Made by a program: the position numbers and the translations under genes
Notes under the pieces: generated by a model
What the model was told of the DNA's origin: nothing
The model's database searches: none
What the model saw: the letters and a program-made list of their open reading frames with translations, nothing else
Shown: piece after piece, positions 1-64,000 of the stretch
Numbering within the stretch: the first letter of the stretch is position 1
Layout: the number at the start of each line of letters is the position of its first letter
Assembly (NCBI GenBank): GCA_001785865.1
Contig: MFUZ01000009.1
Coordinates: 15,309 to 79,308 of the forward strand
Origin: Candidatus Nomurabacteria bacterium RIFCSPLOWO2_01_FULL_41_18
GTDB lineage: Bacteria; Patescibacteriota; Minisyncoccia; Phycocordibacterales; UBA9973
Length of the DNA: 64,000 bases
Direction: 5' to 3'

Positions 1-939
1 TTGGTGAATGCCCACAACATTGATGTCACCCCTCTTGATCCCAACAAGATCACTACTCTCAAGTTCCATTCATCCGCTTCGGGTGAATTTGAACCCTGCA
101 CAAAAACAGTTACATCGCATAATTGGCCATTGGACTTCTTTATGAACACAATTACAGGCAATGGTGTAACATCGGACTATGAAGGATTTGGGTTTGCATT
201 AAGTGAAGATGGCAACTGGCCCTATCCTCTTGTTCCTTATACGCCAGGAAATGATCCAGCTCAAATCTTGGGCACCCCCGACCCTACATGTGTCACGGAA
301 GTTCAGCTGACTCCTGCGACATGGAATAATACGTTGATTGATTTTACTCAATCGCCGACAGTCCAAAGCGATACCGGCACAATTCTAAAACGTTCTGACT
401 CCTCAATCAAACTGTCAAGTGGATCACCAGTGTGGCTCGCTACGCTTGTTTCCAGCACTAATCCATTAAATGTGATTTCCTTTGATACTGAATTCATCAG
501 TTTAAGTGGAGCTCAAGGATTATTGACGGTTGTCTGGGACGACCAAGTCATCGGTTCAATTGACGAACGTATTGTCAGTAATAATCATTACACGTTCAGG
601 TACCCAAATTCAATCGCGAACAGCAGTCATACTCTGGGACTCCGTCTCGATTCGTTCACGAATATTCAGTCAATCGTAGCGATTACAAACATTGTTCTTA
701 ATCAGGTTGGTGTTAGCCAGCCATTCTCGCTATCTATAGGAAGCGAGATAACAAATGGCGTGCGAATCTATCAGTTAACAGGAGAGGCGGGGTTTGAATA
801 TAACGTTCAGTCCTCTGTCAATCTCGTTGACTGGAATGACATCGCTGTCCTTAAAAACACGAACGGAGCTGTCCGATTCTTCGATCAAAGCTCAACGAAC
901 TACCCGATGAGATTCTACAGGGCAGTTGCACCGTATTAA
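1..939 (+). CDS. C-terminal fragment of a hypothetical (probably secreted) protein; 5' end lies outside the window
   Basis: Open frame from base 1 to the stop at 939; no recognisable motif. Confidence 0.35.
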   Translation: MVNAHNIDVTPLDPNKITTLKFHSSASGEFEPCTKTVTSHNWPLDFFMNTITGNGVTSDYEGFGFALSEDGNWPYPLVPYTPGNDPAQILGTPDPTCVTEVQLTPATWNNTLIDFTQSPTVQSDTGTILKRSDSSIKLSSGSPVWLATLVSSTNPLNVISFDTEFISLSGAQGLLTVVWDDQVIGSIDERIVSNNHYTFRYPNSIANSSHTLGLRLDSFTNIQSIVAITNIVLNQVGVSQPFSLSIGSEITNGVRIYQLTGEAGFEYNVQSSVNLVDWNDIAVLKNTNGAVRFFDQSSTNYPMRFYRAVAPY

Positions 940-984
940 GTAATTAGTTAGTCACAACACAGAGCTTGCTTCGGTAAGCTCTTT

Positions 985-1323
985 TTATTTACTATTTCTA
1001 AGTTTTATAAATTTTATAATCGAACCTACTAGAGAACCAAAAACAAACCACACGGCAGTTCCGGCTATTGTATATTCAATTACGGACAAGGAAATTATAT
1101 TTTTAAAAGACCAGAAAGGAATCCATGGAATAGCAAAAGGCAAACATTCAAATCCTAAGCCCGTATAGCCTGGTACCATAATTATATATTCACAAAAACT
1201 TGTTAGAAAAGTAGAAACAAGAGAAATTCCACCTCCGATCACCCCTCCTCGTAGCCAGTAAGGCATTTTTTTCCAAAAGCTCATAAAGCTAATTCTAGCA
1301 TATGGAAAGCTAGGATTTTTCAC
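985..1323 (-). CDS. Small hypothetical membrane protein (112 aa)
   Basis: ORF with 2-3 hydrophobic helices; convergent with the previous gene. Confidence 0.35.
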   Translation of the reverse strand: MKNPSFPYARISFMSFWKKMPYWLRGGVIGGGISLVSTFLTSFCEYIIMVPGYTGLGFECLPFAIPWIPFWSFKNIISLSVIEYTIAGTAVWFVFGSLVGSIIKFIKLRNSK

Positions 1324-1353
1324 AAGAATGTTTATAAATGCTACAATACCGCT

Positions 1354-1983
1354 ATGGTATTTAATTTTGATTTCGGGGACATAAAAGTTGTTTTAGGAAT
1401 AATTGCTGGGGTAATCGCCTTTTTAGCCTATATTGTTTATATTATTTCAATATTCAGGGGTGGTTCGAAACCCAACCGAGCGACGTGGTGGATTTGGTCT
1501 TTCATGGGTTTGGTAATCGGAATAAGTTATTATGCCTCCGGCGCTGTTAATACAATATGGGTCCCCTTTGTTGAATTTATCGGACCTTTTTCTATAGCAC
1601 TATTATCTATTAAATATGGAGAAGGAGGATTAAATAACAAAACTGATTTAATTTGTCTATTTGGCGCAATTTTTAGTATTATTCTATGGGTTATATTCAA
1701 TAATCCAGTAGTCGCCCTTGTAACTAATTTATTGATTGACTCTTTTGCAATAGTGCCCACTATTAAAAAATCATACTTGCGACCAGAAGGAGAAGACTTT
1801 TGGGCATGGTTCGGTACGGGAGTCGCAGATAGCTTGAATATGTTTGCTGTGGAAAGATTTACTTTCGCAATTTTATTATACCCTATATATATGCTTGTTT
1901 CTGATCTCATAATAATTTTTATACTTCTTTTAAGAAAGAAGGGTATAATGAAAGATATAAGTTTTCTTACGAAGCATAATTAA
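1354..1983 (+). CDS. Hypothetical polytopic membrane protein (209 aa)
   Basis: ORF with several hydrophobic segments; followed immediately by the SET-domain gene. Confidence 0.45.
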   Translation: MVFNFDFGDIKVVLGIIAGVIAFLAYIVYIISIFRGGSKPNRATWWIWSFMGLVIGISYYASGAVNTIWVPFVEFIGPFSIALLSIKYGEGGLNNKTDLICLFGAIFSIILWVIFNNPVVALVTNLLIDSFAIVPTIKKSYLRPEGEDFWAWFGTGVADSLNMFAVERFTFAILLYPIYMLVSDLIIIFILLLRKKGIMKDISFLTKHN

Positions 1984-1986
1984 ACC

Positions 1987-2529
1987 ATGAAAATCTACAT
2001 CGGGGAGAGTAAATTGCACGGGAAAGGAATTTTTGCAAAAAAAGATATAAAAAAAGGTGATATCGTTTTTATTATCAAAGGAGAGAAAGTTAATTTTTTA
2101 ATACACAACAAAAAGCAAGCAAAAATTGCTGGTTTTAACTGGATTGGAATAAGAAAAAATACTTGGATTAACCCTATAAACCACGGTTTGTACATAAATC
2201 ATTCCTGTGAACCAAATTGTGCCATTAAAGGAAGAGTTACGGCTGCAGCAATCCGTGATATTAAAAAAAATGAAGAAATAACTTTCGATTATTCATTGAA
2301 TGAGGCAGATATTTTTTGGTACATCAAATGCTATTGCGGTTCGAAAAATTGCAGAAAAACAATTAGGTCAATTCAGTTTTTGCATCCAAAAAAATTTTCC
2401 GGGCATGAATCACATATCCCAAAAGATTTTAGAAAAATTTACAAAAAGTTTAATGCATTTAAATTCAAAAATCAGAAAAAATTACAAACTGAATGGGTAA
2501 ATTTTATTAAAAAGGATTTTAATGTATAA
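1987..2529 (+). CDS. SET-domain protein (putative protein-lysine methyltransferase)
   Basis: SET motifs NHSCEPNC and ITFDY plus a post-SET Cys cluster CYCGSKNC. Confidence 0.75.
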   Translation: MKIYIGESKLHGKGIFAKKDIKKGDIVFIIKGEKVNFLIHNKKQAKIAGFNWIGIRKNTWINPINHGLYINHSCEPNCAIKGRVTAAAIRDIKKNEEITFDYSLNEADIFWYIKCYCGSKNCRKTIRSIQFLHPKKFSGHESHIPKDFRKIYKKFNAFKFKNQKKLQTEWVNFIKKDFNV

Positions 2530-2689
2530 TAAATACATGGTAGATAAAAAATCAAAAATATTTTTCCTTATATTTATTTCACTTGCAATTGTGTCAATTA
2601 TAATTACTTATAACAAATATGTAATTAATAATGATTTCGAAGTATTCCAAGATGAGGAGGCATTTAACGAATCTTTATTAGAGGAATAA
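2522..2689 (+). CDS. Possible small membrane protein (about 55 aa, MYNKYMVDKKSKIFFLIFISLAIVSIII...)
   Basis: Short ORF overlapping the SET stop codon and ending 4 nt before the kinase start; single TM helix; below the ORF-track cutoff. Confidence 0.2.
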   Translation: MYNKYMVDKKSKIFFLIFISLAIVSIIITYNKYVINNDFEVFQDEEAFNESLLEE

Positions 2690-2693
2690 TCAT

Positions 2694-4349
2694 ATGGATA
2701 TGATAACTCAAACATTTATAGAATTGTGCGAATGGGATTCATCAAGATTTTTGATTTTTTCTGACAATGTATTTGGAACTTTGATTTATTATTCGCATTT
2801 TCTTGCAATGATTTTGGCCTTGGTGGTTGGTTTCTTTGTATTTTCTCAAAATAAAAAAGGTTTAGTAAATAAATTATTATTTTTTATAATGCTTTTTTTC
2901 GCGACATGGACATTCCTCGACCTTGTCCTTTGGGCAAATGAAAGGCCTGATTTTATAATGTTTTTTTGGTCGTTAATTCTTTTAGTGGAACCCCTTGTGT
3001 ATGCTCTATGTGTGTACTTTATTTATGTTTTCATTGAAAAAAAGGATATAAGCTTTAAAAAAAAGATTGGAATATTTTCGTTGTTATTACCAATCATAGT
3101 TTTATTACCAACACAGCTTGCACTTGTTTCATTCGATCTATCAAACTGTTTTAGAGAACCAATTGAAGGACCCATAGCTACATATTATATATATATAACA
3201 GAAACCATATATTTATTCTGGATACTCCTATACGCTTTTAAGGCGTACTACAAAGCCACCGAAATAATGCGAAAGCAAATCATTCTTGTTACTTTTGGTA
3301 TAATACTTTTTCTTTTAAGCTTTGTTTCAGGAAATATAATCGGAAGTATAACTGAGGATTGGACTCTTGCACAAATCGGTCTTTTCTGTATGCCTCTGTT
3401 TGCACTATTTTTAGGGTACATGATTGTAAAGTTTAAAACATTTAATGCAAAATTGATTGGGACACAAGCTCTTGTTGCTGCTCTTGGATTTTCAGTCCTA
3501 GGAATTATTTTCATTCGAAGTATAGACAATGTTAGAGCAGTTGCAATAGCAACACTTCTACTTATTATAATTATGGGTGACCTCTTGATAAGAAGTGTTA
3601 AAAGAGAAATAAAGCAGAAAGAAGAGCTAGCCAAACTTAATGTTGAACTTGAAAAATTGATCAAACAACGTGAAAGCTTGATGCATCTCATCAACCACAA
3701 AGTGAAAGGTTCGTTTACTCATTCCAAATATGTCTTTGCGGGCATATTGGATGGAACTTTTGGAGACATAAATGAAGAAGTCAGGAGGAGATCCGAACAG
3801 GGCCTCGAGGCAAACGACAACGGCATCAAGACCATTGATCTGATTTTGAACGCTGCGAACTTGCAACAAGGTCTCATCAAATACGAAATGAAAAAGGTAG
3901 ACTTTAAAGATGTAGTCTCAAAATCATTCTCTGAAAAAAAGATCCCCGCGGAAAAGAAGGGCCTGAAAATAGAAAAGGAAGTTGGGGAAAGTGATTATAC
4001 CGTACCAGGAGATGCTTTCTGGCTACAAGAAGCGGTAAATAATCTTATCGACAATTCCGTCAAATACACCAAGGAAGGAGGGATATTCATCTCGCTCAAG
4101 CGGAATGCTGGAAAAATATTGCTGTCAGTCAGAGATACCGGCATGGGCATCACCCCGGAAGACAAGAAGAACTTGTTTACCGAAGGCGGCCGCGGCAAGG
4201 ACTCGATCAGGGTAAACGTGGACTCGACCGGCTATGGCCTCTATTCGGTCAAACTCATCATCGAAGCGCATAAGGGCAAAGTCTGGGTAGAATCTGAAGG
4301 CGAAGGCAAGGGCTCCACTTTCTATATCGAATTGCCAGCGGTAGAATAA
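2694..4349 (+). CDS. Sensor histidine kinase with about 8 N-terminal TM helices (orphan, no adjacent response regulator)
   Basis: C-terminal HATPase_c motifs (NLIDNSVKYT, DTGMGI, GYGLYSVKLIIEAHKG); coiled-coil linker; hydrophobic N-terminal half. Confidence 0.8.
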   Translation: MDMITQTFIELCEWDSSRFLIFSDNVFGTLIYYSHFLAMILALVVGFFVFSQNKKGLVNKLLFFIMLFFATWTFLDLVLWANERPDFIMFFWSLILLVEPLVYALCVYFIYVFIEKKDISFKKKIGIFSLLLPIIVLLPTQLALVSFDLSNCFREPIEGPIATYYIYITETIYLFWILLYAFKAYYKATEIMRKQIILVTFGIILFLLSFVSGNIIGSITEDWTLAQIGLFCMPLFALFLGYMIVKFKTFNAKLIGTQALVAALGFSVLGIIFIRSIDNVRAVAIATLLLIIIMGDLLIRSVKREIKQKEELAKLNVELEKLIKQRESLMHLINHKVKGSFTHSKYVFAGILDGTFGDINEEVRRRSEQGLEANDNGIKTIDLILNAANLQQGLIKYEMKKVDFKDVVSKSFSEKKIPAEKKGLKIEKEVGESDYTVPGDAFWLQEAVNNLIDNSVKYTKEGGIFISLKRNAGKILLSVRDTGMGITPEDKKNLFTEGGRGKDSIRVNVDSTGYGLYSVKLIIEAHKGKVWVESEGEGKGSTFYIELPAVE

Positions 4350-4387
4350 AGAACAACCAAACTCGTTGCAGGTCATTCGACTCTGAG

Positions 4388-4425
4388 AGTCTCAGACTCG
4401 ATGAGCGCACTTTTTGAGAGGCCTT
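4388..4425 (+). terminator. Palindromic hairpin (tcgactctgagagtctcagactcga) plus T-run downstream of the kinase gene
   Basis: 12-bp near-perfect palindrome followed by ttttt at 4421-4425; sits in a locally GC-rich patch. Confidence 0.4.
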
Positions 4426-4560
4426 TCGCAGCGCGACGGCGCGAGAAGTTCGCTCCGCGAGCACGCGGAGATAGATTGCCTATCAAAAAGTGTGCCAAGA
4501 AAGAGTTTGGTTACATTTGCAATAATAAAATTAGTTTGCTATTCTTTATTTACAAGTAAA

Positions 4561-4761
4561 TATATCAAGAGTGGCGACGATCCTCCTTCGTAAAACTACG
4601 GACGGAGAGCGAGAATTGGCTTGATGACTCGCCCGGCAACCTAGCTATACGTTTTAGGCAAAGGTGCTAAATCCAACCAAATGCTGATAAGACAGCATGA
4701 GGAGAGATAAGTATGCCTAGTCGACATAAAATTCTTTCCTCATTAGTTTGAGGATTTTTTT
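4561..4761 (+). promoter_or_regulatory. SAM-I (S-box) riboswitch with intrinsic terminator expression platform, upstream of metK
   Basis: Conserved S-box blocks ATCAAGAG.GG, CCCGGCAACC, AAGGTGCTAAATCC and a GATAAG P1 3' strand; terminator tcctca-ttagtt-tgagga+T7 at 4737-4761; tgagga at 4698-4703 can alternatively pair with the terminator 5' arm (antiterminator). Confidence 0.75.
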
Positions 4762-4777
4762 ATTCAAAAAATTATTT

Positions 4778-5890
4778 ATGTTTTACAAGCACAATGGCAG
4801 TTATACAGTCGAGAGCGTTACTTCTGGGCATCCGGACAAAGTCTGCGACCAGATTTCCGACTCAATTTTAGACGCTTACTTGAAAGCCGACCCCAAAAGC
4901 CGGGTCGCAGTCGAAACTTTTGGCGGGCATGGCAAGCTAGTGATCGGCGGAGAAGTAACTTCCAAAGGAAAAGTGGATTACGCCAAAATAGCGCAGGATG
5001 TCTATAAGAAAATCGGCTATAACAACAAGCTCGATATCTCCGCGCGTATCGTCACTCAGTCCCCTGACATAGCGATGGGGGTGGACACCGGCGGGGCGGG
5101 AGATCAAGGCATAATGTATGGCTACGCCACCAATGAAACTCCGGAATTTCTGCCGAAAGGGGTAGTCCTAGCGCACAAGCTCGCAAGCCGCCTCGAAGAG
5201 ATGCGAAAAAGAGGCAAAATAAAATGGCTCAAGCCGGACGGCAAGACGCAAGTCACTTACAGAGACGGCAAGCTTCACACTGTCCTCGTGAGCACCCAGC
5301 ACGCCAAAAATGTGAGCCAGGAAGAAATCAAAAAAGAGATCACTAAAAAAATAATCCACCCTCTCCTCACTCCTCTCGAAAGAAAAACAGCGAAAATATT
5401 GGTAAACCCGACTGGACACTTCGTCTCCGGAGGATTCGAAGCGGACACCGGTCTCACTGGGCGCAAACTGATGGTGGACACTTATGGAGGCCTAGTCCCC
5501 CATGGCGGAGGCTGTTTCTCCGGCAAAGATGCCACCAAGGTAGACCGCTCCGGCGCCTATATGTGCCGATATGCGGCCAAAAGCTTGGTCGCCGGCGGTT
5601 ATGGCAAAGAAGTATTGGTATCGGTCGCCTATGCGATCGGGGTAGCGGAACCGCTCATGGTAGAAGCTATCAACGAAAAAGGAGAAGATTTGTCGCAAAT
5701 CGTCCGCGAAAATTTTGATTTTCGTCCGCTCGCCATCATTGAGAGCCTCGGTTTGCGCAATCCCATCTTTAAGGGAACTGCTGCATACGGGCATTTCGGC
5801 AAGGGAAACCTGCCTTGGGAAAAGATCAAAAAAATAAATAAAAAACACCAGAATCCTAATGTTTTTTACGAGCTTAGCAAGCAATTATAA
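4778..5890 (+). CDS. metK: S-adenosylmethionine synthetase
   Basis: GHPDKVCDQISD signature and GGGCFSGKD P-loop; start placed at MFYKHNGS after the riboswitch terminator (the ORF-track start at 4748 lies inside the terminator). Confidence 0.9.
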   Translation: MFYKHNGSYTVESVTSGHPDKVCDQISDSILDAYLKADPKSRVAVETFGGHGKLVIGGEVTSKGKVDYAKIAQDVYKKIGYNNKLDISARIVTQSPDIAMGVDTGGAGDQGIMYGYATNETPEFLPKGVVLAHKLASRLEEMRKRGKIKWLKPDGKTQVTYRDGKLHTVLVSTQHAKNVSQEEIKKEITKKIIHPLLTPLERKTAKILVNPTGHFVSGGFEADTGLTGRKLMVDTYGGLVPHGGGCFSGKDATKVDRSGAYMCRYAAKSLVAGGYGKEVLVSVAYAIGVAEPLMVEAINEKGEDLSQIVRENFDFRPLAIIESLGLRNPIFKGTAAYGHFGKGNLPWEKIKKINKKHQNPNVFYELSKQL

Positions 5891-6093
5891 TTTTATAACC
5901 AAGAGTACGCCGATTACGATTGCTGCGACTGCGCTGATGACCCGGGAATACTTGAACGGATAAAAATGGCTGATGCCAAACACAAGAAAGAAAACGACTT
6001 GCGCTAGAGTTAGTACTGACATAAAAAAATGGTAAAAGAAATTAATAAGCGACCTGTGTTTATTGTAACACGTTTACAACCCAAATAGCACCA

Positions 6094-7008
6094 TTATTTC
6101 TTGATCTGGCCTGCAGCCAGGCGAGTCATTATTTCCCGCACAGCCTTTTCAGTGTTGGTGATAATGACAGAATTATCATCTGCAAAGACGTACATTAGAG
6201 CTATCTTCCTGTCCTCTATGCTGTCTTTTTCATATAAAATGCGCGCATTTTTGTTACCCACAATACCGTCCTCAAAATCAGCAGTGAGAAGATAATTATT
6301 TTCAGTCGTTACCGTTTGGCCCAAAAATTTGTATAAGTCGAGAAACATCTTGTCTTCCCAGAGGCGGAGCGTATCAAAGACATCTGCGATGGAACGGACT
6401 TTAAGCAAAATAAAAAAGTCGTCTGTTTGATTTTTTACTGCCCCCATCAGGAAACTATCGCTCACAAAGCTGACGGTTCCGGAACCATCCGTGAGGGGCT
6501 GATCCGGCTTCGGCTCGAAATTTGCTTTGATAAGGGTGAAGAATTCCCGGAGCCCTATGATCTTGTTCTTGTCGTAAGTAAGATAAATGCCTTCCACGCC
6601 TCCGTTTTTGACTTCTGTTGCATTGACGGCGTTCACTACCGCCTGCATTATTTTTTCTTTTTTGAGATCTTTCACCTCGATAAAAGTGCTCTGGTCAAGG
6701 AAGATAATAGGCGAAAACTGCTGCCCTACCGGCACAGTCGGAACTTTAGTCTTGGAAAAGAAGTACACCAGAGTCACAACACCGAGTATTATGAACAATC
6801 CGCCCACCATCATAAAGAATTGGTTCTTTTTTGATTCTGGAGAGAGATTCCTCTTTTCTTTTTCATGCTGTTCTTCTCCATGGATTATTTTTTTTACGAG
6901 GCCAGTCTTGTCATCTTCAATCACCTTCACCATGTCATCGGCGTAAGTTTGAACGATCTTGTTGCCAATTTCGGCCCCTTGGAGATTATTTTTATTTTCT
7001 TTTTCCAT
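6094..7008 (-). CDS. Hypothetical single-pass membrane protein with a large extracytoplasmic domain
   Basis: 304-aa ORF; charged N-terminus, one TM (FFMMVGGLFIILGVVTLVYFF). Confidence 0.45.
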   Translation of the reverse strand: MEKENKNNLQGAEIGNKIVQTYADDMVKVIEDDKTGLVKKIIHGEEQHEKEKRNLSPESKKNQFFMMVGGLFIILGVVTLVYFFSKTKVPTVPVGQQFSPIIFLDQSTFIEVKDLKKEKIMQAVVNAVNATEVKNGGVEGIYLTYDKNKIIGLREFFTLIKANFEPKPDQPLTDGSGTVSFVSDSFLMGAVKNQTDDFFILLKVRSIADVFDTLRLWEDKMFLDLYKFLGQTVTTENNYLLTADFEDGIVGNKNARILYEKDSIEDRKIALMYVFADDNSVIITNTEKAVREIMTRLAAGQIKK

Positions 7009-7030
7009 ATATTTGCTTAAACAAACAAGT

Positions 7031-9196
7031 TTAAGGCTTCTTAAAGAAATCTTTATCTGCTTCCTTGATAGACAGGCCGATCCTGCCTTTTTCTCTGTCG
7101 ATAGAAATGACCTTGACCGGCACGATCATCCCTTCCTTTATTATATCGCTAACTCGTTCCACGCGAAATGGCGCCAATTCTGAGATGTGAACCATGCCGT
7201 CGGTAAATGCATTCAGCCCCACAAAAGCCCCGAAGTCGGCTATTTTTACGACTTCACCTTTCAATATTTCGCCTACGGTAAATTCATGGGTCATGTCGAG
7301 AACTATGGTCTTCGCTTTCTCTGCGCTATCCCCTTTACCGGTAAAATAAACCGTGCCATCGTCCTCGATAGTTATTTCCGCTCCGGTCTTTTCCTTGATC
7401 TCTTTAATAGTTTTTCCTCCCCCGCCGATCACCATACCAATCATCTCCGGATTGATCTTGATGATCAATATTTTCGGCGCGCTCGGCGATATATCGGGGC
7501 GAGGGGCGCTTATCTCTTTTTCAATCACATCCAAGATCGCCATGCGGGCACTCTTTGCTTGCTCCATGGCTTCACTCAATATTTTTATCGGCACTCCTTC
7601 CACTTTCACATCTAGTTGTATTGCCGTGACTCCAGTCCTCGTACCGGCCACTTTGAAATCCATGTCACCATGATGATCTTCGGGGCCTTGGATATCAGTC
7701 AAAATTTTGTACTCAAAATTTTGACCCTGAGCGGAGCCGAAGGGTAATCCCTCGACAGAAACTCGGGACTTTGCTTCGCGCAGCATCAGCCCCATCGCGA
7801 TGCCGGCGACAGGCGCCTTGATCGGCACTCCGCCGTCCATGAGAGCAAGTGAGGAAGCACAGATCGAAGCTTGAGAAGTCGAACCGTTCGAAGCCATTGA
7901 TTCCGAGACCAAACGCATCGTGTAGGGAAAATCCGCCACAGCAGGCAATACCATGGCGAGAGCTTTTTCAGCGAGTGCTCCATGGCCGACTTCGCGACGG
8001 TTGGTAAACCCTGCCCTTCCTGTTTCGCCGGCAGAGTACGGAGGAAAGTTGTAATGATGCATAAATCTTTTTTCAACTTTGAGCTGAAGACCATCCACTA
8101 GATTCCTGTCTTCTGGTCCGCCCAAAGTGAGCACCGAAAGAACATGCGTGCCTCCGCGATAAAAGATCCCCGAGCCATGCAGTATCGTCGAGAGCCCTCC
8201 AGCTTGCGCAAAAAGATCTCGAACTTCATCCATTTTTCTGCCATCAGCACGTTTATTTTCTTCAATTGCTTTTTTGTGGAGAATGTCGTTTTCTGTATCG
8301 TCAAATAAATTATCTTCTAGACTGAAATCTTCTCTGTCTGTATACTTTTCGGCCACCATCTTGTTCCAAACGTTGTGGAGCGCATCTATTTTGGCTTTGC
8401 CTGCTCCGGAAAAGATAGCTTCCTCCATTTTTGGTAATATTTCCGCGTTGAATAATTTTACTGACTCGGGGTCGATCGTCTCTTTTGGGATGACTCTCTT
8501 TTCTTTCCCGATTTCAGCCACGATGCTCTTCTGAAAATTTTCCAATTTAGTGATCTCCTCGCTCGCTTTAAGCAGAGCTTCGGTGAGCTCCGCTTCTGCC
8601 GTCTGGTGGGCGGATGCCTCAATCATATTGATATGGGTATTTCTCCCGCACACCGTGAGATCAAACTGATATTTCGTATCATCTTGGCGCAAACTCTGGG
8701 AAGGATTTATTTTCAAGCTCTCATCATCGTACTTTCCGATACGTACACAACCGATAGGCCCGTTCCACGGGATATTCGACACTGCAAGCGCGAGCGAAGC
8801 GGCATTCACCGCTAGAATAGTCGGGTCGTTATCGTCGACAGAGATCACCGTCACTATCACCTGCACCGCATGCCGGATAGACTGGTCAAACAGCGGTCGC
8901 AAAGTCCGGTCGATGACTCGGCTCGCGAGGATGGCATCTTCGGATGGCTTGCCTTCTCTCCTTACAAAACGTGAACCTAAAATTTTTCCGGCCGCATAAA
9001 ACTTTTCTGCATAATCCACCGTCAGATTGAAATAGCCCAGACCCTTTTGGCTGTCGTGCGACATACAGACAGTGGCGAGGACTATCGTCTCGCCGTATTT
9101 GAGCATCACTGATCCGTGAGCTTGTTCCGCTAAATCGGTAAAAACAGCTGTCATTTTTTTACCTCCGATCTCCACACTATATTCTTTTTTTTGCAT
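7031..9196 (-). CDS. pnp: Polyribonucleotide nucleotidyltransferase (PNPase)
   Basis: Two RNase PH-like cores plus C-terminal KH and S1 (GEILKGEVVKIADFGAFV); 721 aa. Confidence 0.92.
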   Translation of the reverse strand: MQKKEYSVEIGGKKMTAVFTDLAEQAHGSVMLKYGETIVLATVCMSHDSQKGLGYFNLTVDYAEKFYAAGKILGSRFVRREGKPSEDAILASRVIDRTLRPLFDQSIRHAVQVIVTVISVDDNDPTILAVNAASLALAVSNIPWNGPIGCVRIGKYDDESLKINPSQSLRQDDTKYQFDLTVCGRNTHINMIEASAHQTAEAELTEALLKASEEITKLENFQKSIVAEIGKEKRVIPKETIDPESVKLFNAEILPKMEEAIFSGAGKAKIDALHNVWNKMVAEKYTDREDFSLEDNLFDDTENDILHKKAIEENKRADGRKMDEVRDLFAQAGGLSTILHGSGIFYRGGTHVLSVLTLGGPEDRNLVDGLQLKVEKRFMHHYNFPPYSAGETGRAGFTNRREVGHGALAEKALAMVLPAVADFPYTMRLVSESMASNGSTSQASICASSLALMDGGVPIKAPVAGIAMGLMLREAKSRVSVEGLPFGSAQGQNFEYKILTDIQGPEDHHGDMDFKVAGTRTGVTAIQLDVKVEGVPIKILSEAMEQAKSARMAILDVIEKEISAPRPDISPSAPKILIIKINPEMIGMVIGGGGKTIKEIKEKTGAEITIEDDGTVYFTGKGDSAEKAKTIVLDMTHEFTVGEILKGEVVKIADFGAFVGLNAFTDGMVHISELAPFRVERVSDIIKEGMIVPVKVISIDREKGRIGLSIKEADKDFFKKP

Positions 9197-9419
9197 ATGA
9201 TTCCCGCTCTAGACGGGCGATCCGCCAAAGGCGGACAGGGTTCGTGTCCAGACTACAGTGTTGTTTCATTTTTATTTTCCGTTTTATGGGCGGATTGAAA
9301 CACTACTTTGTGTCTAGACGCGAACTGATTAACTAATAAAGTCTAATGAACTATTGATTATATTAGCATTTTGAGGTAAAAAAGCAACGGATCTTATATT
9401 ACACTAAATGTTTCAACAG

Positions 9420-10286
9420 TCATCTCTTCAATAAAAAAGGAAGATCTCCGATCGAAGAGAGTTTGGACTTGTTTAGCCTTGGGGAAAGGACATCAATAAA
9501 TTTCTTGATTCTCGCGACTTCCGCATCGAGGCTCGCGAAATTGTTAAATTTTTTCCTTGTGTAAATGACCAGTTCCCCTTCTACCCATTCCATGTCGTGA
9601 TCCCATTTTGAATCAAGGAGCTCGGCAAAAATTTCCGGAGTAAAAATTTCCAGAGTTTCTATTTCGTATTCCTTTGGTGAGTATAGTTTGAACTTATCTG
9701 CAAATTGGGGCGGGACGGAAATATTGGCCAGAGAAGAAAACATCGAGGGAGGGTTTGCATGCCAGTCACCTTTATAATTCAAATAAAGATGCGGAAATGT
9801 TCCGGAAAATTTTATTTCGAAAACCGTAAATGAATAAGTTGTTTTGTGCTTGCCGTAGCCTACAGTGTACTGATATTCAAAGATGTGGAAGGGCTGGCCG
9901 TTGTAGGTGCCACTGATGCCATGATGCGATTTTGGAGAGTGGCCGATTTTGAATAAAAGTGCTTTTTCATCCAAAGTATTTTTGGTGGCTATATAATCCC
10001 ATTTATATTTCAAAGCGAGCTGCATCCAGAAGGCCTCGCGCACTTTGGAGTAAAGCATCGCCAGGTAAACGCCGAATAAGACCCACGGGGTGATAAGAAT
10101 ATAAAAACCGAGATCCGATAAGGTAATTTCCTTAGGCAAAAATATGAAGAAGCATACGCTCCAAGCTGTCGATATGAAAACAGCAAGAAAAATATTTTTG
10201 GATTTCTTTTTGAGAACAGCAAAAAATGCCTGTTTCGTGTCCAGCACCTCACCGTATTCTTTGAGAATAGGCGCAGTATTGCTCAT
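9420..10286 (-). CDS. Hypothetical membrane protein (2 N-terminal TM helices)
   Basis: 288-aa ORF sitting between the NYN gene and pnp within the rpsO-pnp transcription unit. Confidence 0.45.
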   Translation of the reverse strand: MSNTAPILKEYGEVLDTKQAFFAVLKKKSKNIFLAVFISTAWSVCFFIFLPKEITLSDLGFYILITPWVLFGVYLAMLYSKVREAFWMQLALKYKWDYIATKNTLDEKALLFKIGHSPKSHHGISGTYNGQPFHIFEYQYTVGYGKHKTTYSFTVFEIKFSGTFPHLYLNYKGDWHANPPSMFSSLANISVPPQFADKFKLYSPKEYEIETLEIFTPEIFAELLDSKWDHDMEWVEGELVIYTRKKFNNFASLDAEVARIKKFIDVLSPRLNKSKLSSIGDLPFLLKR

Positions 10287-10289
10287 GTC

Positions 10290-10799
10290 TTATCTCACCC
10301 CGATTAGATATTTTTTAGGATTTTCAGAGAGATCCACAAAGTCGTCCACCGCTTCGCGGAGCTTGCCGGAGGTCGATTGACCGAAGGATACGACTTCTAC
10401 TTGCACGCCCATGGTCTGCAGATATTCCACTAGCGGAACAAAGTCGCCGTCGCCGGAGACTATGACTGCAGAGTCGAGGCGAGGAGACATTTTGATCGCG
10501 TCGACCGCGAGCCCAACATCCCAATCAGCTTTCTTTGATCCGCCTGAAAATATCTGTAAGTCCTTGGTCTTGGTTTCGATGCCTAGCTTCTGCAGAGCCT
10601 CAAAGAAATTTTTCTCGTCGCCCGCCTCGGTGGTGATGACATAGGCCACCGCCCGCACCAGCTTCCTGCCGGAGACCGCGTCTTTCAAGACTGCGCCAAA
10701 ATTGACTCTCGCTTTGTATAAATTGCGGGCCGAGTGATATAAATTTTGAGTATCGATAAAAACTCCGACTCTTTGCTCTTTGTGCTTAATGACTACCAT
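10290..10799 (-). CDS. NYN/LabA-like (PIN-like) domain protein
   Basis: VGVFIDTQNLYHSARNL ... VIVSGDGDFVPLVEYLQ, typical of NYN/DUF88. Confidence 0.7.
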   Translation of the reverse strand: MVVIKHKEQRVGVFIDTQNLYHSARNLYKARVNFGAVLKDAVSGRKLVRAVAYVITTEAGDEKNFFEALQKLGIETKTKDLQIFSGGSKKADWDVGLAVDAIKMSPRLDSAVIVSGDGDFVPLVEYLQTMGVQVEVVSFGQSTSGKLREAVDDFVDLSENPKKYLIGVR

Positions 10800-10871
10800 A
10801 TATAAAAAAAATTATTAAAAATATTAAAAGTTCAACCTGAAGTAATTATACCAGATTATAAAAAATTAATA

Positions 10872-10936
10872 TATGAGAAATTTTTGCGGATTTCTCCATC
10901 TGGTGATGGAACCTTCCCCGCCAAAATTTCTCATAT
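10872..10936 (-). terminator. Long stem-loop (18-bp arms) just downstream of rpsO: probable rpsO terminator or processing hairpin
   Basis: tatgagaaatttttgcgg / ccgccaaaatttctcata inverted repeat with a 29-nt loop; U-rich tract follows on the minus-strand RNA. Confidence 0.5.
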
Positions 10937-10953
10937 TTTAATTTTGAGTTTAA

Positions 10954-11226
10954 CTAGACGAGCTCAATCTTCTTCATCAAAGCGTTGTAGCGAGCTTTGT
11001 TTGTTCGCTCCAAGTATTTCAAATGAGTGCGCCTGTCGGCAACCATTTTGATGAGTCCCCTCCTAGAATGATTATCCTTTTTATGCTTCTTTAAATGTTT
11101 CGCCAATTCATCAATAGCCGCAGAAATCACAGCCACCTGTACTTCCGGAGAGCCCGTATCTTTATCGTGAATCTGATTTTTCTTTATAATTGCTTGCTTT
11201 TTCTTGGTTGCTAACATACCCCGCAT
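10954..11226 (-). CDS. rpsO: 30S ribosomal protein S15
   Basis: GSPEVQVAVISAAIDEL...HKKDNHSRRGLIKMVADRR, conserved S15 sequence. Confidence 0.9.
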   Translation of the reverse strand: MRGMLATKKKQAIIKKNQIHDKDTGSPEVQVAVISAAIDELAKHLKKHKKDNHSRRGLIKMVADRRTHLKYLERTNKARYNALMKKIELV

Positions 11227-11269
11227 ATTAGCATAAAGTAGCTAAAATTGCAACCTTCCCCTGTACCCC

Positions 11270-12259
11270 GTGATTATGTGTGAGCAAGCACTTTCTCATT
11301 ATAAAATATATTGTGCGACATGGTATAATTGGCAAATGGCATCACTAAAGGAGCTAAAAAATCAATTCTTGGAATATGTGGAGATAGAAAAAGGCCGTGC
11401 TATCAGAACTGTAGAAAATTACGACCACTATCTGACTGTATTTCTCGAGCAAACAAAAATTACCGACCCAAAAAATATTACGGATGAAAAAGTTCGAGAT
11501 TTCCGTATTTGGCTCAATCGCCAGACGACTGGGAACAACCGCGCCACCGGAGACACGATAAAAAAGAAAACCCAGAATTATTATATGATTGCTCTGCGAA
11601 GTTTTCTCAAATTCCTAGCAAAAAGAAGCATCGCTTCTCTTCCCGCTGACCATATAGAACTTGCAAAAGTCGGTGAAAGACAAATCGACGTAATTTCGCA
11701 AGAGGAATTGAAAAGACTTTTGGATGCTCCTAACAAAGAAAAAAACTTGGAAAGGTGTGCGCGTGATAAAGCGATCATGGAAATGCTTTTCTCTACGGGT
11801 CTGCGTGTTTCAGAACTTTGTTCACTAAAAAATGACTTAGACTTGCATCTAGATGAATTCTCTATTAGGGGGAAGGGTGGCAAAGTGCGAGTTGTTTTCC
11901 TATCCGACGAGGCAAAAAAATCTGTTAAAGAATATTTATCGATTCGCAAAGATATATCAGACGCTCTTTTTGTGAAACTAAGCGATGAAATTTCAAAAAA
12001 AGAAACAACTGAAGGGCTCACTCGCCGTTCAATAGAAAGAATCGTAAAGAGGTATGCCACTATCGCCGGAATATCTAAAAAGGTAACCCCGCACGTGATT
12101 CGTCACGTTTTTGCCACCGACCTCCTATCAAATGGCGCAGATATCCGCTCCGTACAAGCCATGCTCGGCCATGCCAACATCGGCACCACACAGATATATA
12201 CGCACGTTACAGACAAACATTTGCGGGATATACATAAGAAGTTTCATAATAAAAATTAA
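11270..12259 (+). CDS. xerD: Tyrosine site-specific recombinase, XerC/XerD family
   Basis: C-terminal catalytic box RHVFATDLLSNGADIRSVQAMLGHANIGTTQIYTHV; true start may be MASLKEL near 11336. Confidence 0.8.
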   Translation: MIMCEQALSHYKIYCATWYNWQMASLKELKNQFLEYVEIEKGRAIRTVENYDHYLTVFLEQTKITDPKNITDEKVRDFRIWLNRQTTGNNRATGDTIKKKTQNYYMIALRSFLKFLAKRSIASLPADHIELAKVGERQIDVISQEELKRLLDAPNKEKNLERCARDKAIMEMLFSTGLRVSELCSLKNDLDLHLDEFSIRGKGGKVRVVFLSDEAKKSVKEYLSIRKDISDALFVKLSDEISKKETTEGLTRRSIERIVKRYATIAGISKKVTPHVIRHVFATDLLSNGADIRSVQAMLGHANIGTTQIYTHVTDKHLRDIHKKFHNKN

Positions 12260-12389
12260 AAAGACAACTTGGCATATTTACGCTATAGCGTATATATGTC
12301 GCATACTATGAAATCCCACGATCGTGAAGTTTTATAGAACAAATAGAAAAACCGCCCTCCAAACGGTTTCCCTTTGTTGAGCGGTTTGA

Positions 12390-12737
12390 TTAGTCTCTAA
12401 ATAACTCCCTGATTTCCTTAAAAAAGGAATAAAGGCTATCAAAGTCTTGGAGGCTGGGCAACCCTTCTGCTCTCAAAACTTTGTCTATCTCCGCGATATT
12501 TTCTTCTCCGACACAAGACTCGAGTTGATCTTGTCCGGATAGATTGGTATTCTCCTTGTACAACTCCCAAAAATATCGCACCCTTCTGTCCGCCAGTTCA
12601 GCAACAATGCCCGCGTTTTTAGGATTGTGAAGAATCTGTTTTTGGAAGTTTCCAGATTGGGAATACCATATCTGTTCTTCCAACTTTTCCCTAATTTTTT
12701 CCGGCTCCCACAAGAGTTCTTGTTTTTCTTTCTTCAT
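12390..12737 (-). CDS. Hypothetical protein (115 aa)
   Basis: ORF; second gene of a two-gene minus-strand pair convergent with xerD. Confidence 0.4.
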   Translation of the reverse strand: MKKEKQELLWEPEKIREKLEEQIWYSQSGNFQKQILHNPKNAGIVAELADRRVRYFWELYKENTNLSGQDQLESCVGEENIAEIDKVLRAEGLPSLQDFDSLYSFFKEIRELFRD

Positions 12738-12763
12738 TCTTGTTTCCTTTCGTTTTGTTGTTG

Positions 12764-13009
12764 TTATTTTCTGTTTAATTCTTTCTCAATGCGGTTGTGG
12801 CAAAAACTCCTTAGTATCTCGAGTTTTTTACGCTCTTCTTCTAAATCAGGAGGCCCATCATCAAAAAACTCAAGGGCGCAAAACCTGGCAATACTATCAC
12901 GACAACTATGATAACGCTCTTCAGTATAAAGCAACAATTCTACAAATTCTTTTCCCGACAAGGAATCGACGTCACTTTCACTGTAATCAAATAAACTCTT
13001 TTTTTTCAT
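12764..13009 (-). CDS. Hypothetical small acidic protein (81 aa)
   Basis: ORF; divergent from the Lrp-like gene. Confidence 0.35.
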   Translation of the reverse strand: MKKKSLFDYSESDVDSLSGKEFVELLLYTEERYHSCRDSIARFCALEFFDDGPPDLEEERKKLEILRSFCHNRIEKELNRK

Positions 13010-13206
13010 TTTTTTGCATTTCCGCTATATTATTTCGGGACAGCGAGGCTTCCTTTCAAGAGCCAACCCATTTATTAAGTTTTCAAACAACTTCTTTCAT
13101 CATTTTGACATATTTTTAGTATTTGTCAATAATTAAAGACATATTTGACAATAAAAGAGAAATAGACTATACTATTTGTATTTAGTAGTAATATATTGCC
13201 AATAAA

Positions 13207-14220
13207 ATGAATAATAAGGGACTGGATTTAATAGACCAAAAGATACTTTACGAGCTTGATTTGAATAGCGGGCAGTCTTTTTTGGATTTGGCGCAAAAAG
13301 TTGATATTCCAAATGAAACTGTCGCCTTTCGGGTCAAACGCTTGCAGAAAAATGGCTATATTAAGAATTTCATAACCAGTATAAACACTTCAAATTTAAA
13401 TAGTTTCTATTACAAATTCTTTTTTAAGTTTCAGAAAACAATTCCCAAAATAGAAAGAGATATTATTGATTATCTCCGCGCCTATCATGGGATAGCGTAT
13501 TTGGCTAGGCTCGAAGGCAGGTTTGATTGTACTTTTTTGGTTCTAGCGCAAGATATTTCTAATTTATATGCTTTTCTAGTTCCCTTCAAGGAAAAATTTG
13601 GAGAATATGTTTTGGAACAGGAAATTTTGACTATGACTTCAGTGCATAGATTTAATTTTCGCTTTTTTTATGAAGGCGGAAAATTACTCCATTCGCACTA
13701 CCCAGAAGAATTAAAAAGGCCTGACATAGATGACCTAGATTATGGGATTATCACTACCCTAGCGAAAAACTCGCGCGCAAGTTTGAGTGAAATGGCTAAA
13801 ACAAACAAAGTTCATCCGAATGTTATAAGATACAGAATCCAAAAACTTAAAAAGGGTGGATTTCTAGGAAATTCGGTCTTAGATATTAATTTTAAAAAGT
13901 TCGGAGTGGAACAATATCAAGTAGATTTCACTTTAAAAAACCAAAATGATGTGCAAAAAATTATAGATGCTGTGGCGCTACTACCCGAATCCACTTTTGC
14001 CACTGTGACTTTGGGTAAATACGATCTCGCCGTAGAATTCGCCGTAAAAAATAAAGATTCATTGAAAAGAATTTTGGATAGAATCAAAACTGAATTCAGC
14101 GACACGATCATCAGTCAAGATGTTTTTGAGATGGAAGAATATACCGTCAACTGGTTCCCATATAGTTTGAAGAAAAATGGCAAAGCAGAGACTCCGCTCC
14201 AAAATCAAACAGTGGTATAA
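13207..14220 (+). CDS. Tandem Lrp/AsnC-type HTH transcriptional regulator
   Basis: Two HTH_AsnC-like modules (LDLIDQKILYELDLNSGQSFLDLAQKV... and LDYGIITTLAKNSRASLSEMAKTNKV...). Confidence 0.65.
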   Translation: MNNKGLDLIDQKILYELDLNSGQSFLDLAQKVDIPNETVAFRVKRLQKNGYIKNFITSINTSNLNSFYYKFFFKFQKTIPKIERDIIDYLRAYHGIAYLARLEGRFDCTFLVLAQDISNLYAFLVPFKEKFGEYVLEQEILTMTSVHRFNFRFFYEGGKLLHSHYPEELKRPDIDDLDYGIITTLAKNSRASLSEMAKTNKVHPNVIRYRIQKLKKGGFLGNSVLDINFKKFGVEQYQVDFTLKNQNDVQKIIDAVALLPESTFATVTLGKYDLAVEFAVKNKDSLKRILDRIKTEFSDTIISQDVFEMEEYTVNWFPYSLKKNGKAETPLQNQTVV

Positions 14221-14227
14221 TTTACAA

Positions 14228-14884
14228 ATGGATTATCAGGCGCATAAAACATATTTCGAAACAGCTTACAAGACCGGCACCGACGTCTGGACACACAAGC
14301 CCACTAACAAACAAGTGGCGAAACTCACGAGCAAGCTCAAAAAAGGAGACATCATTTTAGAGCTCGGATCCGGTCGCGGGCTTTTTGCTAAACATCTTGC
14401 GGAAATAGGTTTCCGAGTGATTGGGCTCGATTTCGAAAGTGCCATAGTCAGAAAAGCGAACGAAGCCATCAAAGACTGGAAACTGGAAGGTAAAGTAGGC
14501 TTCTTGGAAGGAGACGCGCTCAATATTCCCCTGGTAAATGAGAACTTCGACGGAGCATGCGACTTTGGGCTTTTCGAAAATTTGTATAAAGAAGACTGGC
14601 CACAGTATGTAAAAGAAATACATCGTATCTTGAAGCCGGGAGGTCTCTACTTGAACGTATCCCTCTCCTCCAAGACATCCGGCTTTTTTGAATTTCATCC
14701 TTCCGCCTCGTCCACAAGAGAATTTGAGAAATACGGCGTGCATTATTATTTCTTTGAAGGTGGAGAGATAAAAAATATATTTAAAACCCACTTCGAGGTT
14801 GTCTCGCAGGAAGTGAAGCCAACCGAAGTCCAAAGAGGAATGAATAAGCTAACTTTGATCGAAACTCTTTTCAAAAAAATCTGA
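14228..14884 (+). CDS. Class I SAM-dependent methyltransferase
   Basis: Motif I ILELGSGRGLFA, motif II VIGLDF and post-I acidic residue; start taken at MDYQAHK to avoid overlap with the upstream gene. Confidence 0.7.
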   Translation: MDYQAHKTYFETAYKTGTDVWTHKPTNKQVAKLTSKLKKGDIILELGSGRGLFAKHLAEIGFRVIGLDFESAIVRKANEAIKDWKLEGKVGFLEGDALNIPLVNENFDGACDFGLFENLYKEDWPQYVKEIHRILKPGGLYLNVSLSSKTSGFFEFHPSASSTREFEKYGVHYYFFEGGEIKNIFKTHFEVVSQEVKPTEVQRGMNKLTLIETLFKKI

Positions 14885-15708
14885 TGAAAATTATGTCTTG
14901 GAACGTGAACGGAATACGAGCAGTCCATAAAAAAGGGCTCTTTGTGCCATTCATAGAAAAATACCAGCCGGATATATTGTGCCTACAAGAAACCAAGGCA
15001 GAGCAGCACCAATCTGAAGTAAACCTGCCCGAGTACGAGGAATACTGGAATTCAGCAATTAAAAAAGGATACTCAGGCACTGCTATTTTCGTAAAAATAA
15101 AATCAGTCGGGAAACCACTTTCTGTAATAAATAATTTTCCTGAAAACATTGCAAAAAAATATAAATTAAAAGATACTTACGGCGATACGGAAACTGAAGG
15201 TAGAATAATCACCGCAGAATTTAAAGACTTTTACCTCGTGAGCGTCTATACTCCAAACGCCAAGGACGACCTCTCTCGCATTCCTTTGCGCTATAAGCAA
15301 TGGGATCCCGCTTTCCTCGAATATTGCAAAAGGCTGGAAATCAATGGTTCGGCAAGCTCACCACACGGAAAACCGGTAATCTTCTGCGGAGACCTGAATG
15401 TAGCGCACACACCGGACGACCTCGCCCGCCCCGGGGCCAACGAGGGGCTGAAAGGATTTACCAAAGAAGAGCGCGAAGGGATTCAAAAAATTGTAGACAA
15501 TGGCTTCGTAGATACTTTTCGCATTTTCACCAAAGGGCCAGGGCACTACTCCTGGTGGAGCCATTTCGCTAATGCGAGAGCGCGGAACGTGGGCTGGAGG
15601 ATAGATTATATTTTCGCAAGCAGCAAGCTCGCAAAGAAAATAAAAAGCGCTGAGATTTTTCCAGAAGTCTTGGGCTCCGACCACTGCCCTGTTTCAATAA
15701 AAACTTAA
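14884..15708 (+). CDS. xth: Exodeoxyribonuclease III / AP endonuclease
   Basis: MKIMSWNVNGIRA...LCLQETK...GSDHCPV, ExoIII/APE1 family motifs. Confidence 0.88.
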   Translation: MKIMSWNVNGIRAVHKKGLFVPFIEKYQPDILCLQETKAEQHQSEVNLPEYEEYWNSAIKKGYSGTAIFVKIKSVGKPLSVINNFPENIAKKYKLKDTYGDTETEGRIITAEFKDFYLVSVYTPNAKDDLSRIPLRYKQWDPAFLEYCKRLEINGSASSPHGKPVIFCGDLNVAHTPDDLARPGANEGLKGFTKEEREGIQKIVDNGFVDTFRIFTKGPGHYSWWSHFANARARNVGWRIDYIFASSKLAKKIKSAEIFPEVLGSDHCPVSIKT

Positions 15709-16253
15709 TAGGATTTGAAATATATGTGTTTATGGGAATTGAACATTTTGCGATAAAAATTCAGATCCCTATTCATGTTCTTGGAATTAAATATTATCTG
15801 ATCCATCCCCTCCCAGAGCAGAAACCACGCCGCGGGCTCCAAAAAGACGACTAGGAAAGACAAGAACAAGCTTTCCGAAGGATCTTTGAAAACAATAAAG
15901 GTAGCAGCCACCATAAAAATAATACCCATGATCACCATGCTTCGCCCGAGCTTGAGCACGCGATGCTTCTCTGCTGATAGTAGATGAAAATGCTTCTTGA
16001 AATGCACCGCTAGACGCTCCTTGATGACTTCTTCTTCGGATTCATTCCGATCTTTTTCAGGAATATGCAGCATGAGCTCTATCCCGCCCTGGTCTGCATC
16101 TGTCGCTGCTCGCTTGAGCTCTTCTAGAAAGTCTATCGAGAGCGCCCTCCTTCCAAACGGCCTCATGTCGAAATCCGAAAAGATATCGCTATACTGTTCC
16201 AGCCGGAGATAAATCTCCGCTCTTTCCTCGGCTAATGAAGATTGTTCTTTCAT
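15705..16253 (-). CDS. Hypothetical protein with C-terminal TM helices
   Basis: 182-aa ORF. Confidence 0.4.
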   Translation of the reverse strand: MKEQSSLAEERAEIYLRLEQYSDIFSDFDMRPFGRRALSIDFLEELKRAATDADQGGIELMLHIPEKDRNESEEEVIKERLAVHFKKHFHLLSAEKHRVLKLGRSMVIMGIIFMVAATFIVFKDPSESLFLSFLVVFLEPAAWFLLWEGMDQIIFNSKNMNRDLNFYRKMFNSHKHIYFKSY

Positions 16254-16324
16254 GTCTTAATATTACAATATTTTAGTAAAAACCGAAAGTTTATATTTAA
16301 TTATTTTTATGCTATATTAAAAAC

Positions 16325-16966
16325 ATGAATCATGCCAGATTGGACCAGCTTTCGGACGGAATTTTTGCAATCGTCATGACGATTCTGGTTTTTCAGATTG
16401 ACCTTCCTGACCTATGGGGCCCCGTGACCAACATGGAGCTTTGGTCTGAAATCCAAAGATTAATCCCGGTATTCTTGAGCTACATTTTGAGCTTTGCTCT
16501 ACTCTTCACCTATTGGCGTGCGCATCATTTTTTCATCTCCGTTTACGCAAAAAATATAGATTCCACGCTCATAAATATCAACGCCGTGTTCCTCATGTTG
16601 ATAAGCTTGGTTCCATTTTCGACTAGCCTGCTTGGCACCTTCAGCCACAATGAGCTTTCCGTCATAGTTTTCGGCATTCATATAATTCTTATCGGCCTTT
16701 GCCTGTACTGGATGCGAAAATACGTGCTCTACTCTCCGCACATCCAAAACCCGGAGATAACCAGGCACGAGATCCGCGGGAGTACTGTCCGCACCCTCGC
16801 TCCTGTAATCTTCGCCATAATAGCCATTCCTCTTTCCTTTTTCAGTATCTCTCTTTCGCTCGTCTTGTTTACGCTCGCTGTGATTTTCAATCTATCTTCC
16901 TACAGTACAAGACTTTTCGAGAATTTCACCAAAGAGATCTATGGAGAAAATTTGTCAAAACTGTAG
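16325..16966 (+). CDS. TMEM175/DUF1211-family putative K+ channel
   Basis: N-terminal signature RLDQLSDGIFAIVMTILVFQI and 6 TM helices. Confidence 0.65.
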   Translation: MNHARLDQLSDGIFAIVMTILVFQIDLPDLWGPVTNMELWSEIQRLIPVFLSYILSFALLFTYWRAHHFFISVYAKNIDSTLININAVFLMLISLVPFSTSLLGTFSHNELSVIVFGIHIILIGLCLYWMRKYVLYSPHIQNPEITRHEIRGSTVRTLAPVIFAIIAIPLSFFSISLSLVLFTLAVIFNLSSYSTRLFENFTKEIYGENLSKL

Positions 16967-17001
16967 TAGTTTACACATTTACGCCATGGCGTAAATGTGT
17001 T

Positions 17002-17784
17002 TTATATATTTTTATCTAATCTTTTGGCTTCCGCCCAAGCGAGCTCGTAAATTTTTTTCATTGCATCGGCGATTTCTGAACTTTCAATGATGATGCCGAG
17101 CTTTTCTCTCCAAGAGGCAATCATAATTTTGTTGTCATAAATGTTTATTTCAGGAGAAAAAAGAAAAGTGTCTTTTGGCACCAGAGCAGTCTCTCGCATT
17201 TCTGCCTTATCGAAACTTCTGCGCTCTAGCCCTGTCTCGGTATTTGGGATGATTGCTCGTATGGCGATGCCCTTCCCCGCTCTTCTTTTGTAGTAATCAG
17301 GAAAATACCCCGGCAAACCTTCGTGCATATCCCCGACGCTCGCATAAGCCCGTATCGGCTCAGAGCTCGTGAGCGTATCTTCGTATACATGCTTGAGACC
17401 TTCTTTGCCTTCATAAAATCTGATTCGAGGGCGATTTTGTTTCACGTGAAGGCGCTCGAGCTCAGGAATAATAGTTTCGGATCTTTTTATATTCTCTGCC
17501 ATTTCTTCCGCTCTTTTTTTTAAATATGCGGTGATTGCTTCCGGCGACTCCACTGCATATTCTGATTTTGGCTCTTTGCCGGAAACAGAAACCAACCCTT
17601 TATTGGAAAGCGAACCCAAGATATCGTAGCTCGTGGTACGATTTATTCCTGCCTTACCGCTGATTTGTCTTACTGTTCCTTTTCCTAATTCCAAGAGGGC
17701 GACATACACGATCGTCTCTTTTTCGCTGAATCCAAAAGATTGAAGATTTAGTTTAAGTTGTTCATTTGTATCTTTCATATCCAA
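17002..17784 (-). CDS. TrmB-family transcriptional regulator
   Basis: N-terminal wHTH (FGFSEKETIVYVALLELGKGTVRQISGKAGINRTTSYDILGSLSNKGLV) plus a C-terminal sensor-like domain. Confidence 0.65.
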   Translation of the reverse strand: MDMKDTNEQLKLNLQSFGFSEKETIVYVALLELGKGTVRQISGKAGINRTTSYDILGSLSNKGLVSVSGKEPKSEYAVESPEAITAYLKKRAEEMAENIKRSETIIPELERLHVKQNRPRIRFYEGKEGLKHVYEDTLTSSEPIRAYASVGDMHEGLPGYFPDYYKRRAGKGIAIRAIIPNTETGLERRSFDKAEMRETALVPKDTFLFSPEINIYDNKIMIASWREKLGIIIESSEIADAMKKIYELAWAEAKRLDKNI

Positions 17785-17929
17785 ATTCTAATCTAGAAAA
17801 TATTCTGTGTCAATCTTTTTCCACAATAATATGTTGATAACTATAAATAGATTGTCGTCTATGGCTTATTTGATTATTTAATTGACGAAATCTATTGACA
17901 ATGACATATTATATTTATAAGATGATTGT

Positions 17930-18208
17930 ATGATAAAACACATAGAAAGTGGAATATCTGGAAAGGGCTTAGGACTTCATTATCTTCAATCAATAAGAAG
18001 TCTGGCTATTATGTGTCAAATCAAGGGTATAGTATTTACAAAGCCAGATGGTAGTATTAAGGTGGTGGCAAAGGGAGAGGAAAGAGATTTGCTAGAGTTC
18101 GCAAGCAAACTAGAAAGAGAAAGCAGCTCCCGGGAAATAGAGAACTTTTATACAAAATGGAGTGAACCAAATAAGGATTTAGAAAGTTTTCACGTAGTAA
18201 CTGGTTAA
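17930..18208 (+). CDS. Acylphosphatase-like fold protein (degenerate active-site loop)
   Basis: GxGLG..Y......A....IKG.V.N..DGSVKVVA.G pattern; 92 aa. Confidence 0.45.
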   Translation: MIKHIESGISGKGLGLHYLQSIRSLAIMCQIKGIVFTKPDGSIKVVAKGEERDLLEFASKLERESSSREIENFYTKWSEPNKDLESFHVVTG

Positions 18209-18214
18209 ATATAT

Positions 18215-19894
18215 ATGCAAAAAAATTGCCAAACATGTAACAAAGAGTTCGAAATAAGAAAGGATGATTTGATTTTTTACGATCAAGTAAAAACCGCTCC
18301 CCCAGAGGACTGCCCCGACTGCCGAGCGATGCGTCGCCTTGCTTTCCGCAATGAGCGAACTTTCTACAAAAGGCCTTGCGATCTTTGCAAGAAGGATATG
18401 ATTTCTCTCTATACGACCAATTCTCCTTACACGGTGTATTGCCACGAATGCTGGTGGAGCGATAAATGGGATCCTAAAAATTTCGCCCAAGATTACGATC
18501 CCAATAAAACATTTTTTGAACAATATGGAGAATTGCAAAAGAAAGTCCCAAGATTGTCTTTGATGATGATCAACTCCGTACGGAGCGAATATACAAACGG
18601 TGCAGCCGACAATAAAGATTGCTATCTCATCTTTGCAGCAGATGGCAACCAAGATTGCCTATACGGGAGATTGGTCCAAAGATCAAAAAACTGCGTCGAT
18701 TGTGCTTTTATCTACGATTCAGAATTATGCTACGAGTGCATCGATACTCATGAATCCTTTAAATGTATGTATTCCGAACAATGCACCGCCTCGAGCGATC
18801 TCTTATTCTGCTACAACATGCGCAACTCAAATAATTGTATTTTTTGCGTCAATGGAAGAAATATTTCTAACGCGATTTTAAATGTAAAATATTCAAGAGA
18901 AGAGTTTGAGAAAAAGAAAAAAGAACTCCTGTCCAGCTATGAAAACATCGAAAAAGCAAAGAAAGAATTTACAGAATTAAAAAACAAGACAATCGTTAAA
19001 TACTCTGCGCAAGTAAAATGTCACAACATTACGGGCGACCATCTATACAATTGCTATGACGGGATACGAGCATTCGATAGTTCGAGCGCAAAAAATTCTT
19101 CCTACATCGCTGACGCCGAGGACTCTATCGATTGCATGGATTTGAACAATTGTTATTACAAGCCCGAACTTTGTTACAACATGATGGGTGTCTTGCAAAG
19201 CAGTAAATGTAAAAACGGTGCTTTCGTATTTTATTGCAATGAAGTTGAATATTCTGAAAATTGCCACAATGTGACGAGTGCCATCGGGTGCAACGCTATA
19301 CGCAAGGGTCAGTATATGATTTTCAATAAAGAGTATTCAAAAGAAGATTTTTACAAAATCAAAGAACAAATCGATGCACAGATGAAAAAAGATGGAACTT
19401 ACGGACAATTTTTCCCGCCAGAGCTCGCCCCTTTTGGCTTTAATGAAACTCTGGGAAATGATTATTATCCACTTACCAAAAAGGAAGCAGAAGAAAAAGG
19501 TTTCAAATGGCAAGATCAAACTACTGGCACATACGGAAAAGAAACAATCAAAGAAAATGAAATTCCGGAGACCATTACTGAGGTCACAGAAGATATTTTA
19601 AATGAAATTTTGGTTTGCAAGGACTGCAAAAAGAATTTCCGTATCACTCAATCAGAGTTGGATTTCTACAAGAGGATGAACATTCCTCTCCCGCACAAAG
19701 ACTTTGAATGCCGACACCGTGACAGAATGAAGAAGCGCAATCCTCGCAAGCTTTGGCCTCGTTTCTGTATGTGTAAACTAAAAACTCATCAACACGGCAC
19801 AGAAAAATGTGAAAACGAATTCGAAACCTCCTACTCCCCCGACAGACCCGAGATAGTTTACTGCGAAAAGTGTTATCAACAGGAAGTTTCCTAG
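18215..19894 (+). CDS. Large Cys-rich protein with a repeated N- and C-terminal zinc-ribbon-like module and a central array of Cys pairs
   Basis: N-terminus CQTC..FEI....LIFYDQ....PEDCPDCRAMRR...RNER mirrored at the C-terminus as CKDC..FRI...ELDFYKRM..PLP..CRHRDR; about 45 Cys overall. Confidence 0.6.
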   Translation: MQKNCQTCNKEFEIRKDDLIFYDQVKTAPPEDCPDCRAMRRLAFRNERTFYKRPCDLCKKDMISLYTTNSPYTVYCHECWWSDKWDPKNFAQDYDPNKTFFEQYGELQKKVPRLSLMMINSVRSEYTNGAADNKDCYLIFAADGNQDCLYGRLVQRSKNCVDCAFIYDSELCYECIDTHESFKCMYSEQCTASSDLLFCYNMRNSNNCIFCVNGRNISNAILNVKYSREEFEKKKKELLSSYENIEKAKKEFTELKNKTIVKYSAQVKCHNITGDHLYNCYDGIRAFDSSSAKNSSYIADAEDSIDCMDLNNCYYKPELCYNMMGVLQSSKCKNGAFVFYCNEVEYSENCHNVTSAIGCNAIRKGQYMIFNKEYSKEDFYKIKEQIDAQMKKDGTYGQFFPPELAPFGFNETLGNDYYPLTKKEAEEKGFKWQDQTTGTYGKETIKENEIPETITEVTEDILNEILVCKDCKKNFRITQSELDFYKRMNIPLPHKDFECRHRDRMKKRNPRKLWPRFCMCKLKTHQHGTEKCENEFETSYSPDRPEIVYCEKCYQQEVS

Positions 19895-21657
19895 TTATTT
19901 TTTCGTACTCCGTGTTTAGTGTGCAATTTTTCTATTTCTTTTTCTTCAAGTTCTTCTTTTTTTTCTTTTCCTTTATCTCCAAGCGCCTTTAGTTCTTTAT
20001 CATCAAGTTTATCCATAGATTTTACCAACTCTGACAACTTTTCTACAGTATTTTTCTTTGGATCTTCTAAAACTTCTTCCAATAACGCACTTAAAATCCA
20101 CCCCATGCGGGGTCCAGGCTTGATTCCGAGCTTGTGTATCATAAATTCTCCGTTTATTTTTAATTGGCCGACGGAAATAGGGTCTCGCAGTGCCTCTTCT
20201 ATCATGGCAAAATACTTCCGCAGTCGATACGGAGCTTCTTTTTTCTTCATCCCTACCCTATCACATTCCCTTACTTTCATTAAATCCCAAATTGGATGAT
20301 CTTTATTTTCTTTTTTATCCGCCAAAGCTTTAGCGTCGGCGGGGCCAACTTTTGTAATGATTCTACGCACTGCAGAAAGTGTAATTAGCTCCGTATCAGA
20401 GAAAAACATATGATTGCGGACGAGTTTTTCCACAAGATCAGTTTCCTTTTTTGGAAATCTCAGCCTCTCCATTATTTTTTTTGCCATCCGCGCCCCAATA
20501 ACTTCATGGCCGTAAAAAGTGTATTTCTTTTTGCTTCTCGCTGGAAATAAATTCTTTGACATTCCTCCAGTCTCCGACTGGAACCTTCCGTCTGCAGAAT
20601 TTTTTTTCCGCTCCGAAGCAGGTTTAGGGAGATTCTTCACGCGGAAGGTTCCGCCCGAAGGGTGGAGGAAAGCGGAAGAATTTTCCTGAACCTGCGAAAC
20701 ATCTCTGCGACTTTTTGGCTTTCCAATATCGTGGAAAAGCGCAGAAAGCCTTATTTCTAAAGGCCAGTTTTTGTCGGCAGCGTGCTGGAGAGCATGCAAT
20801 AAATGTTCCCAAACATCATAAATGTGCTCCCCTAATTGTTCGCACTTTATCCCCTCCTCTAATTCTGGAATAATATTTTTTAGCAATCCGAATTTTTGCA
20901 GCATCACGATTCCGCTCGCAGGATTTTTCGACAAAATTATTTTTATAAACTCGTCGCGAATTCTTTCCGGAGAAATATTTTTTATCAAGTCCGCATTTTT
21001 AAAAATGCTTTCTGCAGTTTCTGATGAAATAGAAAAATTTAATTGTATCGCAAACCTCACCGCCCGCAACATTCGGAGTGCATCTTCTTTAAAACGATCA
21101 CCTCCTTCCCCTACTGTCCTCAATGTCTTGTCCTTTATGTCCTTTATACCATTAAACATATCTACGAGATGTCCTTTAGAATTTAAAGCGAGGGCGTTGA
21201 CCGTAAAGTCACGTCTTTTAAGATCATCTTCTAGCTTATCACTAAATTTCACCTCATCAGGATGTCTAAAATCGCTATATTTTGCTTCAATTCTATATGG
21301 GGTGACTTCCACAATGGTGGTTGTTTCTCCTACCAACACTGAAGCTTTTGTGGACAAGTGTGAAACACTATCAATTGTGGTTTCACGGGAAACTACCACT
21401 CCCACTGTGCCAAAAGTATTCTCATACACAGTCTTCTTGAAAAGTTTAATGATTTCTTCTGGTTTAGCATTGGTTGTGACATCCCAATCTTTAGGTTCCC
21501 TTCCTCCTTCGGCTCCGCTCAGGATCTGCGACATCATAAGATCTCTTACACATCCACCCACCAAATATGCTTCAAAACCAGCTTGCTCAAGGGCATCTGT
21601 TACATGTGAAACAGTTTTTGGTATTTTTTCTATTAAGTTTTTATATTGACTGTTCAA
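19891..21657 (-). CDS. cca: CCA-adding tRNA nucleotidyltransferase / poly(A) polymerase family with HD domain
   Basis: GGCVRDLMM head motif; HD motif LFHDIGKP; about 50-aa Arg/Ser/Lys-rich insertion inside the HD domain; Glu/Lys-rich C-terminal tail. Confidence 0.8.
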   Translation of the reverse strand: MNSQYKNLIEKIPKTVSHVTDALEQAGFEAYLVGGCVRDLMMSQILSGAEGGREPKDWDVTTNAKPEEIIKLFKKTVYENTFGTVGVVVSRETTIDSVSHLSTKASVLVGETTTIVEVTPYRIEAKYSDFRHPDEVKFSDKLEDDLKRRDFTVNALALNSKGHLVDMFNGIKDIKDKTLRTVGEGGDRFKEDALRMLRAVRFAIQLNFSISSETAESIFKNADLIKNISPERIRDEFIKIILSKNPASGIVMLQKFGLLKNIIPELEEGIKCEQLGEHIYDVWEHLLHALQHAADKNWPLEIRLSALFHDIGKPKSRRDVSQVQENSSAFLHPSGGTFRVKNLPKPASERKKNSADGRFQSETGGMSKNLFPARSKKKYTFYGHEVIGARMAKKIMERLRFPKKETDLVEKLVRNHMFFSDTELITLSAVRRIITKVGPADAKALADKKENKDHPIWDLMKVRECDRVGMKKKEAPYRLRKYFAMIEEALRDPISVGQLKINGEFMIHKLGIKPGPRMGWILSALLEEVLEDPKKNTVEKLSELVKSMDKLDDKELKALGDKGKEKKEELEEKEIEKLHTKHGVRKNN

Positions 21658-21668
21658 GATTTACTTTG

Positions 21669-21740
21669 TGCACCCGGCAAGACTCGAACTTGCAATAATA
21701 GTTCCGAAGACTATTGTGATATCCGTTTCACTACGGGTGC
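21669..21740 (-). tRNA. tRNA-Arg (anticodon TCG)
   Basis: Reverse complement GCACCCGTAGTGAAACGGATATCACAATAGTCTTCGGAACTATTATTGCAAGTTCGAGTCTTGCCGGGTGCA folds as a cloverleaf; anticodon loop CTTCGGA. Confidence 0.8.
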
Positions 21741-21894
21741 AAATTATTTTTTAATATGATAATTTTACACTATTTTTTATATAATGGCAAATAATGCTTA
21801 TTCTATAAGGAAATTTTGACCCAAAGTGGCAATTGCATTAGATGCTACAAAATACTATAATGTTTGCAACATTAATTTGGAATAAAAAAAAATT

Positions 21895-21965
21895 GCGGTC
21901 ATGGTTTAGTGGTAGAACACGTCCTTGCCAAGGATGAGACGGGAGTTCGATTCTCCCTGGCCGCA
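21895..21965 (+). tRNA. tRNA-Gly (anticodon GCC)
   Basis: GCGGTCA acceptor, T-arm GGGAGTTCGATTCTCCC, anticodon loop TTGCCAA. Confidence 0.85.
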
Positions 21966-22190
21966 CAAATATAAGCAATTTCAATGTCCTTTATTAATAA
22001 CTTTAACACATAAGGGTTTTACTAAAACTGGGGATAACTGTGTTGGTAATGTTCATAAAGGACATAACAAAAGTTTGTCTTTTATGGTCGTTTTTAGCTA
22101 AATACGTTATAAAATAAGGGTTTTAGTATAAAAGACATTAAATTATACATGTACGTTTCACGTGAAACGTGTTACATATGAAACAACTAA

Positions 22191-22616
22191 ATGCCTAAAG
22201 TATTCACCTCAGAAAAACAAAAAATAGGGGAAATAGGTGAAAATATAGCAGTGAAGTTTCTCATGAAACATAATTTCTCGATTTTAGACCGAAATTACAC
22301 AAAAAAATGGGGTGAAATAGACATAGTAGCTGAAAAACAAAATAAACTTTATTTTATAGAAGTGAAAAGCGTTTCTCGTGAAACACTGAATACTTTTATA
22401 CCAAAATCGTACAATGACTCCGACGAGAGATACGAACACAGACCAGAAGACAATATGCATCCTTGGAAATTAAAACGTCTCTCGCGCACAATTCAAACTT
22501 ATATTTTATCTAAAAATCTGGACGAAAAAGAATGGCAAGTAGATTTGCTTGTGGTTTATTTATGTCAGAAAGAAAAGAAGGCAAGGGTAAAGGTAGTAAG
22601 TGATATTATTTTGTGA
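22191..22616 (+). CDS. yraN: YraN/UPF0102-family endonuclease
   Basis: IGEIGENIAVKFLMKHNFSILDRNY....GEIDIVAEK..KLYFIEVKS, family signature. Confidence 0.7.
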   Translation: MPKVFTSEKQKIGEIGENIAVKFLMKHNFSILDRNYTKKWGEIDIVAEKQNKLYFIEVKSVSRETLNTFIPKSYNDSDERYEHRPEDNMHPWKLKRLSRTIQTYILSKNLDEKEWQVDLLVVYLCQKEKKARVKVVSDIIL

Positions 22617-22706
22617 CCCTTCGATAAACTCGGGCCTTCGCTCTGAGACTCAGGCTCGAAGAGGTCATGGTGAATTTAATAGAACCATGATATACTCGTT
22701 TTTATT

Positions 22707-22777
22707 CGGGCCGTAGTATACCGGTAGTACAAGTGCTTTGGGAGCATTTAGACTGGGTTCAATTCCCAGCGGCCCGA
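22707..22777 (+). tRNA. tRNA-Pro (anticodon TGG)
   Basis: CGGGCCG acceptor, anticodon stem AGTGC/GCATT with loop TTTGGGA, T-arm CTGGGTTCAATTCCCAG. Confidence 0.8.
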
Positions 22778-22781
22778 CATT

Positions 22782-23192
22782 ATGACTTCATTTGCTTTGC
22801 TTTTTACACTCTCAACGATTGGAATCAGTGAAACTGTTTATCTTATTCGCAAGAGAATCGCTTTAGAAAAACCTATCTGTCCGATCGGAGGGGGCTGTGA
22901 AAAAGTGCTAGAAAGTAAATACAATAAGATTTTTTTCATCCACAATGATGTTGTGGGCCTTTTATCTTACATAATAATTTCTGTCATAGCGGCATTTTTG
23001 GTAATTGAGGTCCCGCCGGCCACTTTGTGGAGCTTGCTAATTAAAATTCTCGTTGTGACAGCTTCGCTCGCATCTTTGTTTTTCACATATCTGCAATGGC
23101 GTGTCCTCCGAGCTTGGTGCTTTTGGTGTCTGATGTCGGCATTTACAATCTGGCTGATGGCGATTATAATATTGGTAAGTGCAGTAATTTAA
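22782..23192 (+). CDS. Vitamin K epoxide reductase (VKOR)-family thiol oxidoreductase
   Basis: Loop Cys pair CPIGGGC and TM-embedded CFWC active-site motif; 4 TM helices. Confidence 0.7.
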   Translation: MTSFALLFTLSTIGISETVYLIRKRIALEKPICPIGGGCEKVLESKYNKIFFIHNDVVGLLSYIIISVIAAFLVIEVPPATLWSLLIKILVVTASLASLFFTYLQWRVLRAWCFWCLMSAFTIWLMAIIILVSAVI

Positions 23193-23194
23193 TT

Positions 23195-23608
23195 ATGAAC
23201 AAAACTTCATTTCATATTTTAAGAGTCGGGCTCGCCATAACTTTTTTATGGATTGGTGTTTTAATTTTTAAACAACCTGAAGCTTGGGGAGGGTATCTGG
23301 CGCCATGGGCCGCCAACCTATTGCCCGTACCCATTGAGCAGGCCATGATGGGAACCGCATTCGTAGATATTTTAATCGGAGTTTTCTTATTGATTGATTC
23401 GTTTGTATGGATTGCAGCACTGGTGGGAGCACTACATTTGATAGCTGTCCTAGTAGTGAGCGGTATTACTGACATAACAGTCAGAGATATTGGAATTTTG
23501 GCAGGAATGGTCGCATTGATGGCGGATTCTCTTCCGAAAACTTTGATCGACAAAATACAATCATGGACAAAAAGGGGAAATGGGTCAGAACAAACAAATC
23601 AAAGTTAG
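23195..23608 (+). CDS. DoxX-like membrane protein
   Basis: 4 TM helices with a DoxX-like N-terminal helix (ILRVGLAITFLWIGVLIF); start taken at MNKTSFH, 3 nt after the VKOR stop. Confidence 0.5.
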   Translation: MNKTSFHILRVGLAITFLWIGVLIFKQPEAWGGYLAPWAANLLPVPIEQAMMGTAFVDILIGVFLLIDSFVWIAALVGALHLIAVLVVSGITDITVRDIGILAGMVALMADSLPKTLIDKIQSWTKRGNGSEQTNQS

Positions 23609-23645
23609 TCACTTTGCAGATTATTATTAATTTTATTTACAAATT

Positions 23646-24107
23646 ATGAATAAAACAATATCTTTCGTTTTAATTTTAATAGTTGTCGCCTTAGGGGGTT
23701 ACTTTTTATTTAAAAGTCCGAAAGTTCAAGCGCCAGTTTCTCCATCAGGAATAACCAACAATGAAAATGAAACTGAGACAACAGATCAGACCACGAATGA
23801 CAGCAACATAGCCAGCCCTGTAATAATTTATAGCAATACGGGCTATGCACCCAGCACGATAACCATAAAAGCCGGGACTATTGTAACGTTCAAAAACGAA
23901 AGCTCTTTATCAATGTGGACAGCTTCCGCATCTCACCCTACACATGGAGTCTATCCTACGACTGGTGGTTGCCTTGGTAGCACTTTCGATTCCTGCAAAG
24001 GTATTTTGCCTGGAGAATCCTGGTCATTTAAATTTGACGAGGTTGGAAATTGGAAATATCACGATCATTTGAAACCCAGCTTCTTTGGAACTATTGTCGT
24101 AGAATAA
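23646..24107 (+). CDS. Secreted or anchored cupredoxin-like beta-sandwich protein with a Cys pair (no canonical type-1 Cu ligand set)
   Basis: N-terminal TM or signal anchor; TITIKAGTIVTFKN...; C-terminal GNWKYHDH; CxxxxxxxxC pair. Confidence 0.4.
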   Translation: MNKTISFVLILIVVALGGYFLFKSPKVQAPVSPSGITNNENETETTDQTTNDSNIASPVIIYSNTGYAPSTITIKAGTIVTFKNESSLSMWTASASHPTHGVYPTTGGCLGSTFDSCKGILPGESWSFKFDEVGNWKYHDHLKPSFFGTIVVE

Positions 24108-24201
24108 ATTTTAGTTCAAAAATTTTGTAACTCGAGAACAATACTAGTAGATACCCAGTATTGTTTTTGGTGTTTTTTTAGGGTATAAATAATGAGCGAA
24201 G

Positions 24202-24272
24202 GCGGGATTAGTTTAATGGTAAAATAACAGTTTTCCAAACTGTGGACAGGAGTTCGATTCTCCTATCCCGCA
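24202..24272 (+). tRNA. tRNA-Gly (anticodon TCC)
   Basis: GCGGGAT acceptor, anticodon stem ACAGT/ACTGT with loop TTTCCAA, T-arm GGAGTTCGATTCTCC. Confidence 0.85.
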
Positions 24273-24273
24273 C

Positions 24274-25017
24274 ATGTCAACATATATTTTTGCATTGGCC
24301 AGCGTGGTGGTAGTGAGCCTAGTTTCATTAGTTGGAATATTAGGGCTTTCTTTTAGAAAAGATCTGCTCGAAAAATATATTTTTATCTTCATCAGTCTCG
24401 CAGTAGGCGCGCTCCTGGGAGATGCATTCATCCACCTCATCCCCGAAGCTTTCGAATCGGCCAATCCGCTCCTTGTGAGTATTCTCATCGTCGCAGGGAT
24501 CTTGCTTTTTTTTGTACTGGAGAAATTCCTACACTGGCACCACCACGGAGACGATACAGAGAAGAATCACGTCCACCCCATGGGAAAATTGATCCTGATT
24601 TCGGACGGAGTCCACAACTTCATCGACGGAGTAATCATAGGCACAAGCTTCATGATAAGCATTCCGATCGGCTTAGCGACCACGCTCGCAGTCATTTTGC
24701 ATGAGATTCCTCAAGAAATAGGGGATTTTGCCGTGTTGTTACACGCCGGCTACCACAAGACCCGTGCACTCTTTCTAAATTTTCTATCGGCACTTTTGGC
24801 TATTGTGGGAGTCATAGTGGCCCTGCTTTTAGGGGAAGTGGTACAGAGCTTCGTCACCTATTTTTTACCGATCGCCGCCGGAGGATTTATTTACGTGGCA
24901 ATAGCAGACCTAATGCCTGAACTTCATAAAACAAAAAATATCAAATATTCCATGCTGCAATTGACCGCAGTCATCGTCGGTATTTTGGCTATGATTTTTC
25001 TCACTCTCCTCGAATAG
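24274..25017 (+). CDS. zupT: ZIP-family divalent metal transporter (ZupT-like)
   Basis: HEIPQEIGDFAVLLHAGY signature, His-rich loop HWHHHGDD, 8 TM helices. Confidence 0.8.
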   Translation: MSTYIFALASVVVVSLVSLVGILGLSFRKDLLEKYIFIFISLAVGALLGDAFIHLIPEAFESANPLLVSILIVAGILLFFVLEKFLHWHHHGDDTEKNHVHPMGKLILISDGVHNFIDGVIIGTSFMISIPIGLATTLAVILHEIPQEIGDFAVLLHAGYHKTRALFLNFLSALLAIVGVIVALLLGEVVQSFVTYFLPIAAGGFIYVAIADLMPELHKTKNIKYSMLQLTAVIVGILAMIFLTLLE

Positions 25018-26130
25018 TTAGAAAGGATTTTTACCTCCTAGGACTTCGAAATGCAAATGAGGTCCGGTCGAGCGTCCGGTAGATCCCACATAACCGATCA
25101 CACTAGACTGTTCGACTTGTGCGCCGGTAGATGTCCCCAATCGGGACATATGAGCATACAAGGTTTTTGTTCCGTTCGGATGCTGGATCACAACATAATT
25201 TCCAAAACCGCCATTGTAGCCATTTCGCGCGATCAAAACCTTTCCCGCAGCCGCAGCGTGAATCTGTGTGCCGGTAGGAGCCGCCAAGTCTACGCCTTTA
25301 TGTCCAGGCACTAGACCTCGAGTCTTTCGCGCCCCCGGAAGTGGGTTTACAAAAGATCCGGCCACACTAGGAGAAGGTGAGCCACCACTTGCGACCTGGC
25401 CACCAGTGCCAGTGCCAGTGCCAGTGCCAGTGCCAGTGCCAGTGCTTTTTGGTTTAATGTCTGCTAACAAACCTGCTCCGGGAATAATCAACTTCTGTCC
25501 AATCGTGAGCTTTGAATCTTTGTCTATATCGTTTGCATCCAGCATATCGTCCAAGCTTACTTTATGACGATTGGCTATGCCTTGAGGCGTGTCACCGCTT
25601 ATTACAGTATATTCCACTCCGGAAAATGGGAGAATGAGCAGAACATCATCGATTTGGAGTTTGTCGCCTTTTTTCATATTGTTAGCAGACAAGACGGTGT
25701 CTTCGGTAACATTAAACATTTCAGCTATTTGAGATAAGCTATCGCCACTTCTGACCACATAAAAACTCACTTGATCCAAGGAAAAATCTTCCAATTCGGC
25801 ATTCGCCTCCGAAGAGACACCCATCGGGCCCGTTACCGGCAAAAGAGCACTATCAGAAACTATATTTACCTCGGCATTCGCGACGATATCTTCGTCATTT
25901 TTCGCTTCATTTTTGGTGTTTTTGTCTCCATATGAAAAAGAGGAAGTATTGGCCTCTAGAAGCGCCATGGTCCCAGAAGTCTCCGGAAGAGTTGAATTTA
26001 TGGCTTGTGCCGACCCGATCGTTACCCGAGTGTCGGCATGGGCATCGTCGCCTAAAAGCAACGATAAAAGGCCAGCCTCCGCCTGGAGAGGGGTAGACGC
26101 GAATAACAACACAAAAGCGACCCTAATCAA
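25018..26130 (-). CDS. Secreted LysM-domain M23 (lysostaphin-like) peptidoglycan endopeptidase
   Basis: Two LysM modules (YVVRSGDSLSQIAEMF; YTVISGDTPQGIANRH); M23 motifs HKGVDL, GNYVVIQH, GSTGRSTGPHLHFEV; (Gly-Thr)7 linker. Confidence 0.85.
   Translation of the reverse strand: MIRVAFVLLFASTPLQAEAGLLSLLLGDDAHADTRVTIGSAQAINSTLPETSGTMALLEANTSSFSYGDKNTKNEAKNDEDIVANAEVNIVSDSALLPVTGPMGVSSEANAELEDFSLDQVSFYVVRSGDSLSQIAEMFNVTEDTVLSANNMKKGDKLQIDDVLLILPFSGVEYTVISGDTPQGIANRHKVSLDDMLDANDIDKDSKLTIGQKLIIPGAGLLADIKPKSTGTGTGTGTGTGTGGQVASGGSPSPSVAGSFVNPLPGARKTRGLVPGHKGVDLAAPTGTQIHAAAAGKVLIARNGYNGGFGNYVVIQHPNGTKTLYAHMSRLGTSTGAQVEQSSVIGYVGSTGRSTGPHLHFEVLGGKNPF
25405..25446. repeat. Perfect hexanucleotide tandem repeat (AGTGCC)x7 inside the LysM/M23 gene, encoding a (Thr-Gly)n linker
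   Basis: ccagtgccagtgccagtgccagtgccagtgccagtgccagtgc read directly. Confidence 0.9.
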
Positions 26131-26503
26131 CAGAGAAATAGCGAAAAGGGAGCTGAATATTTTAAATAGTGGTTTTATAAAACAAACAAAATATCGTAAG
26201 ATTCCTTTCTAACCCTTACAAAATAAGGGTAGAATTACAGGACGACCAAATAGTACTGCAAACAAAGGGTCTCACGATGGTTACTATCATCTCTAGCATT
26301 CGGTTAGCTCAGGTCATACCTCTACTCCGAAACTATAAGGTAAGAGTACCCTAAACAGGGAGAGAAATCAAACCTTCAAGACCTCCGATGTGGATAACTA
26401 ATTTGACCTAAAAACTGGACAAAAAGATAAGAAGGCGGTATAATTAATAGATATTTTAATAGAAAACTGGTATTGCAAGGCCTAAAAATATATAATACAA
26501 AAG

Positions 26504-27826
26504 ATGTCAGAGCCAAACCCACAACCACCAAAAAACTCAACCGCAAAGCTTGAGGCAAGACCGTTTGATACGGTTTCTAATTTTACCGAGTTGTATGCTC
26601 TTTTAGATAAAACAGCAATTGGAAAATCTATTTCTCATAGAATCATGACTATTATTATTGACTCAAAAAAATTTAACCCACAAAGACGATTTATTGCATA
26701 TACAAGATTCATGACAACATTAGTCGACCCTGCAATAAGAGATGCTGTGAATAGACTCCTTATAACACAAGACCCAGTCTTGTCCGAAATACAACACAAA
26801 GAAACAGAAAAGGCCGAAAGGGAAACCAGTGAGACTTTTATAAGAGAGACTACAACTCAACATATTAAGAATCTAGAAGGAAAAAAAGCAGACAAATGGG
26901 GAGAATACATGGACCAAACTCTAAATGATGCAAATAAGATCGACTCAGATCATCCGGGATTCCTCGCAGCACTTAGTACGGCTTATGAGGAACTTTTAAA
27001 AACTACAGGAAAATCAGTCCTGGAGACAAAACCAGTTAAGAGACCTAAAAAAAATGAAAACGAGTCTCCTGAACCTAAAGCAACATCTGAAATAAAAACA
27101 GAAAAAGGAGAAGAGGAAGTAATCGCAAGACTGGAGAAGGTGATAGCAAATGTGACAAAAGCACTGGAAGAGAGCCGGATCGCAAGAAAACTCGAAAATC
27201 ACTTATTGGCTGACCTAGAAAAAGAGCTGGTAAAATTACAGGAAGCGGAAAAAGAGGAAATAAATAAACAAAAGAAAGAACCTGAAGTGCAAAAAGAGGA
27301 TGCGGGCACAGAAGAAATATTGACTGATTGGAAAGAAACAATAGCAGTAGACACTACAAAAGTGGTAGAACCAAACACACCTGAAGCTGGAGACAAAAAT
27401 GAAGAAAGTAGCAAAAGTACAGAAGAAATGTCGACCCCTGAAAAAATAGGAAATTGTTTTGTGGAATATTGTAAAAATGCCGACAATCTTGCCGAATTTA
27501 ATGTCAAATCTTTTGGTAGGTCAGTGGCTAAGATTCTGTCGGAAGTGAACGTCAAAACGATTTATCGTCCAATCAATGCTCAAGAAACATATTTTGGAGG
27601 AAGAAAATCTGAAGCTTCTGACATGAAAGCCATATTGGTGAGTATTGGTGGGGAAAACTATTTATTACCTTACCCGTTAAGCGTAAAAGAATTTGATACA
27701 CTGGAAGATTTATTTAAATTTGGAGCAGATTCAAGTAGTCCGGACAAGATCCAGAAAATTATTCCTGCGGAAATGGCTAAAAAAGGCAAAAGATGGGAAG
27801 TGAAGACCATGGGTCAGCTTAATTAA
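26504..27826 (+). CDS. Hypothetical charged/coiled-coil protein (440 aa)
   Basis: ORF; Glu/Lys-rich middle, small globular C-terminal domain; no recognised motif. Confidence 0.45.
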   Translation: MSEPNPQPPKNSTAKLEARPFDTVSNFTELYALLDKTAIGKSISHRIMTIIIDSKKFNPQRRFIAYTRFMTTLVDPAIRDAVNRLLITQDPVLSEIQHKETEKAERETSETFIRETTTQHIKNLEGKKADKWGEYMDQTLNDANKIDSDHPGFLAALSTAYEELLKTTGKSVLETKPVKRPKKNENESPEPKATSEIKTEKGEEEVIARLEKVIANVTKALEESRIARKLENHLLADLEKELVKLQEAEKEEINKQKKEPEVQKEDAGTEEILTDWKETIAVDTTKVVEPNTPEAGDKNEESSKSTEEMSTPEKIGNCFVEYCKNADNLAEFNVKSFGRSVAKILSEVNVKTIYRPINAQETYFGGRKSEASDMKAILVSIGGENYLLPYPLSVKEFDTLEDLFKFGADSSSPDKIQKIIPAEMAKKGKRWEVKTMGQLN

Positions 27827-27845
27827 TAATTTAATTAAAGCATTT

Positions 27846-29723
27846 ATGGATAATATACCACAAAACAAAAAAACCAGAGAACAGATAGAAGCTGAAATAG
27901 GAGCAATGCAAAAAAAGGGAGCAGAAAGAGATTTAGCTGATGCAAAAATGAGAGAAGATTTACAAAGAGCCACAGAAGCTTTGGGGGCGATCAGAAAAGC
28001 AAGGGAGCAAAAACCAGATCCGACAGTAGAAGCAGACGCGGAAGAACAGAGAAAAGAAGCCCAGGCTATAGCGGAAATGGAACGAGCGAGAGCTGAAGCA
28101 GCAGCACGGGAGGAAGCTAGAGTGGCGGCAGAAAAAAAAGCTGCAATGGAAAACCCTCCGGTGAAATTGCCGCCAGAACCAACAAAAGTAGAAGAAACAA
28201 TTCCCTCGGAAGAAATTCCTACGAAAACATTTTCTCCCCAATATATAGGAGAAAGAATTACTTCACTACTTAGAGAGGTAGTGACTGTGGTCAGAGACCC
28301 GGAGGTTACAGGAGAGGACAAAGAAATGACTGTAAAGACGACGATAGAAAAATGGGGAGGGACTGTGGGCATACAAGCTATTTTAGAAAACAAACAAGAC
28401 GGTATCGGCGTAAAGAGATATAAAATTGAAGCGACATGGATGGTCAAAAAACTGGCAGAAGCATTTATTGGGACAGAACTTGATAAAGTTTCAAAACTGT
28501 TGAAATCTTATATCGAAAAAGAAGAAAAAAAAGAGGTAGCAAAAATGGAAATCGTGAACGGCGAGCTTCAAGTCACTTTTGGTGCAACTAAACCAGAAAA
28601 AGAAACGTTGCCGACGACACCTCCGCTGACCGAGGACACGTCCGAAGCTTTGGCATCCATCCAAGACCCATCTGAAAGTAAACCAGGGTGGTGGAAAAAT
28701 TTGAAAAGAAAAGCATTACCTATTGGATTGGCTGGACTGGCAGCTGGGGCAAGTTTTGTCGGTATAAAAGCCTTGAATAAAGAAGGAAAACAGGATACGA
28801 AAGAGCTAGCACCTATCAAAGAAGCCGTCAAAAATACTGCGACCAATGAAACGACAAAAGTTTACACAATGCCGGAAACAAATCTGACCGCCCGTGCCGA
28901 GCAGAAACAATTGGATCAACAAAAAGAAATAGAAAAGCTTAGAAAAGAATTCGAATCAAAATTCGCAGAACAAAACACAGCGTTTAGCAACCAAGTGGCT
29001 GAAATCAAAGCAAAAGTAGAAAAGCCCGCCCCACAAACTCATTCAGAAAAAATCGCCGACATACAAAGACGACTGGAAGAAGGAAAAAAAAGAAAAAACA
29101 AGGGGGAACCAGTACCCAAAGAATATCGAGTCACTGCCGATGAGGCCCTCTTGTACAATATAGAAGGAATGAAACAGCCGACAGTGGTGACGGGATGGAC
29201 GATAGAAACAGGTGGCACGACAACAACGAAAAAAACCAAACCAAAGACTCCAGAATCAACCTGGGTGCCTCCTCTTGGGGCAAAAGTGACTGGAGGGAGC
29301 GTGGATGCCGGCGGATTCAATTACAGTTATGATACTACCGGTGACAATTTTGAGAATCCTAACAAAATACCTAAAGCACCGGAAAAAACAAAAATAAATT
29401 CCAAGCTTTCGGAGCAGGCCCTAGAACAGGTAGCAGATACTTTTGAGGACAATATAGAAAAAATATTTCCGAAGGACACTTTGGAAAAATGGAACAAGCA
29501 AAAAGGCGAAGGCGCCTACGAACTCATGAGCAAAGCAGAGAAAAAGGTTCCAAAAGCAGAGAGAGCTTTATTTTCATACCTAGAAAAGCTGAAGGAAACC
29601 ACTGGATTAGAACCGGGGAGCGGGGTACGTGGTGGAAAACCTGAAACCATAGAACACTACATGCAAAGAGCTCTAGAAAAAGCAGCCGAGGAAGGAAAGC
29701 TGGAAGAATTGAAATTAAAATAA
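27846..29723 (+). CDS. Hypothetical Glu/Lys/Ala-rich protein with one central TM helix (625 aa)
   Basis: ORF; low-complexity EKA-rich; TM ALPIGLAGLAAGASFVGIKAL. Confidence 0.45.
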   Translation: MDNIPQNKKTREQIEAEIGAMQKKGAERDLADAKMREDLQRATEALGAIRKAREQKPDPTVEADAEEQRKEAQAIAEMERARAEAAAREEARVAAEKKAAMENPPVKLPPEPTKVEETIPSEEIPTKTFSPQYIGERITSLLREVVTVVRDPEVTGEDKEMTVKTTIEKWGGTVGIQAILENKQDGIGVKRYKIEATWMVKKLAEAFIGTELDKVSKLLKSYIEKEEKKEVAKMEIVNGELQVTFGATKPEKETLPTTPPLTEDTSEALASIQDPSESKPGWWKNLKRKALPIGLAGLAAGASFVGIKALNKEGKQDTKELAPIKEAVKNTATNETTKVYTMPETNLTARAEQKQLDQQKEIEKLRKEFESKFAEQNTAFSNQVAEIKAKVEKPAPQTHSEKIADIQRRLEEGKKRKNKGEPVPKEYRVTADEALLYNIEGMKQPTVVTGWTIETGGTTTTKKTKPKTPESTWVPPLGAKVTGGSVDAGGFNYSYDTTGDNFENPNKIPKAPEKTKINSKLSEQALEQVADTFEDNIEKIFPKDTLEKWNKQKGEGAYELMSKAEKKVPKAERALFSYLEKLKETTGLEPGSGVRGGKPETIEHYMQRALEKAAEEGKLEELKLK

Positions 29724-29732
29724 GAGAAAAGT

Positions 29733-31817
29733 TTGTGGTATATTTCAAGAGTGACTACCGAGGGAGAGCATCTAGAAGGACTAAATAGCGAACAGAGAGA
29801 AGCGGCAATTCATACGAATGGTCCGCTTCTTATCATCGCGGGGGCAGGCGCCGGAAAAACAAAGACGATAACGCACCGGATCGTGAATCTGATAAAAAAT
29901 GGTGTTTTACCGGAGCGGATTTTGGCTGTCACCTTCACCAACAAAGCGGCTAAAGAAATGCGGGAACGGATCATTGCAGAAATCAAAAAAAATACCAATG
30001 GGATTCACGGGCAAGATGGGGTTCCTTTCGTTTCTACATTTCACTCTTTAGGAGTTTACATAATAAAAGAGCATGCGAAGCTGCTCGGACTGACTAGGTA
30101 TTTCACTATCTTGGACGAAGGAGATGCAACCTCACTCATAAAAACAATACTCAAAGATATCGGCATAGACCCAAAACAATACGATCCGAAGAAAATAAAA
30201 AACATTATTTCGAGAGAGAAGGGCAAATTTGTACAGATTGCGAACTATACCGAGAGGGAAGGAGCCAATTCTCTTGCAAAAATAGTGGCACAAGTTTGGA
30301 GCCTGTATGAAAAGCAAAAAATGAAAGAAAACTCACTCGATTTTGATGATTTACTTTTGAAAGCGACAAGATTATTGAAAGAAAATCCTGAAATCAGAAA
30401 AATATATCAAGAAAAATGGGAATACATCCACGTTGATGAGTATCAAGACACAAATGAAGTACAGTATTTAATGTGCCAAATGCTTGCAGATAATAACAAA
30501 AATATTTGTGTCGTGGGGGACGCGGATCAGAACATTTATTCATGGCGCGGGGCAAATTTAAAAAATATCTTGAGTTTTGAGAAAGATTATCCGGATGCAA
30601 AGATAGTTTTATTGGAGCAAAATTACCGATCGACCCAGAATATCCTCGAGGCCGCCAATGTGGTGATCAAGAAAAATAAATTCCGGCCGGACAAGAACCT
30701 CTTCACCAAGAATGAGAAAGGGGAGAAGATCGGATTGTATGAAGCATTGGATGAAAACGATGAGGCAGAATTTGTGGTGACAAAAATTTTAGAAATCCTG
30801 GACGGTAAAGCGAATGTACCTCGGCAGGGTCTCTCGCAGGCCGACGGGCCGAGAGGGAGCGCTCTGTCAGCAGACAGAGACAGCGACCCTGTCGAGGTAA
30901 CATACGCTTTAAAGTCCGAGAATATCTTGTCCGAAGTCGCAGTACTCTACCGCGCCAATTTCCAATCTCGCGCACTGGAAGAAACAATGCTCAAATACAA
31001 CATTCCATATCAAGTTCTTGGGGTTAAATTTTTCGAACGAAAGGAAATAAAAGACACCCTCGCCTATTTGAGAGCAGCTTTGAACAAAGATAGCTTGTCC
31101 GATATTAAAAGGGTCATCAACTTTCCGGCGCGGGGAATCGGCAAAGTCACTTTGCTTAAAATTTTTGCCAACGAGACAGAAACCCTGCCGATAAAAGTGA
31201 AAATAAAGATAAATAATTTTTATCAGACCCTAGAAGATATCAAGGAAAAGATTGCAAGCCTGAAAACCAGTGAAGTAATAAAATTTGTATTGAAAAAGTC
31301 CGGCATAGAAAACGAACTTTCTTCCGGCACAGAGGAAGATGCGGAAAGGCTCGAAAACATAAAAGAGCTTGCGACGCTGGCGCTCAAATACGACAGTCTC
31401 GAAGCCGGCCGGGGGGTAGAAAAGCTTCTCGAAGACGCGTCCCTGGCCTCCGACCAGGACAGCATTATGATCAATGAAAGCCACAAGGAAGAAAAGATAA
31501 ATGGTGTAAAACTCATGACTGTACACGCTGCCAAAGGGCTCGAGTTCAAGTATGTCTTCATCACTGGACTCGAAGACGGCCTTTTTCCTCACGAGCGGCA
31601 CGGCGAAGGGGAGAGCATCGACCATGAAGAAGAACGCCGGCTTTTCTATGTGGCAGTCACTCGCGCCCGGAGCAAACTTTTTCTCTCCTTTGCAAATTTC
31701 CGCACCATCTTTGGATCACGCAATATGAATGCTCCATCAGAATTCATAGCTGATGTGCCCACAGACCTGCTTGAAAAAGAAGGCGAAGATAGTAGAATAA
31801 AAACCATCTATATATGA
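29733..31817 (+). CDS. pcrA: ATP-dependent DNA helicase PcrA/UvrD
   Basis: LNSEQREAAIH, Walker A AGAGAGKTKTITHRI, helicase motifs DEYQDTN, VGDADQNIYSWRGA, YRS, TVHAAKGLEF; probable TTG start. Confidence 0.9.
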   Translation: MWYISRVTTEGEHLEGLNSEQREAAIHTNGPLLIIAGAGAGKTKTITHRIVNLIKNGVLPERILAVTFTNKAAKEMRERIIAEIKKNTNGIHGQDGVPFVSTFHSLGVYIIKEHAKLLGLTRYFTILDEGDATSLIKTILKDIGIDPKQYDPKKIKNIISREKGKFVQIANYTEREGANSLAKIVAQVWSLYEKQKMKENSLDFDDLLLKATRLLKENPEIRKIYQEKWEYIHVDEYQDTNEVQYLMCQMLADNNKNICVVGDADQNIYSWRGANLKNILSFEKDYPDAKIVLLEQNYRSTQNILEAANVVIKKNKFRPDKNLFTKNEKGEKIGLYEALDENDEAEFVVTKILEILDGKANVPRQGLSQADGPRGSALSADRDSDPVEVTYALKSENILSEVAVLYRANFQSRALEETMLKYNIPYQVLGVKFFERKEIKDTLAYLRAALNKDSLSDIKRVINFPARGIGKVTLLKIFANETETLPIKVKIKINNFYQTLEDIKEKIASLKTSEVIKFVLKKSGIENELSSGTEEDAERLENIKELATLALKYDSLEAGRGVEKLLEDASLASDQDSIMINESHKEEKINGVKLMTVHAAKGLEFKYVFITGLEDGLFPHERHGEGESIDHEEERRLFYVAVTRARSKLFLSFANFRTIFGSRNMNAPSEFIADVPTDLLEKEGEDSRIKTIYI

Positions 31818-31864
31818 TCCCGAACGAAATCGCGGACGCATAAAAGAAATAAACTATAATTTTC

Positions 31865-32707
31865 ATGAAAAATAAAATCACAAAATTAGAAATAAGACAT
31901 CAGCGTACGCGTCCTATTTCGTACGGGATGATCTATAAAGCTAAAAAATCACTAGGACAGAACTTCTTGAAATCGGAAATAGCCCTCCGACAAATTATCG
32001 AAGCGGGAGAGATAAGATCCGATGATATAATTCTAGAAATAGGGCCGGGTAAGGGAGCGCTCACATCCAAGCTTCTAGCTTCTAGCTCTAAGTTGATAGC
32101 TGTAGAAAAAGACAGAGAACTTCTTGAATTTCTTAAAACAAAATTTGAAAAAGAAATCGCATCTGGGCAATTGGAATTAGTACAGGGAGACATTTTAGAA
32201 TTTAATGCTAGTGCCTACAGCCTAAAGCCCAGCGCCTATAAAATCATAGCCAATATTCCCTACAATATCACCGGTGCAATATTGAAAAAATTTTTAACTG
32301 AAAAAAAACAGCCAGAAGCGATGGTGCTCATGGTTCAACACGAAGTGGCCACCAGGATTCTCGCGAGAGACGGCAAAGAGAGCATCTTGTCGGTATCGGT
32401 CAAGGCTTACGGCAATCCAAAGATGGTGGCGAAGGTTGATAAAAGATATTTTTCACCGGCGCCAAAAGTAAATTCAGCAATCATTTCCATAAAAAAAATA
32501 TCTCGCCAAACTTTTCAGGAAAATAACGTGAACGAAGAAAAATTTTGGGAAATAGTAAAAGCCGGCTTTGCCCACAAGAGAAAAAAGCTCTCTTCTAACC
32601 TAAAAGCTGTGTGTCAAAGGGACACTTTAACATCTTTAGGAAATAAAAGGGCTGAAGATTTGACGCTTTCGGACTGGATAGAGCTTTGCACTGAAAATAC
32701 TAGATGA
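31865..32707 (+). CDS. rsmA: 16S rRNA (adenine1518/1519-N6)-dimethyltransferase
   Basis: KKSLGQNFL head motif and SAM motif ILEIGPGKGALT; start may be the internal Met near 31928. Confidence 0.85.
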   Translation: MKNKITKLEIRHQRTRPISYGMIYKAKKSLGQNFLKSEIALRQIIEAGEIRSDDIILEIGPGKGALTSKLLASSSKLIAVEKDRELLEFLKTKFEKEIASGQLELVQGDILEFNASAYSLKPSAYKIIANIPYNITGAILKKFLTEKKQPEAMVLMVQHEVATRILARDGKESILSVSVKAYGNPKMVAKVDKRYFSPAPKVNSAIISIKKISRQTFQENNVNEEKFWEIVKAGFAHKRKKLSSNLKAVCQRDTLTSLGNKRAEDLTLSDWIELCTENTR

Positions 32708-32718
32708 GATCTTCTTTT

Positions 32719-34041
32719 TTATTTAGGCGCTTCGCCCCATACAGGACTTGCAACATTGGCCGTGACGTCACCACAGTAAGGTCTGACTCCAATTGAACAT
32801 GTACCAGCATTTTTAGTAAAAAAACCGAGCTGAGGCCCAGCAATTCTTGGGTCCCCAACAATAGGTTTATATCCAGAGGACCACCAATAAAAACCTGACC
32901 CTTGGTTACTAGAAAAATCTGTCATAATTGTCAAATACCCGTCTCCGCAAGTGCACCTCGTAACAATACCAGTATTGGTGCCCCCTTCTGGTGTCTGTGC
33001 GTAAGCTTTTTGAGGTGTGAAAACATCAAAAATAGAATGAAGCATTGCAAGAAAATTTTTATTCTCTGAACTTGTTAAGTCGGAACCAAATGATAGTTTT
33101 CTCAAGCCAGATAAAATTGGTGCCTGGGAAGATCCACTACCATACCCGTTTTCAATTGTCACCCAAAACTTTTCGTATAATTCATCAAAATTATGCCCAT
33201 TATCATTTAACATTTTTCGTAGATCATCTTCGTTTTTCATATCTCGATACGGAGCCACAATATCGTCAATAGAACCACCGACTGCCTGCACTGGATCTAA
33301 GATTTGATTTAAAAGCGTAGACGGTAAATTTAACAACTCTTCTTTATTCATGGTTTTTACTTCCGGAGGTTGAAACACGAAAGAGATAACTTTGCCATCA
33401 CTGGATGGTAGATCTTCAAATCTAGCTTCGATTTGCCCATATTGGAGAAGCACAGTATTACGATTGAAAGAAAAATTTTCACCGTAAATTTTTACGGTAT
33501 TCCCAGATCTCACTTTTTCTGGGTAAACACTAAAAACCTTCGGGGGCTGAACTTGAGAAACAGGGACGTAATCTGGAGACGGAATACTAAGTGAGGCCTG
33601 ATCAGTTTGAGGTTTTGGACTACCGTCACATTTGGCACCAGTTATGGGACTATATCCAATACTTGAAACACAACCTGTGGGGTAAATACTACCATTAGCC
33701 AAAACACCATGGAGCACAAAACGAGAGAGAGGGCCAACTATTCCATCAGCCACCAAGCTATTATTTAACTGAAAAATTATAACCGCATTTTTGGTCAAAG
33801 GGCCAAAACTACCATCTGCGACGACTCCCACCTTTTCTTGGAGACATTGGACCTGTAAGCCTTTAGAACCCACTCTAAGTGTGTCGACAATGGTACAGTC
33901 GCCGGAAACTTCTGTTACAAAGACAGTTTGTAAAAAAAACAAAGAGAAAAAAAGAATAAAAAAGTGAAATAATCTCATAAGTATAATTATACACAAAGGA
34001 AGCCCGAAAAAGCTAGTTTGCTTTATAAAAAGGTGATACAA
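32719..34041 (-). CDS. Secreted protein with two peptidoglycan-binding (PG_binding_1-like) modules and an uncharacterised C-terminal domain
   Basis: LQVQCLQEKVGVVADGSFGPLTKNAV and LVADGIVGPLSRF modules; N-terminal signal anchor. Confidence 0.5.
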   Translation of the reverse strand: MYHLFIKQTSFFGLPLCIIILMRLFHFFILFFSLFFLQTVFVTEVSGDCTIVDTLRVGSKGLQVQCLQEKVGVVADGSFGPLTKNAVIIFQLNNSLVADGIVGPLSRFVLHGVLANGSIYPTGCVSSIGYSPITGAKCDGSPKPQTDQASLSIPSPDYVPVSQVQPPKVFSVYPEKVRSGNTVKIYGENFSFNRNTVLLQYGQIEARFEDLPSSDGKVISFVFQPPEVKTMNKEELLNLPSTLLNQILDPVQAVGGSIDDIVAPYRDMKNEDDLRKMLNDNGHNFDELYEKFWVTIENGYGSGSSQAPILSGLRKLSFGSDLTSSENKNFLAMLHSIFDVFTPQKAYAQTPEGGTNTGIVTRCTCGDGYLTIMTDFSSNQGSGFYWWSSGYKPIVGDPRIAGPQLGFFTKNAGTCSIGVRPYCGDVTANVASPVWGEAPK

Positions 34042-34102
34042 TTAACCTATAATTAAAGATATTTGGTTAAAACACAAGAGGATACTTCTAATCATTTTTG
34101 CG

Positions 34103-34978
34103 GTGCTTTTTTTGGTTGTCCTATTTCTCATAAAGAACACATCAACATTTAAAAATACTGAGACATTTCTAAAGGGAAATAAGCAAGACAGCAGTTTGGT
34201 CTACGGAGATATGACTTTTGAGGATCTGGTGAATGAAGATACCGATGGTGACGGGGTGCTGGATTGGCAAGAGGGCTTATACGATCTTGACCCGACCAAA
34301 AGTGAAACCACCCCGGGAGTTTTAGATAGTGTAGCAATACAGAAGCTAAAAAGTGAGCAGGAGGGATCGTTGCTTGAAAGTGATAATACACAAAATGTAG
34401 AAAACTTAACACAGACAGATAAATTTTCTAGAGAACTTTTTGCCATAGTGGCCGCGACAAGTCAAAATGGAGTAATTGACCAAACTACCATAGATACCTT
34501 AGGCAGTTCGCTTGCAGAAAAAATACAAAATTCTGTTCCGAGAAAAATATACGTAATTTCCGATATAAAGATAATAGAAAGTGATATAAAAGAGGCTATA
34601 CAAAAATACAGTAACGAATTAGCTAATATCTACACAAAATATAATATTAAAAAAGGAGTAATGAATATATTGGAAGAATTCATAGCCGATGAAACTAATA
34701 CAAGTATCTTATTAGAACTTGATCCCATAATAAATCAGCTCAACGAAGTGATAAATGAGTCAGTAAAAATGCAAGTCCCAAAATCTCTATCACTTATACA
34801 TCTAGATTTAATAAATAGTTTTCAAAGAGTGCTAGAAAATATAAACGATATCAAACTTTTTGATAGTGATATCGTAGTAGCGATGGGTGCCATAATACAG
34901 TACCAACAAAATACCATAGCCCTGGAATCATCTCTGAATAGACTTACGGAAGCAGTCAGGCAAAAATTGAACAATTAA
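34103..34978 (+). CDS. Hypothetical membrane-anchored protein (291 aa)
   Basis: ORF (probable GTG start) with an N-terminal hydrophobic anchor. Confidence 0.4.
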   Translation: MLFLVVLFLIKNTSTFKNTETFLKGNKQDSSLVYGDMTFEDLVNEDTDGDGVLDWQEGLYDLDPTKSETTPGVLDSVAIQKLKSEQEGSLLESDNTQNVENLTQTDKFSRELFAIVAATSQNGVIDQTTIDTLGSSLAEKIQNSVPRKIYVISDIKIIESDIKEAIQKYSNELANIYTKYNIKKGVMNILEEFIADETNTSILLELDPIINQLNEVINESVKMQVPKSLSLIHLDLINSFQRVLENINDIKLFDSDIVVAMGAIIQYQQNTIALESSLNRLTEAVRQKLNN

Positions 34979-35005
34979 TTTAGAAAATGTATAATAAATA
35001 ACAAA

Positions 35006-37222
35006 ATGATAGCTAAAAATAAAATAACAAAACTCATTTCCGCTTTCTTAATTATTTCAATATTGTTGCCTAATGTTTTATTTTCTAAACCACAACCAGT
35101 AGAAGCTCAAGGACAAGTACCAGTTTTGGACGCTGCCGCTGCAAAGATTCTCGGTACAATTGCAGGCAACGCTAGCTCCCTCAATCTTACGAGCTTAAAA
35201 GATTGGGCAGTATATATCGGTAAAGAGTTACTCAAAGTAGCTGCAAAAAGACTGTTGGCAAAAATGACCCAAGCCACGATCAACTGGATAAACTCGGACT
35301 TCCACGGCGCTCCGCTCTTCTTGGAAAATCCAGAATCTTTCTTTAGAGACATAGCAAAATCAGAAATCAGAAACTTGGTGGACATGATCGGTTATGATAC
35401 TTTCAGGTTCCCATTCGGCAAACAGACGGCGCTCAACGTGATAAGCAGCTATAAGAGCCAGCTCGAAACCAACGCTCAATATTCTTTGAGCAAGGTGATA
35501 AATGATCCGGACCTCTTAGTGCGTTACAGAAATGATTTCAATTATGGAGGATGGAATGGATTTCTCATAAATACCCAGTATCCGCAAAATAATTACCTCG
35601 GATTCCAAATGATAATACAGCAAAACTTGGCTAGCAGGCTACAGGGGACACTGCAAGCTCCAGCGGAAAAAGTCCAAAGCTTGCTCCAGCAGGGAATGGG
35701 CTTTTTGTCTCCGCAATCTTGCCCTTCAAATCCTGCATACAACAATGGTACAAATGAATTTCAACGACCGAGCTATAAATCAATACCTTACACAAACTAT
35801 GAAGTAGAACCCACTTATAATCCGAATGTAGGTAGCGAAGAATACATCGCAGAACACGGCGATGGGCGTCCCACTCCGACCAATCAAGCAGAAATAGATA
35901 TGGCTCGCGAGCGATGGAATGCAGACAACGCGTTGTATAAAGCAGACTGGGAAAGGACAAATACTTGCCCCGGTGGTTTGCAGGCCACTACCCCCGGCTC
36001 GGTGGCAGCAAATCAAATATTTAACGCGCTTGATACTCCTAGAGAATCAACAACACTCGCTGGAGCATTGGGTAATAGTGTGGTAGATAGTGTAGGCGCT
36101 ATTTTTGACGCTCTGATAAACCACTTTTTAGACAAAGGCTTGACTGCACTCGCGAGCACAGTAAGTTCATCATCAGGAGGAGACAATTGGAGTTATAACG
36201 GTCAGACTCTTGATGGCTCGACGCCATCCGGCACGCCTACGGCTTTGAACATACCGCAAAATGTTTCAGTTACAGTAGGACAGACGGCTAGTACCACTAT
36301 ATCTGGTGGAACTGCGCCTTACAGTATTCAGACACAACCCAATATAAGTGTAGCCACTGCCCGAATTGACTTTACCGGCTCTGGGAATCCTACCCTTACA
36401 GTCACTGGTATTACGCCGGGTCAAACTTTTGTGACAGTTCAAGATTCTTCAACACCTTCTAAAACTGTTGCGGTTCAGATTGCAATAAATGCAATTGGAG
36501 CTTTAGTGATAAACCCACACAATATTTTGACAAATACGAACGACACAGTTGTAGCGACAATATCCGGTGGCCAAGAACCCTATTTCATACAAACACCCCC
36601 AAATCAAGCAGTAGCGATAGTTTCCTTGTCGAGCACAGGATTGATTGTATCTGGCATTGGAGCAGGTCAGACTTCTGTGGTGGTGAGAGATTCATCAACA
36701 CCAGTAAAAACTACGATCGCTCAAATCACGACAAATGGCACAGTTAATTTAGTTGTTCCAGATGTTTCAGTTGCAGTGGGACAAACGACCAACACAACTA
36801 TATCTGGTGGTGTGGCCCCTTATAGTGTTGAAACTCAAAATTTTACATCGGCAAATGTCAGAATTGAAGGTTCGACTCTTATAGTTACTGGTATCACGCC
36901 AGGACAAATAGTCCTGGTGGTAGAAGATTCATCTACAAAACTTACTACAACCAATGTTACAATAAGTGACAACAGATTTTTGACGGTTAATCCTGAAGAC
37001 GTTTCACTGACTATGGGTCACACAACGAACGCAACTATATCTGGTGGTGTGGCCCCTTATAGTATCAAGACAGCGCCGAGAGCAGACAGAGCAACTGCGC
37101 AAATTACTAATAGTAGCCTAAAAATAACAGCTGGCACAAATGATGGTAGAACTTATCTTATAATACAAGATTCATCCACGCCAAATCCTCAGACTTTCAG
37201 AGTTAATATTACATTGCGGTAA
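35006..37222 (+). CDS. Large surface protein with 4-5 tandem Ig-like (Big-like) repeats
   Basis: N-terminal signal/TM; repeated about 85-aa units each containing TISGG(T/V)APYS(I/V)(Q/E/K)T; near-identical DNA between repeat copies. Confidence 0.6.
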   Translation: MIAKNKITKLISAFLIISILLPNVLFSKPQPVEAQGQVPVLDAAAAKILGTIAGNASSLNLTSLKDWAVYIGKELLKVAAKRLLAKMTQATINWINSDFHGAPLFLENPESFFRDIAKSEIRNLVDMIGYDTFRFPFGKQTALNVISSYKSQLETNAQYSLSKVINDPDLLVRYRNDFNYGGWNGFLINTQYPQNNYLGFQMIIQQNLASRLQGTLQAPAEKVQSLLQQGMGFLSPQSCPSNPAYNNGTNEFQRPSYKSIPYTNYEVEPTYNPNVGSEEYIAEHGDGRPTPTNQAEIDMARERWNADNALYKADWERTNTCPGGLQATTPGSVAANQIFNALDTPRESTTLAGALGNSVVDSVGAIFDALINHFLDKGLTALASTVSSSSGGDNWSYNGQTLDGSTPSGTPTALNIPQNVSVTVGQTASTTISGGTAPYSIQTQPNISVATARIDFTGSGNPTLTVTGITPGQTFVTVQDSSTPSKTVAVQIAINAIGALVINPHNILTNTNDTVVATISGGQEPYFIQTPPNQAVAIVSLSSTGLIVSGIGAGQTSVVVRDSSTPVKTTIAQITTNGTVNLVVPDVSVAVGQTTNTTISGGVAPYSVETQNFTSANVRIEGSTLIVTGITPGQIVLVVEDSSTKLTTTNVTISDNRFLTVNPEDVSLTMGHTTNATISGGVAPYSIKTAPRADRATAQITNSSLKITAGTNDGRTYLIIQDSSTPNPQTFRVNITLR

Positions 37223-37276
37223 ATGAGATAGTAAAAAAAGTGAGAATTGTAAAGTTTTTAAAGTTAAAAATTAAAA

Positions 37277-39844
37277 ATGTCTGATAAAATTAAAAAAATA
37301 ATCCCCTATTTTCTGGTACTGATAATACTAGTCGGAGTTTTTAGTTCGGTGGAAGAGGTGAAAGCTTCCACTGCTAATCCAACAGAACCCTGTGTGATTC
37401 AATATGGAACTCCCATAAACAGACCTTGTGTTCTGCCTGAGACAACTCAACCACCAGCAGGAACACCGCAGGGACAGCCACAACCGGAAGGACCTCTGCC
37501 GGTTTGCGTTTACAACATGGGGACCGCCACAAACAGACCTTGTACTGATCCTGCCACGACAGCAGCAGCTACAACGCCAGACCCAAATAAAACACCATTT
37601 GAAAACGCTCTGGACGATCACTGTTTATCCATCGCTGACGGAAGTGTCGGCGGCTGTCTGGCGCAATTATTTTATTTTTTATTCCAGACAATACCGGCAT
37701 TTTTACTTTCTTTAGCTGGAAAACTTTTCGATGTTGTCATCGCTCTTTCTTTAGACAGTACTACATACAAGACGGGCTTTATTGAACAAGCATGGATAAT
37801 CGTACGAGATTTCTCAAACATTTTCTTCATCCTTATTTTGCTTTATGTAGCTATTCAAACAATCTTAGGAATAGGTCACGAAACTAAAAAAATAATTGTT
37901 CAGGTAATCATAATGGCTCTTCTCATAAATTTCAGTATGTTCTTTACAAAAGTGGTAATTGATTCATCAAACATCTTAGCGCTAGTTTTTTACAATAAAA
38001 TAAGCGCACCTCAAGGAGATACGCCCGCAAATATAGAAACCTTGGACGCAAAAAAGAAAAGCGTTCGAGAAAAGGGAGTAAGCCAGAGACTGGTTCAAGG
38101 CTTTGACATTACAAGATTAATTGGAGCAGAATTTTTTGAACAAGCAAAAAGCCGCTCAGGTTTTACTCTAGTATCCGTGGGAACTGGAGCCTCTGCGGCA
38201 GGTGGAGCAGTGGCCGGGGCAGCTTTGACTGCTTGGCTCGGGCCAGGAGCGGCGATCGGAGCAGTGGCCGGGGCAGGCATTGGAGCATTTTTAGCATGGG
38301 TTAATTCTGATAAAGTACCACCATCTTTACTCATGAGCATACTGATACCAGGAGGTATTATTATGTACTATGCTATATATACTTTTTTTACAGCAGGGGT
38401 TGCTTTTTTGTCTAGAATAATTGAACTCTGGATTTTAATTATCTTTTCTCCCTTTGCTTTTATGTCTTCAGCATTACCAATCTTGAAAAAAGTTTCAAGT
38501 ATTGGCTGGGATGAATGGGTCAAAAAACTCGTGGCGATAGCTTTCATGGCTCCTATTTTTATATTTTTCCTGTTCTTGATTTTTAAAATAATAGAATCCG
38601 ACATAACCAAAGATCTGCTTTCACCCACAAGAGCATTGGGAGAACAATGGCTCCTCGAAACAATTGTGCTTATTTCAATCGCTGCATTTATAATTCTGGC
38701 TCTTCTTAATAAAGCAACCAAATACGCCAAGAAGGCAGCTGGAGAAATAGGAGAAGTGATAACAAAGGGCATCATGCTAACAGCAGGGATGGCAGTGGGT
38801 GGAACTGCTCTAGGTGGAGCTTTTGTTGGAAGAGCTGCAATTGGCGGATTTATGAAAGCAGCTTCGACTGGTGACACGGCAGCAAGCAGAATGCAAGGAA
38901 GTGCTGGTAGAATAGCGAACCTCAAGACAAGTTTGGCCGCCCCTAATACAACTATTGTAGAAAAAGCAAGAATTAGAAAAGAAATATGGAGAGAATATAA
39001 AGATCAAATATCAGGAAGCATACAACAAAGAATTCCAGGGCTACAGACTGCACAAACTTGGATGGGTACAAGGTTAAACCAAGATCAACACAATATTGAA
39101 CATGCGGCTCATGCAAGACATGATCTAGACCAAGCGGCAAATGCTGTGGCCCCTGGTAAAAAATGGGAGGAGCTAAATGGAGAAAAGAGATATGAGGCAA
39201 GAAGGCAAATAGCTAGAGAAAAGGTCATAAGAGACAATGCAGCTTCGGGTACTTCTATAAAAGATTCTGCAGGAAATGTGGTGACACGCTCTGTAACTAA
39301 TCCAGATACAGGAGCAGTCACAAATGTTCCAATTGGAGCTTTTGGTACTAGAGGATGGGATAAATTAGGAACCGAAGAAAGAGCGGCCATTGATCGATCA
39401 GCAGAAGTGGGAAATGATCCTATTACCAACCATGTAATTGCTGGAAGCGCCCTAGACACAAATAAGCCAGGAGGAGGTACGACGGAAGCTGATACACTAA
39501 TTGTAGCTGCCCGGTACAAGCAAGGTATTGTCAGCAATGTTGTTCAATCTGGAGTTACCGGAAGCTACGACGTTAGAAATCTTGCCAACGTCATAGCCAA
39601 AGAACAAAGTACTGGATTCGCCAAAATGGCAATGGGTATAACGGGGGCTCTCTCAATAGGCATGCGGGGCGGATTTAAACAAATGGGAGTAAGCTACGGT
39701 GAAAGTCAGAGAAGCTTCTTCAAGGATCTTGGAAATACCATTTCTGAATCTCTAAAGAGTGCTAAAATAAATGTTGACCTTTCACATGTGGGTGAGGTTC
39801 AAAAAGAAGACAAGAAAGGAGGAGGCGGTGGAGGACATCATTAA
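37277..39844 (+). CDS. VirB6/TrbL-like polytopic membrane protein with a Pro/Thr-rich Cys-containing N-terminal region and a long hydrophilic C-terminus
   Basis: 855 aa; about 7 TM helices in the middle; repeated N-terminal motif (Y/M)GT..NRPC; C-terminal Gly run; sits beside a VirB4 ATPase. Confidence 0.5.
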   Translation: MSDKIKKIIPYFLVLIILVGVFSSVEEVKASTANPTEPCVIQYGTPINRPCVLPETTQPPAGTPQGQPQPEGPLPVCVYNMGTATNRPCTDPATTAAATTPDPNKTPFENALDDHCLSIADGSVGGCLAQLFYFLFQTIPAFLLSLAGKLFDVVIALSLDSTTYKTGFIEQAWIIVRDFSNIFFILILLYVAIQTILGIGHETKKIIVQVIIMALLINFSMFFTKVVIDSSNILALVFYNKISAPQGDTPANIETLDAKKKSVREKGVSQRLVQGFDITRLIGAEFFEQAKSRSGFTLVSVGTGASAAGGAVAGAALTAWLGPGAAIGAVAGAGIGAFLAWVNSDKVPPSLLMSILIPGGIIMYYAIYTFFTAGVAFLSRIIELWILIIFSPFAFMSSALPILKKVSSIGWDEWVKKLVAIAFMAPIFIFFLFLIFKIIESDITKDLLSPTRALGEQWLLETIVLISIAAFIILALLNKATKYAKKAAGEIGEVITKGIMLTAGMAVGGTALGGAFVGRAAIGGFMKAASTGDTAASRMQGSAGRIANLKTSLAAPNTTIVEKARIRKEIWREYKDQISGSIQQRIPGLQTAQTWMGTRLNQDQHNIEHAAHARHDLDQAANAVAPGKKWEELNGEKRYEARRQIAREKVIRDNAASGTSIKDSAGNVVTRSVTNPDTGAVTNVPIGAFGTRGWDKLGTEERAAIDRSAEVGNDPITNHVIAGSALDTNKPGGGTTEADTLIVAARYKQGIVSNVVQSGVTGSYDVRNLANVIAKEQSTGFAKMAMGITGALSIGMRGGFKQMGVSYGESQRSFFKDLGNTISESLKSAKINVDLSHVGEVQKEDKKGGGGGGHH

Positions 39845-39850
39845 AATTTC

Positions 39851-40948
39851 ATGGACCAAAAAGAATTACAAAAACAAATAGCTCTCTTTTATTCCAGGCT
39901 CCCGCCAAACGCGCAGGCACTGTTCTCCAGCATGGAGTGGCTGGAAACTCTTAAAAAAATCAGCCAGAAATATAAGCTGACCGACGAGCAGATAGAAACT
40001 CTCGGCACCGAGACCACTCTTGCGCTCCTCGGCATCATTCATTTGGTGGAGTACGAAGAAGCTCTCACGAATGAGCTTCGCTTGCCAAGAAATTTAATGG
40101 ATAAAATGATGTTAGAAATAGAAGAAACCATCATCAAGACCATCCGCCCGCAATTAGTCGAAGCTTTCGAAGCCAATAAAAATTCCGAAACAGGGGAGAG
40201 CCCTGACATTGAATCAAAGTTGGATGAACGATTTGAAAGACTGCCGAAAGAAACTCAAAATATCGTCCTAGAGTCGAAATATCGAACCATTCTTTACAAC
40301 ATCGCAAGATCGTACAACCTGAATGTGGAGCAAACAGGCATCCTCGAGTCAGCTGCAACCAGTTTGGTTACTGGAGCAATTCGTCCAGAGGAATTCGAAA
40401 ATTCTCTAAATAAAAATCTAAGATTGCCGTCTGAAACGATAAAAAAAATAGTAAGTGAAATCAGCGAGAAGATCTTTAAAAAAATAAGGGAAGAGTTGGT
40501 CAAGAACACAGGGAAAAAACCTCCTAGTCTTGATTACCCCGCAGAAGACATCGTACCAGTAGCCCCACCTACAACTTCAACTGCTTCGGAAAAAGCTACA
40601 AAAGAAGATTCTTCCATCCTGACTTCGGCTGGGATAGAAATCGTGCCGGAAAAATTAGAATTAGAGCCCGCAGAAAAGCCGTTAGAAAAAAGAGAGGAAA
40701 TGCTCCAAAAAATAGAGAAGCCCGAACCTCCTCTACCTCCTTTGGCAAAGATGCCCACAATAGAACATACGGAAAATGCTCCTACAACTCCCGTGATTCA
40801 TCCGATCTTGGCGCAAAAGTTGTCTGGCCCATTAAAGATCCCGATGACGAAAACAGAGCATTCTTTAGACAACATCACCAAAACCAACACTCCACCGCCC
40901 CAAGATACAGCCAAAAAAATAGATCCATACCGAGAAATACCGGAGTAG
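39851..40948 (+). CDS. Hypothetical acidic protein with two internal ~60-aa repeats
   Basis: ORF; repeats ...EQ..TL......L.GII...E....NELRLP...; Pro-rich C-terminus. Confidence 0.45.
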   Translation: MDQKELQKQIALFYSRLPPNAQALFSSMEWLETLKKISQKYKLTDEQIETLGTETTLALLGIIHLVEYEEALTNELRLPRNLMDKMMLEIEETIIKTIRPQLVEAFEANKNSETGESPDIESKLDERFERLPKETQNIVLESKYRTILYNIARSYNLNVEQTGILESAATSLVTGAIRPEEFENSLNKNLRLPSETIKKIVSEISEKIFKKIREELVKNTGKKPPSLDYPAEDIVPVAPPTTSTASEKATKEDSSILTSAGIEIVPEKLELEPAEKPLEKREEMLQKIEKPEPPLPPLAKMPTIEHTENAPTTPVIHPILAQKLSGPLKIPMTKTEHSLDNITKTNTPPPQDTAKKIDPYREIPE

Positions 40949-40954
40949 CTGTCA

Positions 40955-41082
40955 TGCAATCCCGTTAGAGATCAGATAGTTTATTGTTTTAGTTAATGTT
41001 AAAATTATTATTGTGGTTAATGTAATTAATAGTCTTTAATCTAGGTACGGAAATCTTAAGATTTCCTATCTCTAACGGGATG
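40955..41082. promoter_or_regulatory. 17-nt inverted repeat pair flanking a 93-bp AT-rich spacer that contains a perfect 18-bp palindrome, overlapping the start of the PrgI-like gene
   Basis: tgcaatcccgttagagat (40955-40972) and atctctaacgggatgca (41066-41082); ggaaatcttaagatttcc at 41046-41063. Confidence 0.5.
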
Positions 41083-41511
41083 CAGTTTAAAGTACCACAA
41101 TTCTTAGACATAGAGGACAAGATATTTGGCCCATTTACTTTTAAAGAGTTTGTGTATTTGGCAGGCGGGGCGGGCTTGTGTTTTGTGCTTTATAAATTAT
41201 TGGGGTTAATCCTCGGAGCTATACCTATCTTGGCAGTAGCCACCCTCGCCGTAGCCCTCGCCCGCTATAAGCCAAACAACAAGCCTTTTATCAATATGAT
41301 CGAATCGGCTTTCAATTATTTTCTTACAAGCAAGCTCTACATCTGGAAAAGGCGTAAGAATACGGCCAAGAATGACAAATTAGAAAAGGAAAATGACACC
41401 AAAAAGAGAGAAGATATGAGAGATTCTGTCCGGCTGGGGAGAAATAAATTGCGAGACCTGGCTTGGAGCCTTGATGTATTAGACCTAAGCAAACACGGAG
41501 AAAATAAATAA
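41080..41511 (+). CDS. PrgI/VirB3-like small membrane protein (2 TM helices)
   Basis: 143 aa; two hydrophobic helices at the N-terminus, basic C-terminal tail; position upstream of the VirB4 ATPase. Confidence 0.45.
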   Translation: MQFKVPQFLDIEDKIFGPFTFKEFVYLAGGAGLCFVLYKLLGLILGAIPILAVATLAVALARYKPNNKPFINMIESAFNYFLTSKLYIWKRRKNTAKNDKLEKENDTKKREDMRDSVRLGRNKLRDLAWSLDVLDLSKHGENK

Positions 41512-41512
41512 T

Positions 41513-42151
41513 ATGGCATTAAAAGCAAAAGCAACTCAAGAGTTTGTACCGATCAAGGAAATCCGTGACGGAGTGATCGTGCTAAAAGACGGAGGCTTGC
41601 GGGCAATAGTGCTCGCCAACTCAGTCAACCTGTCTCTCAAATCCGACGACGAACAAAAGGCGACGATAATGCAATTCCAAAGTTTTCTAAACACTTTGGA
41701 CTTTGCCATCCAGATATCCGTACAATCGAGAAGGCTCGACATTCGCCCCTACCTTTTGCTTTTGGAAAATAGAGTAAAAGTACAGAACGAACCTCTACTA
41801 AAACTGCAAACCAAAGAATACATAGAGTTCATTAGGAACTTCACAGATAGTGTGAGTATAATGACAAAAAGCTTTTTCGTGGTGGTTCCTTACACCCATA
41901 CCACCCTGAAGTCTGACTCAAACATTTTGAAAAGATTTTTTTCAAAAAGAAACAAAGAGGAAGCCAACATCGCCAAACAGGAAGATTTCGAGGAAAAGAG
42001 GTCTCAACTGGAAGAAAGAGTCGGCGTCATCCAGCAAGGACTCAGCCGCTGCGGCATAAAATCAGTCCAATTGGACACGGAGGCTGCGGTAGAAGTGTTT
42101 TATAAAGTTTTCAACCCCGGAGAAGTGGAAGGAAAAATTAGACTGGAATAA
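41513..42151 (+). CDS. Hypothetical soluble protein, possibly a detached VirB4 N-terminal domain
   Basis: 212 aa, ends 4 nt before the VirB4-like ATPase start; no TM; no motif. Confidence 0.35.
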   Translation: MALKAKATQEFVPIKEIRDGVIVLKDGGLRAIVLANSVNLSLKSDDEQKATIMQFQSFLNTLDFAIQISVQSRRLDIRPYLLLLENRVKVQNEPLLKLQTKEYIEFIRNFTDSVSIMTKSFFVVVPYTHTTLKSDSNILKRFFSKRNKEEANIAKQEDFEEKRSQLEERVGVIQQGLSRCGIKSVQLDTEAAVEVFYKVFNPGEVEGKIRLE

Positions 42152-42155
42152 AATT

Positions 42156-44030
42156 ATGTCAATTTTTGAAAAATTATTTAAAAAGAAAAATGTTACTCCA
42201 ACCATAGGCAACACCTATTCGAATGAAATGCAGACTTCGGTCCTGCCGGTATTGCCAGAGCAGATCTACGAATCGGCCAGTCTGGAGCTTCAGGATATCA
42301 TTGCTCCTTCGGCGCTCAAAATAGAGCCGAAGTCGATCAACTTGGGTGATAAAACCGCCCGCACCTTTTTCATAATATCCTATCCGAGATTTTTGACAGA
42401 TAACTGGTTTTCTCCGGTAATAAATTTGGACAAAATCTTCGATATTTCTATCTTTATCCACCCGATAGACACATCGCTCATGCTTCGCCAGTTCCAGAAA
42501 AAAGTCGCCGAAGTACAGAGCCAGATAAGCGTGCGCGAAAAAAAGGGAATGGTGCGAGACCCGATGCTCGATACCGCCTATCAGGACCTGGAAGGCCTCC
42601 GCGACAACCTGATCCAGGCACAAGAAAAAATGTTTGATGTGAGTATATACATCACCATTTATGCCGACAATGACATGGAGTTGTTTAAGATTGAAAACGA
42701 AATAAAATCCATTCTCGAATCAAAATTGATATACATCAAGCCAGCACTCTTCCAGCAAGAAGCCGGGTTCAAGAGCGTCATTCCCACCAATACCGACTTA
42801 CTCAATATCCACCAAAAGCTTAACTCCGGGCCGCTTTCAAGTGTTTTTCCTTTTATATCTTTCGACCTGACTGACAATAAAGGCATCCTCTACGGCATCA
42901 ACCGGCACAACTCGTCCCTCGTTATCTTCGACAGATTCAGCTTAGAAAACTATAATTCGGTGACTTTTGCCAAATCAGGTTCGGGAAAATCTTATGCCAC
43001 CAAACTGGAGATCCTGCGATCTTTGATGTTTGACGTGGACGTCATCGTCATCGACCCGGAGAGGGAATATGAATTCCTGGCGGAAGCAGTCGGCGGACGA
43101 TATTTCAACATTGCTCTTTCTTCCGACCATCACATGAACCCTTTTGACCTGCCGATACCCCGCGAAGACGAGACAGCTGAAGACGTCTTACGGTCAAATA
43201 TTATAAATTTGGTCGGGCTTTTCCGCCTGATGTTAGGCGGGCTCACCCCCGAAGAAGATTCGATGGTGGATCGGGCGATTTCGGAAACTTATGCCATGAA
43301 AGACATCACTCCGGAATCAGATTTCTCTAATATCGAGCCCCCACTTCTTTCAGATTTTGAAATGGTACTCTCCGGCATGGACGGCAGCGACTCCATCGTC
43401 GCTCGCTTGGCAAAATACACCAAAGGCTCCTGGGCCACTTTCTTGAATCGCCCTTCGAATGTAGACATAGATAAAAAATTCGTTGTCTTTTCGGTTCGCG
43501 ACATGGAAGACGAGCTCAAACCAGTAGCCATGTATATCATCATGCACTTCATCTGGAACGCAATCCGCAAAAACCTCAAGAAGAGACTCTTGGTTATAGA
43601 CGAAGCCTGGTGGATGATGAAGTCCGAGGATACTGCCTCGTTCCTCTATTCCATTGCTAAAAGAGGCCGAAAATATTATCTGGGCCTTTCCACCATCACT
43701 CAAGATGCCGCCGACTTTATGAAGTCCCCATATGGTGTACCGATCATCACCAACTCTTCCATCCAGCTCTTGCTCAAACAATCTCCAACCACCATAGATA
43801 TATTGCAGAAAACTTTCAATCTTACCGACGAAGAAAAATACCTACTTTTGGAGTCGAGCGTGGGCGAGGGGATATTCTTTGCCGGATTAAAACATGTTGC
43901 CATAAAGATCATCTCGTCCTATACCGAAGACCAGATCATAACTTCCGATCCCTCGCAAATATTATCCAATAGAAAAGCTAAAGAAGAACAAGATGCGGCA
44001 GAACTCTCTTCAAAGACCAAGCAGGTTTAA
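42156..44030 (+). CDS. virB4: VirB4/TraC/CagE-family type IV secretion ATPase (PrgJ/TcpF-like)
   Basis: Walker A FAKSGSGKSY, Walker B LLVIDEAWWMM, DUF87/AAA_10-like layout; 624 aa. Confidence 0.8.
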   Translation: MSIFEKLFKKKNVTPTIGNTYSNEMQTSVLPVLPEQIYESASLELQDIIAPSALKIEPKSINLGDKTARTFFIISYPRFLTDNWFSPVINLDKIFDISIFIHPIDTSLMLRQFQKKVAEVQSQISVREKKGMVRDPMLDTAYQDLEGLRDNLIQAQEKMFDVSIYITIYADNDMELFKIENEIKSILESKLIYIKPALFQQEAGFKSVIPTNTDLLNIHQKLNSGPLSSVFPFISFDLTDNKGILYGINRHNSSLVIFDRFSLENYNSVTFAKSGSGKSYATKLEILRSLMFDVDVIVIDPEREYEFLAEAVGGRYFNIALSSDHHMNPFDLPIPREDETAEDVLRSNIINLVGLFRLMLGGLTPEEDSMVDRAISETYAMKDITPESDFSNIEPPLLSDFEMVLSGMDGSDSIVARLAKYTKGSWATFLNRPSNVDIDKKFVVFSVRDMEDELKPVAMYIIMHFIWNAIRKNLKKRLLVIDEAWWMMKSEDTASFLYSIAKRGRKYYLGLSTITQDAADFMKSPYGVPIITNSSIQLLLKQSPTTIDILQKTFNLTDEEKYLLLESSVGEGIFFAGLKHVAIKIISSYTEDQIITSDPSQILSNRKAKEEQDAAELSSKTKQV

Positions 44031-44069
44031 AACCATCCATTTTAAGGCAGACAATGTTATAATTAACTT

Positions 44070-45053
44070 ATGAAGTTCAGACTTTTATCTTTATACTTGA
44101 TTGCCACGCTTCTCTTGTTTGGAAGTTTGGCATTGCGAGCAAATGCGGCTCCATCTACCGATATCTTAGTTGACATCACCCCTCCCAACCCTGCCCCTTA
44201 TGAAAACACGACCATAACTTTAAAAAGTTACGTTTATAATTTGGACAGTGTAATGATATCCTGGTCTCTAAACAGCAAAACCGCCGCCTCGGGGGTCGGG
44301 AAAAAATCATTTTCTGCCACTGCCCCGGCGGCAGGAGGGGAGACATCCATCGTGGCCACCATATCGCTCCCCGACGGCACCATAGAATCAAAAATCACAC
44401 TGAAGCCTTCGGTCATGGTCCTTCTTTGGCAGGCAAACGACTCTTATGTGCCGCCTTTCTATAGGGGCAAAGCCTTGCCGACAGCGGACAGCGAAGTGAA
44501 AGTGGTGGCAATGCCTGAAGTACGGACCGGCTCGGGGCTAGTATCTCCCAAAAACATGACTTATTATTGGAAAAAGGACTACACCAACAACACCGAAGGG
44601 TCTGGTTATGGAAAGAATTTTTTTCTTTTCGTAAATGATTACCTAGAAAATTCAAACAACATCTCGGTAACCGCTTCCACTATCGATCAGCAGTCTTCGA
44701 CTGCAGCAAATATAAACATAGGCATAACAGAGCCAAAAATATTATTTTATAGAAGTGACCAGTCGTTCGGAACAATTTGGCAAAATTCACTGGGTAACCC
44801 GCACAAAATAGAAGGCAACGAAATGGTGGAGGCAGTTCCTTATTTTATCTCACCCAAGCTTATCAATCATCCTTATCTAGTCTGGAGTTGGTTTATAAAC
44901 GATACGAGAGTAAGCCTGGCAGGATATAAAAAAAATATAATGCCACTACAAGTAGAGAAAGGGATGCACGGGACATCTAAATTAAGACTTGAGATCGAAA
45001 ATACCGACAAGATATTCCAAGCAACGACAAAAGAAATAAATATCGAATTTTAA
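44070..45053 (+). CDS. Secreted hypothetical protein
   Basis: N-terminal signal peptide MKFRLLSLYLIATLLLFGSLALRANA; beta-rich sequence. Confidence 0.45.
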   Translation: MKFRLLSLYLIATLLLFGSLALRANAAPSTDILVDITPPNPAPYENTTITLKSYVYNLDSVMISWSLNSKTAASGVGKKSFSATAPAAGGETSIVATISLPDGTIESKITLKPSVMVLLWQANDSYVPPFYRGKALPTADSEVKVVAMPEVRTGSGLVSPKNMTYYWKKDYTNNTEGSGYGKNFFLFVNDYLENSNNISVTASTIDQQSSTAANINIGITEPKILFYRSDQSFGTIWQNSLGNPHKIEGNEMVEAVPYFISPKLINHPYLVWSWFINDTRVSLAGYKKNIMPLQVEKGMHGTSKLRLEIENTDKIFQATTKEINIEF

Positions 45054-45054
45054 A

Positions 45055-46185
45055 ATGCAAAAATACTTGCCTTACATTTTAATACTGATGATACTGGTGG
45101 GAACACTCTTGCCGCTTGGGCAGGTGAGTGCTCAGACAGAACCGCTCGGTACTTGCACCATAACCAACAGAACCCAGCCTCGAAACATTAGCTATACTAT
45201 TGTCAAAGACCTGTCAGAAGATAGCTGTCAGGCCAGGGAATCTCCGCCTAATTTTACCGTAGCCTGGACGCAGAATCCCCCCGCACCAGTTGCTCCGACC
45301 TCTCCGCCACCGCCTGCAGCCACCACGGCTCCGGCAACAACTCCTCCCGCAGGGTACCAGCTTTTAGCTCCGCTCCCTTGTGAAAATAGCACGCCTGGAT
45401 GCGAGGGGGGAGAGCTTAGAACTTTTAACTCTGACCAGCCGAATAATCTGGGTACATACCTCAACTTGATGATAAAAATATTCATCGGAATATGCGCGGT
45501 CTTGTCAGTGGTAATGATTGTCGTGGGCGGACTCGAATACATGACAAGCGAGCTCGTACACAACAAAGAAGCAGGAAAGGAAAAAATACTAGGCGCGATT
45601 TTTGGCTTGATTTTAGCCTTGGGCGCGTACACTCTTCTTTTCACGATCAATCCCGATTTACTTGAGTCAGATGTCAGGCCGACGACGCTAGAAACTGCAA
45701 GCACAGGCGCCCCAGGCCTCTCCGGGGGAGCACCAGCAGTCAGGCCGGGAACACCGTCGTCTGCTACATGCTCAATCCAATCAGCCACATTTAACCCATC
45801 TGGTAATCAGAGCGATTCATGGTTTAATGACGACACTCCGCCCACAGTCAGGCTTCAGGTAGTTGGCAGTGCCGGCTGTGCTGGTAAAATAGCTGAAGTC
45901 AGCATCGTGGAAGATGATACTGTCTTAGTGGATGACGATGTGGCTGGAATAGATGATTTCAATGTTTTATTCACGGATAGCAACCGTTTCACTATCGACC
46001 TCATAGCTGGGGAAACTGATTGCGAACAATGGCTGGGAAATGATTGCGAATATTTTATAAAAATAGATCTGACGGGAGCTTCAAACTTTTCGACCGAAGA
46101 CCAAGGGGGAGGAGGAAACTTGGAATATGACTGCGATGGTTTATGTGATGAAGGCTGGCGCATGAGTACCATAACCCCACAATAA
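45055..46185 (+). CDS. Secreted Pro/Thr-rich protein with a central two-helix hydrophobic hairpin (VirB2/TrbC pilin-like) and a C-terminal extension
   Basis: Signal peptide; LNLMIKIFIGICAVLSVVMIVVGGLEYM ... ILGAIFGLILALGAYTLLFTINP two-helix module. Confidence 0.4.
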   Translation: MQKYLPYILILMILVGTLLPLGQVSAQTEPLGTCTITNRTQPRNISYTIVKDLSEDSCQARESPPNFTVAWTQNPPAPVAPTSPPPPAATTAPATTPPAGYQLLAPLPCENSTPGCEGGELRTFNSDQPNNLGTYLNLMIKIFIGICAVLSVVMIVVGGLEYMTSELVHNKEAGKEKILGAIFGLILALGAYTLLFTINPDLLESDVRPTTLETASTGAPGLSGGAPAVRPGTPSSATCSIQSATFNPSGNQSDSWFNDDTPPTVRLQVVGSAGCAGKIAEVSIVEDDTVLVDDDVAGIDDFNVLFTDSNRFTIDLIAGETDCEQWLGNDCEYFIKIDLTGASNFSTEDQGGGGNLEYDCDGLCDEGWRMSTITPQ

Positions 46186-46189
46186 TAAG

Positions 46190-47740
46190 ATGACAAAAAG
46201 AAATTTCATACTTTTAATAGTAATCTTGGCCCTCACTGTAATTTCGGTTTTCGTGTTTCTGGTTTTGCGCGAGCCGGGAACGGAACCATCCGGAGAAGAG
46301 ACAGGGAAGGGTACGAATTTTATTTCGCAATTTAATCCGTTCGCAACCAAGCCAAAACCTCCGGCCGAGAACCCACCGGCCGAGACTACCCCGGATGAGC
46401 TTCCAGTAGAAACTGAAAAATTAAAATTCACTAAAGTTTCAAGCATGCCCATAGCCGGATTCGCAGTCTTCACAAAAGAAAGATTGAAGGATGTTCCTGC
46501 AATCATACCGGCAATAACAGAAGAAACCCCCTATGATTTCGGCTCCGCCACTATTAAAAATGGAAGCACTGGTGAAGCAGTAAAAGAAGTTCAGAGATTT
46601 TTGAATAAAACACTAAATCTTAGCCTAGAACTTGATGGCACACTAAATGCAGAAACAATTGCCGCTATCAAGAAGTGGCAGGGAGATCATGGATTGGTCA
46701 CTGATGGTGTCGTCGGTGCAAAAACAAAAGTGTTGATGTATTCTTCTGTAAACCAAAATATGGGAACCTCAAATCCCACCTCACCGCCGACGGAATTCAT
46801 GTCTGCCTTGAGATATGTGGACAAGGCGACCGGAAATATTTACCAGACTTTCGCGGATAAGATCGAAGAAAGGAAATTCACCACCACGATAATACCGAGG
46901 GTGCACGAAGCATATTTCGGGAACCACGGAGGATCGGTAATCATGCGATATCTGAAGGCAGATGCGAGAACCATCGAGACTTTTGTCGGCTCCTTGCCGA
47001 AAGAGGTACTCGGAGGGGATACGACAGGAAATAATGAGATCAAAGGATCCTTCTTGCCTAGCAACGTCAAAGACGTGAGCCTGTCGCCGGACACTCTAAA
47101 AGTATTTTACTTGTTTGAAAGCGGTGAAAATATCATCGGCACAATTTTAAACCTGACCACTAATCAAAAAACTCAAATCTTTGATTCTCCTTTCACCGAG
47201 TGGCTACCCGAGTGGCCAAATCAAAACACTATTACGCTCTCGACCAAGCCTTCTTTCGGCGTCCCCGGATATATTTATTCGATGAACTCGGCTGGCAAAA
47301 ATTTTAGCAAGACTTTGGGTGATATAAATGGACTCACTGCGCTCACAAGTCCAGATGGGAAACTTATTCTTTTCAGCAACAACAATTTATCCCTGAACGT
47401 TTATCACACAGATACCAGAAATTCTGACACCCTCGGCATAAAGACCCTCTCGGAAAAATGCGTCTGGGGCAAAATGAGCGACGCTATATACTGTGCTGTG
47501 CCGAAGTTAATTGGTGTGGGGGCATTCCCAGACTCTTGGTACCAAGGAGAAGTTTCTTTTTCAGATCAGATTTGGAAAATAAATGTGAAAAATGGGAATG
47601 GGGCCCTGTTGCTCGACCCGGTGGCGGTAAGAGGAGGGGAGGAAATCGATGGCATGAGACTTGCCCTAGATGAGAACGAGAACTATTTATTCTTCATGAA
47701 CAAAAAAAATTCTTTCCTGTGGGAATTGGAATTGAAGTAA
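46190..47740 (+). CDS. Membrane-anchored protein with a peptidoglycan-binding module and a predicted beta-propeller (TolB-like) domain
   Basis: PG_binding_1-like GEAVKEVQRFLNKTLNLSLELDGTLNAETIAAIKKWQGDHGLVTDGVVGAKT; N-terminal TM; repetitive beta-strand C-terminal region. Confidence 0.5.
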   Translation: MTKRNFILLIVILALTVISVFVFLVLREPGTEPSGEETGKGTNFISQFNPFATKPKPPAENPPAETTPDELPVETEKLKFTKVSSMPIAGFAVFTKERLKDVPAIIPAITEETPYDFGSATIKNGSTGEAVKEVQRFLNKTLNLSLELDGTLNAETIAAIKKWQGDHGLVTDGVVGAKTKVLMYSSVNQNMGTSNPTSPPTEFMSALRYVDKATGNIYQTFADKIEERKFTTTIIPRVHEAYFGNHGGSVIMRYLKADARTIETFVGSLPKEVLGGDTTGNNEIKGSFLPSNVKDVSLSPDTLKVFYLFESGENIIGTILNLTTNQKTQIFDSPFTEWLPEWPNQNTITLSTKPSFGVPGYIYSMNSAGKNFSKTLGDINGLTALTSPDGKLILFSNNNLSLNVYHTDTRNSDTLGIKTLSEKCVWGKMSDAIYCAVPKLIGVGAFPDSWYQGEVSFSDQIWKINVKNGNGALLLDPVAVRGGEEIDGMRLALDENENYLFFMNKKNSFLWELELK

Positions 47741-47750
47741 GAATTTCTTT

Positions 47751-48218
47751 CTAAAGAAGTTTCAATTCTCTAATTTTCTCTTGAAAATCTTTTTCACCGG
47801 TAAACAAAAAAGCTTGTATACCGACGCTCTGGCTAGCTGCTACGTGTTTTTCTTGATCGTCAAAATATACACACTCTTCAGGCTTCAAATCGTTTTCAGA
47901 TAAAATATTCTCCCAAGCCCTTGTGTCCGGCTTTTTTAGGCCTGTTTCAAAAGAAAAATACACTTTGTCTGCAATTTCGTCTATCCAAGGATATTGTTCT
48001 CGATAGTATCGGGCCACCTCTTCTAAGGAATTGGAAAGAAAAAATACTTTGATCCCTCTTTTTTTAAACTCTCTCGCAAAACCGATCATCTCTTCGGAAA
48101 CTTTTTCTTTTCTTCGAAGCATTGCGATAAATTCTTTGATAGAAAGCCTGAACCCCTCTTCTAAACCAGGGCTTTGTAAAAAGATTCCATTCAAATCAAA
48201 AATTGCCGCTTTTATCAT
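47751..48218 (-). CDS. Small HAD-superfamily hydrolase-like protein
   Basis: Motif I FDLNG (Asn in place of the second Asp), motif II SNS, motif III KKPD, motif IV FDDQ. Confidence 0.55.
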   Translation of the reverse strand: MIKAAIFDLNGIFLQSPGLEEGFRLSIKEFIAMLRRKEKVSEEMIGFAREFKKRGIKVFFLSNSLEEVARYYREQYPWIDEIADKVYFSFETGLKKPDTRAWENILSENDLKPEECVYFDDQEKHVAASQSVGIQAFLFTGEKDFQEKIRELKLL

Positions 48219-48419
48219 ATGCGAAGTATAACAAAACGATTAAAAAATATGAAGTTTTTCAATTCATGAATTGACATTAAGTTCTAGAAATGATATAATA
48301 TAAAGAATTAGTTACGTGTACATTGGAAAACAAAAGTCGTTGAGCAACCGACACAAAACAGCTCTAAAATAGAAAGAGAGGTAGCTCTGAAAACAAAATC
48401 AGTAGGTATAGTCTTCGTC

Positions 48420-48917
48420 GTGGCCTTAAGAGCAGCGGGAAAATGGTACGTTGCTTTGCAAGTCCGCCCGTACTGGAACACAGAAAAAAACAAGCGGGAA
48501 TCGTGGCCTGGCGGACACCAAGTCACAGCTCATGGCAAATTAAAAGATGACGAAGATTTCATCCAGAGCCTCGTTCGCGAAACGGAAGAAGAGATTGGCT
48601 ATGAAGCTGCTTCCGTGGTACAACGGCTCGCTGCAAGCGGCGAACTGATCAAATTGGTTGACCACGACGGTGAAAAGGAACACGCAATCACCTTCGGGGC
48701 CGTAATCGGAAACCCGGCTGACGTAGAAGCGGTCTTGGCGGGAACAAACAGAACCACCAAAAAACAAGTCACCACCCTCATCAGACTCGTAAACGAAGAC
48801 GTGGAAATTGTCGACTTGCGCCAATTCGACAAGGAAGCGGGGGTCACAAACGACAGCATTGCGATGTTTCCGGACGAGAAGGAAGCCGTCCGGCTTGCCT
48901 TCGAAAAACTCGGTTGA
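48420..48917 (+). CDS. NUDIX hydrolase
   Basis: Nudix box GKLKDDEDFIQSLVRETEEEIGY (Gx5Ex7REUxEExGU). Confidence 0.75.
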   Translation: MALRAAGKWYVALQVRPYWNTEKNKRESWPGGHQVTAHGKLKDDEDFIQSLVRETEEEIGYEAASVVQRLAASGELIKLVDHDGEKEHAITFGAVIGNPADVEAVLAGTNRTTKKQVTTLIRLVNEDVEIVDLRQFDKEAGVTNDSIAMFPDEKEAVRLAFEKLG

Positions 48918-49027
48918 AATTGAACCATCACAAAATTTTCCCCATGTCGCTAGGGTGTAGCGACAAAACAAACAAAACCGCAAGGGCTCGACTCTTGCGG
49001 TTTGTTAATTTAAGAGAGAAATTTTAT

Positions 49028-49519
49028 TTATATGCCCCCGATGTATTTAATTACCACTCGGCGAGTCGGGCCAAAACCCGTCGATTCGGTCTTGAGGTCT
49101 GTCGCATTAGATAAAAATTCGTGGACTATCCTGCGGTCGAAGGCTGTCATGGGGTCGACTTCGATGCTGGATTTGAAATATCTGGCCCTCTCTCCCATCA
49201 TGTGAGCTATGGCTCGGATATTTTCCACTCTTTTTTTTTGAAAACCGTTCACGTCAATGATAAGACCGATTCCATTTTGCTGTTTCTCGTCCGGGAGGAG
49301 AGCAGTTTTCGGAGTTTTAGCCTCGATGATCCGGTGCACAAGGTGGTTAAGCGCGTGCAACCCCTCGCCGTCGGAAGAAATGAAAAAATGTGGCTCTTTG
49401 ACCTCTATCGAGACCCAGGTGCTTTTCGGCTCGTCAACAGTGATAGAAATAGTGTTCAAAGTAACTCCGGTTTTCTCGATTATCCTTTCTATTAAATTTT
49501 TAATCTCCGCTTTTTCCAT
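49028..49519 (-). CDS. jag: Jag/KhpB-like RNA-binding protein (Jag_N + KH + R3H)
   Basis: Conserved position downstream of yidC; C-terminal R3H (RRIVHEFL...TESTGFGPTRRVVI). Confidence 0.75.
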   Translation of the reverse strand: MEKAEIKNLIERIIEKTGVTLNTISITVDEPKSTWVSIEVKEPHFFISSDGEGLHALNHLVHRIIEAKTPKTALLPDEKQQNGIGLIIDVNGFQKKRVENIRAIAHMMGERARYFKSSIEVDPMTAFDRRIVHEFLSNATDLKTESTGFGPTRRVVIKYIGGI

Positions 49520-49549
49520 CTATTTTTGCTTTATGAACTTTTTAACTTT

Positions 49550-50284
49550 CTACTTTATGACTGTTTTAAAATTTTTTTCTCTTTTAACATAGATCTGCTG
49601 GCCAACCATGAACAGATTGCTGGTGATCCAGTACAGGGCCACTGCTCCAGATATGCTGTAGGCGATGAAAGCAACCACAAATGGGAAGATGTATTTCATC
49701 TGGGTATGCATGCTTTTAGTAAAGCTTTCCGAGAATGAAGGGGTCGATCCCTTTGGACTCTCCGAAAAGGCTGGCTTCGGCATAAAATGGGCTTGTAGAT
49801 ACTGAGATACTCCAGCCAAAATCGCGAGTGGTAAACTCTTCGCACTAATGTCTAGGATGCCCAGAAATACCATGTTTACGCTTTCAGGAATATGGACAAA
49901 GGAATAAAGATGCCCACCTTCGAAGTTGATGCCTTTATAGAAAACATAATACAAGGCAAAAATGATCGGAATCTGGATCAGGACCAAGAGGCATCCGGAA
50001 AATGGATTGACTTTGTGCTGTTTGTAGAGCTCGAAGGTCTGCTTGGCTTGTTCCTCCTTGCTTGCTCCGCCTTCCTTTATTTTTTTGAGCTGTGGCGCAA
50101 GAATATTCATCTCGGCTTGGCTCTCGATAGACTTTTGAGATAAGGGAAACAACAAGATTTTAACCAAAAGAGTCAGAATTATTACTGCCAGACCGACATC
50201 CCCGCCTGGAATGACTGACACCAAAAAAGCCAAGGCGTTCAGTAATGGCTGGTATAGGACCGTATCCCATATATTTATAAGCAT
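49550..50284 (-). CDS. yidC: Membrane protein insertase YidC/Oxa1 (short Gram-positive type)
   Basis: 5-TM core with conserved PLLNALAFL...LQ.PLS; synteny with rnpA, yidD and jag. Confidence 0.88.
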   Translation of the reverse strand: MLINIWDTVLYQPLLNALAFLVSVIPGGDVGLAVIILTLLVKILLFPLSQKSIESQAEMNILAPQLKKIKEGGASKEEQAKQTFELYKQHKVNPFSGCLLVLIQIPIIFALYYVFYKGINFEGGHLYSFVHIPESVNMVFLGILDISAKSLPLAILAGVSQYLQAHFMPKPAFSESPKGSTPSFSESFTKSMHTQMKYIFPFVVAFIAYSISGAVALYWITSNLFMVGQQIYVKREKNFKTVIK

Positions 50285-50314
50285 TATCTCATTCTATATG
50301 AAAATAATTAAAAA

Positions 50315-50551
50315 TCAAACTAGGGGATCGAGGTGGTTTTTCTGCCATGGGTGGCAGCGGAGGATGCGCAAAAAACCTAAGCAAATTCCTTTGAGGACTC
50401 CGTATTTACCAATTGCTTGCTTAGTATATTCGGAGCAAGTCGGATAAAAAACACATCTCGGTCTGGTAAAGACCGAAATATGTTTCTGGTAAAAATTAAT
50501 TAATTTTACTAAGTGTGTTCTTAATCTCATTTTCAAGCACCAAAACATCAT
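50315..50551 (-). CDS. yidD: Membrane protein insertion efficiency factor YidD
   Basis: LINFYQKHIS....C.FYPTCSEY signature; overlaps the rnpA 3' end. Confidence 0.8.
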   Translation of the reverse strand: MMFWCLKMRLRTHLVKLINFYQKHISVFTRPRCVFYPTCSEYTKQAIGKYGVLKGICLGFLRILRCHPWQKNHLDPLV

Positions 50552-50840
50552 CTTGATATCTTTTGAAGATAAAAACCCCTCTGACCCCGGCAGGGAACTG
50601 GTCTATAGTTTTTTGTAGGGCTAAATATCCACGTCTTCTGAGAAAATTCCTCTGGACGGCCAGTTTAGCTACGTTTTTCGGAGCCAGAAAGGAAATTTTC
50701 TTTTCTCGATCGTCGTTTTTAAAATATTTAAAGGTCAAGTTGGGGGAAACGACAAACTTGCCTTCTTCCCCATTCGGCGGGCAGACTTTGAAGATCTTTT
50801 CAACTTCCTTGGTGGTTACCCTGTTCTTTTTTGGGAGCAT
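50496..50840 (-). CDS. rnpA: Ribonuclease P protein component
   Basis: Basic protein with RNR-like RNFLRRRGY motif; between rpmH and yidD. Confidence 0.85.
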   Translation of the reverse strand: MLPKKNRVTTKEVEKIFKVCPPNGEEGKFVVSPNLTFKYFKNDDREKKISFLAPKNVAKLAVQRNFLRRRGYLALQKTIDQFPAGVRGVFIFKRYQDDVLVLENEIKNTLSKIN

Positions 50841-50849
50841 GCCAAAAAA

Positions 50850-50984
50850 TTATACGGATAGCTTTTTCCTACCTTTCTGACGCCTTCTTTTCAAAACAGC
50901 TTTGCCGGTCTTGACCCTAGACCTGACTAGAAACCCATGACTTCGGGCTCTTTTTCTCTTTTTGGGTTTGTATGTAAATGACAT
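50850..50984 (-). CDS. rpmH: 50S ribosomal protein L34
   Basis: Hand-translated 44-aa [47 protein letters not shown], a clear L34 match; below the ORF-track cutoff. Confidence 0.9.
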
Positions 50985-51095
50985 ATTTCCAATACTATAA
51001 CAAAACTGGGCTTTAGGCAACTAGGCCTTAGTCATTAGCATTAGAATCTTATTTTTTTGCTAGAGCCTAGCACCTAACAGCTAGTGCCTATTTTT

Positions 51096-51104
51096 TTATC
51101 CACA
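51096..51104 (+). promoter_or_regulatory. Consensus DnaA box TTATCCACA in the rpmH-dnaA spacer
   Basis: Perfect 9-mer read in sequence; AT-rich surroundings. Confidence 0.7.
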
Positions 51105-51228
51105 CATTATCAACAACTTTAGTAACTTTTTACAAGTATGCAACATTTTCTAAATAGTATAGTATAGAGTAGTTGAAAGTTTAAAGTTCATAAAGTCATA
51201 AGTAAAAAATACTTAAAGAATTAAATTC

Positions 51229-52581
51229 ATGAATACAAAACAACTTTGGAAAGACTGCCTGACCGAAATCGAGACTGGCATCTCAAGGGCAAATTTTAGC
51301 ACCTGGTTCAAGAACACATCCATTGTAAAAGAGGATACCGGCATTATTTATATCGGCGTGCCGAACGAATTTGTGCGCGATTGGCTGATAAATAAATACC
51401 ACAAACTCATCACCAAGACAGTTGCCGACGCCTATGAGAACATGCGCGCCGTAGAATACCTGATAACTAAGATAGAATCTTCCAAGCCGGAACCTGTTCC
51501 GACGGGGGAAATAAATAAAAGCTATGCAAATAAAGAACTGCCCTTAAAAGATCTGTACGTAAATCCAGATGATAACTTAAATCCTCGTTATCACTTCAAT
51601 TCTTTCATTGTAGGATCTTTCAATGAACTTGCGTATGCCGCCTCTCTCGCCATCATAGACAGTCCGGGCACCAAATACAATCCATTTTTCATCTATGGAG
51701 GCACCGGCCTCGGGAAAACTCACCTGATCCAAGCAGTAGGGAACACAATCAAAGACAAATACCCGAACAAAAAAGTTCATTACATGACCTTGGAGAAATT
51801 CGCCACTGATTTTATAAATTCTCTTCAGAGTAATAAGGCAAATTCTTTTAAAGAGAAGTATCGTAAATATGACCTGCTCATCATAGATGACATCCAGTTC
51901 ATCGGAAAAATGGAAAAGATACAGGAAGAGCTCTTTCACACATTCAACACCTTCCATGAAAATAGCAAACAGATAATTTTTTCCTCTGATAAGCACCCAA
52001 ATTACATCCCTGAATTAGCAGATCGCCTCAAATCTCGCTTTGCCGCCGGGATGATAGTGGACATCTCGCCCCCGGATTATGAATCCCGCTTGGCTATTCT
52101 GAAGGTAAAAGTACGAGAGCTTGATATAGATCTAGATCCTGAGATTTTGGATTACGTCGCTCTTTCTGTAGATGGTAATATCCGAGAGCTTGAAGGTAGT
52201 TTAAACATCATCGTTTGCCAATATCGCTTGAAAAATAAGGCTTTAACTCTATTAGAGGTGAAAAGTCTTCTAAAGAATAACATGAAGCCAAAGAAGAATA
52301 TCGCTATAAAAGATGTGGTAAAAATAGTAAGCGAATATTATAAATTAGAAGAAGTCTCTGTCTATGAAAAAACTAGAAAAAAAGAAATTGTAAAGGCAAG
52401 ACAAGTAGTAATGTATCTCCTTCGAGAGGATTTTAATGTATCATACCCTCTTATTGGTCAAAAGCTTGGGGGAAAAGATCACACTACTGTGATTCATTCT
52501 TGTTTAAAGATTAAAAACGATCTAAAAAACGACCCACAACTTTTACAAGAATTAGAACAAATACGAATTATGTTTAAGTAA
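51229..52581 (+). CDS. dnaA: Chromosomal replication initiator protein DnaA
   Basis: AAA+ Walker A GGTGLGKTHL, Walker B LLIIDDIQF, C-terminal DnaA-box-binding domain. Confidence 0.93.
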   Translation: MNTKQLWKDCLTEIETGISRANFSTWFKNTSIVKEDTGIIYIGVPNEFVRDWLINKYHKLITKTVADAYENMRAVEYLITKIESSKPEPVPTGEINKSYANKELPLKDLYVNPDDNLNPRYHFNSFIVGSFNELAYAASLAIIDSPGTKYNPFFIYGGTGLGKTHLIQAVGNTIKDKYPNKKVHYMTLEKFATDFINSLQSNKANSFKEKYRKYDLLIIDDIQFIGKMEKIQEELFHTFNTFHENSKQIIFSSDKHPNYIPELADRLKSRFAAGMIVDISPPDYESRLAILKVKVRELDIDLDPEILDYVALSVDGNIRELEGSLNIIVCQYRLKNKALTLLEVKSLLKNNMKPKKNIAIKDVVKIVSEYYKLEEVSVYEKTRKKEIVKARQVVMYLLREDFNVSYPLIGQKLGGKDHTTVIHSCLKIKNDLKNDPQLLQELEQIRIMFK

Positions 52582-52652
52582 TTAAAAGTTATTAGACTTA
52601 AATTAAAAATAAAATAAACATAACAATATTGTAAATTATAAGTAAAAAATAG

Positions 52653-52669
52653 TTATCCACTTATCCAGT
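52653..52669 (+). promoter_or_regulatory. Two overlapping DnaA-box-like 9-mers (TTATCCACT, TTATCCAGT) in the AT-rich dnaA-dnaN spacer; candidate oriC/DUE
   Basis: Read directly in sequence; the surrounding spacer is almost pure A/T. Confidence 0.6.
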
Positions 52670-52710
52670 TACCTAATAGTATTAATAAATTAAATAAAGA
52701 AAATAAATAC

Positions 52711-53808
52711 ATGAAATTAGAATGTAAAATAGAAGAACTCCGGAATAAAGTTTCTCAAGTAGAAAGAATAACTGGTAAAAATCTTACCCTGCCTATTTTA
52801 AATTCAATTCTCCTAGTTGCTTCTGGTAAATCTTTAAAATTAAGATCTACAAATTTAAGCTTAGGAATAGAAGTTGAAATTCCTACCAAAATAGAAAAAG
52901 AAGGAATTGTAGCTATATCTGGATCAGTCTTGAATGGTGTATTTTCTAATATTTTCCAAAACGAAAATGTTTTCCTGGAAAGCACAGATGGTAATTTATC
53001 TATCCAGACCAAAAAAAACAAAATAAAGCTAAAAGGACAACCACCTGACGATTTTCCCACAATACCCAGAGTTACTGGAACTAGCTTCGAGATAGAGTCT
53101 AAAAAACTAATAGATGGTATAAAATCAGTTTATTATAGTGGAGCTATTTCAGATGTGAAACCCGAGATAGCAAGCGTTTTTATATATACACATGAAGAAA
53201 ATCTAATTTTCGTTTCTACGGATTCTTTTAGATTGGCAGAGAAAAAAATAAAAATAAAAGGGATTCCAGAGATAAGTGGGATTCTTGTTCCATATAAAAA
53301 TATTGCTGAAATACTGAGAGTTTTTGGAGAATCATCTTCCATTATTGAAGTTCATTTTAATAAGAATCAAATATCTTTTTCTACCGATAGCGTTTATCTT
53401 ACCTCTAGGGTGATTGATGGAGTTTTCCCAGATTACCGTCAGATTATTCCAAAAACCTCAAGTACTAACGCTATAGTCTTAAAACAAGACCTATTAAACG
53501 CTCTCAAGATATCCAACATCTTTTCTGATAAATTCAACCAAGTTAATTTAAGGATATCAGCCAAAGAAAAAGTTTTCGAAATTTCTTCGATGAATAATGA
53601 CATCGGAGAGAATAAGACATACTTAGATGCGACCCTCTCAGGAGAGAATATAGAATTAGGGTTTAACTATAAATATTTTCTAGACTGTTTCCAATCCATC
53701 ACTACCGACAGTTTGTCTATTAAATTCTCTGGAGCTTCTAGCCCGCTAGTAATATCTCCTGTTTCAGATCCATCTTTCCTATATCTCATTATGCCTATGA
53801 ATAGGTAG
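52711..53808 (+). CDS. dnaN: DNA polymerase III beta sliding clamp
   Basis: Three-domain about 365-aa protein immediately downstream of dnaA; N-terminal MKLECKIEEL... and C-terminal LYLIMPM typical of DnaN. Confidence 0.88.
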   Translation: MKLECKIEELRNKVSQVERITGKNLTLPILNSILLVASGKSLKLRSTNLSLGIEVEIPTKIEKEGIVAISGSVLNGVFSNIFQNENVFLESTDGNLSIQTKKNKIKLKGQPPDDFPTIPRVTGTSFEIESKKLIDGIKSVYYSGAISDVKPEIASVFIYTHEENLIFVSTDSFRLAEKKIKIKGIPEISGILVPYKNIAEILRVFGESSSIIEVHFNKNQISFSTDSVYLTSRVIDGVFPDYRQIIPKTSSTNAIVLKQDLLNALKISNIFSDKFNQVNLRISAKEKVFEISSMNNDIGENKTYLDATLSGENIELGFNYKYFLDCFQSITTDSLSIKFSGASSPLVISPVSDPSFLYLIMPMNR

Positions 53809-53812
53809 GTTT

Positions 53813-56410
53813 TTACTCTTCAATTTTGAATACTAGAGTAGCTTCGCCGGTGTTATAAACACTATCGTGAGCGATTACTTTGAGTTCATTCTCTTTTTGC
53901 AAGTCTTCTATATCTCTCGGAATAAAAGAAAAACCGGTGGCGGAATCTGAAGTCCCTAAGTATGTGTTGTTTACGAAAACATCCATCCTAATAATCGGAT
54001 ACTTCGTAGAAGTACCCACTTTTACATTTATTGTTCGGTTGGGCTGGTAGGTGGTTTTACTATTAGGCTCAATGATGGTAATGATGGTCTTTAGCTCACC
54101 AGTGTGTATATCATCTTCCATCCTTGGTTTATCAGAAGCAGTCGTGATTTGGAATCGTCCTTTGTTTTGAGCCCACCAGTTTTGGATTGGAATTTCCCAG
54201 TGTTCAAATTGTGGATTACTACTCGGGTTTTCTGGTGGAGCTCCTAAAATATCGTTTCTATCCACCCAGTAAAGGATGGAGTGGACATTGGTTATCACTT
54301 TTTCCTCCAAAGTTTCTTTCGGGGTGTATTCCGTAGCTAGTTTTCCAGAAATTCTATCTATGAAAAAACTTTCGTTTCCCATCCAGCTTCCCCGGAGCGC
54401 CGGCTTTACTATTTCTGGATCAACATCGAGATTTGGTTCTTCAAACCTTTCGTCTGGCAAATTTTCGAGAGCGGTGCTTATAAATTTATTCCAAATCGGT
54501 CCGGCGACAGCCACACCTCCTTTTTTCATTGGCTCGTTGTCGTTGTTGCCCGCCCAAACTCCGACAACGATAGAAGGCGTGTAACCGATGGTCCACGCAT
54601 CTTTGTTACTGTTGGTGGTTCCGGTCTTTACGGCGACCTCGTGCCCAGGGATAAGAAGAGCAGAGCGCGCCCCGAAGGTCGGGATGCGAGATTTTTCGTC
54701 TGACATTATGTCGGAAATGGTCAAGGCAGTGTTCTTGGGAATAACTTGTTGGGTATTGGGCTTGAACTCTTCTAATATATCCCCGTTCAAGTTTTCAATT
54801 CTTAAAATTCCAGTATAAGGGTTTCTCATTCCATCGTTCGCAAAAACTCCGTAAGCGGAAGTCATGTCGAGGAGAGAAACTTCTCCGCCTCCGATGACCA
54901 GTGTAAGTCCATAACGTCCGATATCGCCCAAAGTGCTGATACCCATGTCTTCGGCTGTCTTGAGTGACGAGGGCAGACCGGCCAAATAGAAAAGCTTTAC
55001 TGCTATCACGTTGATCGATTGCGCGAGCGCGTCACGGAGAGTCATCGGCCCGCGGGATTTTCCATCGTAATTGTCCGGCATATAGCAATCCTTCTGATTG
55101 CGTCCTGGAAGGGCCCTGCCGTAGGCGTTGCAAGTGGTTTGAAATTCGGTAGGCAGGTCAAAGAGCACTGTGCTCGGAGTAAAGCCCTTGTTGAAGGCTG
55201 TGGCGTAAATGAAGGGCTTAAAAGATGAACCTGGCTGCCTGGCCGCGGTAGCCACGTTGAAATTTCCATCTATTTCTTTATCGAAATAGTCTCGAGAACC
55301 AATCATGGTGAGGATCTGCCCGGTTTTCGGGTCGATTGCAACCAATGAAGCATTTCCTCCGTTCCAATCTTTCTCATTTTTAAGAGCACCCTCCTTCACG
55401 ATCAGTTCCCCCTTTTCTTGCAACTCATAATCGAGCGTGGTGATGATCTTCAATCCACCCCTTTCCACCATCTCTCTCCCATATTTTTCTTCTAGATAGT
55501 TCTTTATAAAGAAAACAAAGTGGGACGCCTTGATCCCGCTCGCAGACTGCGGAGAAAAAGCCACAACCTCCTTTTTTGCACTGTCGTATTCCGCCTTGGT
55601 TATAAAGCCAAGCTCCAGCATGCGTGAGAGCACCAGATTTTTCCTGGCTTCCAATTTTTCCTTATTTTTTCCGTAAGGAGACAAGACGGTCGGAGATTGC
55701 GGGATAGCCGCGAGATAAGCGGCTTCAGCTAGTGTGATGTCGAGGGCCCTTTTATTGAAATAAGTTTTGCTGGCTTCTTCTACCCCATAGATGGTTCCTC
55801 CATAAGGGGCTTCGTTCAGATAGTGCTCCAGAATTTTTTCTTTCGGCATGGTGTTTTCTAATTTTATGGCTAGGACCCATTCCTTTATTTTGCGAGATAT
55901 GGTCACCTTTTGGGTAAGTAAGGTGTTTTTTATCAATTGCTGGGTGATGGTGGATCCGCCGGTAACTCTTTTGCCGGTCAGTTTGGCCCATATCGTAGCC
56001 CGGATGATCGAAGTGATCCTGATTCCGCCATGATTGTAAAATTCTGAGTCTTCGATGGCCACTGTCGCGTTCATGATGTTCACTCCCATATCTTCGTAAG
56101 GAATATCCGTTCGCTTTGTTTCGCGATGCATATCATAGAGGAGTATTTCCCCGGTCCGGTCATATATTTTTACCGAGTTTTCGATCCTTCTTTCGTTAAA
56201 GGAATTGAAATCCGGTATTTTTAAGGAAGAAAGCCAGATGGTGACCACACTTACCATGACAATAAAGACGCCAGCGGTAAAAAGCATCAGATTCTTCAAA
56301 AATCCTTTTTTCCTATAAAATCTCATAACTACAGCGAAAATAGTGGCCTCAAATTTGTCGAGATTCTTTGCCATCTTGCTGTTTCTTATTTTTTTGTATA
56401 TTTCTTTCAT
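53813..56410 (-). CDS. mrcA: Class A penicillin-binding protein (bifunctional glycosyltransferase/transpeptidase) with a C-terminal extension
   Basis: GT51 motifs EDSEFYNHGGI, GGSTITQQL; TPase motifs SSFKP, SIN, KTGT; N-terminal TM. Confidence 0.9.
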   Translation of the reverse strand: MKEIYKKIRNSKMAKNLDKFEATIFAVVMRFYRKKGFLKNLMLFTAGVFIVMVSVVTIWLSSLKIPDFNSFNERRIENSVKIYDRTGEILLYDMHRETKRTDIPYEDMGVNIMNATVAIEDSEFYNHGGIRITSIIRATIWAKLTGKRVTGGSTITQQLIKNTLLTQKVTISRKIKEWVLAIKLENTMPKEKILEHYLNEAPYGGTIYGVEEASKTYFNKRALDITLAEAAYLAAIPQSPTVLSPYGKNKEKLEARKNLVLSRMLELGFITKAEYDSAKKEVVAFSPQSASGIKASHFVFFIKNYLEEKYGREMVERGGLKIITTLDYELQEKGELIVKEGALKNEKDWNGGNASLVAIDPKTGQILTMIGSRDYFDKEIDGNFNVATAARQPGSSFKPFIYATAFNKGFTPSTVLFDLPTEFQTTCNAYGRALPGRNQKDCYMPDNYDGKSRGPMTLRDALAQSINVIAVKLFYLAGLPSSLKTAEDMGISTLGDIGRYGLTLVIGGGEVSLLDMTSAYGVFANDGMRNPYTGILRIENLNGDILEEFKPNTQQVIPKNTALTISDIMSDEKSRIPTFGARSALLIPGHEVAVKTGTTNSNKDAWTIGYTPSIVVGVWAGNNDNEPMKKGGVAVAGPIWNKFISTALENLPDERFEEPNLDVDPEIVKPALRGSWMGNESFFIDRISGKLATEYTPKETLEEKVITNVHSILYWVDRNDILGAPPENPSSNPQFEHWEIPIQNWWAQNKGRFQITTASDKPRMEDDIHTGELKTIITIIEPNSKTTYQPNRTINVKVGTSTKYPIIRMDVFVNNTYLGTSDSATGFSFIPRDIEDLQKENELKVIAHDSVYNTGEATLVFKIEE

Positions 56411-56584
56411 TGTTCGAATTATACAACTTGATACAATATAATTACGTCTTTCGTTCGCAATAATCTAAGTACACTTAATTATTGCTCACTCATTAGTAAT
56501 TATAGCAGAGAAATCACTAAAATTATATTTTTCTGCTGTATTTTTAGTCCAAATCCTGAAGTTATTCAGGGGTATTGAGATATT

Positions 56585-56620
56585 ATGAGGGTATTGATTT
56601 TTTTCTACTTTTGTGGTTAG
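56585..56620 (+). CDS. Putative Phe/Tyr-rich leader peptide MRVLIFFYFCG (pheL-like)
   Basis: 11-codon ORF with TTT TTC TAC TTT; stop 15 nt before the antiterminator segment and 35 nt before a strong terminator; 96 nt upstream of the prephenate dehydratase gene. Confidence 0.45.
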   Translation: MRVLIFFYFCG

Positions 56621-56634
56621 GTTAGGTAAATAAA

Positions 56635-56680
56635 CCCTGGAGTAACGGAATGTCCGAGCTCCGCTGGAGCTCGTTCTTTT
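56635..56680 (+). promoter_or_regulatory. Attenuator: antiterminator segment (ccctggag) plus intrinsic terminator cgagctcc-gct-ggagctcg + TTCTTTT in the pheA-like leader
   Basis: 8-bp GC-rich stem 56655-56673 followed by a T-run; alternative pairing 56639-56648 with 56654-56662 uses the terminator 5' arm. Confidence 0.5.
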
Positions 56681-56716
56681 ACAACAGGAAAACAAAGTTT
56701 CAGGAGTTTAACAACC

Positions 56717-57616
56717 ATGAAAATCACGTTACTAGGTCCTCTCGGGGCCAATTTCTCGGATTTGGCTCGTAAGGATTTCGGTAGAATATTCGATGATCAC
56801 TTCCTTCAGACTAACGATCGATCCAGTTTTTTGTTGGTCGATCGAAATGAGGATGTTTTGCCAAGCGTCATCAAAGATGGTGGGTTGGGGGTGGTGGCGA
56901 TGAATACGGAAGCTGAAGGAGTGTACGAGGCACCTTTCAGAAAAGTGGTGGCCCTACTCGACCATTATGACAATTCCGGACGGTGTCCAGTTGCACTTAT
57001 CGCTGCTCTTGAAAAGAGAGTTCGCTTCACTCTCATGGTAAAAAAGGGGACAGAATTTCAAGAGATCCAGGAAGTATGTGCGCATCCAAAATCTCTCGGG
57101 GCGTGCAGAAATAATATCCGGGCACATGGCTGGCGACCTATCGAATGCAACAGTAACGGCAAAGCCGCGGAATATGTTGCTCGTGATCCGAGATATACCA
57201 AGACTGCAGTTCTTGGTCCACGCGAAGCCGTGGAAACTTTCAAAGAGTTGAGAGTTGTACCCGGATATGAGGCTTTGGAAGACAATCCCGCGACGACAAT
57301 TTTCCATTTGTGGGGGCCGAGGTCGAGAAAGCGCATTGCAGGGCTTCGGGAAAACAACATGATTGTTTTAGCTTGCAGGCTTTTCCACAAACCCAACGCA
57401 AAGGGAAGTGTTATGAACAGTTTTGGCAAAAGGGGGATTAACATGCTTTATGACACCCAGGTTTTCGTCGGTGCGGCCAAATATGACCACATCTTTCTTT
57501 ACGAATGTCGGAAGGATCAAGTTATTGCGCAACGGGAAGCCTTACAGGAAGTTAGCAAAAATTCTCTTGTGGAGCGTTGCCTTATGCTGGGTCCTGTCCC
57601 TATTGTTAAAGCCTAA
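56717..57616 (+). CDS. pheA: Prephenate dehydratase (PDT domain + C-terminal ACT-like regulatory domain)
   Basis: ITLLGPLGANFS, VCAHPKSLGACRNNI (compare SHPQALAQC), NPATTIFHLWG (compare N.TRF.VL), C-terminal ACT-like GSVMNSFGKRGINMLYDTQVF. Confidence 0.65.
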   Translation: MKITLLGPLGANFSDLARKDFGRIFDDHFLQTNDRSSFLLVDRNEDVLPSVIKDGGLGVVAMNTEAEGVYEAPFRKVVALLDHYDNSGRCPVALIAALEKRVRFTLMVKKGTEFQEIQEVCAHPKSLGACRNNIRAHGWRPIECNSNGKAAEYVARDPRYTKTAVLGPREAVETFKELRVVPGYEALEDNPATTIFHLWGPRSRKRIAGLRENNMIVLACRLFHKPNAKGSVMNSFGKRGINMLYDTQVFVGAAKYDHIFLYECRKDQVIAQREALQEVSKNSLVERCLMLGPVPIVKA

Positions 57617-57678
57617 CCGCTCGTCAACCGAGTAACAGGCGAAATTCCTAATCAATTAAAATAGATAGTACCAAGAGG

Positions 57679-57712
57679 GCCAGCACAACACGTTGCTGGC
57701 TTTTCCCTTTTT
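57679..57712 (+). terminator. Rho-independent terminator after the pheA-like gene
   Basis: gccagca-caacacgt-tgctggc followed by ttttcccttttt. Confidence 0.75.
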
Positions 57713-57757
57713 ATATATTAAAACTTTGTAAGTTTTAATTGGTATCTTGAATATCAT

Positions 57758-57785
57758 TTGACAAAATTACACTATTTGATATCAT
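57758..57785 (+). promoter_or_regulatory. Sigma70-like promoter (TTGACA - 16 nt - TATCAT) for the tyrS leader
   Basis: Read in sequence; predicted transcription start about 57792, at the leader ORF AUG. Confidence 0.5.
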
Positions 57786-57791
57786 ACAAGT

Positions 57792-57860
57792 ATGAGTCTT
57801 TTAATCAAATTTTCTGTTAACTATTATTACCGCCAAACGGGACGGTCTTCTTTTTGCTAA
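57792..57860 (+). CDS. Putative tyrS leader peptide MSLLIKFSVNYYYRQTGRSSFC with three consecutive Tyr codons
   Basis: 22-codon ORF with TAT TAT TAC at 57822-57830, directly overlapping attenuator segment 1 (accgcc). Confidence 0.5.
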   Translation: MSLLIKFSVNYYYRQTGRSSFC

Positions 57861-57916
57861 TTAATTTAACTTTTAAAGCACAAAAGACCGCCCCGCAAGG
57901 CGGTTTTTTGTTTTTA
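57829..57916 (+). promoter_or_regulatory. Transcription attenuator with four alternative pairing segments upstream of tyrS
   Basis: Segment 1 accgcc (57829-57834), segment 2 gacggtctt (57841-57849), segment 3 aagaccgcc (57884-57892), segment 4 ggcggt (57899-57904). Pairing 3:4 is a terminator followed by a T-run; 2:3 is an antiterminator (8 of 9 bp); 1:2 is an anti-antiterminator. Confidence 0.6.
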
Positions 57917-57967
57917 TGTTATGAAAATGAATTTTATAAATTTATCACAATATGCTAGAATCGGGAT

Positions 57968-59150
57968 TATGAAAGTTATTACCGATGAGAAGAAAATAGA
58001 CGAGCTTTTAACTCGAGGGGTGGAGAACGTCTACCCCAACAAGGAAGCTCTCAAGAAGGTTTTGATGTCCGGGCGAAAAATCAAACTCTATCTTGGGATT
58101 GACCCGACAGGTGGAATTTTACATCTTGGACACTTGGTTCAATTTCTCAAATTAAAAAAATTCCAAGACCTTGGTCATGAAGTTGTTATTCTTATTGGTG
58201 ATTTTACAGCGCAAATAGGAGATCCCACCGACAAACAAACAACCCGAAAACCGCTTACTCATAAGCAGGTCGTAGAGAATGCCAAGGGATACAAAAAGCA
58301 GATTAGTAAAATTTTGGATTTAAAGAAATTAAATATGAACTTTGTTCATAATGCCAAGTGGACTAACAAGCTTTCTCCAGAAGACATGTTGGAATTAGCC
58401 TCCAACTTTACAGTTTCCAACCTGCTTAGTCGAAGTATGTTTCAAGAAAGACTTAACACCGGTCGGGAAGTGCATGTTCATGAATTTCTATACCCAATTT
58501 TTCAAGCATATGATGCTGTGACTATGGATGTTGATCTGCAGATCGGGGGCAATGACCAAATGTTCAACATGCTAGCTGGTCGTGACTTGATGAGAAGAAA
58601 AAAACATAAAGAAATGTTTGTCCTGACTACTAAATTACTTGTTGACCCAACCGGCAAAAAAATGGGAAAAACTGAAGGGAATATGATTACCTTGAATGAT
58701 TCTGCCAACAACATTTTTGGTAAGATAATGAGCTGGCCTGACAGCATGATCGCTTCAGGTTTTGAAATATTTACTGGATGGGATTTGAACACTCTTCAAA
58801 TAGACAGCCCGCGTGATCAGAAAATGAAACTTGCCCACGAGGTCGTAAAAATTTGTCAGGGAGAACAAGCCGCAAGGGAAGCAGAAGAGAATTTTATTAA
58901 CACCTTCCAGAAAAAGGAGATTCCAGTAGAGATGGAAGAAATCAAGGGCCAAGAAGGTGAATTGGTGAGCGAAGTTTTGGTAAAAAATAAGATTTTATCT
59001 TCAAAAGGAGAGTGGCGCAGGTTATGCGAGGGGAATGGGGTGCATGACTTGGAGAAAAATGAAACAATTGCTGATCAAAATCTTAAAATTGACGGAAACC
59101 TGACACTCAAAATAGGGAAAAAGAGATTTATAAAAATCACAGCAAAATAA
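57968..59150 (+). CDS. tyrS: Tyrosine--tRNA ligase
   Basis: HIGH-class motif GIDPTGGILHLGHL, KMGKT (KMSKS), C-terminal S4-like domain; start taken at MKVITDEKK because the ORF-track ATG at 57921 abuts the attenuator T-run with no RBS. Confidence 0.9.
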
Positions 59151-59152
59151 AA

Positions 59153-59189
59153 ACACCCCAAAGATAAATTAGGGGTGTTTTTATTTTTT
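59153..59189. terminator. Bidirectional rho-independent terminator between tyrS and the convergent minus-strand gene
   Basis: acacccc-aaagataaatta-ggggtgt flanked by an A-run upstream and a T-run downstream. Confidence 0.75.
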
Positions 59190-59191
59190 AA

Positions 59192-59407
59192 CTATCTATC
59201 TTTGTCTGGGTCTTCCTCATCTAATCCAAAATCGGTTATGCCTTCTGGCGCATCCAACGGTTCACCCAGCTCATCTTCATCGGCGCCAATTTTGAAACCA
59301 TCTTCTACTTCTTCCTCTTCTTCGTAACTCATATGTTTTTTATTTTCAGCCAGAGGCTGATCCGCCTTTGGCGGAAATTTAATTTGTAATTTCCTACTTT
59401 GTATCAA
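59192..59407 (-). CDS. Small highly acidic hypothetical protein
   Basis: 71-aa ORF downstream of ruvC; Glu/Asp-rich. Confidence 0.3.
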   Translation of the reverse strand: MIQSRKLQIKFPPKADQPLAENKKHMSYEEEEEVEDGFKIGADEDELGEPLDAPEGITDFGLDEEDPDKDR

Positions 59408-59455
59408 AATATAAAAAGCTTGGCAATAGGGAAAAGACTTAAAATGTGGATAAGT

Positions 59456-59959
59456 CTAAGAACGTATGTGTGCAAAGGCGGTCAGCGCGATGGCAATGGC
59501 GTCTAGCTCGTCGTCGGATTTCTTCGAGTCGTCTACTTCTACCAGAATTTTCACCATTTTATTTATTTGTGTTTTGTCTGATCTACCATAACCGGTCGTC
59601 GCCACTTTTATTTGCAAAGGAGTCGCCTCAAAAATTTTAAGCCCCGCCAAAGATGCCTCATAAACTACTACTCCGCGCGCTTCGGCGACGCGCATCACCG
59701 TTTTTTGGTTGGTATTTAAAAATAAAGTTTCAATAGCTAAAACTTCCGGCTTGTATTTTTTTATTATATTTCTCACTTCTTCACCGATTAGTTTTAGCCG
59801 TTCCGAAAATTCTAATTTAGCAGAAGTCTTGAAACATTCTGAAAAAATCACATGCTCCCTGCCCTGAGCGTGGTCGAAGGGTTTTTTGCCGCCATTATCT
59901 TTTTCTAATATTGCAACACCCAACCTCTCAAACCCCGGATCGATTCCCAAAATTTTCAT
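59456..59959 (-). CDS. ruvC: Holliday junction resolvase RuvC
   Basis: MKILGIDPGFERLGVAIL head motif; about 30-aa insertion (KKPFDHAQGREHVIFSE...) relative to typical RuvC. Confidence 0.85.
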   Translation of the reverse strand: MKILGIDPGFERLGVAILEKDNGGKKPFDHAQGREHVIFSECFKTSAKLEFSERLKLIGEEVRNIIKKYKPEVLAIETLFLNTNQKTVMRVAEARGVVVYEASLAGLKIFEATPLQIKVATTGYGRSDKTQINKMVKILVEVDDSKKSDDELDAIAIALTAFAHIRS

Positions 59960-60000
59960 GGTTCTATTATATCACCATGACCCTGAGTTTTTCGAATGGG

Positions 60001-61044
60001 TCATAATAATTTTTTCTGATTTTCTTTCAAATCAAACCCAAGATGTTCATACGCTTTTTTTGTAGCAACTCTCCCTCGAGCAGTGCGTTCCAAAAGCCCG
60101 AGCTGAATTAAATATGGCTCTACCACTTCTTCTATTGTTGCTTCTTCTTCCGAGAGGGCCGCCGCCATGGTTTTGAGTCCTACTGGTCCGCCATTAAATT
60201 TCTCAATCAATATTTCCAAGAATTTTCTATCAGAGGAATTGAGCCCTATGTTGTCTACGGCAAGCATGTTGAGGGCATCCTTTACTATTTTTTGATCCAG
60301 ATTTTGCTTTTCGCTTTTTTTGTTCACTTGAGCAAAGTCGCGCGCTCTTTTCAAAAAATAATTTGCCGTGCGAGGAGTGAATCTACTTCTTTTGGCAATT
60401 TCTTTTAAGGCATCTTCTTCGAGGGTAATATTTAAAAGCTTACTTGACCTCTCCACAATTTTTCCAATTTCTTCATTTGAATAAAATTCCAATCTAAAAA
60501 CTCCACCAGAGAATCTGGAACGAAGGGGGGAGGAGATAAGAGCGACACGGGTGGTTGCTGCAATGAGTGTAAAAGGCGGAAGATCAAGCTGGATAGTGCG
60601 GGCCGATGGGCCTTTACCAATAATGATGTCTAGGACACCAGACTCCATGGCCGGATAGAGTATTTCCTCAACCATTTTATTTAATCTGTGGATTTCATCT
60701 ATGAAAAGAATATCACCCGAAGCAAGGTTTGTAAGTATGGAAGCCAGATCACCCACTTTTTCAATCGCGGGTCCAGAAGTTATTTTCATTTGTCTGCCAG
60801 TCTCCTTGGCGATGAGGTGGGCGAGTGTGGTCTTGCCTAGCCCGGGAGGTCCATAAAATAGGATATGTTCAGGTATGTGCCCGCGTTCTTCCGCCGCTTT
60901 CAGTAGGATTTTTACGTTGTCTTTTATGTGTTTTTGGCCGATATATTCATCCCAGCGGGTAGGGCGCAGAGTCTGATCGAGGACGACATCCTCATTCTTG
61001 CTTACCTCTTTAGAATTGGGGTCTTTTGTTTTTGGGCTTGACAT
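60001..61044 (-). CDS. ruvB: Holliday junction branch-migration helicase RuvB
   Basis: LRPTRWDEYIGQ..., Walker A GPPGLGKTTLA, Walker B ILFIDEIHR, sensor motifs. Confidence 0.92.
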   Translation of the reverse strand: MSSPKTKDPNSKEVSKNEDVVLDQTLRPTRWDEYIGQKHIKDNVKILLKAAEERGHIPEHILFYGPPGLGKTTLAHLIAKETGRQMKITSGPAIEKVGDLASILTNLASGDILFIDEIHRLNKMVEEILYPAMESGVLDIIIGKGPSARTIQLDLPPFTLIAATTRVALISSPLRSRFSGGVFRLEFYSNEEIGKIVERSSKLLNITLEEDALKEIAKRSRFTPRTANYFLKRARDFAQVNKKSEKQNLDQKIVKDALNMLAVDNIGLNSSDRKFLEILIEKFNGGPVGLKTMAAALSEEEATIEEVVEPYLIQLGLLERTARGRVATKKAYEHLGFDLKENQKKLL

Positions 61045-61201
61045 TGATTTAATAATATGCTATACTAAAAAAGTATTAAGGTTATCAACATGGTATCAAC
61101 ACAGCTATACACATTATAGCATCCGATGCGATTTTGATAATAGTATAATACAAGTAAGAGGTTTTTAACTCTCCGCCTGGGGCGGGACAAAGAAGACATT
61201 A

Positions 61202-61345
61202 ATCTCTAAGCAATCAGCCAAAAGGTTATACGAATTTGCATAGGACGTTCTGGCAAGAATTTATTTTTACTGGGTCTATCCTCTAATAATTTGTTACTCT
61301 TGGAGCCCAGCTTCAAAAGGATTGTTTAGAGATTAATGTTTTTTT
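61202..61345 (+). promoter_or_regulatory. 14-bp long-range inverted repeat (atctctaagcaatc / gattgtttagagat) enclosing about 105 nt and followed by T7, upstream of the suhB-like-dapB-dapA-dapL operon
   Basis: Pairing verified base by base (13 Watson-Crick pairs plus 1 G-U); U-tract 61339-61345. Confidence 0.4.
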
Positions 61346-61367
61346 ATTTCAGAATAAAAAGCGAACC

Positions 61368-62174
61368 ATGTTAACCATGGTGTTGATAAATAAGGTTTAT
61401 TCTGTTACTCTCTCTAATGTAATGTATCAAAAGATCATCAATAAGATAATCGAACTCGGTGATTCCCTTCCGGTGATTTCTGGCCGTGTTCCCGATATAG
61501 GAAAAAGCAAGCAGTGGCTGACCCAAAAAGAAATAGAGATAGAAACAGAGCTCGCGGAGATGATAAGCACTTTTCCAGGTAAGCATTCGGTGTACGCTGA
61601 AGAACTGCACAGTATTTTTATAAAAAACGACAACGTTTGGATCATAGATTCGATTAGCAACACGACTAATTTTCTCCGAGGGATGCCCCACTATTCCATA
61701 GTGTTGAGCCATCTTCATAAAGGAAGAATAAAATTTGCAGTCATATATGATCCAACCAACAAGGAATTATTCACGGCTGAAAAAGGTAAAGGCGCGTTTT
61801 TAAACAATAAAAGAGTCCGTGTTTCCAAACGAAAAGAAAATCTTTTCTTTCTGATCGGTCCATATTTCACTCCGCCGAGAACATATCGAAAAAAAGCGCT
61901 GAAAATAATCAAAATTATGTCGGAAAGTGGCAACACGATCCGGATCGTAGGATCTCTCGCGGTACATTATGCATATATTGCCTGCGGCCGAGCAGATGTG
62001 GCTATTTCGTTCAATGAAGATACCTTTCCAGAGTTTGCCGGAAAACTTCTAGTGGAAGAAGCGGGAGGAAAGTTCACTGATTTCAAAGGTGGTGCTTTGC
62101 GTCCGGAAACAGTGGGTGTTATTGCAAGCAATGGGCTCATTCATAAAGGGATTAAAGATATTGTCGGGGCGTAG
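61368..62174 (+). CDS. Inositol monophosphatase-fold protein with degenerate metal-binding motifs (likely non-catalytic)
   Basis: Family pattern W.IDSISNTTNF (canonical DPIDGT has become DSISNT) and loss of the WD..AG Asp. Confidence 0.55.
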   Translation: MLTMVLINKVYSVTLSNVMYQKIINKIIELGDSLPVISGRVPDIGKSKQWLTQKEIEIETELAEMISTFPGKHSVYAEELHSIFIKNDNVWIIDSISNTTNFLRGMPHYSIVLSHLHKGRIKFAVIYDPTNKELFTAEKGKGAFLNNKRVRVSKRKENLFFLIGPYFTPPRTYRKKALKIIKIMSESGNTIRIVGSLAVHYAYIACGRADVAISFNEDTFPEFAGKLLVEEAGGKFTDFKGGALRPETVGVIASNGLIHKGIKDIVGA

Positions 62175-62189
62175 TATAATAAGATCAGA

Positions 62190-62876
62190 ATGATAAAAAA
62201 AACAAACAAAATAAAAATAGCTCTGATAGGTTACGGCAAGATGGGGCAGGAGATCGATGCTCTTTGTCGCGACTCAGAAAATTTCGAAGTGGTCTCTATT
62301 AGTTATAGAAAAATTACCGATGCGATAGATATCAAGGGGATCAGTGAAGCTGATGTGGCGATAGACTTTACATCCAAAGATGTAGTTTTAAAAAACATCG
62401 AAGAAGTCGCAAAGCTTGGCAAGAATATTGTTATCGGGACAACTGGTTGGTATGGCGACACAGAGAAAGTAAAAAAAATAGTAGATAAATACAAAATTGG
62501 TTTGTTGTATAGCCCAAATTTTTCTGTTGGTGTAAACATTTATTTCAAAATAATTGATTTTACCGCGAAACTTTTTGCAAAATTGCCAGAATATGATGTT
62601 TACGGATTAGAAATTCACCATAAGGCGAAATTAGACAGTCCTTCTGGAACTGCTTTAAAAATTGCCAGTCTTATCAAAGGGCTTAATTTCAATTCTATAA
62701 GAGCTGGGAGTAATCCAGGCTTTCATGAAGTTGTGTTTGATAGTCCTGCTGACGGTATAACCCTTTCTCACCAAGCCTACAACAGAACAGGATTCGCCAA
62801 AGGTGCGCTTGTCGCAGCAGAATTTATTAAAAACAAGAAAGGCGTTCATTCTTTTGAAGACCTATTCAGCTCATAA
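62190..62876 (+). CDS. dapB: 4-hydroxy-tetrahydrodipicolinate reductase
   Basis: N-terminal Rossmann IKIALIGYGKMG; signature EIHHKAKLDSPSGTA. Confidence 0.88.
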   Translation: MIKKTNKIKIALIGYGKMGQEIDALCRDSENFEVVSISYRKITDAIDIKGISEADVAIDFTSKDVVLKNIEEVAKLGKNIVIGTTGWYGDTEKVKKIVDKYKIGLLYSPNFSVGVNIYFKIIDFTAKLFAKLPEYDVYGLEIHHKAKLDSPSGTALKIASLIKGLNFNSIRAGSNPGFHEVVFDSPADGITLSHQAYNRTGFAKGALVAAEFIKNKKGVHSFEDLFSS

Positions 62877-62888
62877 GACGATAAATAT

Positions 62889-63800
62889 ATGCGAAAAATA
62901 AATTTTTTTGGTTCCATCCCCGCCATAGTCACTCCATTCAAAAAGAATGGGGATCTCGACCTCGAAGCGCTCGACAGAATTGTGGAATATCAGCTCGCGG
63001 GAGGAGTGGATGGGATAGTGGTGGCTGGTTCGACTGGAGAAGCGGCGACATTGAATGAGGAAGAATACGCAGAGATTGTAAGAAGGGTAGTGAAAAAAGT
63101 TTCAGGGAAGGTCCCAGTGGTCGCCGGAGCGGGTTCGAATGACACTAAAAAAGCAATTCATTTTTCTAAGCTGGCGAAAGATGCCGGAGCAGACGCCCTC
63201 CTTCATGTCACCCCTTATTACAATAAGCCAACTCCAACCGGCCTCGTTCTCCACTACCAAGCAATTTCCAAAGCGGTGGATTTACCCATCATAATTTACA
63301 ACGTGCCTGGTAGAACAGGGTCCAATGTCTCGCCTCAAGTCATCGTGCGGATAGCCCGCGAAGTTCCGGCAGTCGTGGCAGTCAAAGAAGCTTCTGGTTC
63401 TCTTCCGCAGATGATGGAGATCATAAGTGAAGTGTCCCAAAACGGCTCAAAGGAACTTGAGAATTTCTCCGTATTGTCCGGAGATGATTCTCTCACTCTA
63501 CCCCTCATGGCTGTCGGCGGGCGAGGCTGTATCTCGGTAGTTGCGAACGAAGCCCCAAAGTTATTTTCCGACATGGTTCATCTGGCCCTAAGCGGAGATT
63601 GGAAGGGGGCGGCCAAGCTACACTACCTACTTCTTCCCCTCATGAATATTAATTTCATCGAATCGAACCCTATTCCCGTCAAGGCAGCAATGTCCATGAT
63701 GGGGCTCGTCGAAAATAGCTTGAGGTTACCGCTTACTAGCCTTGAAGAAAAAAACAGAGCCCAGGTTGAAAAAGCTTTGCAAGGAGCGGGACTTCTCTAA
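62889..63800 (+). CDS. dapA: 4-hydroxy-tetrahydrodipicolinate synthase
   Basis: IPAIVTPF....LD.EAL.RIVEYQLAGGVDGIVVAGSTGE; active-site Lys region AVKEASG. Confidence 0.9.
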   Translation: MRKINFFGSIPAIVTPFKKNGDLDLEALDRIVEYQLAGGVDGIVVAGSTGEAATLNEEEYAEIVRRVVKKVSGKVPVVAGAGSNDTKKAIHFSKLAKDAGADALLHVTPYYNKPTPTGLVLHYQAISKAVDLPIIIYNVPGRTGSNVSPQVIVRIAREVPAVVAVKEASGSLPQMMEIISEVSQNGSKELENFSVLSGDDSLTLPLMAVGGRGCISVVANEAPKLFSDMVHLALSGDWKGAAKLHYLLLPLMNINFIESNPIPVKAAMSMMGLVENSLRLPLTSLEEKNRAQVEKALQGAGLL

Positions 63801-63814
63801 ATTTAAGAAAAAAA

Positions 63815-64000
63815 TGGCCACTATCAACAAAAATTACAACAAATTGCAAGGGTCATATTTGTTTTTGGAAATAGCCAAACGAACGAAAGATTTTTTGGAA
63901 AAAAATAAAGGAGTAGAGCTCATGCGGCTCGGCATCGGCGATACGACCGAGCCTCTATCAAAGGCGGTGATCAGTGGATTGTCGGCGGGGGTAAAGAAGC
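63815..64000 (+). CDS. dapL: LL-diaminopimelate aminotransferase-like protein (DapL), N-terminal fragment truncated by the window end
   Basis: N-terminus KLQGSYLFLEIAKRTKDFLE, class I aminotransferase/DapL-like; downstream of dapB-dapA. Confidence 0.55.

Follow-up and report, generated by a model that had tools for sequence, protein, structure and literature searches.

Gene organization of the locus

The window analysed here is a 64-kb stretch of DNA (64,000 nucleotides) from Candidatus Nomurabacteria bacterium RIFCSPLOWO2_01_FULL_41_18. At the locus under study, the gene for a TrmB-like transcription regulator is divergent from a gene pair encoding an acylphosphatase (AcP)-like protein and a Cys-rich protein of 559 aa. 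The coordinates and strands that a first-pass annotation had given for these three ORFs agree with the ORF list, and the features are as follows.

17002..17784, − strand: TrmB-like transcription regulator, 260 aa (ORF list and PF01978)
17785..17929, no strand: divergent control region, 145 bp, with predicted back-to-back sigma-70-like promoters (promoter scan)
17930..18208, + strand: acylphosphatase-fold protein, 92 aa, without both catalytic residues (PF00708)
18215..19894, + strand: Cys-rich protein, 559 aa, 36 Cys (ORF list and Cys count)
18221..18460, + strand: predicted N-terminal zinc module, residues 3–82 (Cys conservation, co-variation, AF2 and BFVD)
18566..18889, + strand: repeat domain A, residues 118–225 (108 residues; Cys lattice, AF2 and homology to B)
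18890–19000, + strand: helical hairpin after domain A, residues 226–262
19010..19333, + strand: repeat domain B, residues 266–373, a duplicate of A, followed by a helix (hhalign and AF2)
19334–19600, + strand: conserved acidic alpha/beta linker with its preceding helix, residues 374–462 (AF2 pLDDT 86–96)
19610..19882, + strand: predicted C-terminal zinc module, residues 466–556 (hhalign to the N-terminal module)

The regulator had been called TrmB-type in the first-pass annotation, and this identity was confirmed by the PF01978 wHTH at residues 14–80 (Pfam, E 1.7e-16, 60.2 bits; cut-off 25.6). The C-terminal half has no recognised domain, with nothing matched past residue 83 in Pfam, and the sugar-binding C-terminal domain of the TrmB family was not detected in the 260-aa protein. 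The NCBIfam equivalogs for TrmB, TrmBL1 and TrmBL2 scored 15–44 bits, while their cut-offs are 500–650. The regulator therefore resembles TrmB, TrmBL1 and TrmBL2 in its N-terminal winged helix, and its size is comparable to that of TrmBL2 (264 positions in the NCBIfam model), but those three are archaeal, whereas the one in the window is bacterial (Patescibacteria).

The control region was analysed by a promoter scan and for inverted repeats. The scan predicted the promoter TTGACA-17-TAGAAT on the − strand (17813..17785) and TTGACA-17-TAAGAT on the + strand (17895..17923). The promoters and a TTGAC repeat are kept across 11 orthologous intergenic regions, the rest of which have diverged, and the conserved element TTGAC(G/A)-N7-8-TTGACAA may be the operator of the TrmB-like protein. 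The divergent arrangement recurs in all three AcP-led look-ups and in 11 of 84 related loci, which are a biased sample since they were picked by similarity to the 559-aa protein. Judging from these sequences, the regulator probably controls the AcP-like and Cys-rich genes through the conserved bidirectional promoter region. Neighbourhood comparison bears out that related genomes keep the pair together with the divergent TrmB gene, and the conservation of the three-gene cassette is limited to a narrow Nomurabacteria-like clade.

The AcP-like protein lacks the catalytic residues

The 92-aa protein carries the fold signature of acylphosphatases (PF00708, E 4e-11; 43.5 bits, the cut-off being 22.5) and was aligned end to end with the Sulfolobus enzyme (2bjd). 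Unlike an acylphosphatase, it has lost the phosphate-binding Arg of the VxGxVQGVxFR loop and the catalytic Asn: compared with 2bjd, the arginine of VQGVGFR is replaced by Leu and the Asn by Lys. Both residues are missing in all eight related AcP-like copies, so that the degenerate catalytic loop noticed at first reading is a feature of the whole set. The protein scored at most 31 bits against the NCBIfam acylphosphatase equivalogs, whose cut-offs are 86–131. It belongs to a tiny clade-specific subfamily of only 25 homologues, and the gene adjoins an orthologue of the Cys-rich gene in 10 of 10 copies examined. Its pairing with the Cys-rich gene holds for one orthologue clade; it is not family-wide, since most loci of the Cys-rich family have no AcP-like gene, and is thus narrower than had been implied. 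The AcP-like gene is separated from the Cys-rich gene by 6 nt with no terminator in the junction, and the two genes are therefore probably co-transcribed. From the sequence comparisons, the AcP-like protein is probably a catalytically dead partner of the Cys-rich protein.

The hydrogenase maturation factor HypF has an N-terminal acylphosphatase domain followed by zinc fingers. An AcP-fold gene directly upstream of a protein that starts with two CxxC...CxxC fingers recalls this order, and the pair might accordingly process acyl or carbamoyl phosphate. We find such chemistry scarcely credible and rejected the analogy because the domains differ and the AcP active site is dead: in addition to the loss of both catalytic residues in every copy and the absence of AcP from most family loci, no zf-HYPF, YrdC or Kae1-type match was found in Pfam, and the neighbours examined included no noticeable hydrogenase genes.

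Architecture of the 559-aa Cys-rich protein

The 559-aa protein contains 36 Cys, and not about 45 as first counted, which corresponds to 6.4% of its residues. Neither a signal peptide nor a membrane segment was found (maximum Kyte-Doolittle 19-residue mean 0.62). Comparison by hhalign revealed two internal duplications, one of the terminal zinc modules and the other of the central repeat domains. The layout is pseudo-symmetric: zinc module, domain A with helices, domain B with helices, acidic linker and zinc module. Over 150 representatives, the mean charge is positive for the zinc modules (+3 and +5) and negative for the body between them (−4 and −4, with −6 for the linker), so that basic ends flank an acidic middle. 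AF2 with 60 close orthologues gave a core pLDDT below 50, and the global fold was recovered with a pTM of 0.82 when paralogues were added. The protein matched no enzyme family in Pfam or NCBIfam and has no catalytic-looking set of conserved residues.

Terminal zinc modules

Residues 3–82 and 466–556 are homologous (hhalign probability 99.8%, E 5e-29), and tblastn cross-matches agree with this duplication, as had been expected from the repetition of the N-terminal module near the C-terminus. In the N-terminal module, finger 1 (C5/C8/C33/C36) is of the zf_Tbcl type and is followed by an Arg-rich helix (R37/R41/R45/R48), and finger 2 (C55/C58/C76/C79) is of the zf_Tbcl_2 type. The corresponding C-terminal fingers are C468/C471/D496/C499, with H494 and H501 nearby, and C518/(C520)/C532/C550/C553. 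The family has Cys at the position of D496, and the Asp is invariant within the orthologue group. The conservation of the finger Cys across the family is 0.66–0.98, and the ligands C58/C76/C79 are kept or lost together (phi 0.88–1.0). The N-terminal module was modelled with a pLDDT of 83–95, and its fold matched phage zinc-ribbon domain proteins in BFVD with an rmsd of 0.6 Å over 43 residues.

The Pfam families zf_Tbcl (PF13451) and zf_Tbcl_2 (PF23477) are described as 'probable treble clef' zinc fingers of about 40 residues from bacterial and phage proteins, with no assigned function. The homologue matches place zf_Tbcl at finger 1 and zf_Tbcl_2 at finger 2, and the best scores exceed the curated cut-offs. 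For zf_Tbcl, 18 of 85 homologues matched at E ≤ 0.01, three of them (P0094, P0169 and P0225) with 25–26 bits at residues 4–45, and the 559-aa protein itself reached 15.5 bits at residues 465–502 against the cut-off of 24 bits. For zf_Tbcl_2 (cut-off 27 bits), 18 of 85 homologues also matched, with 38.7 bits for P0202 and 31.1 bits for P0215 at the C-terminal finger and two matched stretches in each; the 559-aa protein had no match at E ≤ 0.01. On this profile evidence, each module is predicted to start with a treble-clef finger of the zf_Tbcl type, which bears an Arg-rich helix, and to continue with a finger of the zf_Tbcl_2 type, giving about four predicted structural zinc sites per protein. 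However, the two Pfam families cover less than one third of the 559-aa protein, and they lack the fixed pairing of the fingers, their duplication at both ends and the core of about 370 residues.

In the PDB search, the last finger (residues 514–558) was weakly similar to the LIM domains of CRP proteins, where it aligned with the second zinc finger (E 0.018), and it shares the W-x-x-x-C ... YC-x-x-CY pattern of CRP1 and CRP2. The match spans a single half-domain, and Pfam LIM did not match the 559-aa protein and matched one of 85 homologues (E 0.0065).

Central repeat domains

Residues 118–225 and 266–373 are related with an hhalign probability of 99.9% (E 3e-31). Domain A consists of approximately nine predicted coils of 12 residues with Cys or Ser at every third position, and its C-terminal end carries the motif N-x-Y-S-(K/R)-E-E. 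All 11 Cys of residues 136–211 fall in one phase modulo 3, for which the chance is about (1/3)^10, and Cys 136, 148, 160, 172, 184 and 208 lie on an exact 12-residue spacing. The regular Cys spacing in the centre, which had been pointed out before, is therefore far beyond chance, but the CxxC pairs are three (160/163, 172/175 and 208/211) and not ten or more. Across the family, Cys frequency was autocorrelated at lags of 3 (0.71) and 12 (0.62). AF2 placed isolated beta-bridges every 12 residues, with positions 178, 190, 196, 208 and 220 in domain A and 281, 293 and 305 in domain B. The duplication of the central domain had escaped the first-pass annotation.

The individual Cys of the centre are interchangeable. 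Among 150 representatives, their frequencies range from 0.07 to 0.92, with replacement by Ser, Leu, Val or Ala, and the number of Cys per central domain ranges from 3 to 20, one member having only 3 in domain A. Unlike the finger ligands, the central Cys did not show all-or-none co-variation (maximum phi 0.62, no constant partner), and no conserved ligand sets kept or lost together, as for discrete zinc knuckles, were found in the centre. Neither the ferredoxin spacing CxxCxxCxxxCP nor the radical-SAM spacing CxxxCxxC occurs among the Cys of the 559-aa protein, and no Fe-S family matched it in Pfam or NCBIfam. In mean-field DCA of 382 sequences (Meff 275), the subfamily signal prevailed and pairs from i to i+12 were not enriched; the analysis was too noisy to bear out coil-to-coil contacts.

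Because of the strict 3/12 lattice, the Cys swaps, the counts of 3–20 and the lack of ligand-set co-variation, we read the centre as a solenoid core. We infer that both central domains are narrow beta-solenoids of 12 residues per turn, with Cys, Ser or small hydrophobic residues at the inward every-third positions. The central Cys would therefore be packing residues and not zinc knuckles or Fe-S sites, and the many zinc-knuckle or Fe-S-like units of the first-pass annotation do not fit the interchangeable Cys, their varying number or their spacing.

That annotation amounts to a multi-metal protein, whose central Cys would be ligands for many metal ions (Zn, Cu or Fe) or Fe-S clusters and which would serve as a metal store, a buffer or a redox protein. 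Members of the family have 19–49 Cys (150 representatives), the family consensus contains CxxCxxCxxC runs, and the four inward-pointing Cys per coil could hold metal in principle. Metal-related neighbours are also known, namely CutA1 inside one tandem array (L053), an ArsR-type regulator at another locus (L020) and, within a few genes of orthologues, a ZIP transporter. We nevertheless consider it unlikely in view of the replacements and the missing co-variation and Fe-S signatures described above, and the Cys content is far below that of metallothioneins. For a Cys-lined core as such, metal binding or disulfide formation could still be conceived.

Beetle antifreeze proteins are small, secreted, disulfide-bonded ice binders. 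The sole non-finger sequence match of the 559-aa protein in the PDB was to one of them, the Tenebrio/Microdera protein (1ezg), over residues 155–217, and it was not significant (E 8.4). In the beta-helix of the beetle protein, whose 12-residue consensus is TCTxSxxCxxAx, every third residue is Cys, Ser or Ala (PMC4204002). The period and the small residues at every third position are thus alike, but the 559-aa protein is cytoplasmic, without a signal peptide and without a Thr-x-Thr face, and its Cys are mostly 3 and 12 apart, not 6. The resemblance is a matching pattern and does not speak for common descent.

Searches against known families

No family in Pfam, NCBIfam, PDB, PHROG or PADLOC covers the core of the 559-aa protein. 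The PDB sequence search and the PDB and BFVD fold searches matched only the terminal zinc fingers, and Foldseek against the PDB found nothing. The matches in PADLOC and PHROG were at noise level, and no relative was found in the IMG/VR viral contigs. A literature search covering zf_Tbcl/PF13451, Cys-rich paralogues of CPR, Patescibacteria VirD4 zinc and Cys-ladder solenoids returned no relevant description. The initial impression that the protein belongs to no described family or system therefore holds. The protein family and its architecture are undescribed, and our claim of novelty covers these, not a demonstrated new mechanism. Several low-scoring candidates were dismissed as noise: Pet127 (18.5 bits, cut-off 25), SmrB (12.9 bits, NCBIfam), MTase_II (16 bits, PADLOC) and a dGTPase in the PDB (E 0.98). 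The JGI name 'ERCC4-type nuclease' of one homologue (P0014) was not supported by any profile search.

Family distribution, gene neighbourhoods and possible function

The search yielded 2175 homologues of the 559-aa protein, and the family, in which clustering at 50% identity leaves 3680 clusters or more, is restricted to Patescibacteria (CPR). Its paralogues often stand in tandem, with 4 to 8 or more copies per array and 30–45% identity between them. The window contains a single, strongly conserved orthologue, with no second paralogue within the 64 kb. The orthologues are 59–81% identical, as compared with 66–71% for the neighbouring CCA enzyme, and are therefore as conserved as their housekeeping neighbours. 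Many copies of the family lie within housekeeping operons (between grpE and dnaK, between ftsW and murG, after scpB, after rpoC).

A soluble TrwB/HerA-like ATPase was found in 18 of the 84 loci of the biased sample and was the immediate neighbour in 10 cases; nine of 10 ATPases checked were verified by Pfam. At one locus (L034), the two kinds of gene follow each other in three alternations. These ATPases share the zf_Tbcl_2 finger with the Cys-rich family. The 64-kb window has no TrwB-like ATPase, PaaX-like gene or GrpE, and a VirB4/TraG-type ATPase block lies at 42156–44030.

Our best guess, held tentatively and at rather less than an even chance, is that the 559-aa protein is a soluble, cytoplasmic, probably non-enzymatic putative binding scaffold or adaptor. 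A rigid acidic rod would keep two basic zinc-finger modules a set distance apart and would serve as the scaffold to which nucleic acid or another protein binds. For other members of the family, the probable partner is a soluble TrwB/TraD/HerA-like ATPase; such ATPases often adjoin the family genes and carry the same finger. Against this reading stand the bias of the sample in which the ATPases were counted, the lack of such an ATPase in the window and the many copies that lie in housekeeping operons.

The arrays and the repeated adjacency to TrwB/TraD/VirD4-like ATPases, together with the ATPase block in the window, could also be read in terms of conflict or host interaction, with the arrays as diversified effectors, immunity proteins or substrates that the adjacent coupling-protein-like ATPases of these episymbionts would deliver. 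This seems improbable to us, because the orthologues keep their places on the chromosome and experience strong purifying selection, copies reside in housekeeping operons, no PADLOC, PHROG or viral counterpart was found, and neither a secretion signal nor a toxin or enzyme domain was detected. One clade has two or three copies on the same strand between grpE and dnaK, in the order S9-GrpE-FAM x2-3-PaaX(−)-DnaK (L022, L023, L025, L026, L029, L033 and L037), which would suit a stress-related zinc protein, that is, a holdase or co-chaperone by analogy to the zinc domains of DnaJ and Hsp33. We hold this to be very improbable: the synteny is limited to that clade while other copies lie in unrelated operons, no similarity to DnaJ or Hsp33 was found in Pfam or in the PDB sequence search, and the copy in the window is not close to chaperone genes.

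The scaffold or adaptor reading can be extended to the core itself, though we regard this extension as quite improbable. The core would then function in a new class of Patescibacteria-specific structural adaptor, either by holding metal ions in a stacked line or as a thiol/disulfide ladder, oxidation of which would stiffen the rod or release it. The partners would be the multi-copy soluble TrwB/HerA-like ATPases, and the uptake or handling of DNA would be one example of their joint work. A functional Cys-lined core with an ATPase partnership would explain why 4–10 copies are kept in genomes of less than 1 Mb.

A large part of bacterial diversity belongs to the Patescibacteria. Most of their genomes have a size of about 1 Mb or less, and much of the gene content that they conserve is unexplained. 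The architecture described here, in which the predicted zinc sites are told apart from the lattice Cys, makes the family open to experiment, and the neighbourhood analysis draws attention to an ATPase as a recurrent putative partner. Should the solenoid core or the link to the ATPase prove functional, a CPR-specific cellular system would be exposed; if neither does, a clean new domain family that deserves curation is still at hand. The tandem arrays in other genomes had been missed by the first-pass annotation, and in some genomes eight or more tandem copies take up more than 1% of the coding capacity.

The three genes and their chromosome

The three open reading frames were found where the first-pass annotation had placed them:

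17002-17784, minus strand: TrmB-like regulator of 260 aa (PF01978 winged-helix domain, E 1.7e-16)
17930-18208, plus strand: acylphosphatase-like (AcP-like) protein of 92 aa (PF00708, 43.5 bits; cut-off 22.5)
18215-19894, plus strand: Cys-rich protein of 559 aa (open reading frame)

The TrmB-like protein matches its family in the DNA-binding domain only. The AcP-like protein retains the acylphosphatase fold but lacks the catalytic residues, in agreement with the degenerate loop noted earlier: against Sulfolobus acylphosphatase 2bjd, the Arg of VQGVGFR is replaced by Leu and the catalytic Asn by Lys, and both losses are common to all eight related copies. HypF-like chemistry by the products of these adjacent genes, one of them an acylphosphatase fold without its catalytic residues, is highly improbable. 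The GC content of the region is about 0.39-0.41 (window range 0.32-0.48), and close homologues of the 559-aa protein are all labelled Patescibacteria (Nomurabacteria/Paceibacteria-like). The region is native to a chromosome of this type.

Architecture of the 559-aa protein

The protein contains 36 cysteines, not about 45, and three CxxC pairs in its central part, where at least ten Cys pairs had been claimed. It contains two internal duplications. Residues 3-82 match 466-556 (hhalign probability 99.8%, E 5e-29), and this repetition of the N-terminal module at the C-terminus, already proposed from the sequence, was also obtained by tblastn of the C-terminal module against the N-termini of homologues. 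Residues 118-225 match 266-373 (99.9%, E 3e-31), and both of these repeat domains are closed by N-x-Y-S-K/R-E-E followed by helices. Each terminal module carries two fingers, whose types were assigned through homologues above the Pfam threshold, the query itself being below it:

Finger 1, zf_Tbcl-type: C5/C8/C33/C36 and C468/C471/D496/C499, followed by an Arg-rich helix
Finger 2, zf_Tbcl_2-type: C55/C58/C76/C79 and C518/C532/C550/C553

The third ligand position of the C-terminal finger 1 is Asp in the orthologue group and Cys in the family. The order along the chain is zinc module, repeat domain A with a helical hairpin, repeat domain B with a helix, acidic alpha/beta linker and zinc module. 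Family mean charges are positive for the zinc modules (+3 and +5) and negative for the body (-4, -4 and -6), and no hydrophobic segment was found in the 559 residues. AlphaFold2 failed on the core with 60 close orthologues; once paralogues were added to the input (85 sequences), the mean pLDDT was 80 and the pTM 0.82, with pLDDT values of 83-96 in the fingers and linker and 60-73 in the repeat domains.

The central cysteines form a lattice

In residues 136-211, all 11 cysteines are in the same phase modulo 3, and six are exactly 12 apart. Among 150 representatives at up to 50% identity, Cys frequency is autocorrelated at lag 3 (0.71) and at lag 12 (0.62). Across homologues, the lattice positions are occupied by Cys or else by Ser, Leu, Val or Ala, the number of cysteines per central domain varies from 3 to 20, and their presence or absence is weakly correlated between positions (phi up to 0.62) without a fixed partner. 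In contrast, the finger ligands C58, C76 and C79 are retained or lost jointly (phi 0.88-1.0). The central series of zinc-knuckle or Fe-S-like units suggested by the first-pass annotation is therefore not sustained, and ferredoxin or radical-SAM Cys spacing is absent from the query. A multi-metal or redox protein, for which the abundance of cysteines would speak and their free exchange would not, is unlikely.

The AlphaFold2 secondary structure has isolated beta-bridges at 178, 190, 196, 208, 220 and at 281, 293, 305, a spacing of one per 12 residues. The lattice matches that of the beetle antifreeze beta-helix, which has a 12-residue repeat with the consensus TCTxSxxCxxAx (PMC4204002). The antifreeze structure 1ezg was the only non-finger PDB sequence match, at a non-significant E of 8.4, and the resemblance is one of pattern only. 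From this pattern and a model of moderate confidence, we infer two narrow beta-solenoids in the central part, with a core lined by Cys and Ser.

On the favoured but tentative reading, the Cys-rich protein may be a non-enzymatic cytoplasmic scaffold or adaptor, in which a rigid acidic double solenoid would hold out two basic two-finger zinc modules. The fingers would accommodate about four structural Zn in all, and the modules could bind nucleic acid or partner proteins.

A large family outside described systems

A word-indexed search returned 2175 homologues, of which the top 120 are full-length, 63-83% identical and all named 'hypothetical'. An exhaustive search of 1.84 billion representatives gave 3680 clusters at E <= 1e-3, with 1427 clusters passing E <= 1e-30; almost all of those listed have a length of 520-600 aa and align over their full extent. 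In a scan that took a single genome for each GTDB species, at least 558 matches were confirmed; 80 loci were retained, and almost all bear Patescibacteria-type labels (Nomura-, Lipton-, Staskawicz-, Jorgensen-, Sungi-, Falkow- and Uhrbacteria, Paceibacterota). The family is large, conserved and CPR-specific. Two loci have bins labelled Azospirillum sp. (L013, a 3.4-kb contig) and Burkholderiales (L055, a 277-kb contig); mis-binning or mislabelling of CPR contigs is the probable cause, and if the labels are genuine, the family would reach beyond Patescibacteria.

The protein had been called unassignable to a described system, and this held in the profile and PDB searches: no family in Pfam, NCBIfam, PADLOC, PHROG or PDB covers the core, and no description of the family was found in the literature searched. 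The described families zf_Tbcl and zf_Tbcl_2, themselves of unknown function, cover the fingers only, and the similarity to LIM is weak and limited to a half-domain. The whole protein, the repeat domain and the tandem-array biology thus lie outside any described family or system. The novelty is limited to the family and its architecture. The homologue P0014 (78% identical) is named 'ERCC4-type nuclease' by JGI/IMG, which no profile search supported; the name seems to be a misannotation that might propagate.

A clade-specific gene pair

The window gene belongs to a well-conserved group of orthologues that share a fixed synteny of ExoIII, TMEM175, TrmB (minus strand), AcP-like gene, Cys-rich gene, CCA enzyme (minus strand) and UPF0102, sometimes with a 579-aa paralogue between the AcP-like and Cys-rich genes. 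Their identity of 59-81% is on par with that of the adjacent housekeeping genes, which points to purifying selection on the Cys-rich gene. In one related genome the orthologue (L086:4299-5977) is called as two ORFs (361 and 216 aa); a frameshift, pseudogene or assembly error may account for the split.

Conservation of the gene pair held in one direction. The AcP-like subfamily has 25 homologues, and in 10 of the 10 copies examined the gene adjoins a Cys-rich orthologue, upstream or downstream; many orthologues, however, have no AcP-like gene. Because the subfamily is tiny, beside the orthologue in every case examined and often missing, the pair is regarded as a clade-specific cassette. The AcP-like and Cys-rich genes are separated by 6 nt without a terminator and are probably co-transcribed. 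The 145-bp TrmB/AcP spacer has back-to-back promoter-like sites, and 11 orthologous spacers share motifs, notably TTGAC(G/A)-N7-8-TTGACAA, a putative TrmB operator consistent with TrmB-like control. In this clade, a dead acylphosphatase-fold subunit would be the partner of the proposed scaffold, with the TrmB-like protein as their regulator.

Arrays, ATPase neighbours and core operons

Neither a second family copy nor a TrwB/HerA-like ATPase was found in the window. In other genomes, family copies with 30-45% identity stand in co-directional tandem arrays: L032 and L053 each have 8 or more within 14 kb, L065 and L030 have 6, and many loci have 3-5. The commonest neighbour is a soluble TrwB/TraD/VirD4/HerA-like ATPase, often with zf_Tbcl_2 (25 genes in 18 of the 84 loci, 10 of them immediate neighbours; Pfam verified 9 of 10 checked). 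At L034:3817-13680, three alternations of ATPase and family genes give the impression of a duplicated two-gene module. These ATPases are multi-copy, several with zf_Tbcl_2, at L034 and also at L040, L045, L067 and L069. A conflict or effector family, which such diverged arrays could represent, is unlikely; genes of the family also lie in housekeeping operons, and no relative was found in IMG/VR. In the wider family, the scaffold proteins would act with TrwB/HerA-like ATPases, which have one finger type in common with them.

The operon arrangements are grpE-FAM-dnaK, ftsW-FAM-murG, scpB-FAM x3 and rpoC-FAM x4, where FAM is a family gene. The insertions, on the same strand within otherwise canonical operons (L022, L023, L025, L026, L033, L037; L089:8874-12957; L076:551-11274), lie between ftsW and murG, after scpA-scpB and after rpoC, and that between grpE and dnaK is accompanied by an antisense PaaX-like regulator. 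A stress or chaperone role, to which the grpE-dnaK position would point and the positions in unrelated operons would not, is quite unlikely.

Other features of the window

The following features were also recorded:

13207-14220, plus strand: 337-aa protein with two HTH_24 (Lrp/AsnC-type winged-helix) domains
19891-21657, minus strand: CCA-adding/poly(A) polymerase-HD enzyme of 588 aa
21668-24273: four tRNA genes (Arg-TCG, Gly-GCC, Pro-TGG, Gly-TCC)
29733-31817: UvrD-like helicase
42156-44030: VirB4/TraG-type P-loop ATPase
46190-47740: peptidoglycan-binding-domain protein

The 337-aa protein has one recognised AsnC ligand-binding domain for its two winged-helix domains and looks like a tandem-fused Lrp-like regulator. 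The gene for the CCA enzyme converges on the Cys-rich gene, and their stop codons overlap by 4 nt. The enzyme is longer than its relatives (525-542 aa) and has lineage-specific insertions of about 9 aa near the N-terminus, of roughly 20-40 aa in the HD region (the length varies with the relative compared) and of about 12 aa further on. The tRNA cluster adjoining its gene is mixed with small ORFs. The last three features lie within a block (26504-47740) of large same-strand ORFs (440, 625, 738 and 855 aa) without Pfam match. AT skew is strong there and reaches 0.41 at 28-30 kb. The block is a possible type IV secretion or pilus-like cluster, or else a possible integrated element.

Follow-up and report, generated by a model that had tools for sequence, protein, structure and literature searches.

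The window, a stretch of 64,000 nucleotides, belongs to a member of Candidatus Nomurabacteria (Paceibacteria, CPR), one of the ultra-small Patescibacteria. Between 35006 and 47740 the ORF listing of the window contains nine co-directional ORFs on the + strand. The original prediction had counted ten genes in this interval, and its "last four" genes are only three in its own list, while every ORF that it named was found at its coordinates and on the + strand. A tenth co-directional gene, g0 (34103-34978, 291 aa), which encodes an acidic envelope protein, is located upstream of 35006. It was matched by tblastn in 35 of 80 related loci and lies directly upstream of g1 in each locus with full flanks in which it was detected. 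Because g0 is conserved and directly precedes g1, the conserved block begins with g0, and the true left boundary of the block is at 34103. The core of the block, whose genes g0 to g9 are all encoded on the + strand, consists of a split VirB4 (g5 and g6), PrgI/VirB3 (g4), a channel protein with the VirB6 fold (g2), and a protein with a VirB2-like pilin hairpin (g8). This core of a type IV secretion system (T4SS) is accompanied by five proteins specific to the lineage (g0, g1, g3, g7, and g9). Functions can be assigned to five of the ten proteins.

The gene g6 (42156-44030, 624 aa) encodes the middle and the C-terminal ATPase domains of VirB4. In the NCBIfam profile search it scores 364 bits against the CD1110 family NF045971 (cut-off 325, model positions 183-733), and in the Pfam search it matches P-loop_TraG with 87 bits and AAA_10 with 41.6 bits. 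The Walker A motif is AKSGSGKS at residues 272-279 and the Walker B motif is LLVIDE at residues 478-483. The VirB4/TraC-family ATPase with both Walker motifs that had been predicted is therefore confirmed, and the profile search did not place it with FtsK/HerA alone. The closest solved relative is the C-terminal domain of the Thermoanaerobacter VirB4 (PDB 4ag5, E 1e-40), and TrwK is matched with an E-value of 1e-7 (PDB match). By profile search VirB4 is of the Gram-positive CD1110/MPF_FATA type, an affinity judged from profiles and pairwise identities. The best 80 of 547 confirmed relatives in the GTDB species genomes are 74-93% identical to g6 and all come from Patescibacteria. The best plasmid relatives belong to monoderms throughout (Streptomyces, Bacillales, and Clostridia) and have at most 35% identity.

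The gene in front of it, g5 (41513-42151, 212 aa), covers the N-terminal part of the full-length VirB4 models (NF045975 positions 101-256, TIGR00929 positions 3-183, NF045971 positions 2-135) and tiles with g6 on these models. It also matches NF041427 (TrsD/TraD), although below the cut-off of that model. In all 74 related loci compared g5 adjoins g6 as a separate ORF, and all three relative frames occur. Thus, what had been described as a 212-aa soluble protein is a free-standing, TrsD-like homologue of the VirB4 N-terminal domain, and VirB4 is split, which the original prediction had missed. Further upstream, g4 (41080-41511, 143 aa) has two transmembrane segments and matches PrgI (PF12666) with 32.2 bits against a cut-off of 27 (E 1.6e-7) and TcpE with an E-value of 2e-4 in the Pfam search, in agreement with the PrgI/VirB3-like protein expected here. 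It was found by tblastn in 77 of the 80 related loci with a median identity of 56%.

The large polytopic membrane protein g2 (37277-39844, 855 aa) has a Cys/Pro/Thr-rich N-terminus on the outside, as predicted, followed by a helical transmembrane core (about residues 120-520). Its C-terminal region is long and hydrophilic, with GGGGGHH at the end. Neither the window protein nor any of 43 orthologues matches TrbL (PF04610) or the NCBIfam VirB6 models at E <= 0.1, and a profile of the 43 sequences gave no match to the PDB sequences. Aligned by hhalign to two annotated VirB6/TrbL proteins, g2 gave E-values of 0.001 (probability 21%) and 0.078. The modelled fold is a polytopic helical bundle like TrwI of the R388 stalk and thus of the VirB6 type, with Foldseek E-values that are not significant. 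The protein g2 is best regarded as a putative "extended VirB6"-like channel subunit, an assignment that the fold match upholds and for which no sequence family cut-off was passed.

The pilin-like protein g8 (45055-46185, 376 aa) contains two hydrophobic helices at residues 142-160 and 178-196, which form the hairpin (about residues 130-196) behind a conserved YxLLAPLP motif. A Cys-containing N-terminal domain precedes the hairpin, and a Cys-rich, non-enzymatic C-terminal domain of about 175 aa follows it. The window copy scores 26.4 bits against T4SS_pilin (PF18895), which is 0.2 bits below the cut-off of 26.6, and it matches the Mycoplasma ICE pilin-like family NF045849 with an E-value of 2e-4. 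Of 45 positional orthologues, 40 match PF18895 at E <= 1e-3 (best E 9e-10), so that the VirB2-like hairpin that had been proposed is well founded even though the window copy itself is marginal. A VirB8-like subunit was not matched by sequence in the window in the Pfam and NCBIfam searches.

The five proteins accompanying the core, which are not individually described in PMC12102498, are less easily related to known families. In g0, DxDxDG calcium-binding-type repeats (DTDGDGVLDWQE) precede a helical domain, W55, Y169, and N238 are invariant, and the PDB matches are weak and only to calcium-binding repeats. The surface protein g1 (35006-37222, 738 aa) starts with a signal or anchor. Behind this come a conserved domain made up of helices only (about residues 35-400), in which two cysteines are invariant, and Ig-like repeats (about residues 415-738), which vary between species. 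Of the four to five repeats suggested for g1 there are four, marked by SGGxxPY at 433, 520, 600, and 679; the fifth was not found. The acidic cytoplasmic protein g3 (39851-40948, 365 aa) contains a helical module of about 90 aa twice and a Pro/Glu-rich linker, has no transmembrane segment and a net charge of -13, and carries a C-terminal D-P-Y motif, whose D358, P359, and Y360 do not vary among 35 orthologues. It has neither a PDB match nor a credible Pfam match, and any role as adaptor or substrate would be speculative. The secreted or anchored, beta-rich protein g7 (44070-45053, 327 aa) is conserved in the block (76 of the 80 related loci by tblastn) with 13 invariant residues. From its sequence it may have an Ig-like fold, with weak Ig/PKD matches in two of 45 orthologues; the PDB sequences contain no match. 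The membrane-anchored protein g9 (46190-47740, 516 aa) had been described as a PG-binding beta-propeller protein. It has a PG_binding_1 domain (PF01471, residues 127-181, E 7.7e-11), which is a rare insertion present in two of 46 orthologues, and a conserved C-terminal domain (about residues 195-516). The propeller is less convincing, with PD40 matches in three of 46 orthologues at E-values of 0.003 or worse and no match of g9 to the PDB sequences.

The cluster lies between ksgA and the jag-yidC-rnpA-dnaA origin region, with dnaA 3.5 kb downstream, and the flanking housekeeping genes encode PcrA, KsgA, Jag, YidC, RnpA, and DnaA. In the synteny comparison, the 41 related Paceibacteria loci that have full flanks all share the same block order; nearly all of these have YidC and DnaA downstream and about half have KsgA upstream. 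Pairwise VirB4 identities are correlated with the corresponding DnaA identities (Mantel r 0.92, reached in 0 of 999 permutations). VirB4 diverges more slowly and is more conserved than DnaA (0.82 versus 0.70), a difference that may be somewhat inflated because the 80 comparison loci were picked by VirB4 similarity. The locus has a fixed place in the chromosome, and strong purifying selection acts on it. In agreement with the prediction, no window ORF of at least 100 aa matches a relaxase, VirD4, or VirB11 family, and precomputed Pfam lists of the genes called 10 kb past each window end (84 kb in total) contain no relaxase, VirD4/TcpA, or VirB11 either. With neither a relaxase nor a coupling protein in these 84 kb, the machine is not one for conjugation, although another part of the genome may hold a gene for a coupling protein.

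These data bear directly on the question whether the cluster could be an ICE or an integrated plasmid, and hence a conjugative element, or the recent remnant of such an element, with relaxase and coupling protein beyond the window. VirB4 scores above the cut-off of a conjugation family (NF045971), the gene order resembles that of conjugative plasmids, and a tyrosine recombinase gene is present at 11270-12259. However, this gene has a XerC/D-type domain layout and is separated from the cluster by 23 kb with housekeeping genes between, and no ICE features surround the cluster itself. The housekeeping flanks, the block order shared by the full-flank loci, and the slow co-divergence of VirB4 with DnaA do not fit a mobile element, and the 84 kb contain no relaxase, VirD4, or replication gene. 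In addition, a survey of 3,035 Patescibacteria genomes found only 109 relaxases, 15 of them near virB4 (PMC12102498). A conjugative element is thus extremely improbable and close to refuted.

Among classical systems, free-standing TrsD is only known from the MPF_FATA-type trs region of the staphylococcal plasmids pSK41/pGO1, where the two-TM TrsC, TrsD, and VirB4 (TrsE) follow each other in the same order and a small CagC/VirB2-like gene is located nearby. The TrbL-family VirB6 of pSK41, TrsL, shares a short motif with g2, whereas the identity of TrsD to g5 is very low (24% over 59 residues). Unlike the window, pSK41 is a mobile plasmid with relaxase, VirD4 (TrsK), CHAP hydrolase (TrsG), topoisomerase, and SSB. 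NF045971, the best-scoring curated VirB4 family for the window, represents the clostridial CTn2/CD1110-type modules such as that of the Clostridium botulinum plasmid pCDC3875, in which VirB6, PrgI, one further gene, VirB4, and a cell-wall hydrolase are arranged in this order. The window has the same VirB6-PrgI-x-VirB4 succession, but pCDC3875 encodes a one-piece VirB4 of 797 aa, about 30% identical to that of the window, together with VirD4 and a large SLT hydrolase, and its record types the plasmid as mobilizable with a MOBP relaxase. The MPF_T systems R388 Trw and Agrobacterium VirB (solved structure 7o3v, 7o41) are diderm systems with outer-membrane VirB7, VirB9, and VirB10. They also contain VirB5, VirB8, VirB11, and VirD4, and none of these seven proteins was found in the window. 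Helicobacter ComB and Bordetella Ptl are T4SSs that work without a coupling protein. Like the window cluster they lack VirD4 and relaxase and have non-conjugative functions, DNA uptake and toxin export, respectively (see also PMC12857230), but in contrast to it they are diderm systems with VirB7-10 homologues.

There is no essential difference to the Patescibacteria-clade T4SS (PMC12102498; Southlakia epibionticum SEML1_0006-0019, Wang et al. 2023, PMC10633639), which has the same component set of a VirB4 descended from MPF_FATA, a TrsD-like protein next to it, PrgI/VirB3, a VirB6-like protein, and a VirB2-like pilin, and likewise has no relaxase or coupling protein nearby. The Paceibacteria representatives are also found at a chromosomal site next to dnaA, ksgA, rnpA, and rpmH. 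Components and gene order thus bear out the predicted resemblance to Gram-positive conjugation cores and to the loci of ultra-small episymbionts. Most probably the cluster is the Paceibacteria version of the non-conjugative Patescibacteria T4SS by the replication origin, derived from a monoderm MPF_FATA conjugation machinery. The system and its position adjacent to dnaA are already published (PMC12102498, PMC10633639), the genomic context in Patescibacteria by Quinonero-Coronel 2025 (PMC12102498), and since it was described in papers of 2023-2025 the finding is correct but not new.

The most likely role of the machine lies in the episymbiotic lifestyle, where it would take up macromolecules from the host or deliver proteins to it. 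Going by characterised systems, in which the behaviour of VirB4, VirB3, VirB6, and VirB2 is known, hexamers of VirB4 would dock at the membrane via VirB3/PrgI and the TrsD-like domain and would supply the energy to pull the hairpin pilin out of the membrane and onto the VirB6 platform. Pilin assembly would give rise to a stalk or pilus that spans the cell wall and touches a host cell, and wall passage and host contact may be mediated by the outer domains of g1, g2, and g8, which are variable. Tubular structures at the parasite-host interface have been read as possible T4SS pili (bioRxiv 10.64898/2026.06.21.733656). In Saccharibacteria the T4SS is essential for epibiotic growth and comEC is not (PMC10633639, PMC12857230). 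This essentiality is established only in the distant class Saccharimonadia.

Alternatively, the cluster could be a dedicated DNA-uptake machine, similar to Helicobacter ComB or archaeal Ced, that acquires host or environmental DNA as nucleotide source. The ComB DNA importer is itself a T4SS without coupling protein or relaxase, and Patescibacteria lack nucleotide synthesis. Import of DNA or other macromolecules has been proposed, and in the class ABY1 the locus adjoins comF, recG, and radA (PMC12102498), but in the window the cluster has no competence or recombination genes next to it. Moreover, transformation of S. epibionticum needs comEC and type IV pili, and a comEC deletion abolishes competence but leaves growth intact, in contrast to the T4SS, which is essential (PMC12857230, PMC10633639). 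A recent preprint suggests host RNA, not DNA, as nutrient (bioRxiv 10.64898/2026.06.21.733656). A machine solely for DNA uptake is therefore rather unlikely compared with the broader episymbiotic role.

The C-termini of the g8 orthologues are often peptidoglycan enzymes of the NlpC/P60, SLT, VanY/M15, or YkuD type, whereas the Pfam and NCBIfam searches detected no (VirB1-like) hydrolase domain in the ten proteins g0-g9. Such enzymes would also suit a system without translocation channel, in which VirB4-driven assembly only builds an adhesion filament or wall-spanning anchor, or remodels the cell's own wall during growth or division; the L,D-transpeptidase YkuD builds cross-links and does not cut them. 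The mostly extracytoplasmic accessory proteins with adhesin-like repeats in g1 and g7, the PG-binding domain in g9, and the neighbouring yidC and class A PBP genes agree with this. On the other hand, the VirB6-fold channel subunit and VirB3 have been retained and are strongly conserved. To our knowledge, the same core moves a substrate in every characterised T4SS. Adhesion in Patescibacteria is already supplied by type IV pili (PMC12857230), and we consider a machine without translocation improbable.

The T4SS "pilin" of Paceibacteria could conceivably be a modular carrier and not simply a filament subunit, but this idea is tentative. In it, the conserved VirB2-like hairpin is combined with interchangeable peptidoglycan-active domains on the outward C-terminus, or, as in the window and in other cases, with a Cys-rich domain that is not an enzyme. 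If the g8 hairpins polymerise like VirB2, both termini would be placed on the outer face of the filament and the pilus would be coated with cell-wall enzymes. It would then be a device to cut through the wall of the host or of the cell itself, the roles of VirB1 and VirB2 would be merged in one protein, and the enzyme type would be swapped between species to match the host. A pilin-enzyme fusion was not found described in the 2025 survey (PMC12102498) or in the other literature searched, and the interchangeable cell-wall enzyme domains behind the pilin hairpin of the relatives are possibly a new observation. The Saccharibacteria locus has several short pilin genes in an array and separate peptidase and lysozyme genes, whereas the Paceibacteria locus of the window combines a single long pilin-like gene, extended by further domains, with its own accessory genes g0, g1, g3, g7, and g9.

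Ten co-directional ORFs on the plus strand (34103-47740), separated by spacers of 1-131 bases, build the block. Nine of these lie within 35006-47740, where the original prediction counted ten, and the tenth is found just upstream at 34103-34978. It encodes an acidic protein of 291 residues (g0), which tblastn detects in 35 of the 80 related Patescibacteria loci. Wherever it is detected in loci with full flanks, it is found directly upstream of the gene of the 738-residue Ig-repeat protein (g1), and for these two reasons g0 is counted in the conserved block. Scans for promoters and terminators revealed neither class above the level of shuffled sequence, so that support for the operon structure comes from the gene spacing alone. 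The surroundings of the block are ordinary chromosome. PcrA/UvrD (29733-31817) and KsgA (31865-32707) are encoded upstream, while a HAD hydrolase, a NUDIX protein, Jag/R3H, YidC, RnpA, DnaA (51229-52581), DnaN and a class A PBP follow downstream. Elsewhere the window encodes PNPase, SAM synthetase, the CCA-adding enzyme, four tRNAs, parts of RuvABC, and enzymes of the lysine pathway. A divergent gene on the minus strand (32719-34041) codes for a 440-residue protein that contains PG_binding_1, matches TIG weakly, and is Cys-rich at its C-terminus. Because it is detected at that position in only three of the 80 related loci, it is placed outside the conserved block.

The VirB4 ATPase is split into two genes. 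The larger product, g6 (624 residues), reaches 364 bits with the NCBIfam model of CD1110-family VirB4-like conjugal transfer ATPases (model positions 183-733; cut-off 325), also exceeds the cut-offs of P-loop_TraG and AAA_10, and carries a Walker A (AKSGSGKS) and a Walker B motif (LLVIDE). Its nearest solved structure is the C-terminal domain of the Thermoanaerobacter VirB4 (4ag5, E 1e-40), followed by TrwK of R388 (E 1e-7). The ORF of the 212-residue protein g5, described in the original prediction as soluble, does exist, but its product has to be renamed as a TrsD-like homologue of the VirB4 N-terminus. It matches the N-terminal stretch of full-length VirB4 models (NF045971 positions 2-135, TIGR00929 positions 3-183) as well as the TrsD/TraD model, and g5 and g6 jointly tile a complete VirB4. 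A sequencing frameshift was considered as the origin of the split. Yet g5 and g6 form distinct ORFs in each of 74 related loci (74 of 74), representing as many species, and all three relative reading frames occur. The frameshift is therefore rejected, and the split is old and real.

At least 547 relatives of g6 are present when one genome per GTDB species is considered, and the best 80 of these are 74-93% identical and belong without exception to the Patescibacteria. The nearest plasmid VirB4s share at most 35% identity with g6 and are all from monoderm bacteria. Wherever the 10-kb flanks were complete (41 loci), the order of the block is identical; YidC and DnaA follow it in nearly all of these loci, and KsgA precedes it within the fetched flank in about half. 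Across 48 species, VirB4 and DnaA are strongly correlated in their pairwise identities (Mantel r 0.92, reached by none of 999 permutations). The fixation of the system is further illustrated by VirB4 being more conserved than DnaA (mean pairwise identities of 0.82 and 0.70), although this difference may be exaggerated because similarity of VirB4 was the criterion for choosing the loci. Families of relaxases, VirD4, and VirB11 are not matched by any ORF of at least 100 residues in the window or by the called genes up to 10 kb beyond either end. An integrative conjugative element was considered and is rejected given the common block order in the 41 loci, the co-divergence of VirB4 and DnaA, and the missing relaxase and VirD4 in the 84 kb covered. 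Judged from these comparisons, the locus is not a mobile element. The sole T2SSE-family ATPase in this range, and the nearest further ATPase of a secretion or pilus type, is encoded about 8 kb past the right end of the window (L083:18840-20567, the sequence reaching beyond that end); with 575 residues it is PilB-like by size and not VirB11-sized. In addition, a tyrosine recombinase with XerC/D-type domains (11270-12259) adjoins the genes of ribosomal protein S15 and an NYN-domain protein, and looks like a housekeeping Xer rather than the integrase of an element.

The original observation is largely confirmed, and its interpretation as a type IV secretion-like system (T4SS) is supported. The system is the one that Quinonero-Coronel et al. 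described in 2025 (PMC12102498), where a monophyletic Patescibacteria VirB4 clade is nested in MPF_FATA, TrsD is the commonest companion gene, PrgI, VirB6, and VirB2-like genes are nearby, and relaxases are almost absent. In Paceibacteria it was reported to adjoin dnaA, dnaN, ksgA, rnpA, and rpmH. Since both the system and its context are already published, the locus adds little as a discovery; it is a clean and complete example from the Paceibacteria. In layout, the nearest classical systems are the trs operon of pSK41/pGO1, which has a CagC-like pilin, TrsC, TrsD, and TrsE/VirB4 in the same order, and the clostridial CD1110-type modules, in which VirB6, PrgI, and one further gene precede VirB4 and a hydrolase comes after it. 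Both additionally contain VirD4 and a relaxase. The 143-residue g4 exceeds the PrgI cut-off and is thereby a PrgI/VirB3 protein. Pairwise similarity of g4, g5, and the pilin-like g8 to their pSK41 and Clostridium counterparts is weak.

The assignment of the 855-residue polytopic protein g2 (37277-39844) had to come from fold comparison, because sequence-based assignment to a family failed. For the protein of the window, no match exists among the Pfam models, the NCBIfam models, or the PDB sequences. Scanning 43 orthologues against Pfam and searching PDB sequences with their profile gave no match either, and all database copies are annotated as hypothetical. The AlphaFold model of residues 1-558, built with 120 homologues, has a pLDDT of 77 and a pTM of 0.69. 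With this model, Foldseek places three TrwI chains and DotA among the top five, at non-significant E-values, and hhalign aligns the most conserved motif of g2 to the TrbL-family protein of pSK41 (E 0.001). Thus, g2 is probably a channel subunit like VirB6 that has been extended by long additional domains, and the locus provides fold-level support for an unannotated VirB6 subunit in the Paceibacteria. The C-terminus of g2 is conserved and of the HGGGGHH type.

The five remaining proteins, g0, g1, g3, g7, and g9, resisted assignment, and profile searches with them against PDB sequences yielded chance-level matches only. The acidic cytoplasmic g3 (39851-40948) has an invariant D-P-Y motif (358-360) following a disordered Pro/Glu-rich tail. 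Between species, g7 and g9, both of them envelope proteins, have mean pairwise identities of 0.35-0.39. In g9 (46190-47740), the PG_binding_1 domain (residues 127-181) is an insertion found in only two of 46 orthologues, whereas the C-terminal domain, some 320 residues long, is conserved.

The 376-residue g8 (45055-46185) contains a two-helix hydrophobic hairpin, whose match to T4SS_pilin (PF18895) is 0.2 bits below the cut-off. PF18895 is matched by 40 of 45 positional orthologues, four of which match TrbC/VirB2 as well. The domain following the hairpin varies by species and is often a peptidoglycan enzyme: among the 45 orthologues there are YkuD (5), VanY (5), NlpC/P60 (5), Peptidase_M15_4 (3), and SLT or SLT_2 (3) domains. 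In the examples checked, pilin and enzyme domain are both above Pfam cut-offs within one protein (L004:12919-13935, L008:12851-13801, L014:12882-13982, L053:12954-14429). A word-indexed protein search with the short hairpin as query returns only short pilins, and an exhaustive profile search was needed to find the long fused forms. The latter matched 33,722 cluster representatives; of the 139 new best matches, 95 exceed 300 residues and at least 36 end in a domain with homology to the enzymes named above. The hairpin core also occurs in short stand-alone pilins (111-195 residues). The window's own g8 ends in a non-enzymatic Cys-rich domain instead, so that the predicted absence of a hydrolase holds for this genome. 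The fusions are unmentioned in PMC12102498, and none were found in the literature searched. They may be a new, modest side lead, which offers a concrete handle on how the machine crosses a cell wall.

A large part of bacterial diversity belongs to the Patescibacteria, which live attached to other microbes and are without most biosynthetic pathways. Of all T4SSs, theirs is the only one known to be indispensable for the growth of the cell that carries it. Tn-seq revealed that the Saccharibacteria version, which has no recognisable coupling protein or relaxase, is essential for epibiotic growth (Wang et al. 2023, PMC10633639). A 2025 review emphasises that comEC is needed for transformation yet dispensable for growth, and that the essentiality of the T4SS therefore reflects more than an aid to DNA uptake (PMC12857230). 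A 2026 preprint describes tubular structures at a parasite-host interface, possibly T4SS pili, and makes a case for host RNA as the food source (bioRxiv 10.64898/2026.06.21.733656). As neither a relaxase nor a coupling protein is encoded in the 84 kb covered, the machine does not serve conjugation. By analogy with characterised T4SSs, VirB3/PrgI and the TrsD-like domain could keep VirB4 at the membrane, where it would drive the extraction of the hairpin pilin onto the VirB6 platform; a stalk or pilus that spans the wall would result. The outer domains of g1, g2, and g8 vary more than any other part of the locus and are likely contact points with wall and host. Import from the host and export of Sec-delivered proteins are both live options.

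Two Lys/Glu-rich ORFs of 440 and 625 residues (26504-29723) are located in a stretch of unusually high AT skew (0.32-0.41); neither a credible family match nor a counterpart among the related loci fetched was found for them. At 48271-48299 on the plus strand, a sigma-70 promoter of perfect consensus (TTGACA, 17 nt, TG-TATAAT) is present upstream of the NUDIX ORF (48420-48917). The 131-nt gap ahead of the PrgI gene g4, which is absent from most other loci, is flanked by a perfect 14-nt inverted repeat, ATCCCGTTAGAGAT, with arms at 40959-40972 and 41068-41081. The right arm overlaps the ATG of g4, and the RNA fold has a z of -4.6. In one related locus (L037) both arms are identical and an inner hairpin contains a compensatory change from A:U to G:C. 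The repeat may represent either a hairpin for translational control or a small inserted element.

What the first reader, a model, noticed from the sequence alone, without database searches (positions are those of the whole stretch)
56560..56716. Phe/Tyr-rich mini-ORF and terminator immediately upstream of the prephenate dehydratase gene (pheA/pheL-like attenuator)
An 11-codon ORF (ATG at 56585), MRVLIFFYFCG, contains TTT TTC TAC TTT. It stops 15 nt before a segment (ccctggag / ggagt..cgg) that can pair with the 5' arm of a strong intrinsic terminator (cgagctcc-gct-ggagctcg + TTCTTTT, 56655-56680). That terminator ends 36 nt before the start of a PDT+ACT prephenate dehydratase gene. The arrangement mirrors E. 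coli pheL-pheA, whose leader is Phe-rich and is followed by a terminator or antiterminator alternative. Taken together with the tyrS leader 1 kb downstream, this suggests that this organism uses ribosome-mediated attenuation for aromatic amino-acid genes.
Basis: partly seen in the sequence, partly recalled or inferred. Interest (0 to 1): 0.7.

Follow-up and report, generated by a model that had tools for sequence, protein, structure and literature searches.

The report
Phenylalanine leader-peptide attenuator in CPR bacterium
A tiny phenylalanine-rich reading frame and a transcription stop signal precede a phenylalanine-synthesis gene in an ultra-small "candidate phyla radiation" bacterium; about twenty related genomes show the same arrangement, so it is most likely a classic ribosome-sensing switch, in a bacterial group where I found none described.

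Summary
ATG 56585 to TAG 56620 encodes MRVLIFFYFCG. An 8-bp terminator (56655-56673) with TTCTTTT follows, 36 nt before a 299-aa gene. Pfam and a confident structure model show that gene is a divergent prephenate dehydratase with an ACT domain.

On its own the window copy is not statistically remarkable. The support is comparative.
- The organism is a Candidatus Nomurabacteria bacterium (CPR/Patescibacteria).
- 22 of 27 loci encoding this PDT subfamily, all CPR where a record title names the source, carry a Phe-rich leader ORF (typically about 20 codons) followed by a terminator.
- The main family of 18 keeps the reading frame (17 of 18 loci) and mixes TTT and TTC codons.
- The 3' end of its ORF is complementary to the terminator's 5' arm and loop, and the two co-vary.
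- Predicted promoters place most start codons at the transcription start, so these ORFs look leaderless.

The window copy and its one close relative (L008) form a shortened, atypical variant. No leaderless promoter is visible, the start codon is uncertain, and the antiterminator lies beyond the stop codon. Its dependence on ribosome position is therefore plausible but not shown.

The PDT block, together with a textbook Tyr (YYY) attenuator, is a 1.5-kb insertion absent from four relatives.

Verdict: a real, new member of a known kind.

The parts
56410..56437 (+). Candidate promoter of the long leader: TTGTTC, 16 nt, extended -10 TGaTACAAT. Predicted start is near 56444. Uncertain.
   Evidence: Regex scan. 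It is the only -35/-10 pair between the PBP gene and the mini-ORF; the only other pair in the scanned stretch (TTGATT 56594 / TAGGTT) lies inside the leader. The consensus scan did not list it.
56501..56547 (+). 14-bp hairpin (UAUAGCAGAGAAAU / AUUUUUCUGCUGUA) followed by TTTTTAG, upstream of the mini-ORF. Its left arm is ancestral spacer sequence. Role unknown.
   Evidence: -13.4 kcal/mol. Compared with L045/L046.
56585..56620 (+). Leader mini-ORF MRVLIFFYFCG. An in-frame alternative start, TTG 56594, would give MIFFYFCG.
   Evidence: L008 keeps the frame (M-I-F-x-x-F-x-G from TTG). L044 also starts ATG AGG.
56600..56611 (+). Regulatory codons TTT TTC TAC TTT (Phe Phe Tyr Phe).
   Evidence: Phe clusters are present in 22 of 27 family loci.
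56595..56618 (+). Proposed region 1: Phe-codon stretch that can pair with region 2.
   Evidence: RNAduplex -9.9 kcal/mol, p about 0.2 against shuffles. An equivalent -9.7 duplex in L008 appears in that locus's MFE fold.
56634..56655 (+). Region 2. It contains the 5' strand of the antiterminator (GGAGUAACGGA, 56639-49).
56639..56662 (+). Antiterminator hairpin (2:3): GGAGU..CGGA-AUG-UCCG.GCUCC. It overlaps the terminator's 5' arm.
   Evidence: -11.5 kcal/mol. Present in L008 at -9.1.
56655..56680 (+). Intrinsic terminator (3:4): 8-bp stem, GCU loop, TTCTTTT tail.
   Evidence: -12.7 kcal/mol. Retained in L008 with a C-to-U change that gives a G-U pair plus a bulge.
56674..56695 (+). Conserved post-terminator motif TTCTTTTACAACAGGAAAACAA, related to GTTCnTTGACAAC in other family loci.
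56702..56706 (+). Shine-Dalgarno AGGAG of the PDT gene.
56717..57616 (+). Divergent prephenate dehydratase + ACT (299 aa). This is the regulated gene.
57675..57704 (+). Terminator of the PDT gene.
57758..57911 (+). Second attenuator in the same inserted block. Promoter TTGACA-16-TATCAT, then a probably leaderless ORF 57792-57860 (MSLLIKFSVNYYYRQTGRSSFC). Antiterminator 57837-50 pairs with 57883-96. Terminator 57880-57911.

Best explanation
The element is a ribosome-mediated (leader-peptide) transcription attenuator. It makes expression of a prephenate-dehydratase-like gene depend on the supply of charged tRNA-Phe.

Proposed mechanism (inferred).
1. Transcription starts upstream and the short ORF is translated.
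2. When Phe-tRNA is scarce, the ribosome stalls on TTT TTC TAC TTT (56600-11) and covers region 1.
3. Region 2 (56639-49) is then free to form the antiterminator hairpin with 56653-62, and RNA polymerase reads into the gene.
4. When Phe-tRNA is plentiful, the ribosome finishes and leaves. Region 1 pairs with region 2, the terminator 56655-73 plus its U-tract forms, and transcription stops 36 nt before the gene.

Shown:
- the sequence parts;
- the three alternative pairings and their energies;
- conservation of the design across the gene family.

Inferred:
- that the ORF is translated;
- which start codon is used;
- that ribosome position decides the outcome in this particular copy.

The copy in the window is a shortened variant of a family-wide design. 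In that design a predicted leaderless ORF, typically about 20 codons, ends inside the antiterminator strand.
For: Family evidence.
- 24 genome loci plus metagenome contigs encode the same PDT subfamily. All whose record titles name a source are CPR/Paceibacterota MAGs.
- 22 of 27 have a Phe-rich mini-ORF followed by a terminator at about -80 to -45. Examples: VIHTNSFFGFFFKNSEIRRVN, MTAFNPFFGFFFFTSANRRVS, MRIYQKNNFFFFSPQHLRVGFSD.
- At least 4 Phe in 8 codons occurs in 11 of 27 PDT upstream regions against 7 of 246 control pieces.
- The distance from start codon to the CCGRRR motif is 47, 50 or 53 nt (same frame) in 17 of 18 loci. Phe codons are 39 TTT and 31 TTC.
- The ORF's 3' end (-12 to +5 around the stop) pairs with the terminator's 5' arm and loop. 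This beats shuffles (p < 0.05) in 13 of 18 loci.
- Cognate pairs are more stable than non-cognate pairs: -13.7 against -11.4 kcal/mol, 0 of 20,000 permutations as good.
- With ribosome footprints masked, the 5' arm is sequestered more when the ribosome is stalled at Phe than when it is at the stop, in 20 of 20 loci outside the window/L008 pair.

Window-specific evidence.
- The L008 leader is 73% identical across alignment columns, and 104 of the window's 123 leader bases match. The coding region is 60% identical and the flanks 52-55%.
- Frame, antiterminator and terminator are retained in L008.
- The 1:2 pairing appears in L008's MFE fold.
- Energies are 1:2 -9.9, 2:3 -11.5 and 3:4 -12.7 kcal/mol.
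- The upstream gene is divergent, so the hairpin cannot be its terminator.
- The same inserted block carries a clear YYY attenuator: antiterminator -19.0 against -5.8 +/- 2.2 for shuffles.
Against: - The window ORF alone is unremarkable: 3 Phe in 8 codons occurs in 17% of controls.
- ATG 56585 has no good SD and no leaderless-type promoter. TTG 56594 has an SD-like GAGGG only 2 nt away. L008 has no ATG at the aligned position.
- The antiterminator's 5' strand lies 19-30 nt past the stop, so a terminating ribosome would not cover it.
- In masked equilibrium folding, the 5' arm is equally sequestered (0.87) with no ribosome, a stalled ribosome or a ribosome at the stop.
- The 1:2 and 2:3 duplexes are not better than shuffles.
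- The window ORF ends three codons earlier than L008's (TAG where L008 has TGT), so this copy could be decaying.
- There are no transcript data.
Confidence: 0.68

Rival explanations
1. It is a decayed or rewired remnant of the family's attenuator. The terminator still damps transcription, or the antiterminator always wins. Either way the short ORF no longer senses Phe, so expression is effectively constitutive or leaky.
For: - The ORF is truncated relative to L008 and to the roughly 20-codon family norm.
- It lacks the leaderless promoter seen in 20 of 25 other leader ORFs.
- The antiterminator forms regardless of the modelled ribosome position.
- The block is a recent insertion.
Against: - The leader is better conserved than the coding region between the window and L008.
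- The frame M-I-F-x-x-F-x-G, the antiterminator and the terminator are all kept in L008. This argues for continued selection on the whole leader.
Confidence: 0.17
2. It is a terminator/antiterminator switch operated by something other than a translating ribosome, such as an RNA-binding protein, uncharged tRNA or a small ligand. In this reading the U-rich stretch is an RNA element, not a set of codons.
For: - Nucleotide-level conservation in the window/L008 pair extends outside the ORF.
- The start codon is not conserved between them.
- L019 keeps the peptide frame but has no canonical start codon.
- A motif conserved after the terminator has no explanation.
Against: - No T-box or any other Rfam family matches, even at E <= 10.
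- Across the family the frame is kept through 3-nt indels, Phe codons vary synonymously, and start codons sit at predicted transcription starts. This pattern is expected for translation, not for a ligand pocket.
Confidence: 0.09
3. The association is chance. A T-rich intergenic stretch happens to contain a short ORF, and the hairpin merely insulates the inserted block from upstream transcription.
For: The single-sequence statistics are weak.
Against: - The same ORF, antiterminator and terminator order is kept in L008 at 42-43% protein identity.
- A Phe-ORF plus terminator design is present in 22 of 27 loci of the gene family.
Confidence: 0.05

Closest known systems
E. coli pheL-pheA attenuator (Rfam RF01859 Phe_leader) and the trp/his/leu/thr leader-peptide attenuators
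   Same: - A short ORF rich in the cognate amino acid's codons precedes an intrinsic terminator.
- A competing antiterminator overlaps the terminator's 5' arm.
- The regulated gene encodes prephenate dehydratase.
   Different: - No sequence or structure homology. RF01859 does not hit 56560-56716 even at E <= 10.
- The host is a CPR bacterium.
- The enzyme lacks the chorismate mutase domain.
- In the wider CPR family the ORF is predicted to be leaderless, and its last codons and stop codon lie inside the antiterminator strand. That strand pairs with the terminator loop as well as the arm.
Corynebacterium glutamicum attenuators (ilvBNC, trp, leuA, and aroF with its Phe-Tyr-Phe leader)
   Same: - Leader peptides with cognate codons. 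The aroF leader has F-Y-F, close to the F-F-Y-F here.
- The ilvBNC leader peptide is made without a ribosome-binding site (PMC4046766, citing Morbach et al. 2000).
   Different: - Different phylum and different target gene.
- The leaderless state of the CPR ORFs is predicted from promoter spacing only.
- The window copy itself lacks that promoter.
Mycobacterial leaderless polycysteine uORF attenuators
   Same: Leaderless short ORFs rich in one amino acid that control downstream biosynthetic genes.
   Different: I do not recall an intrinsic terminator/antiterminator pair being central in those systems. Here a canonical terminator is central.
T-box leaders of Firmicutes (the usual control of aromatic amino-acid and tyrS genes in Gram-positive bacteria)
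   Same: A terminator/antiterminator choice in the 5' leader of amino-acid genes and tRNA-synthetase genes.
   Different: - No T-box match.
- No specifier or T-box sequence was found.
- Coding signatures are present instead.

Membership tests
Leader-peptide (ribosome-mediated) transcription attenuator | Short ORF in the 5' leader with clustered codons for the end-product amino acid | tested here: met
   TTT TTC TAC TTT at 56600-11 within an 11-codon ORF. Alone this is not statistically unusual.
Leader-peptide (ribosome-mediated) transcription attenuator | Intrinsic terminator between the ORF and the structural gene, on the gene's strand | tested here: met
   56655-73 plus TTCTTTT, -12.7 kcal/mol. 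The upstream gene is divergent.
Leader-peptide (ribosome-mediated) transcription attenuator | Antiterminator structure mutually exclusive with the terminator | tested here: met
   The hairpin 56639-62 (-11.5 kcal/mol) shares 56655-62 with the terminator. It is not better than shuffles in the duplex test.
Leader-peptide (ribosome-mediated) transcription attenuator | Ribosome position (stalled or not) decides which structure forms, with region 1 overlapping the regulatory codons | tested here: inconclusive
   The 1:2 duplex 56595-618 / 56634-55 is -9.9 kcal/mol with p about 0.2. The masked-footprint model shows no difference in the window (0.87 in all three states) but a clear difference in 20 of 20 loci outside the window/L008 pair.
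Leader-peptide (ribosome-mediated) transcription attenuator | The ORF is translated (start codon with an SD, or a leaderless start) | tested here: inconclusive
   ATG 56585 has neither an SD nor a leaderless promoter. TTG 56594 has GAGGG 2 nt upstream. 20 of 25 leader ORFs tested (including the window's Tyr leader and L008's second Phe leader) fit a leaderless promoter pattern, against a 0.9% background.
Leader-peptide (ribosome-mediated) transcription attenuator | Conservation of ORF plus terminator upstream of orthologues, with coding-type variation | tested here: met
   22 of 27 loci. Frame kept in 17 of 18 and mixed TTT/TTC codons. Antiterminator co-variation.
Leader-peptide (ribosome-mediated) transcription attenuator | A short terminated leader transcript and amino-acid-dependent read-through | not testable with these tools
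   No transcript data or experiments were available.
Rfam Phe_leader (RF01859, enterobacterial pheL) | Match to the covariance model at or above its gathering score (55 bits) | tested here: not met
   No hit on 56560-56716 at E <= 10. The only hits are 21 bits, on the Tyr leader.
T-box leader (RF00230) | Match to the covariance model, including specifier loop and T-box sequence | tested here: not met
   No hit in the window at gathering score or at E <= 10 in 56300-58100, nor in 8 related loci.
Prephenate dehydratase (PF00800) with C-terminal ACT domain | PDT domain match and the PDT+ACT fold | tested here: met
   Pfam 55.8 bits against a 25.2 cut-off. Model pLDDT 92.8. The best PDB matches are full-length PDTs 6vh5, 2qmx, 3mwb and 2qmw. 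NCBIfam equivalog cut-offs are not reached.
Prephenate dehydratase (PF00800) with C-terminal ACT domain | Catalytic Thr of the TRF motif, and the ESRP Phe-binding motif of the ACT domain | tested here: inconclusive
   The Thr and Phe of TRF are invariant (T194, F196), but Arg is replaced: TTF in the family, TIF in the window. ESRP is absent. The substrate (prephenate or arogenate) is unknown. The fold also matches the GqqA acylase 7am0.

The most novel reading that the evidence does not exclude
Paceibacterota (CPR) bacteria carry a previously undescribed family of predicted leaderless leader-peptide attenuators, specific for Phe and at least one for Tyr. These travel with a patchily distributed, horizontally inserted single-gene PDT module. 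If so, these reduced-genome organisms sense tRNA charging directly. They would switch on a one-step salvage or synthesis enzyme for phenylalanine only when Phe-tRNA runs short. The attenuator would then act as a built-in functional label, tying this divergent PDT-like family to phenylalanine supply.
Probability: 0.55. Interest if true: 0.6.

Novelty: new member of a known kind. Interest (0 to 1): 0.5.

Why it matters
CPR/Patescibacteria are usually described as lacking most amino-acid biosynthesis, and almost nothing is known about how they regulate genes.

- A conserved Phe-codon attenuator in front of a divergent PDT-like gene shows that at least some of them tune an aromatic amino-acid step to tRNA charging.
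- It gives independent, regulation-based evidence that this orphan enzyme family serves phenylalanine supply.
- It extends classical attenuation, probably with leaderless leader ORFs, to a very deep bacterial lineage.
- It offers compact natural parts (promoter, 20-codon sensor, terminator) that could be tested in heterologous hosts, since the organisms cannot be cultured.

The mechanism itself is textbook, so the surprise is phylogenetic and contextual rather than mechanistic.

Tried and rejected
1. Seven other contigs carrying the identical protein were aligned. Their leaders are 100% identical, so they gave no information.
2. The search for related loci with a 42-sequence alignment failed because no stretch was conserved enough. 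A narrower alignment worked.
3. The metagenome scan with a P0001+P0002 alignment found no relatives. The DNA-pattern scan with GGAGTAANGGAANNTCCGAGC returned 7 unrelated chance matches. L008/L009 therefore remains the only close relative of the window-type leader.
4. Equilibrium folding of the full leader always favours the terminator and cannot discriminate the states. I replaced it with folding up to the terminator loop.
5. T-box, riboswitch and known-leader explanations were rejected: no Rfam match.
6. A leaderless promoter for the window ORF, at ATG or TTG, was not found.
7. The 5' segment 56561-72 (GUUAUUCAGGGG) is complementary in 11 of 12 positions to 56635-46 and was considered as an anti-antiterminator. 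It was set aside because it lies upstream of the ORF and I saw no counterpart in L008.
8. The post-terminator TTGACAAC motif was considered as a promoter for the PDT gene. By eye on the sequences, the spacing to the ATG is too short, so I rejected it.
9. GC content of the inserted block (0.46-0.49, against 0.39 for tyrS) only weakly suggests foreign origin, because the PBP gene is similar.
10. Literature searches for leader-peptide attenuation or PDT in CPR returned nothing relevant. The library is limited to open-access papers.

Full report
WHAT IS THERE

- ATG 56585 opens an 11-codon ORF, MRVLIFFYFCG, which stops at TAG 56618-20.
- Its four central codons are TTT TTC TAC TTT.
- A hairpin, CGAGCUCC-GCU-GGAGCUCG (56655-73, -12.7 kcal/mol), is followed by UUCUUUU. 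The terminator scan found it independently.
- Thirty-six nucleotides later, after an AGGAG Shine-Dalgarno, a 299-aa ORF starts at 56717.
- The upstream neighbour is a divergently transcribed class A penicillin-binding protein. A plus-strand terminator here therefore cannot end an upstream gene and must belong to the 5' leader.
GGAGU..CGGA (56639-49) pairs with UCCG.GCUCC (56653-62) as a -11.5 kcal/mol hairpin that consumes the terminator's 5' arm.

THE GENE AND THE ORGANISM

- The protein matches Pfam PDT (55.8 bits) but falls far below NCBIfam's equivalog cut-offs.
- It is annotated 'hypothetical protein' in Candidatus Nomurabacteria bacterium RIFCSPHIGHO2_01_FULL_42_15, a CPR/Patescibacteria genome.
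- An exhaustive HMMER search found only 192 relatives at E <= 0.001 among 1.8 billion cluster representatives. Seventy-three of them score at or below 1e-10, mostly proteins of about 290 aa.
- A profile search separates this subfamily (E <= 1e-73) from canonical PDTs (E about 1e-28 and weaker).
- An AlphaFold model built on the subfamily alignment is confident (pLDDT 92.8). Its best PDB matches are full-length PDT+ACT enzymes 6vh5, 2qmx, 3mwb and 2qmw, and also the PDT-like acylase GqqA.
- The Thr and Phe of the catalytic TRF motif are invariant, but the Arg is not. The ESRP motif of the ACT domain is missing.
- So 'PDT+ACT' is right as a fold. Substrate and allostery are open.

SINGLE-SEQUENCE STATISTICS ARE WEAK

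- An ORF with three Phe in eight codons turns up in 17% of 246 control intergenic pieces from these AT-rich genomes.
- The fold z-score of the region is -1.6.
- Neither the antiterminator nor the proposed region 1:2 duplex beats shuffled controls.
- Seven further contigs with the identical protein have identical leaders.

COMPARATIVE EVIDENCE IS STRONG

I collected 27 loci encoding the subfamily: 22 usable of the 24 species-representative genome loci, metagenome contigs for the closest proteins, and the window itself. Every record title that names an organism points to CPR (Paceibacterota, Nomura-, Taylor- and Azambacteria, and MAGs labelled Saccharibacteria).

Twenty-two of the 27 have a Phe-rich mini-ORF. 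It typically lies about 170 to 100 nt before the PDT start, followed by a terminator at about -80 to -45. Examples:
- (V)IHTNSFFGFFFKNSEIRRVN
- MIRANIFFGFFFNETENRRELARV
- MTAFNPFFGFFFFTSANRRVS
- MTRINNTFGFFFTSVSRRAV
- MRIYQKNNFFFFSPQHLRVGFSD

At least four Phe in eight codons occurs in 11 of 27 PDT upstream regions against 7 of 246 controls.

Coding signatures in the main family of 18 loci:
- The distance from the start codon to a conserved CCGRRR motif is 47, 50 or 53 nt in 17 of 18 loci, so indels come in threes.
- Phe codons are a mixture of 39 TTT and 31 TTC.

HOW THE MAIN FAMILY WORKS (INFERRED FROM STRUCTURE)

- The ORF's last codons carry UCGG-nAAn-CCGAAGGG. The CCGAAGGG part is the exact complement of the terminator's apical CCCUUCGG.
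- A second short helix (UAGCG : CGCUA) includes the stop codon.
- By eye, compensatory variants are visible in the sequences: CCGAAGAG with CUCUCCGG, and CCGGAGGG with CACUCCGG.
- The best duplex between the ORF's 3' region and the terminator's 5' arm and loop always maps to about -12 to +5 around the stop. It beats shuffles (p < 0.05) in 13 of 18 loci.
- Cognate pairs are 2.3 kcal/mol better than non-cognate pairs (0 of 20,000 permutations as good).
- I folded each RNA up to the terminator loop with a 28-nt ribosome footprint masked. The 5' arm is more sequestered when the ribosome sits on a Phe codon than when it sits on the stop, in all 20 loci outside the window/L008 pair.
- This is the classical logic. 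A terminating ribosome covers the antiterminator strand. A ribosome stalled about 15 nt upstream leaves it free and covers the small UCGG:CCGA anti-antiterminator.

A FAMILY-SPECIFIC TWIST: LEADERLESS LEADER ORFS

In 20 of 25 leader ORFs tested, a TTGnnn-(16-18)-TAnnnT promoter ends 5-9 nt before the ATG or GTG, against 0.9% of background ATG/GTG positions. The 25 include the window's Tyr leader and a second Phe leader in L008. The leader ORFs are therefore predicted to be leaderless. There is precedent in Corynebacterium glutamicum (PMC4046766, citing Morbach et al. 2000).

THE WINDOW COPY IS AN ATYPICAL VARIANT

Its only close relative is L008/L009, whose PDT protein is 42-43% identical.

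What is conserved:
- The leader is better conserved than the gene. Identity is 73% across alignment columns, and 104 of the window's 123 leader bases match. The coding sequence is 60% identical and the flanks 52-55%.
- From the shared TTG the peptides are MIFFYFCG* and MIFSIFSGCIG*, so the frame is kept.
- The antiterminator and terminator are retained. One arm change gives a G-U pair plus a bulge.
- In L008 the MFE fold pairs the Phe-codon stretch with the antiterminator's 5' strand. The equivalent window duplex is -9.9 kcal/mol.
- A four-region scheme is therefore available: 1 = Phe codons, 2 = 56639-49, 3 = 56653-62, 4 = 56666-73.

What weakens the case:
- There is no leaderless promoter at either candidate start. 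The only promoter-like site upstream of the mini-ORF is TTGTTC-16-TGaTACAAT at 56410-37, which would give a leader of about 273 nt.
- The ATG lacks an SD and is not conserved in L008.
- The antiterminator strand lies 19-30 nt beyond the stop.
- The masked-footprint model gives 0.87 in every state.
- I therefore rate the ribosome-sensing mechanism as likely for this copy, but not demonstrated.

CONTEXT FOUND ON THE WAY

- Four relatives with TyrRS 68-87% identical have dnaN, PBP(-), tyrS(+), ruvC(-) and ruvB(-). They have no PDT gene and only a 26-66 nt PBP-tyrS spacer.
- Homology to the window resumes at 57934. Roughly 56411-57933 is therefore an insertion. It carries the Phe leader, the PDT gene, its terminator and a second attenuator.
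- The second attenuator has promoter TTGACA-16-TATCAT, an ATG 6 nt later, and the ORF MSLLIKFSVNYYYRQTGRSSFC. Its antiterminator is -19.0 kcal/mol, against -5.8 +/- 2.2 for shuffles. Its terminator is at 57880-57911.
- That attenuator lies upstream of the ancestral tyrS promoter. This promoter is TGcTAGAAT, 7 nt before ATG 57969; the relatives have the same arrangement 6 nt before their ATG.
- Read-through from the attenuator could therefore add Tyr-responsive transcription to tyrS, but tyrS is not solely under its control.

COMPARISON WITH KNOWN SYSTEMS AND NOVELTY

- Functionally this is the pheL-pheA / trp type of attenuation.
- It is not a member of Rfam's Phe_leader, T-box or any other Rfam family.
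- Full-text searches found no report of leader-peptide attenuation, or of this PDT family, in CPR/Patescibacteria. The searched library is incomplete.
- I classify it as a new member of a known kind. The family-level features are moderately interesting: the CPR host, predicted leaderless sensors, an antiterminator that pairs with the terminator loop, and a mobile single-gene module.

Noticed in passing
window 57758-57911: A textbook Tyr attenuator. Promoter TTGACA-16-TATCAT is followed 6 nt later by an ATG, so the ORF is probably leaderless. The ORF encodes MSLLIKFSVNYYYRQTGRSSFC. The antiterminator 57837-50 / 57883-96 is -19.0 kcal/mol (shuffles -5.8 +/- 2.2). The terminator is at 57880-57911. 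It gives weak sub-threshold Rfam hits to the Phe, Thr and Leu leader families.
   Followed up: partly
window about 56411-57933, compared with L045-L048: The Phe leader, PDT gene, its terminator and the Tyr attenuator form a block of about 1.5 kb. The block is absent from four relatives (TyrRS 68-87% identical), where PBP and tyrS are 26-66 nt apart. The PDT module appears to be an inserted accessory cassette. PDT GC is 0.46-0.49, against about 0.39 for tyrS.
   Followed up: partly
window 57933-57971; L045 3463-3503; L046 3463-3503: tyrS keeps an ancestral extended -10 promoter (TGcTAGAAT) 7 nt before ATG 57969. In the relatives the -10 ends 6 nt before the ATG, so tyrS itself looks leaderless. 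The Tyr attenuator's terminator lies upstream of this promoter.
   Followed up: partly
window 56501-56547: A 14-bp hairpin with a 12-nt loop, followed by TTTTTAG on the plus strand, lies at the left junction of the insertion. Its left arm is ancestral spacer sequence (AATTATAGCAGA). It overlaps a minus-strand promoter-like site (56551..56522) that faces the PBP gene. Function unknown.
   Followed up: no
window 56417-56504: AATTATA occurs twice (56417-23 and 56498-504), flanking about 74 bp that are absent from the relatives' spacer. This looks like a small insertion with a target-site duplication. It contains the -10 of the only candidate plus-strand promoter upstream of the mini-ORF.
   Followed up: no
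L008 1800-1950: Downstream of the L008 PDT gene there is a second Phe-rich leader: TTGAAC-16-TATTAT-6-GTG, encoding (M)NKYSQQISNSFFFFSFSHKSRELIFAL. The contig ends before the gene it would control. It sits at the position where the window has its Tyr leader.
   Followed up: partly
window 56674-56695; post-terminator regions of L010, L014, L017-L020, L022, L024, L026, L031, L032, L043, L044: A conserved motif, (G)TTCnTTGACAAC / TTTACAAC followed by CA-rich sequence, lies between the terminator and the PDT Shine-Dalgarno in most family loci. By eye it is too close to the ATG to be a promoter. It is possibly a translation-enhancer or protein-binding element.
   Followed up: no
L019 2336-2398: This leader keeps the family peptide frame (QHTSSFFWFIPFASENRRVV*) and the terminator, but it has no ATG, GTG or TTG start after the preceding in-frame stop. 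It may use a non-canonical start, contain an assembly error, or be a decaying copy.
   Followed up: no
L029 3543-4325; L030 1323-2387: In L029 a shikimate dehydrogenase gene follows the PDT gene directly on the same strand. In L030 a class I Trp/Tyr-type tRNA synthetase gene precedes it. In 13 of 20 loci the gene downstream of PDT is on the opposite strand, so PDT is probably a stand-alone transcription unit there.
   Followed up: no
L013, L015, L023, L028, L030 (PDT upstream regions): Five of the 27 family loci have no recognisable Phe leader. In L030 a hairpin plus T-tract sits immediately after a promoter-like site, with only a 5-codon ORF (MGFSF).
   Followed up: no
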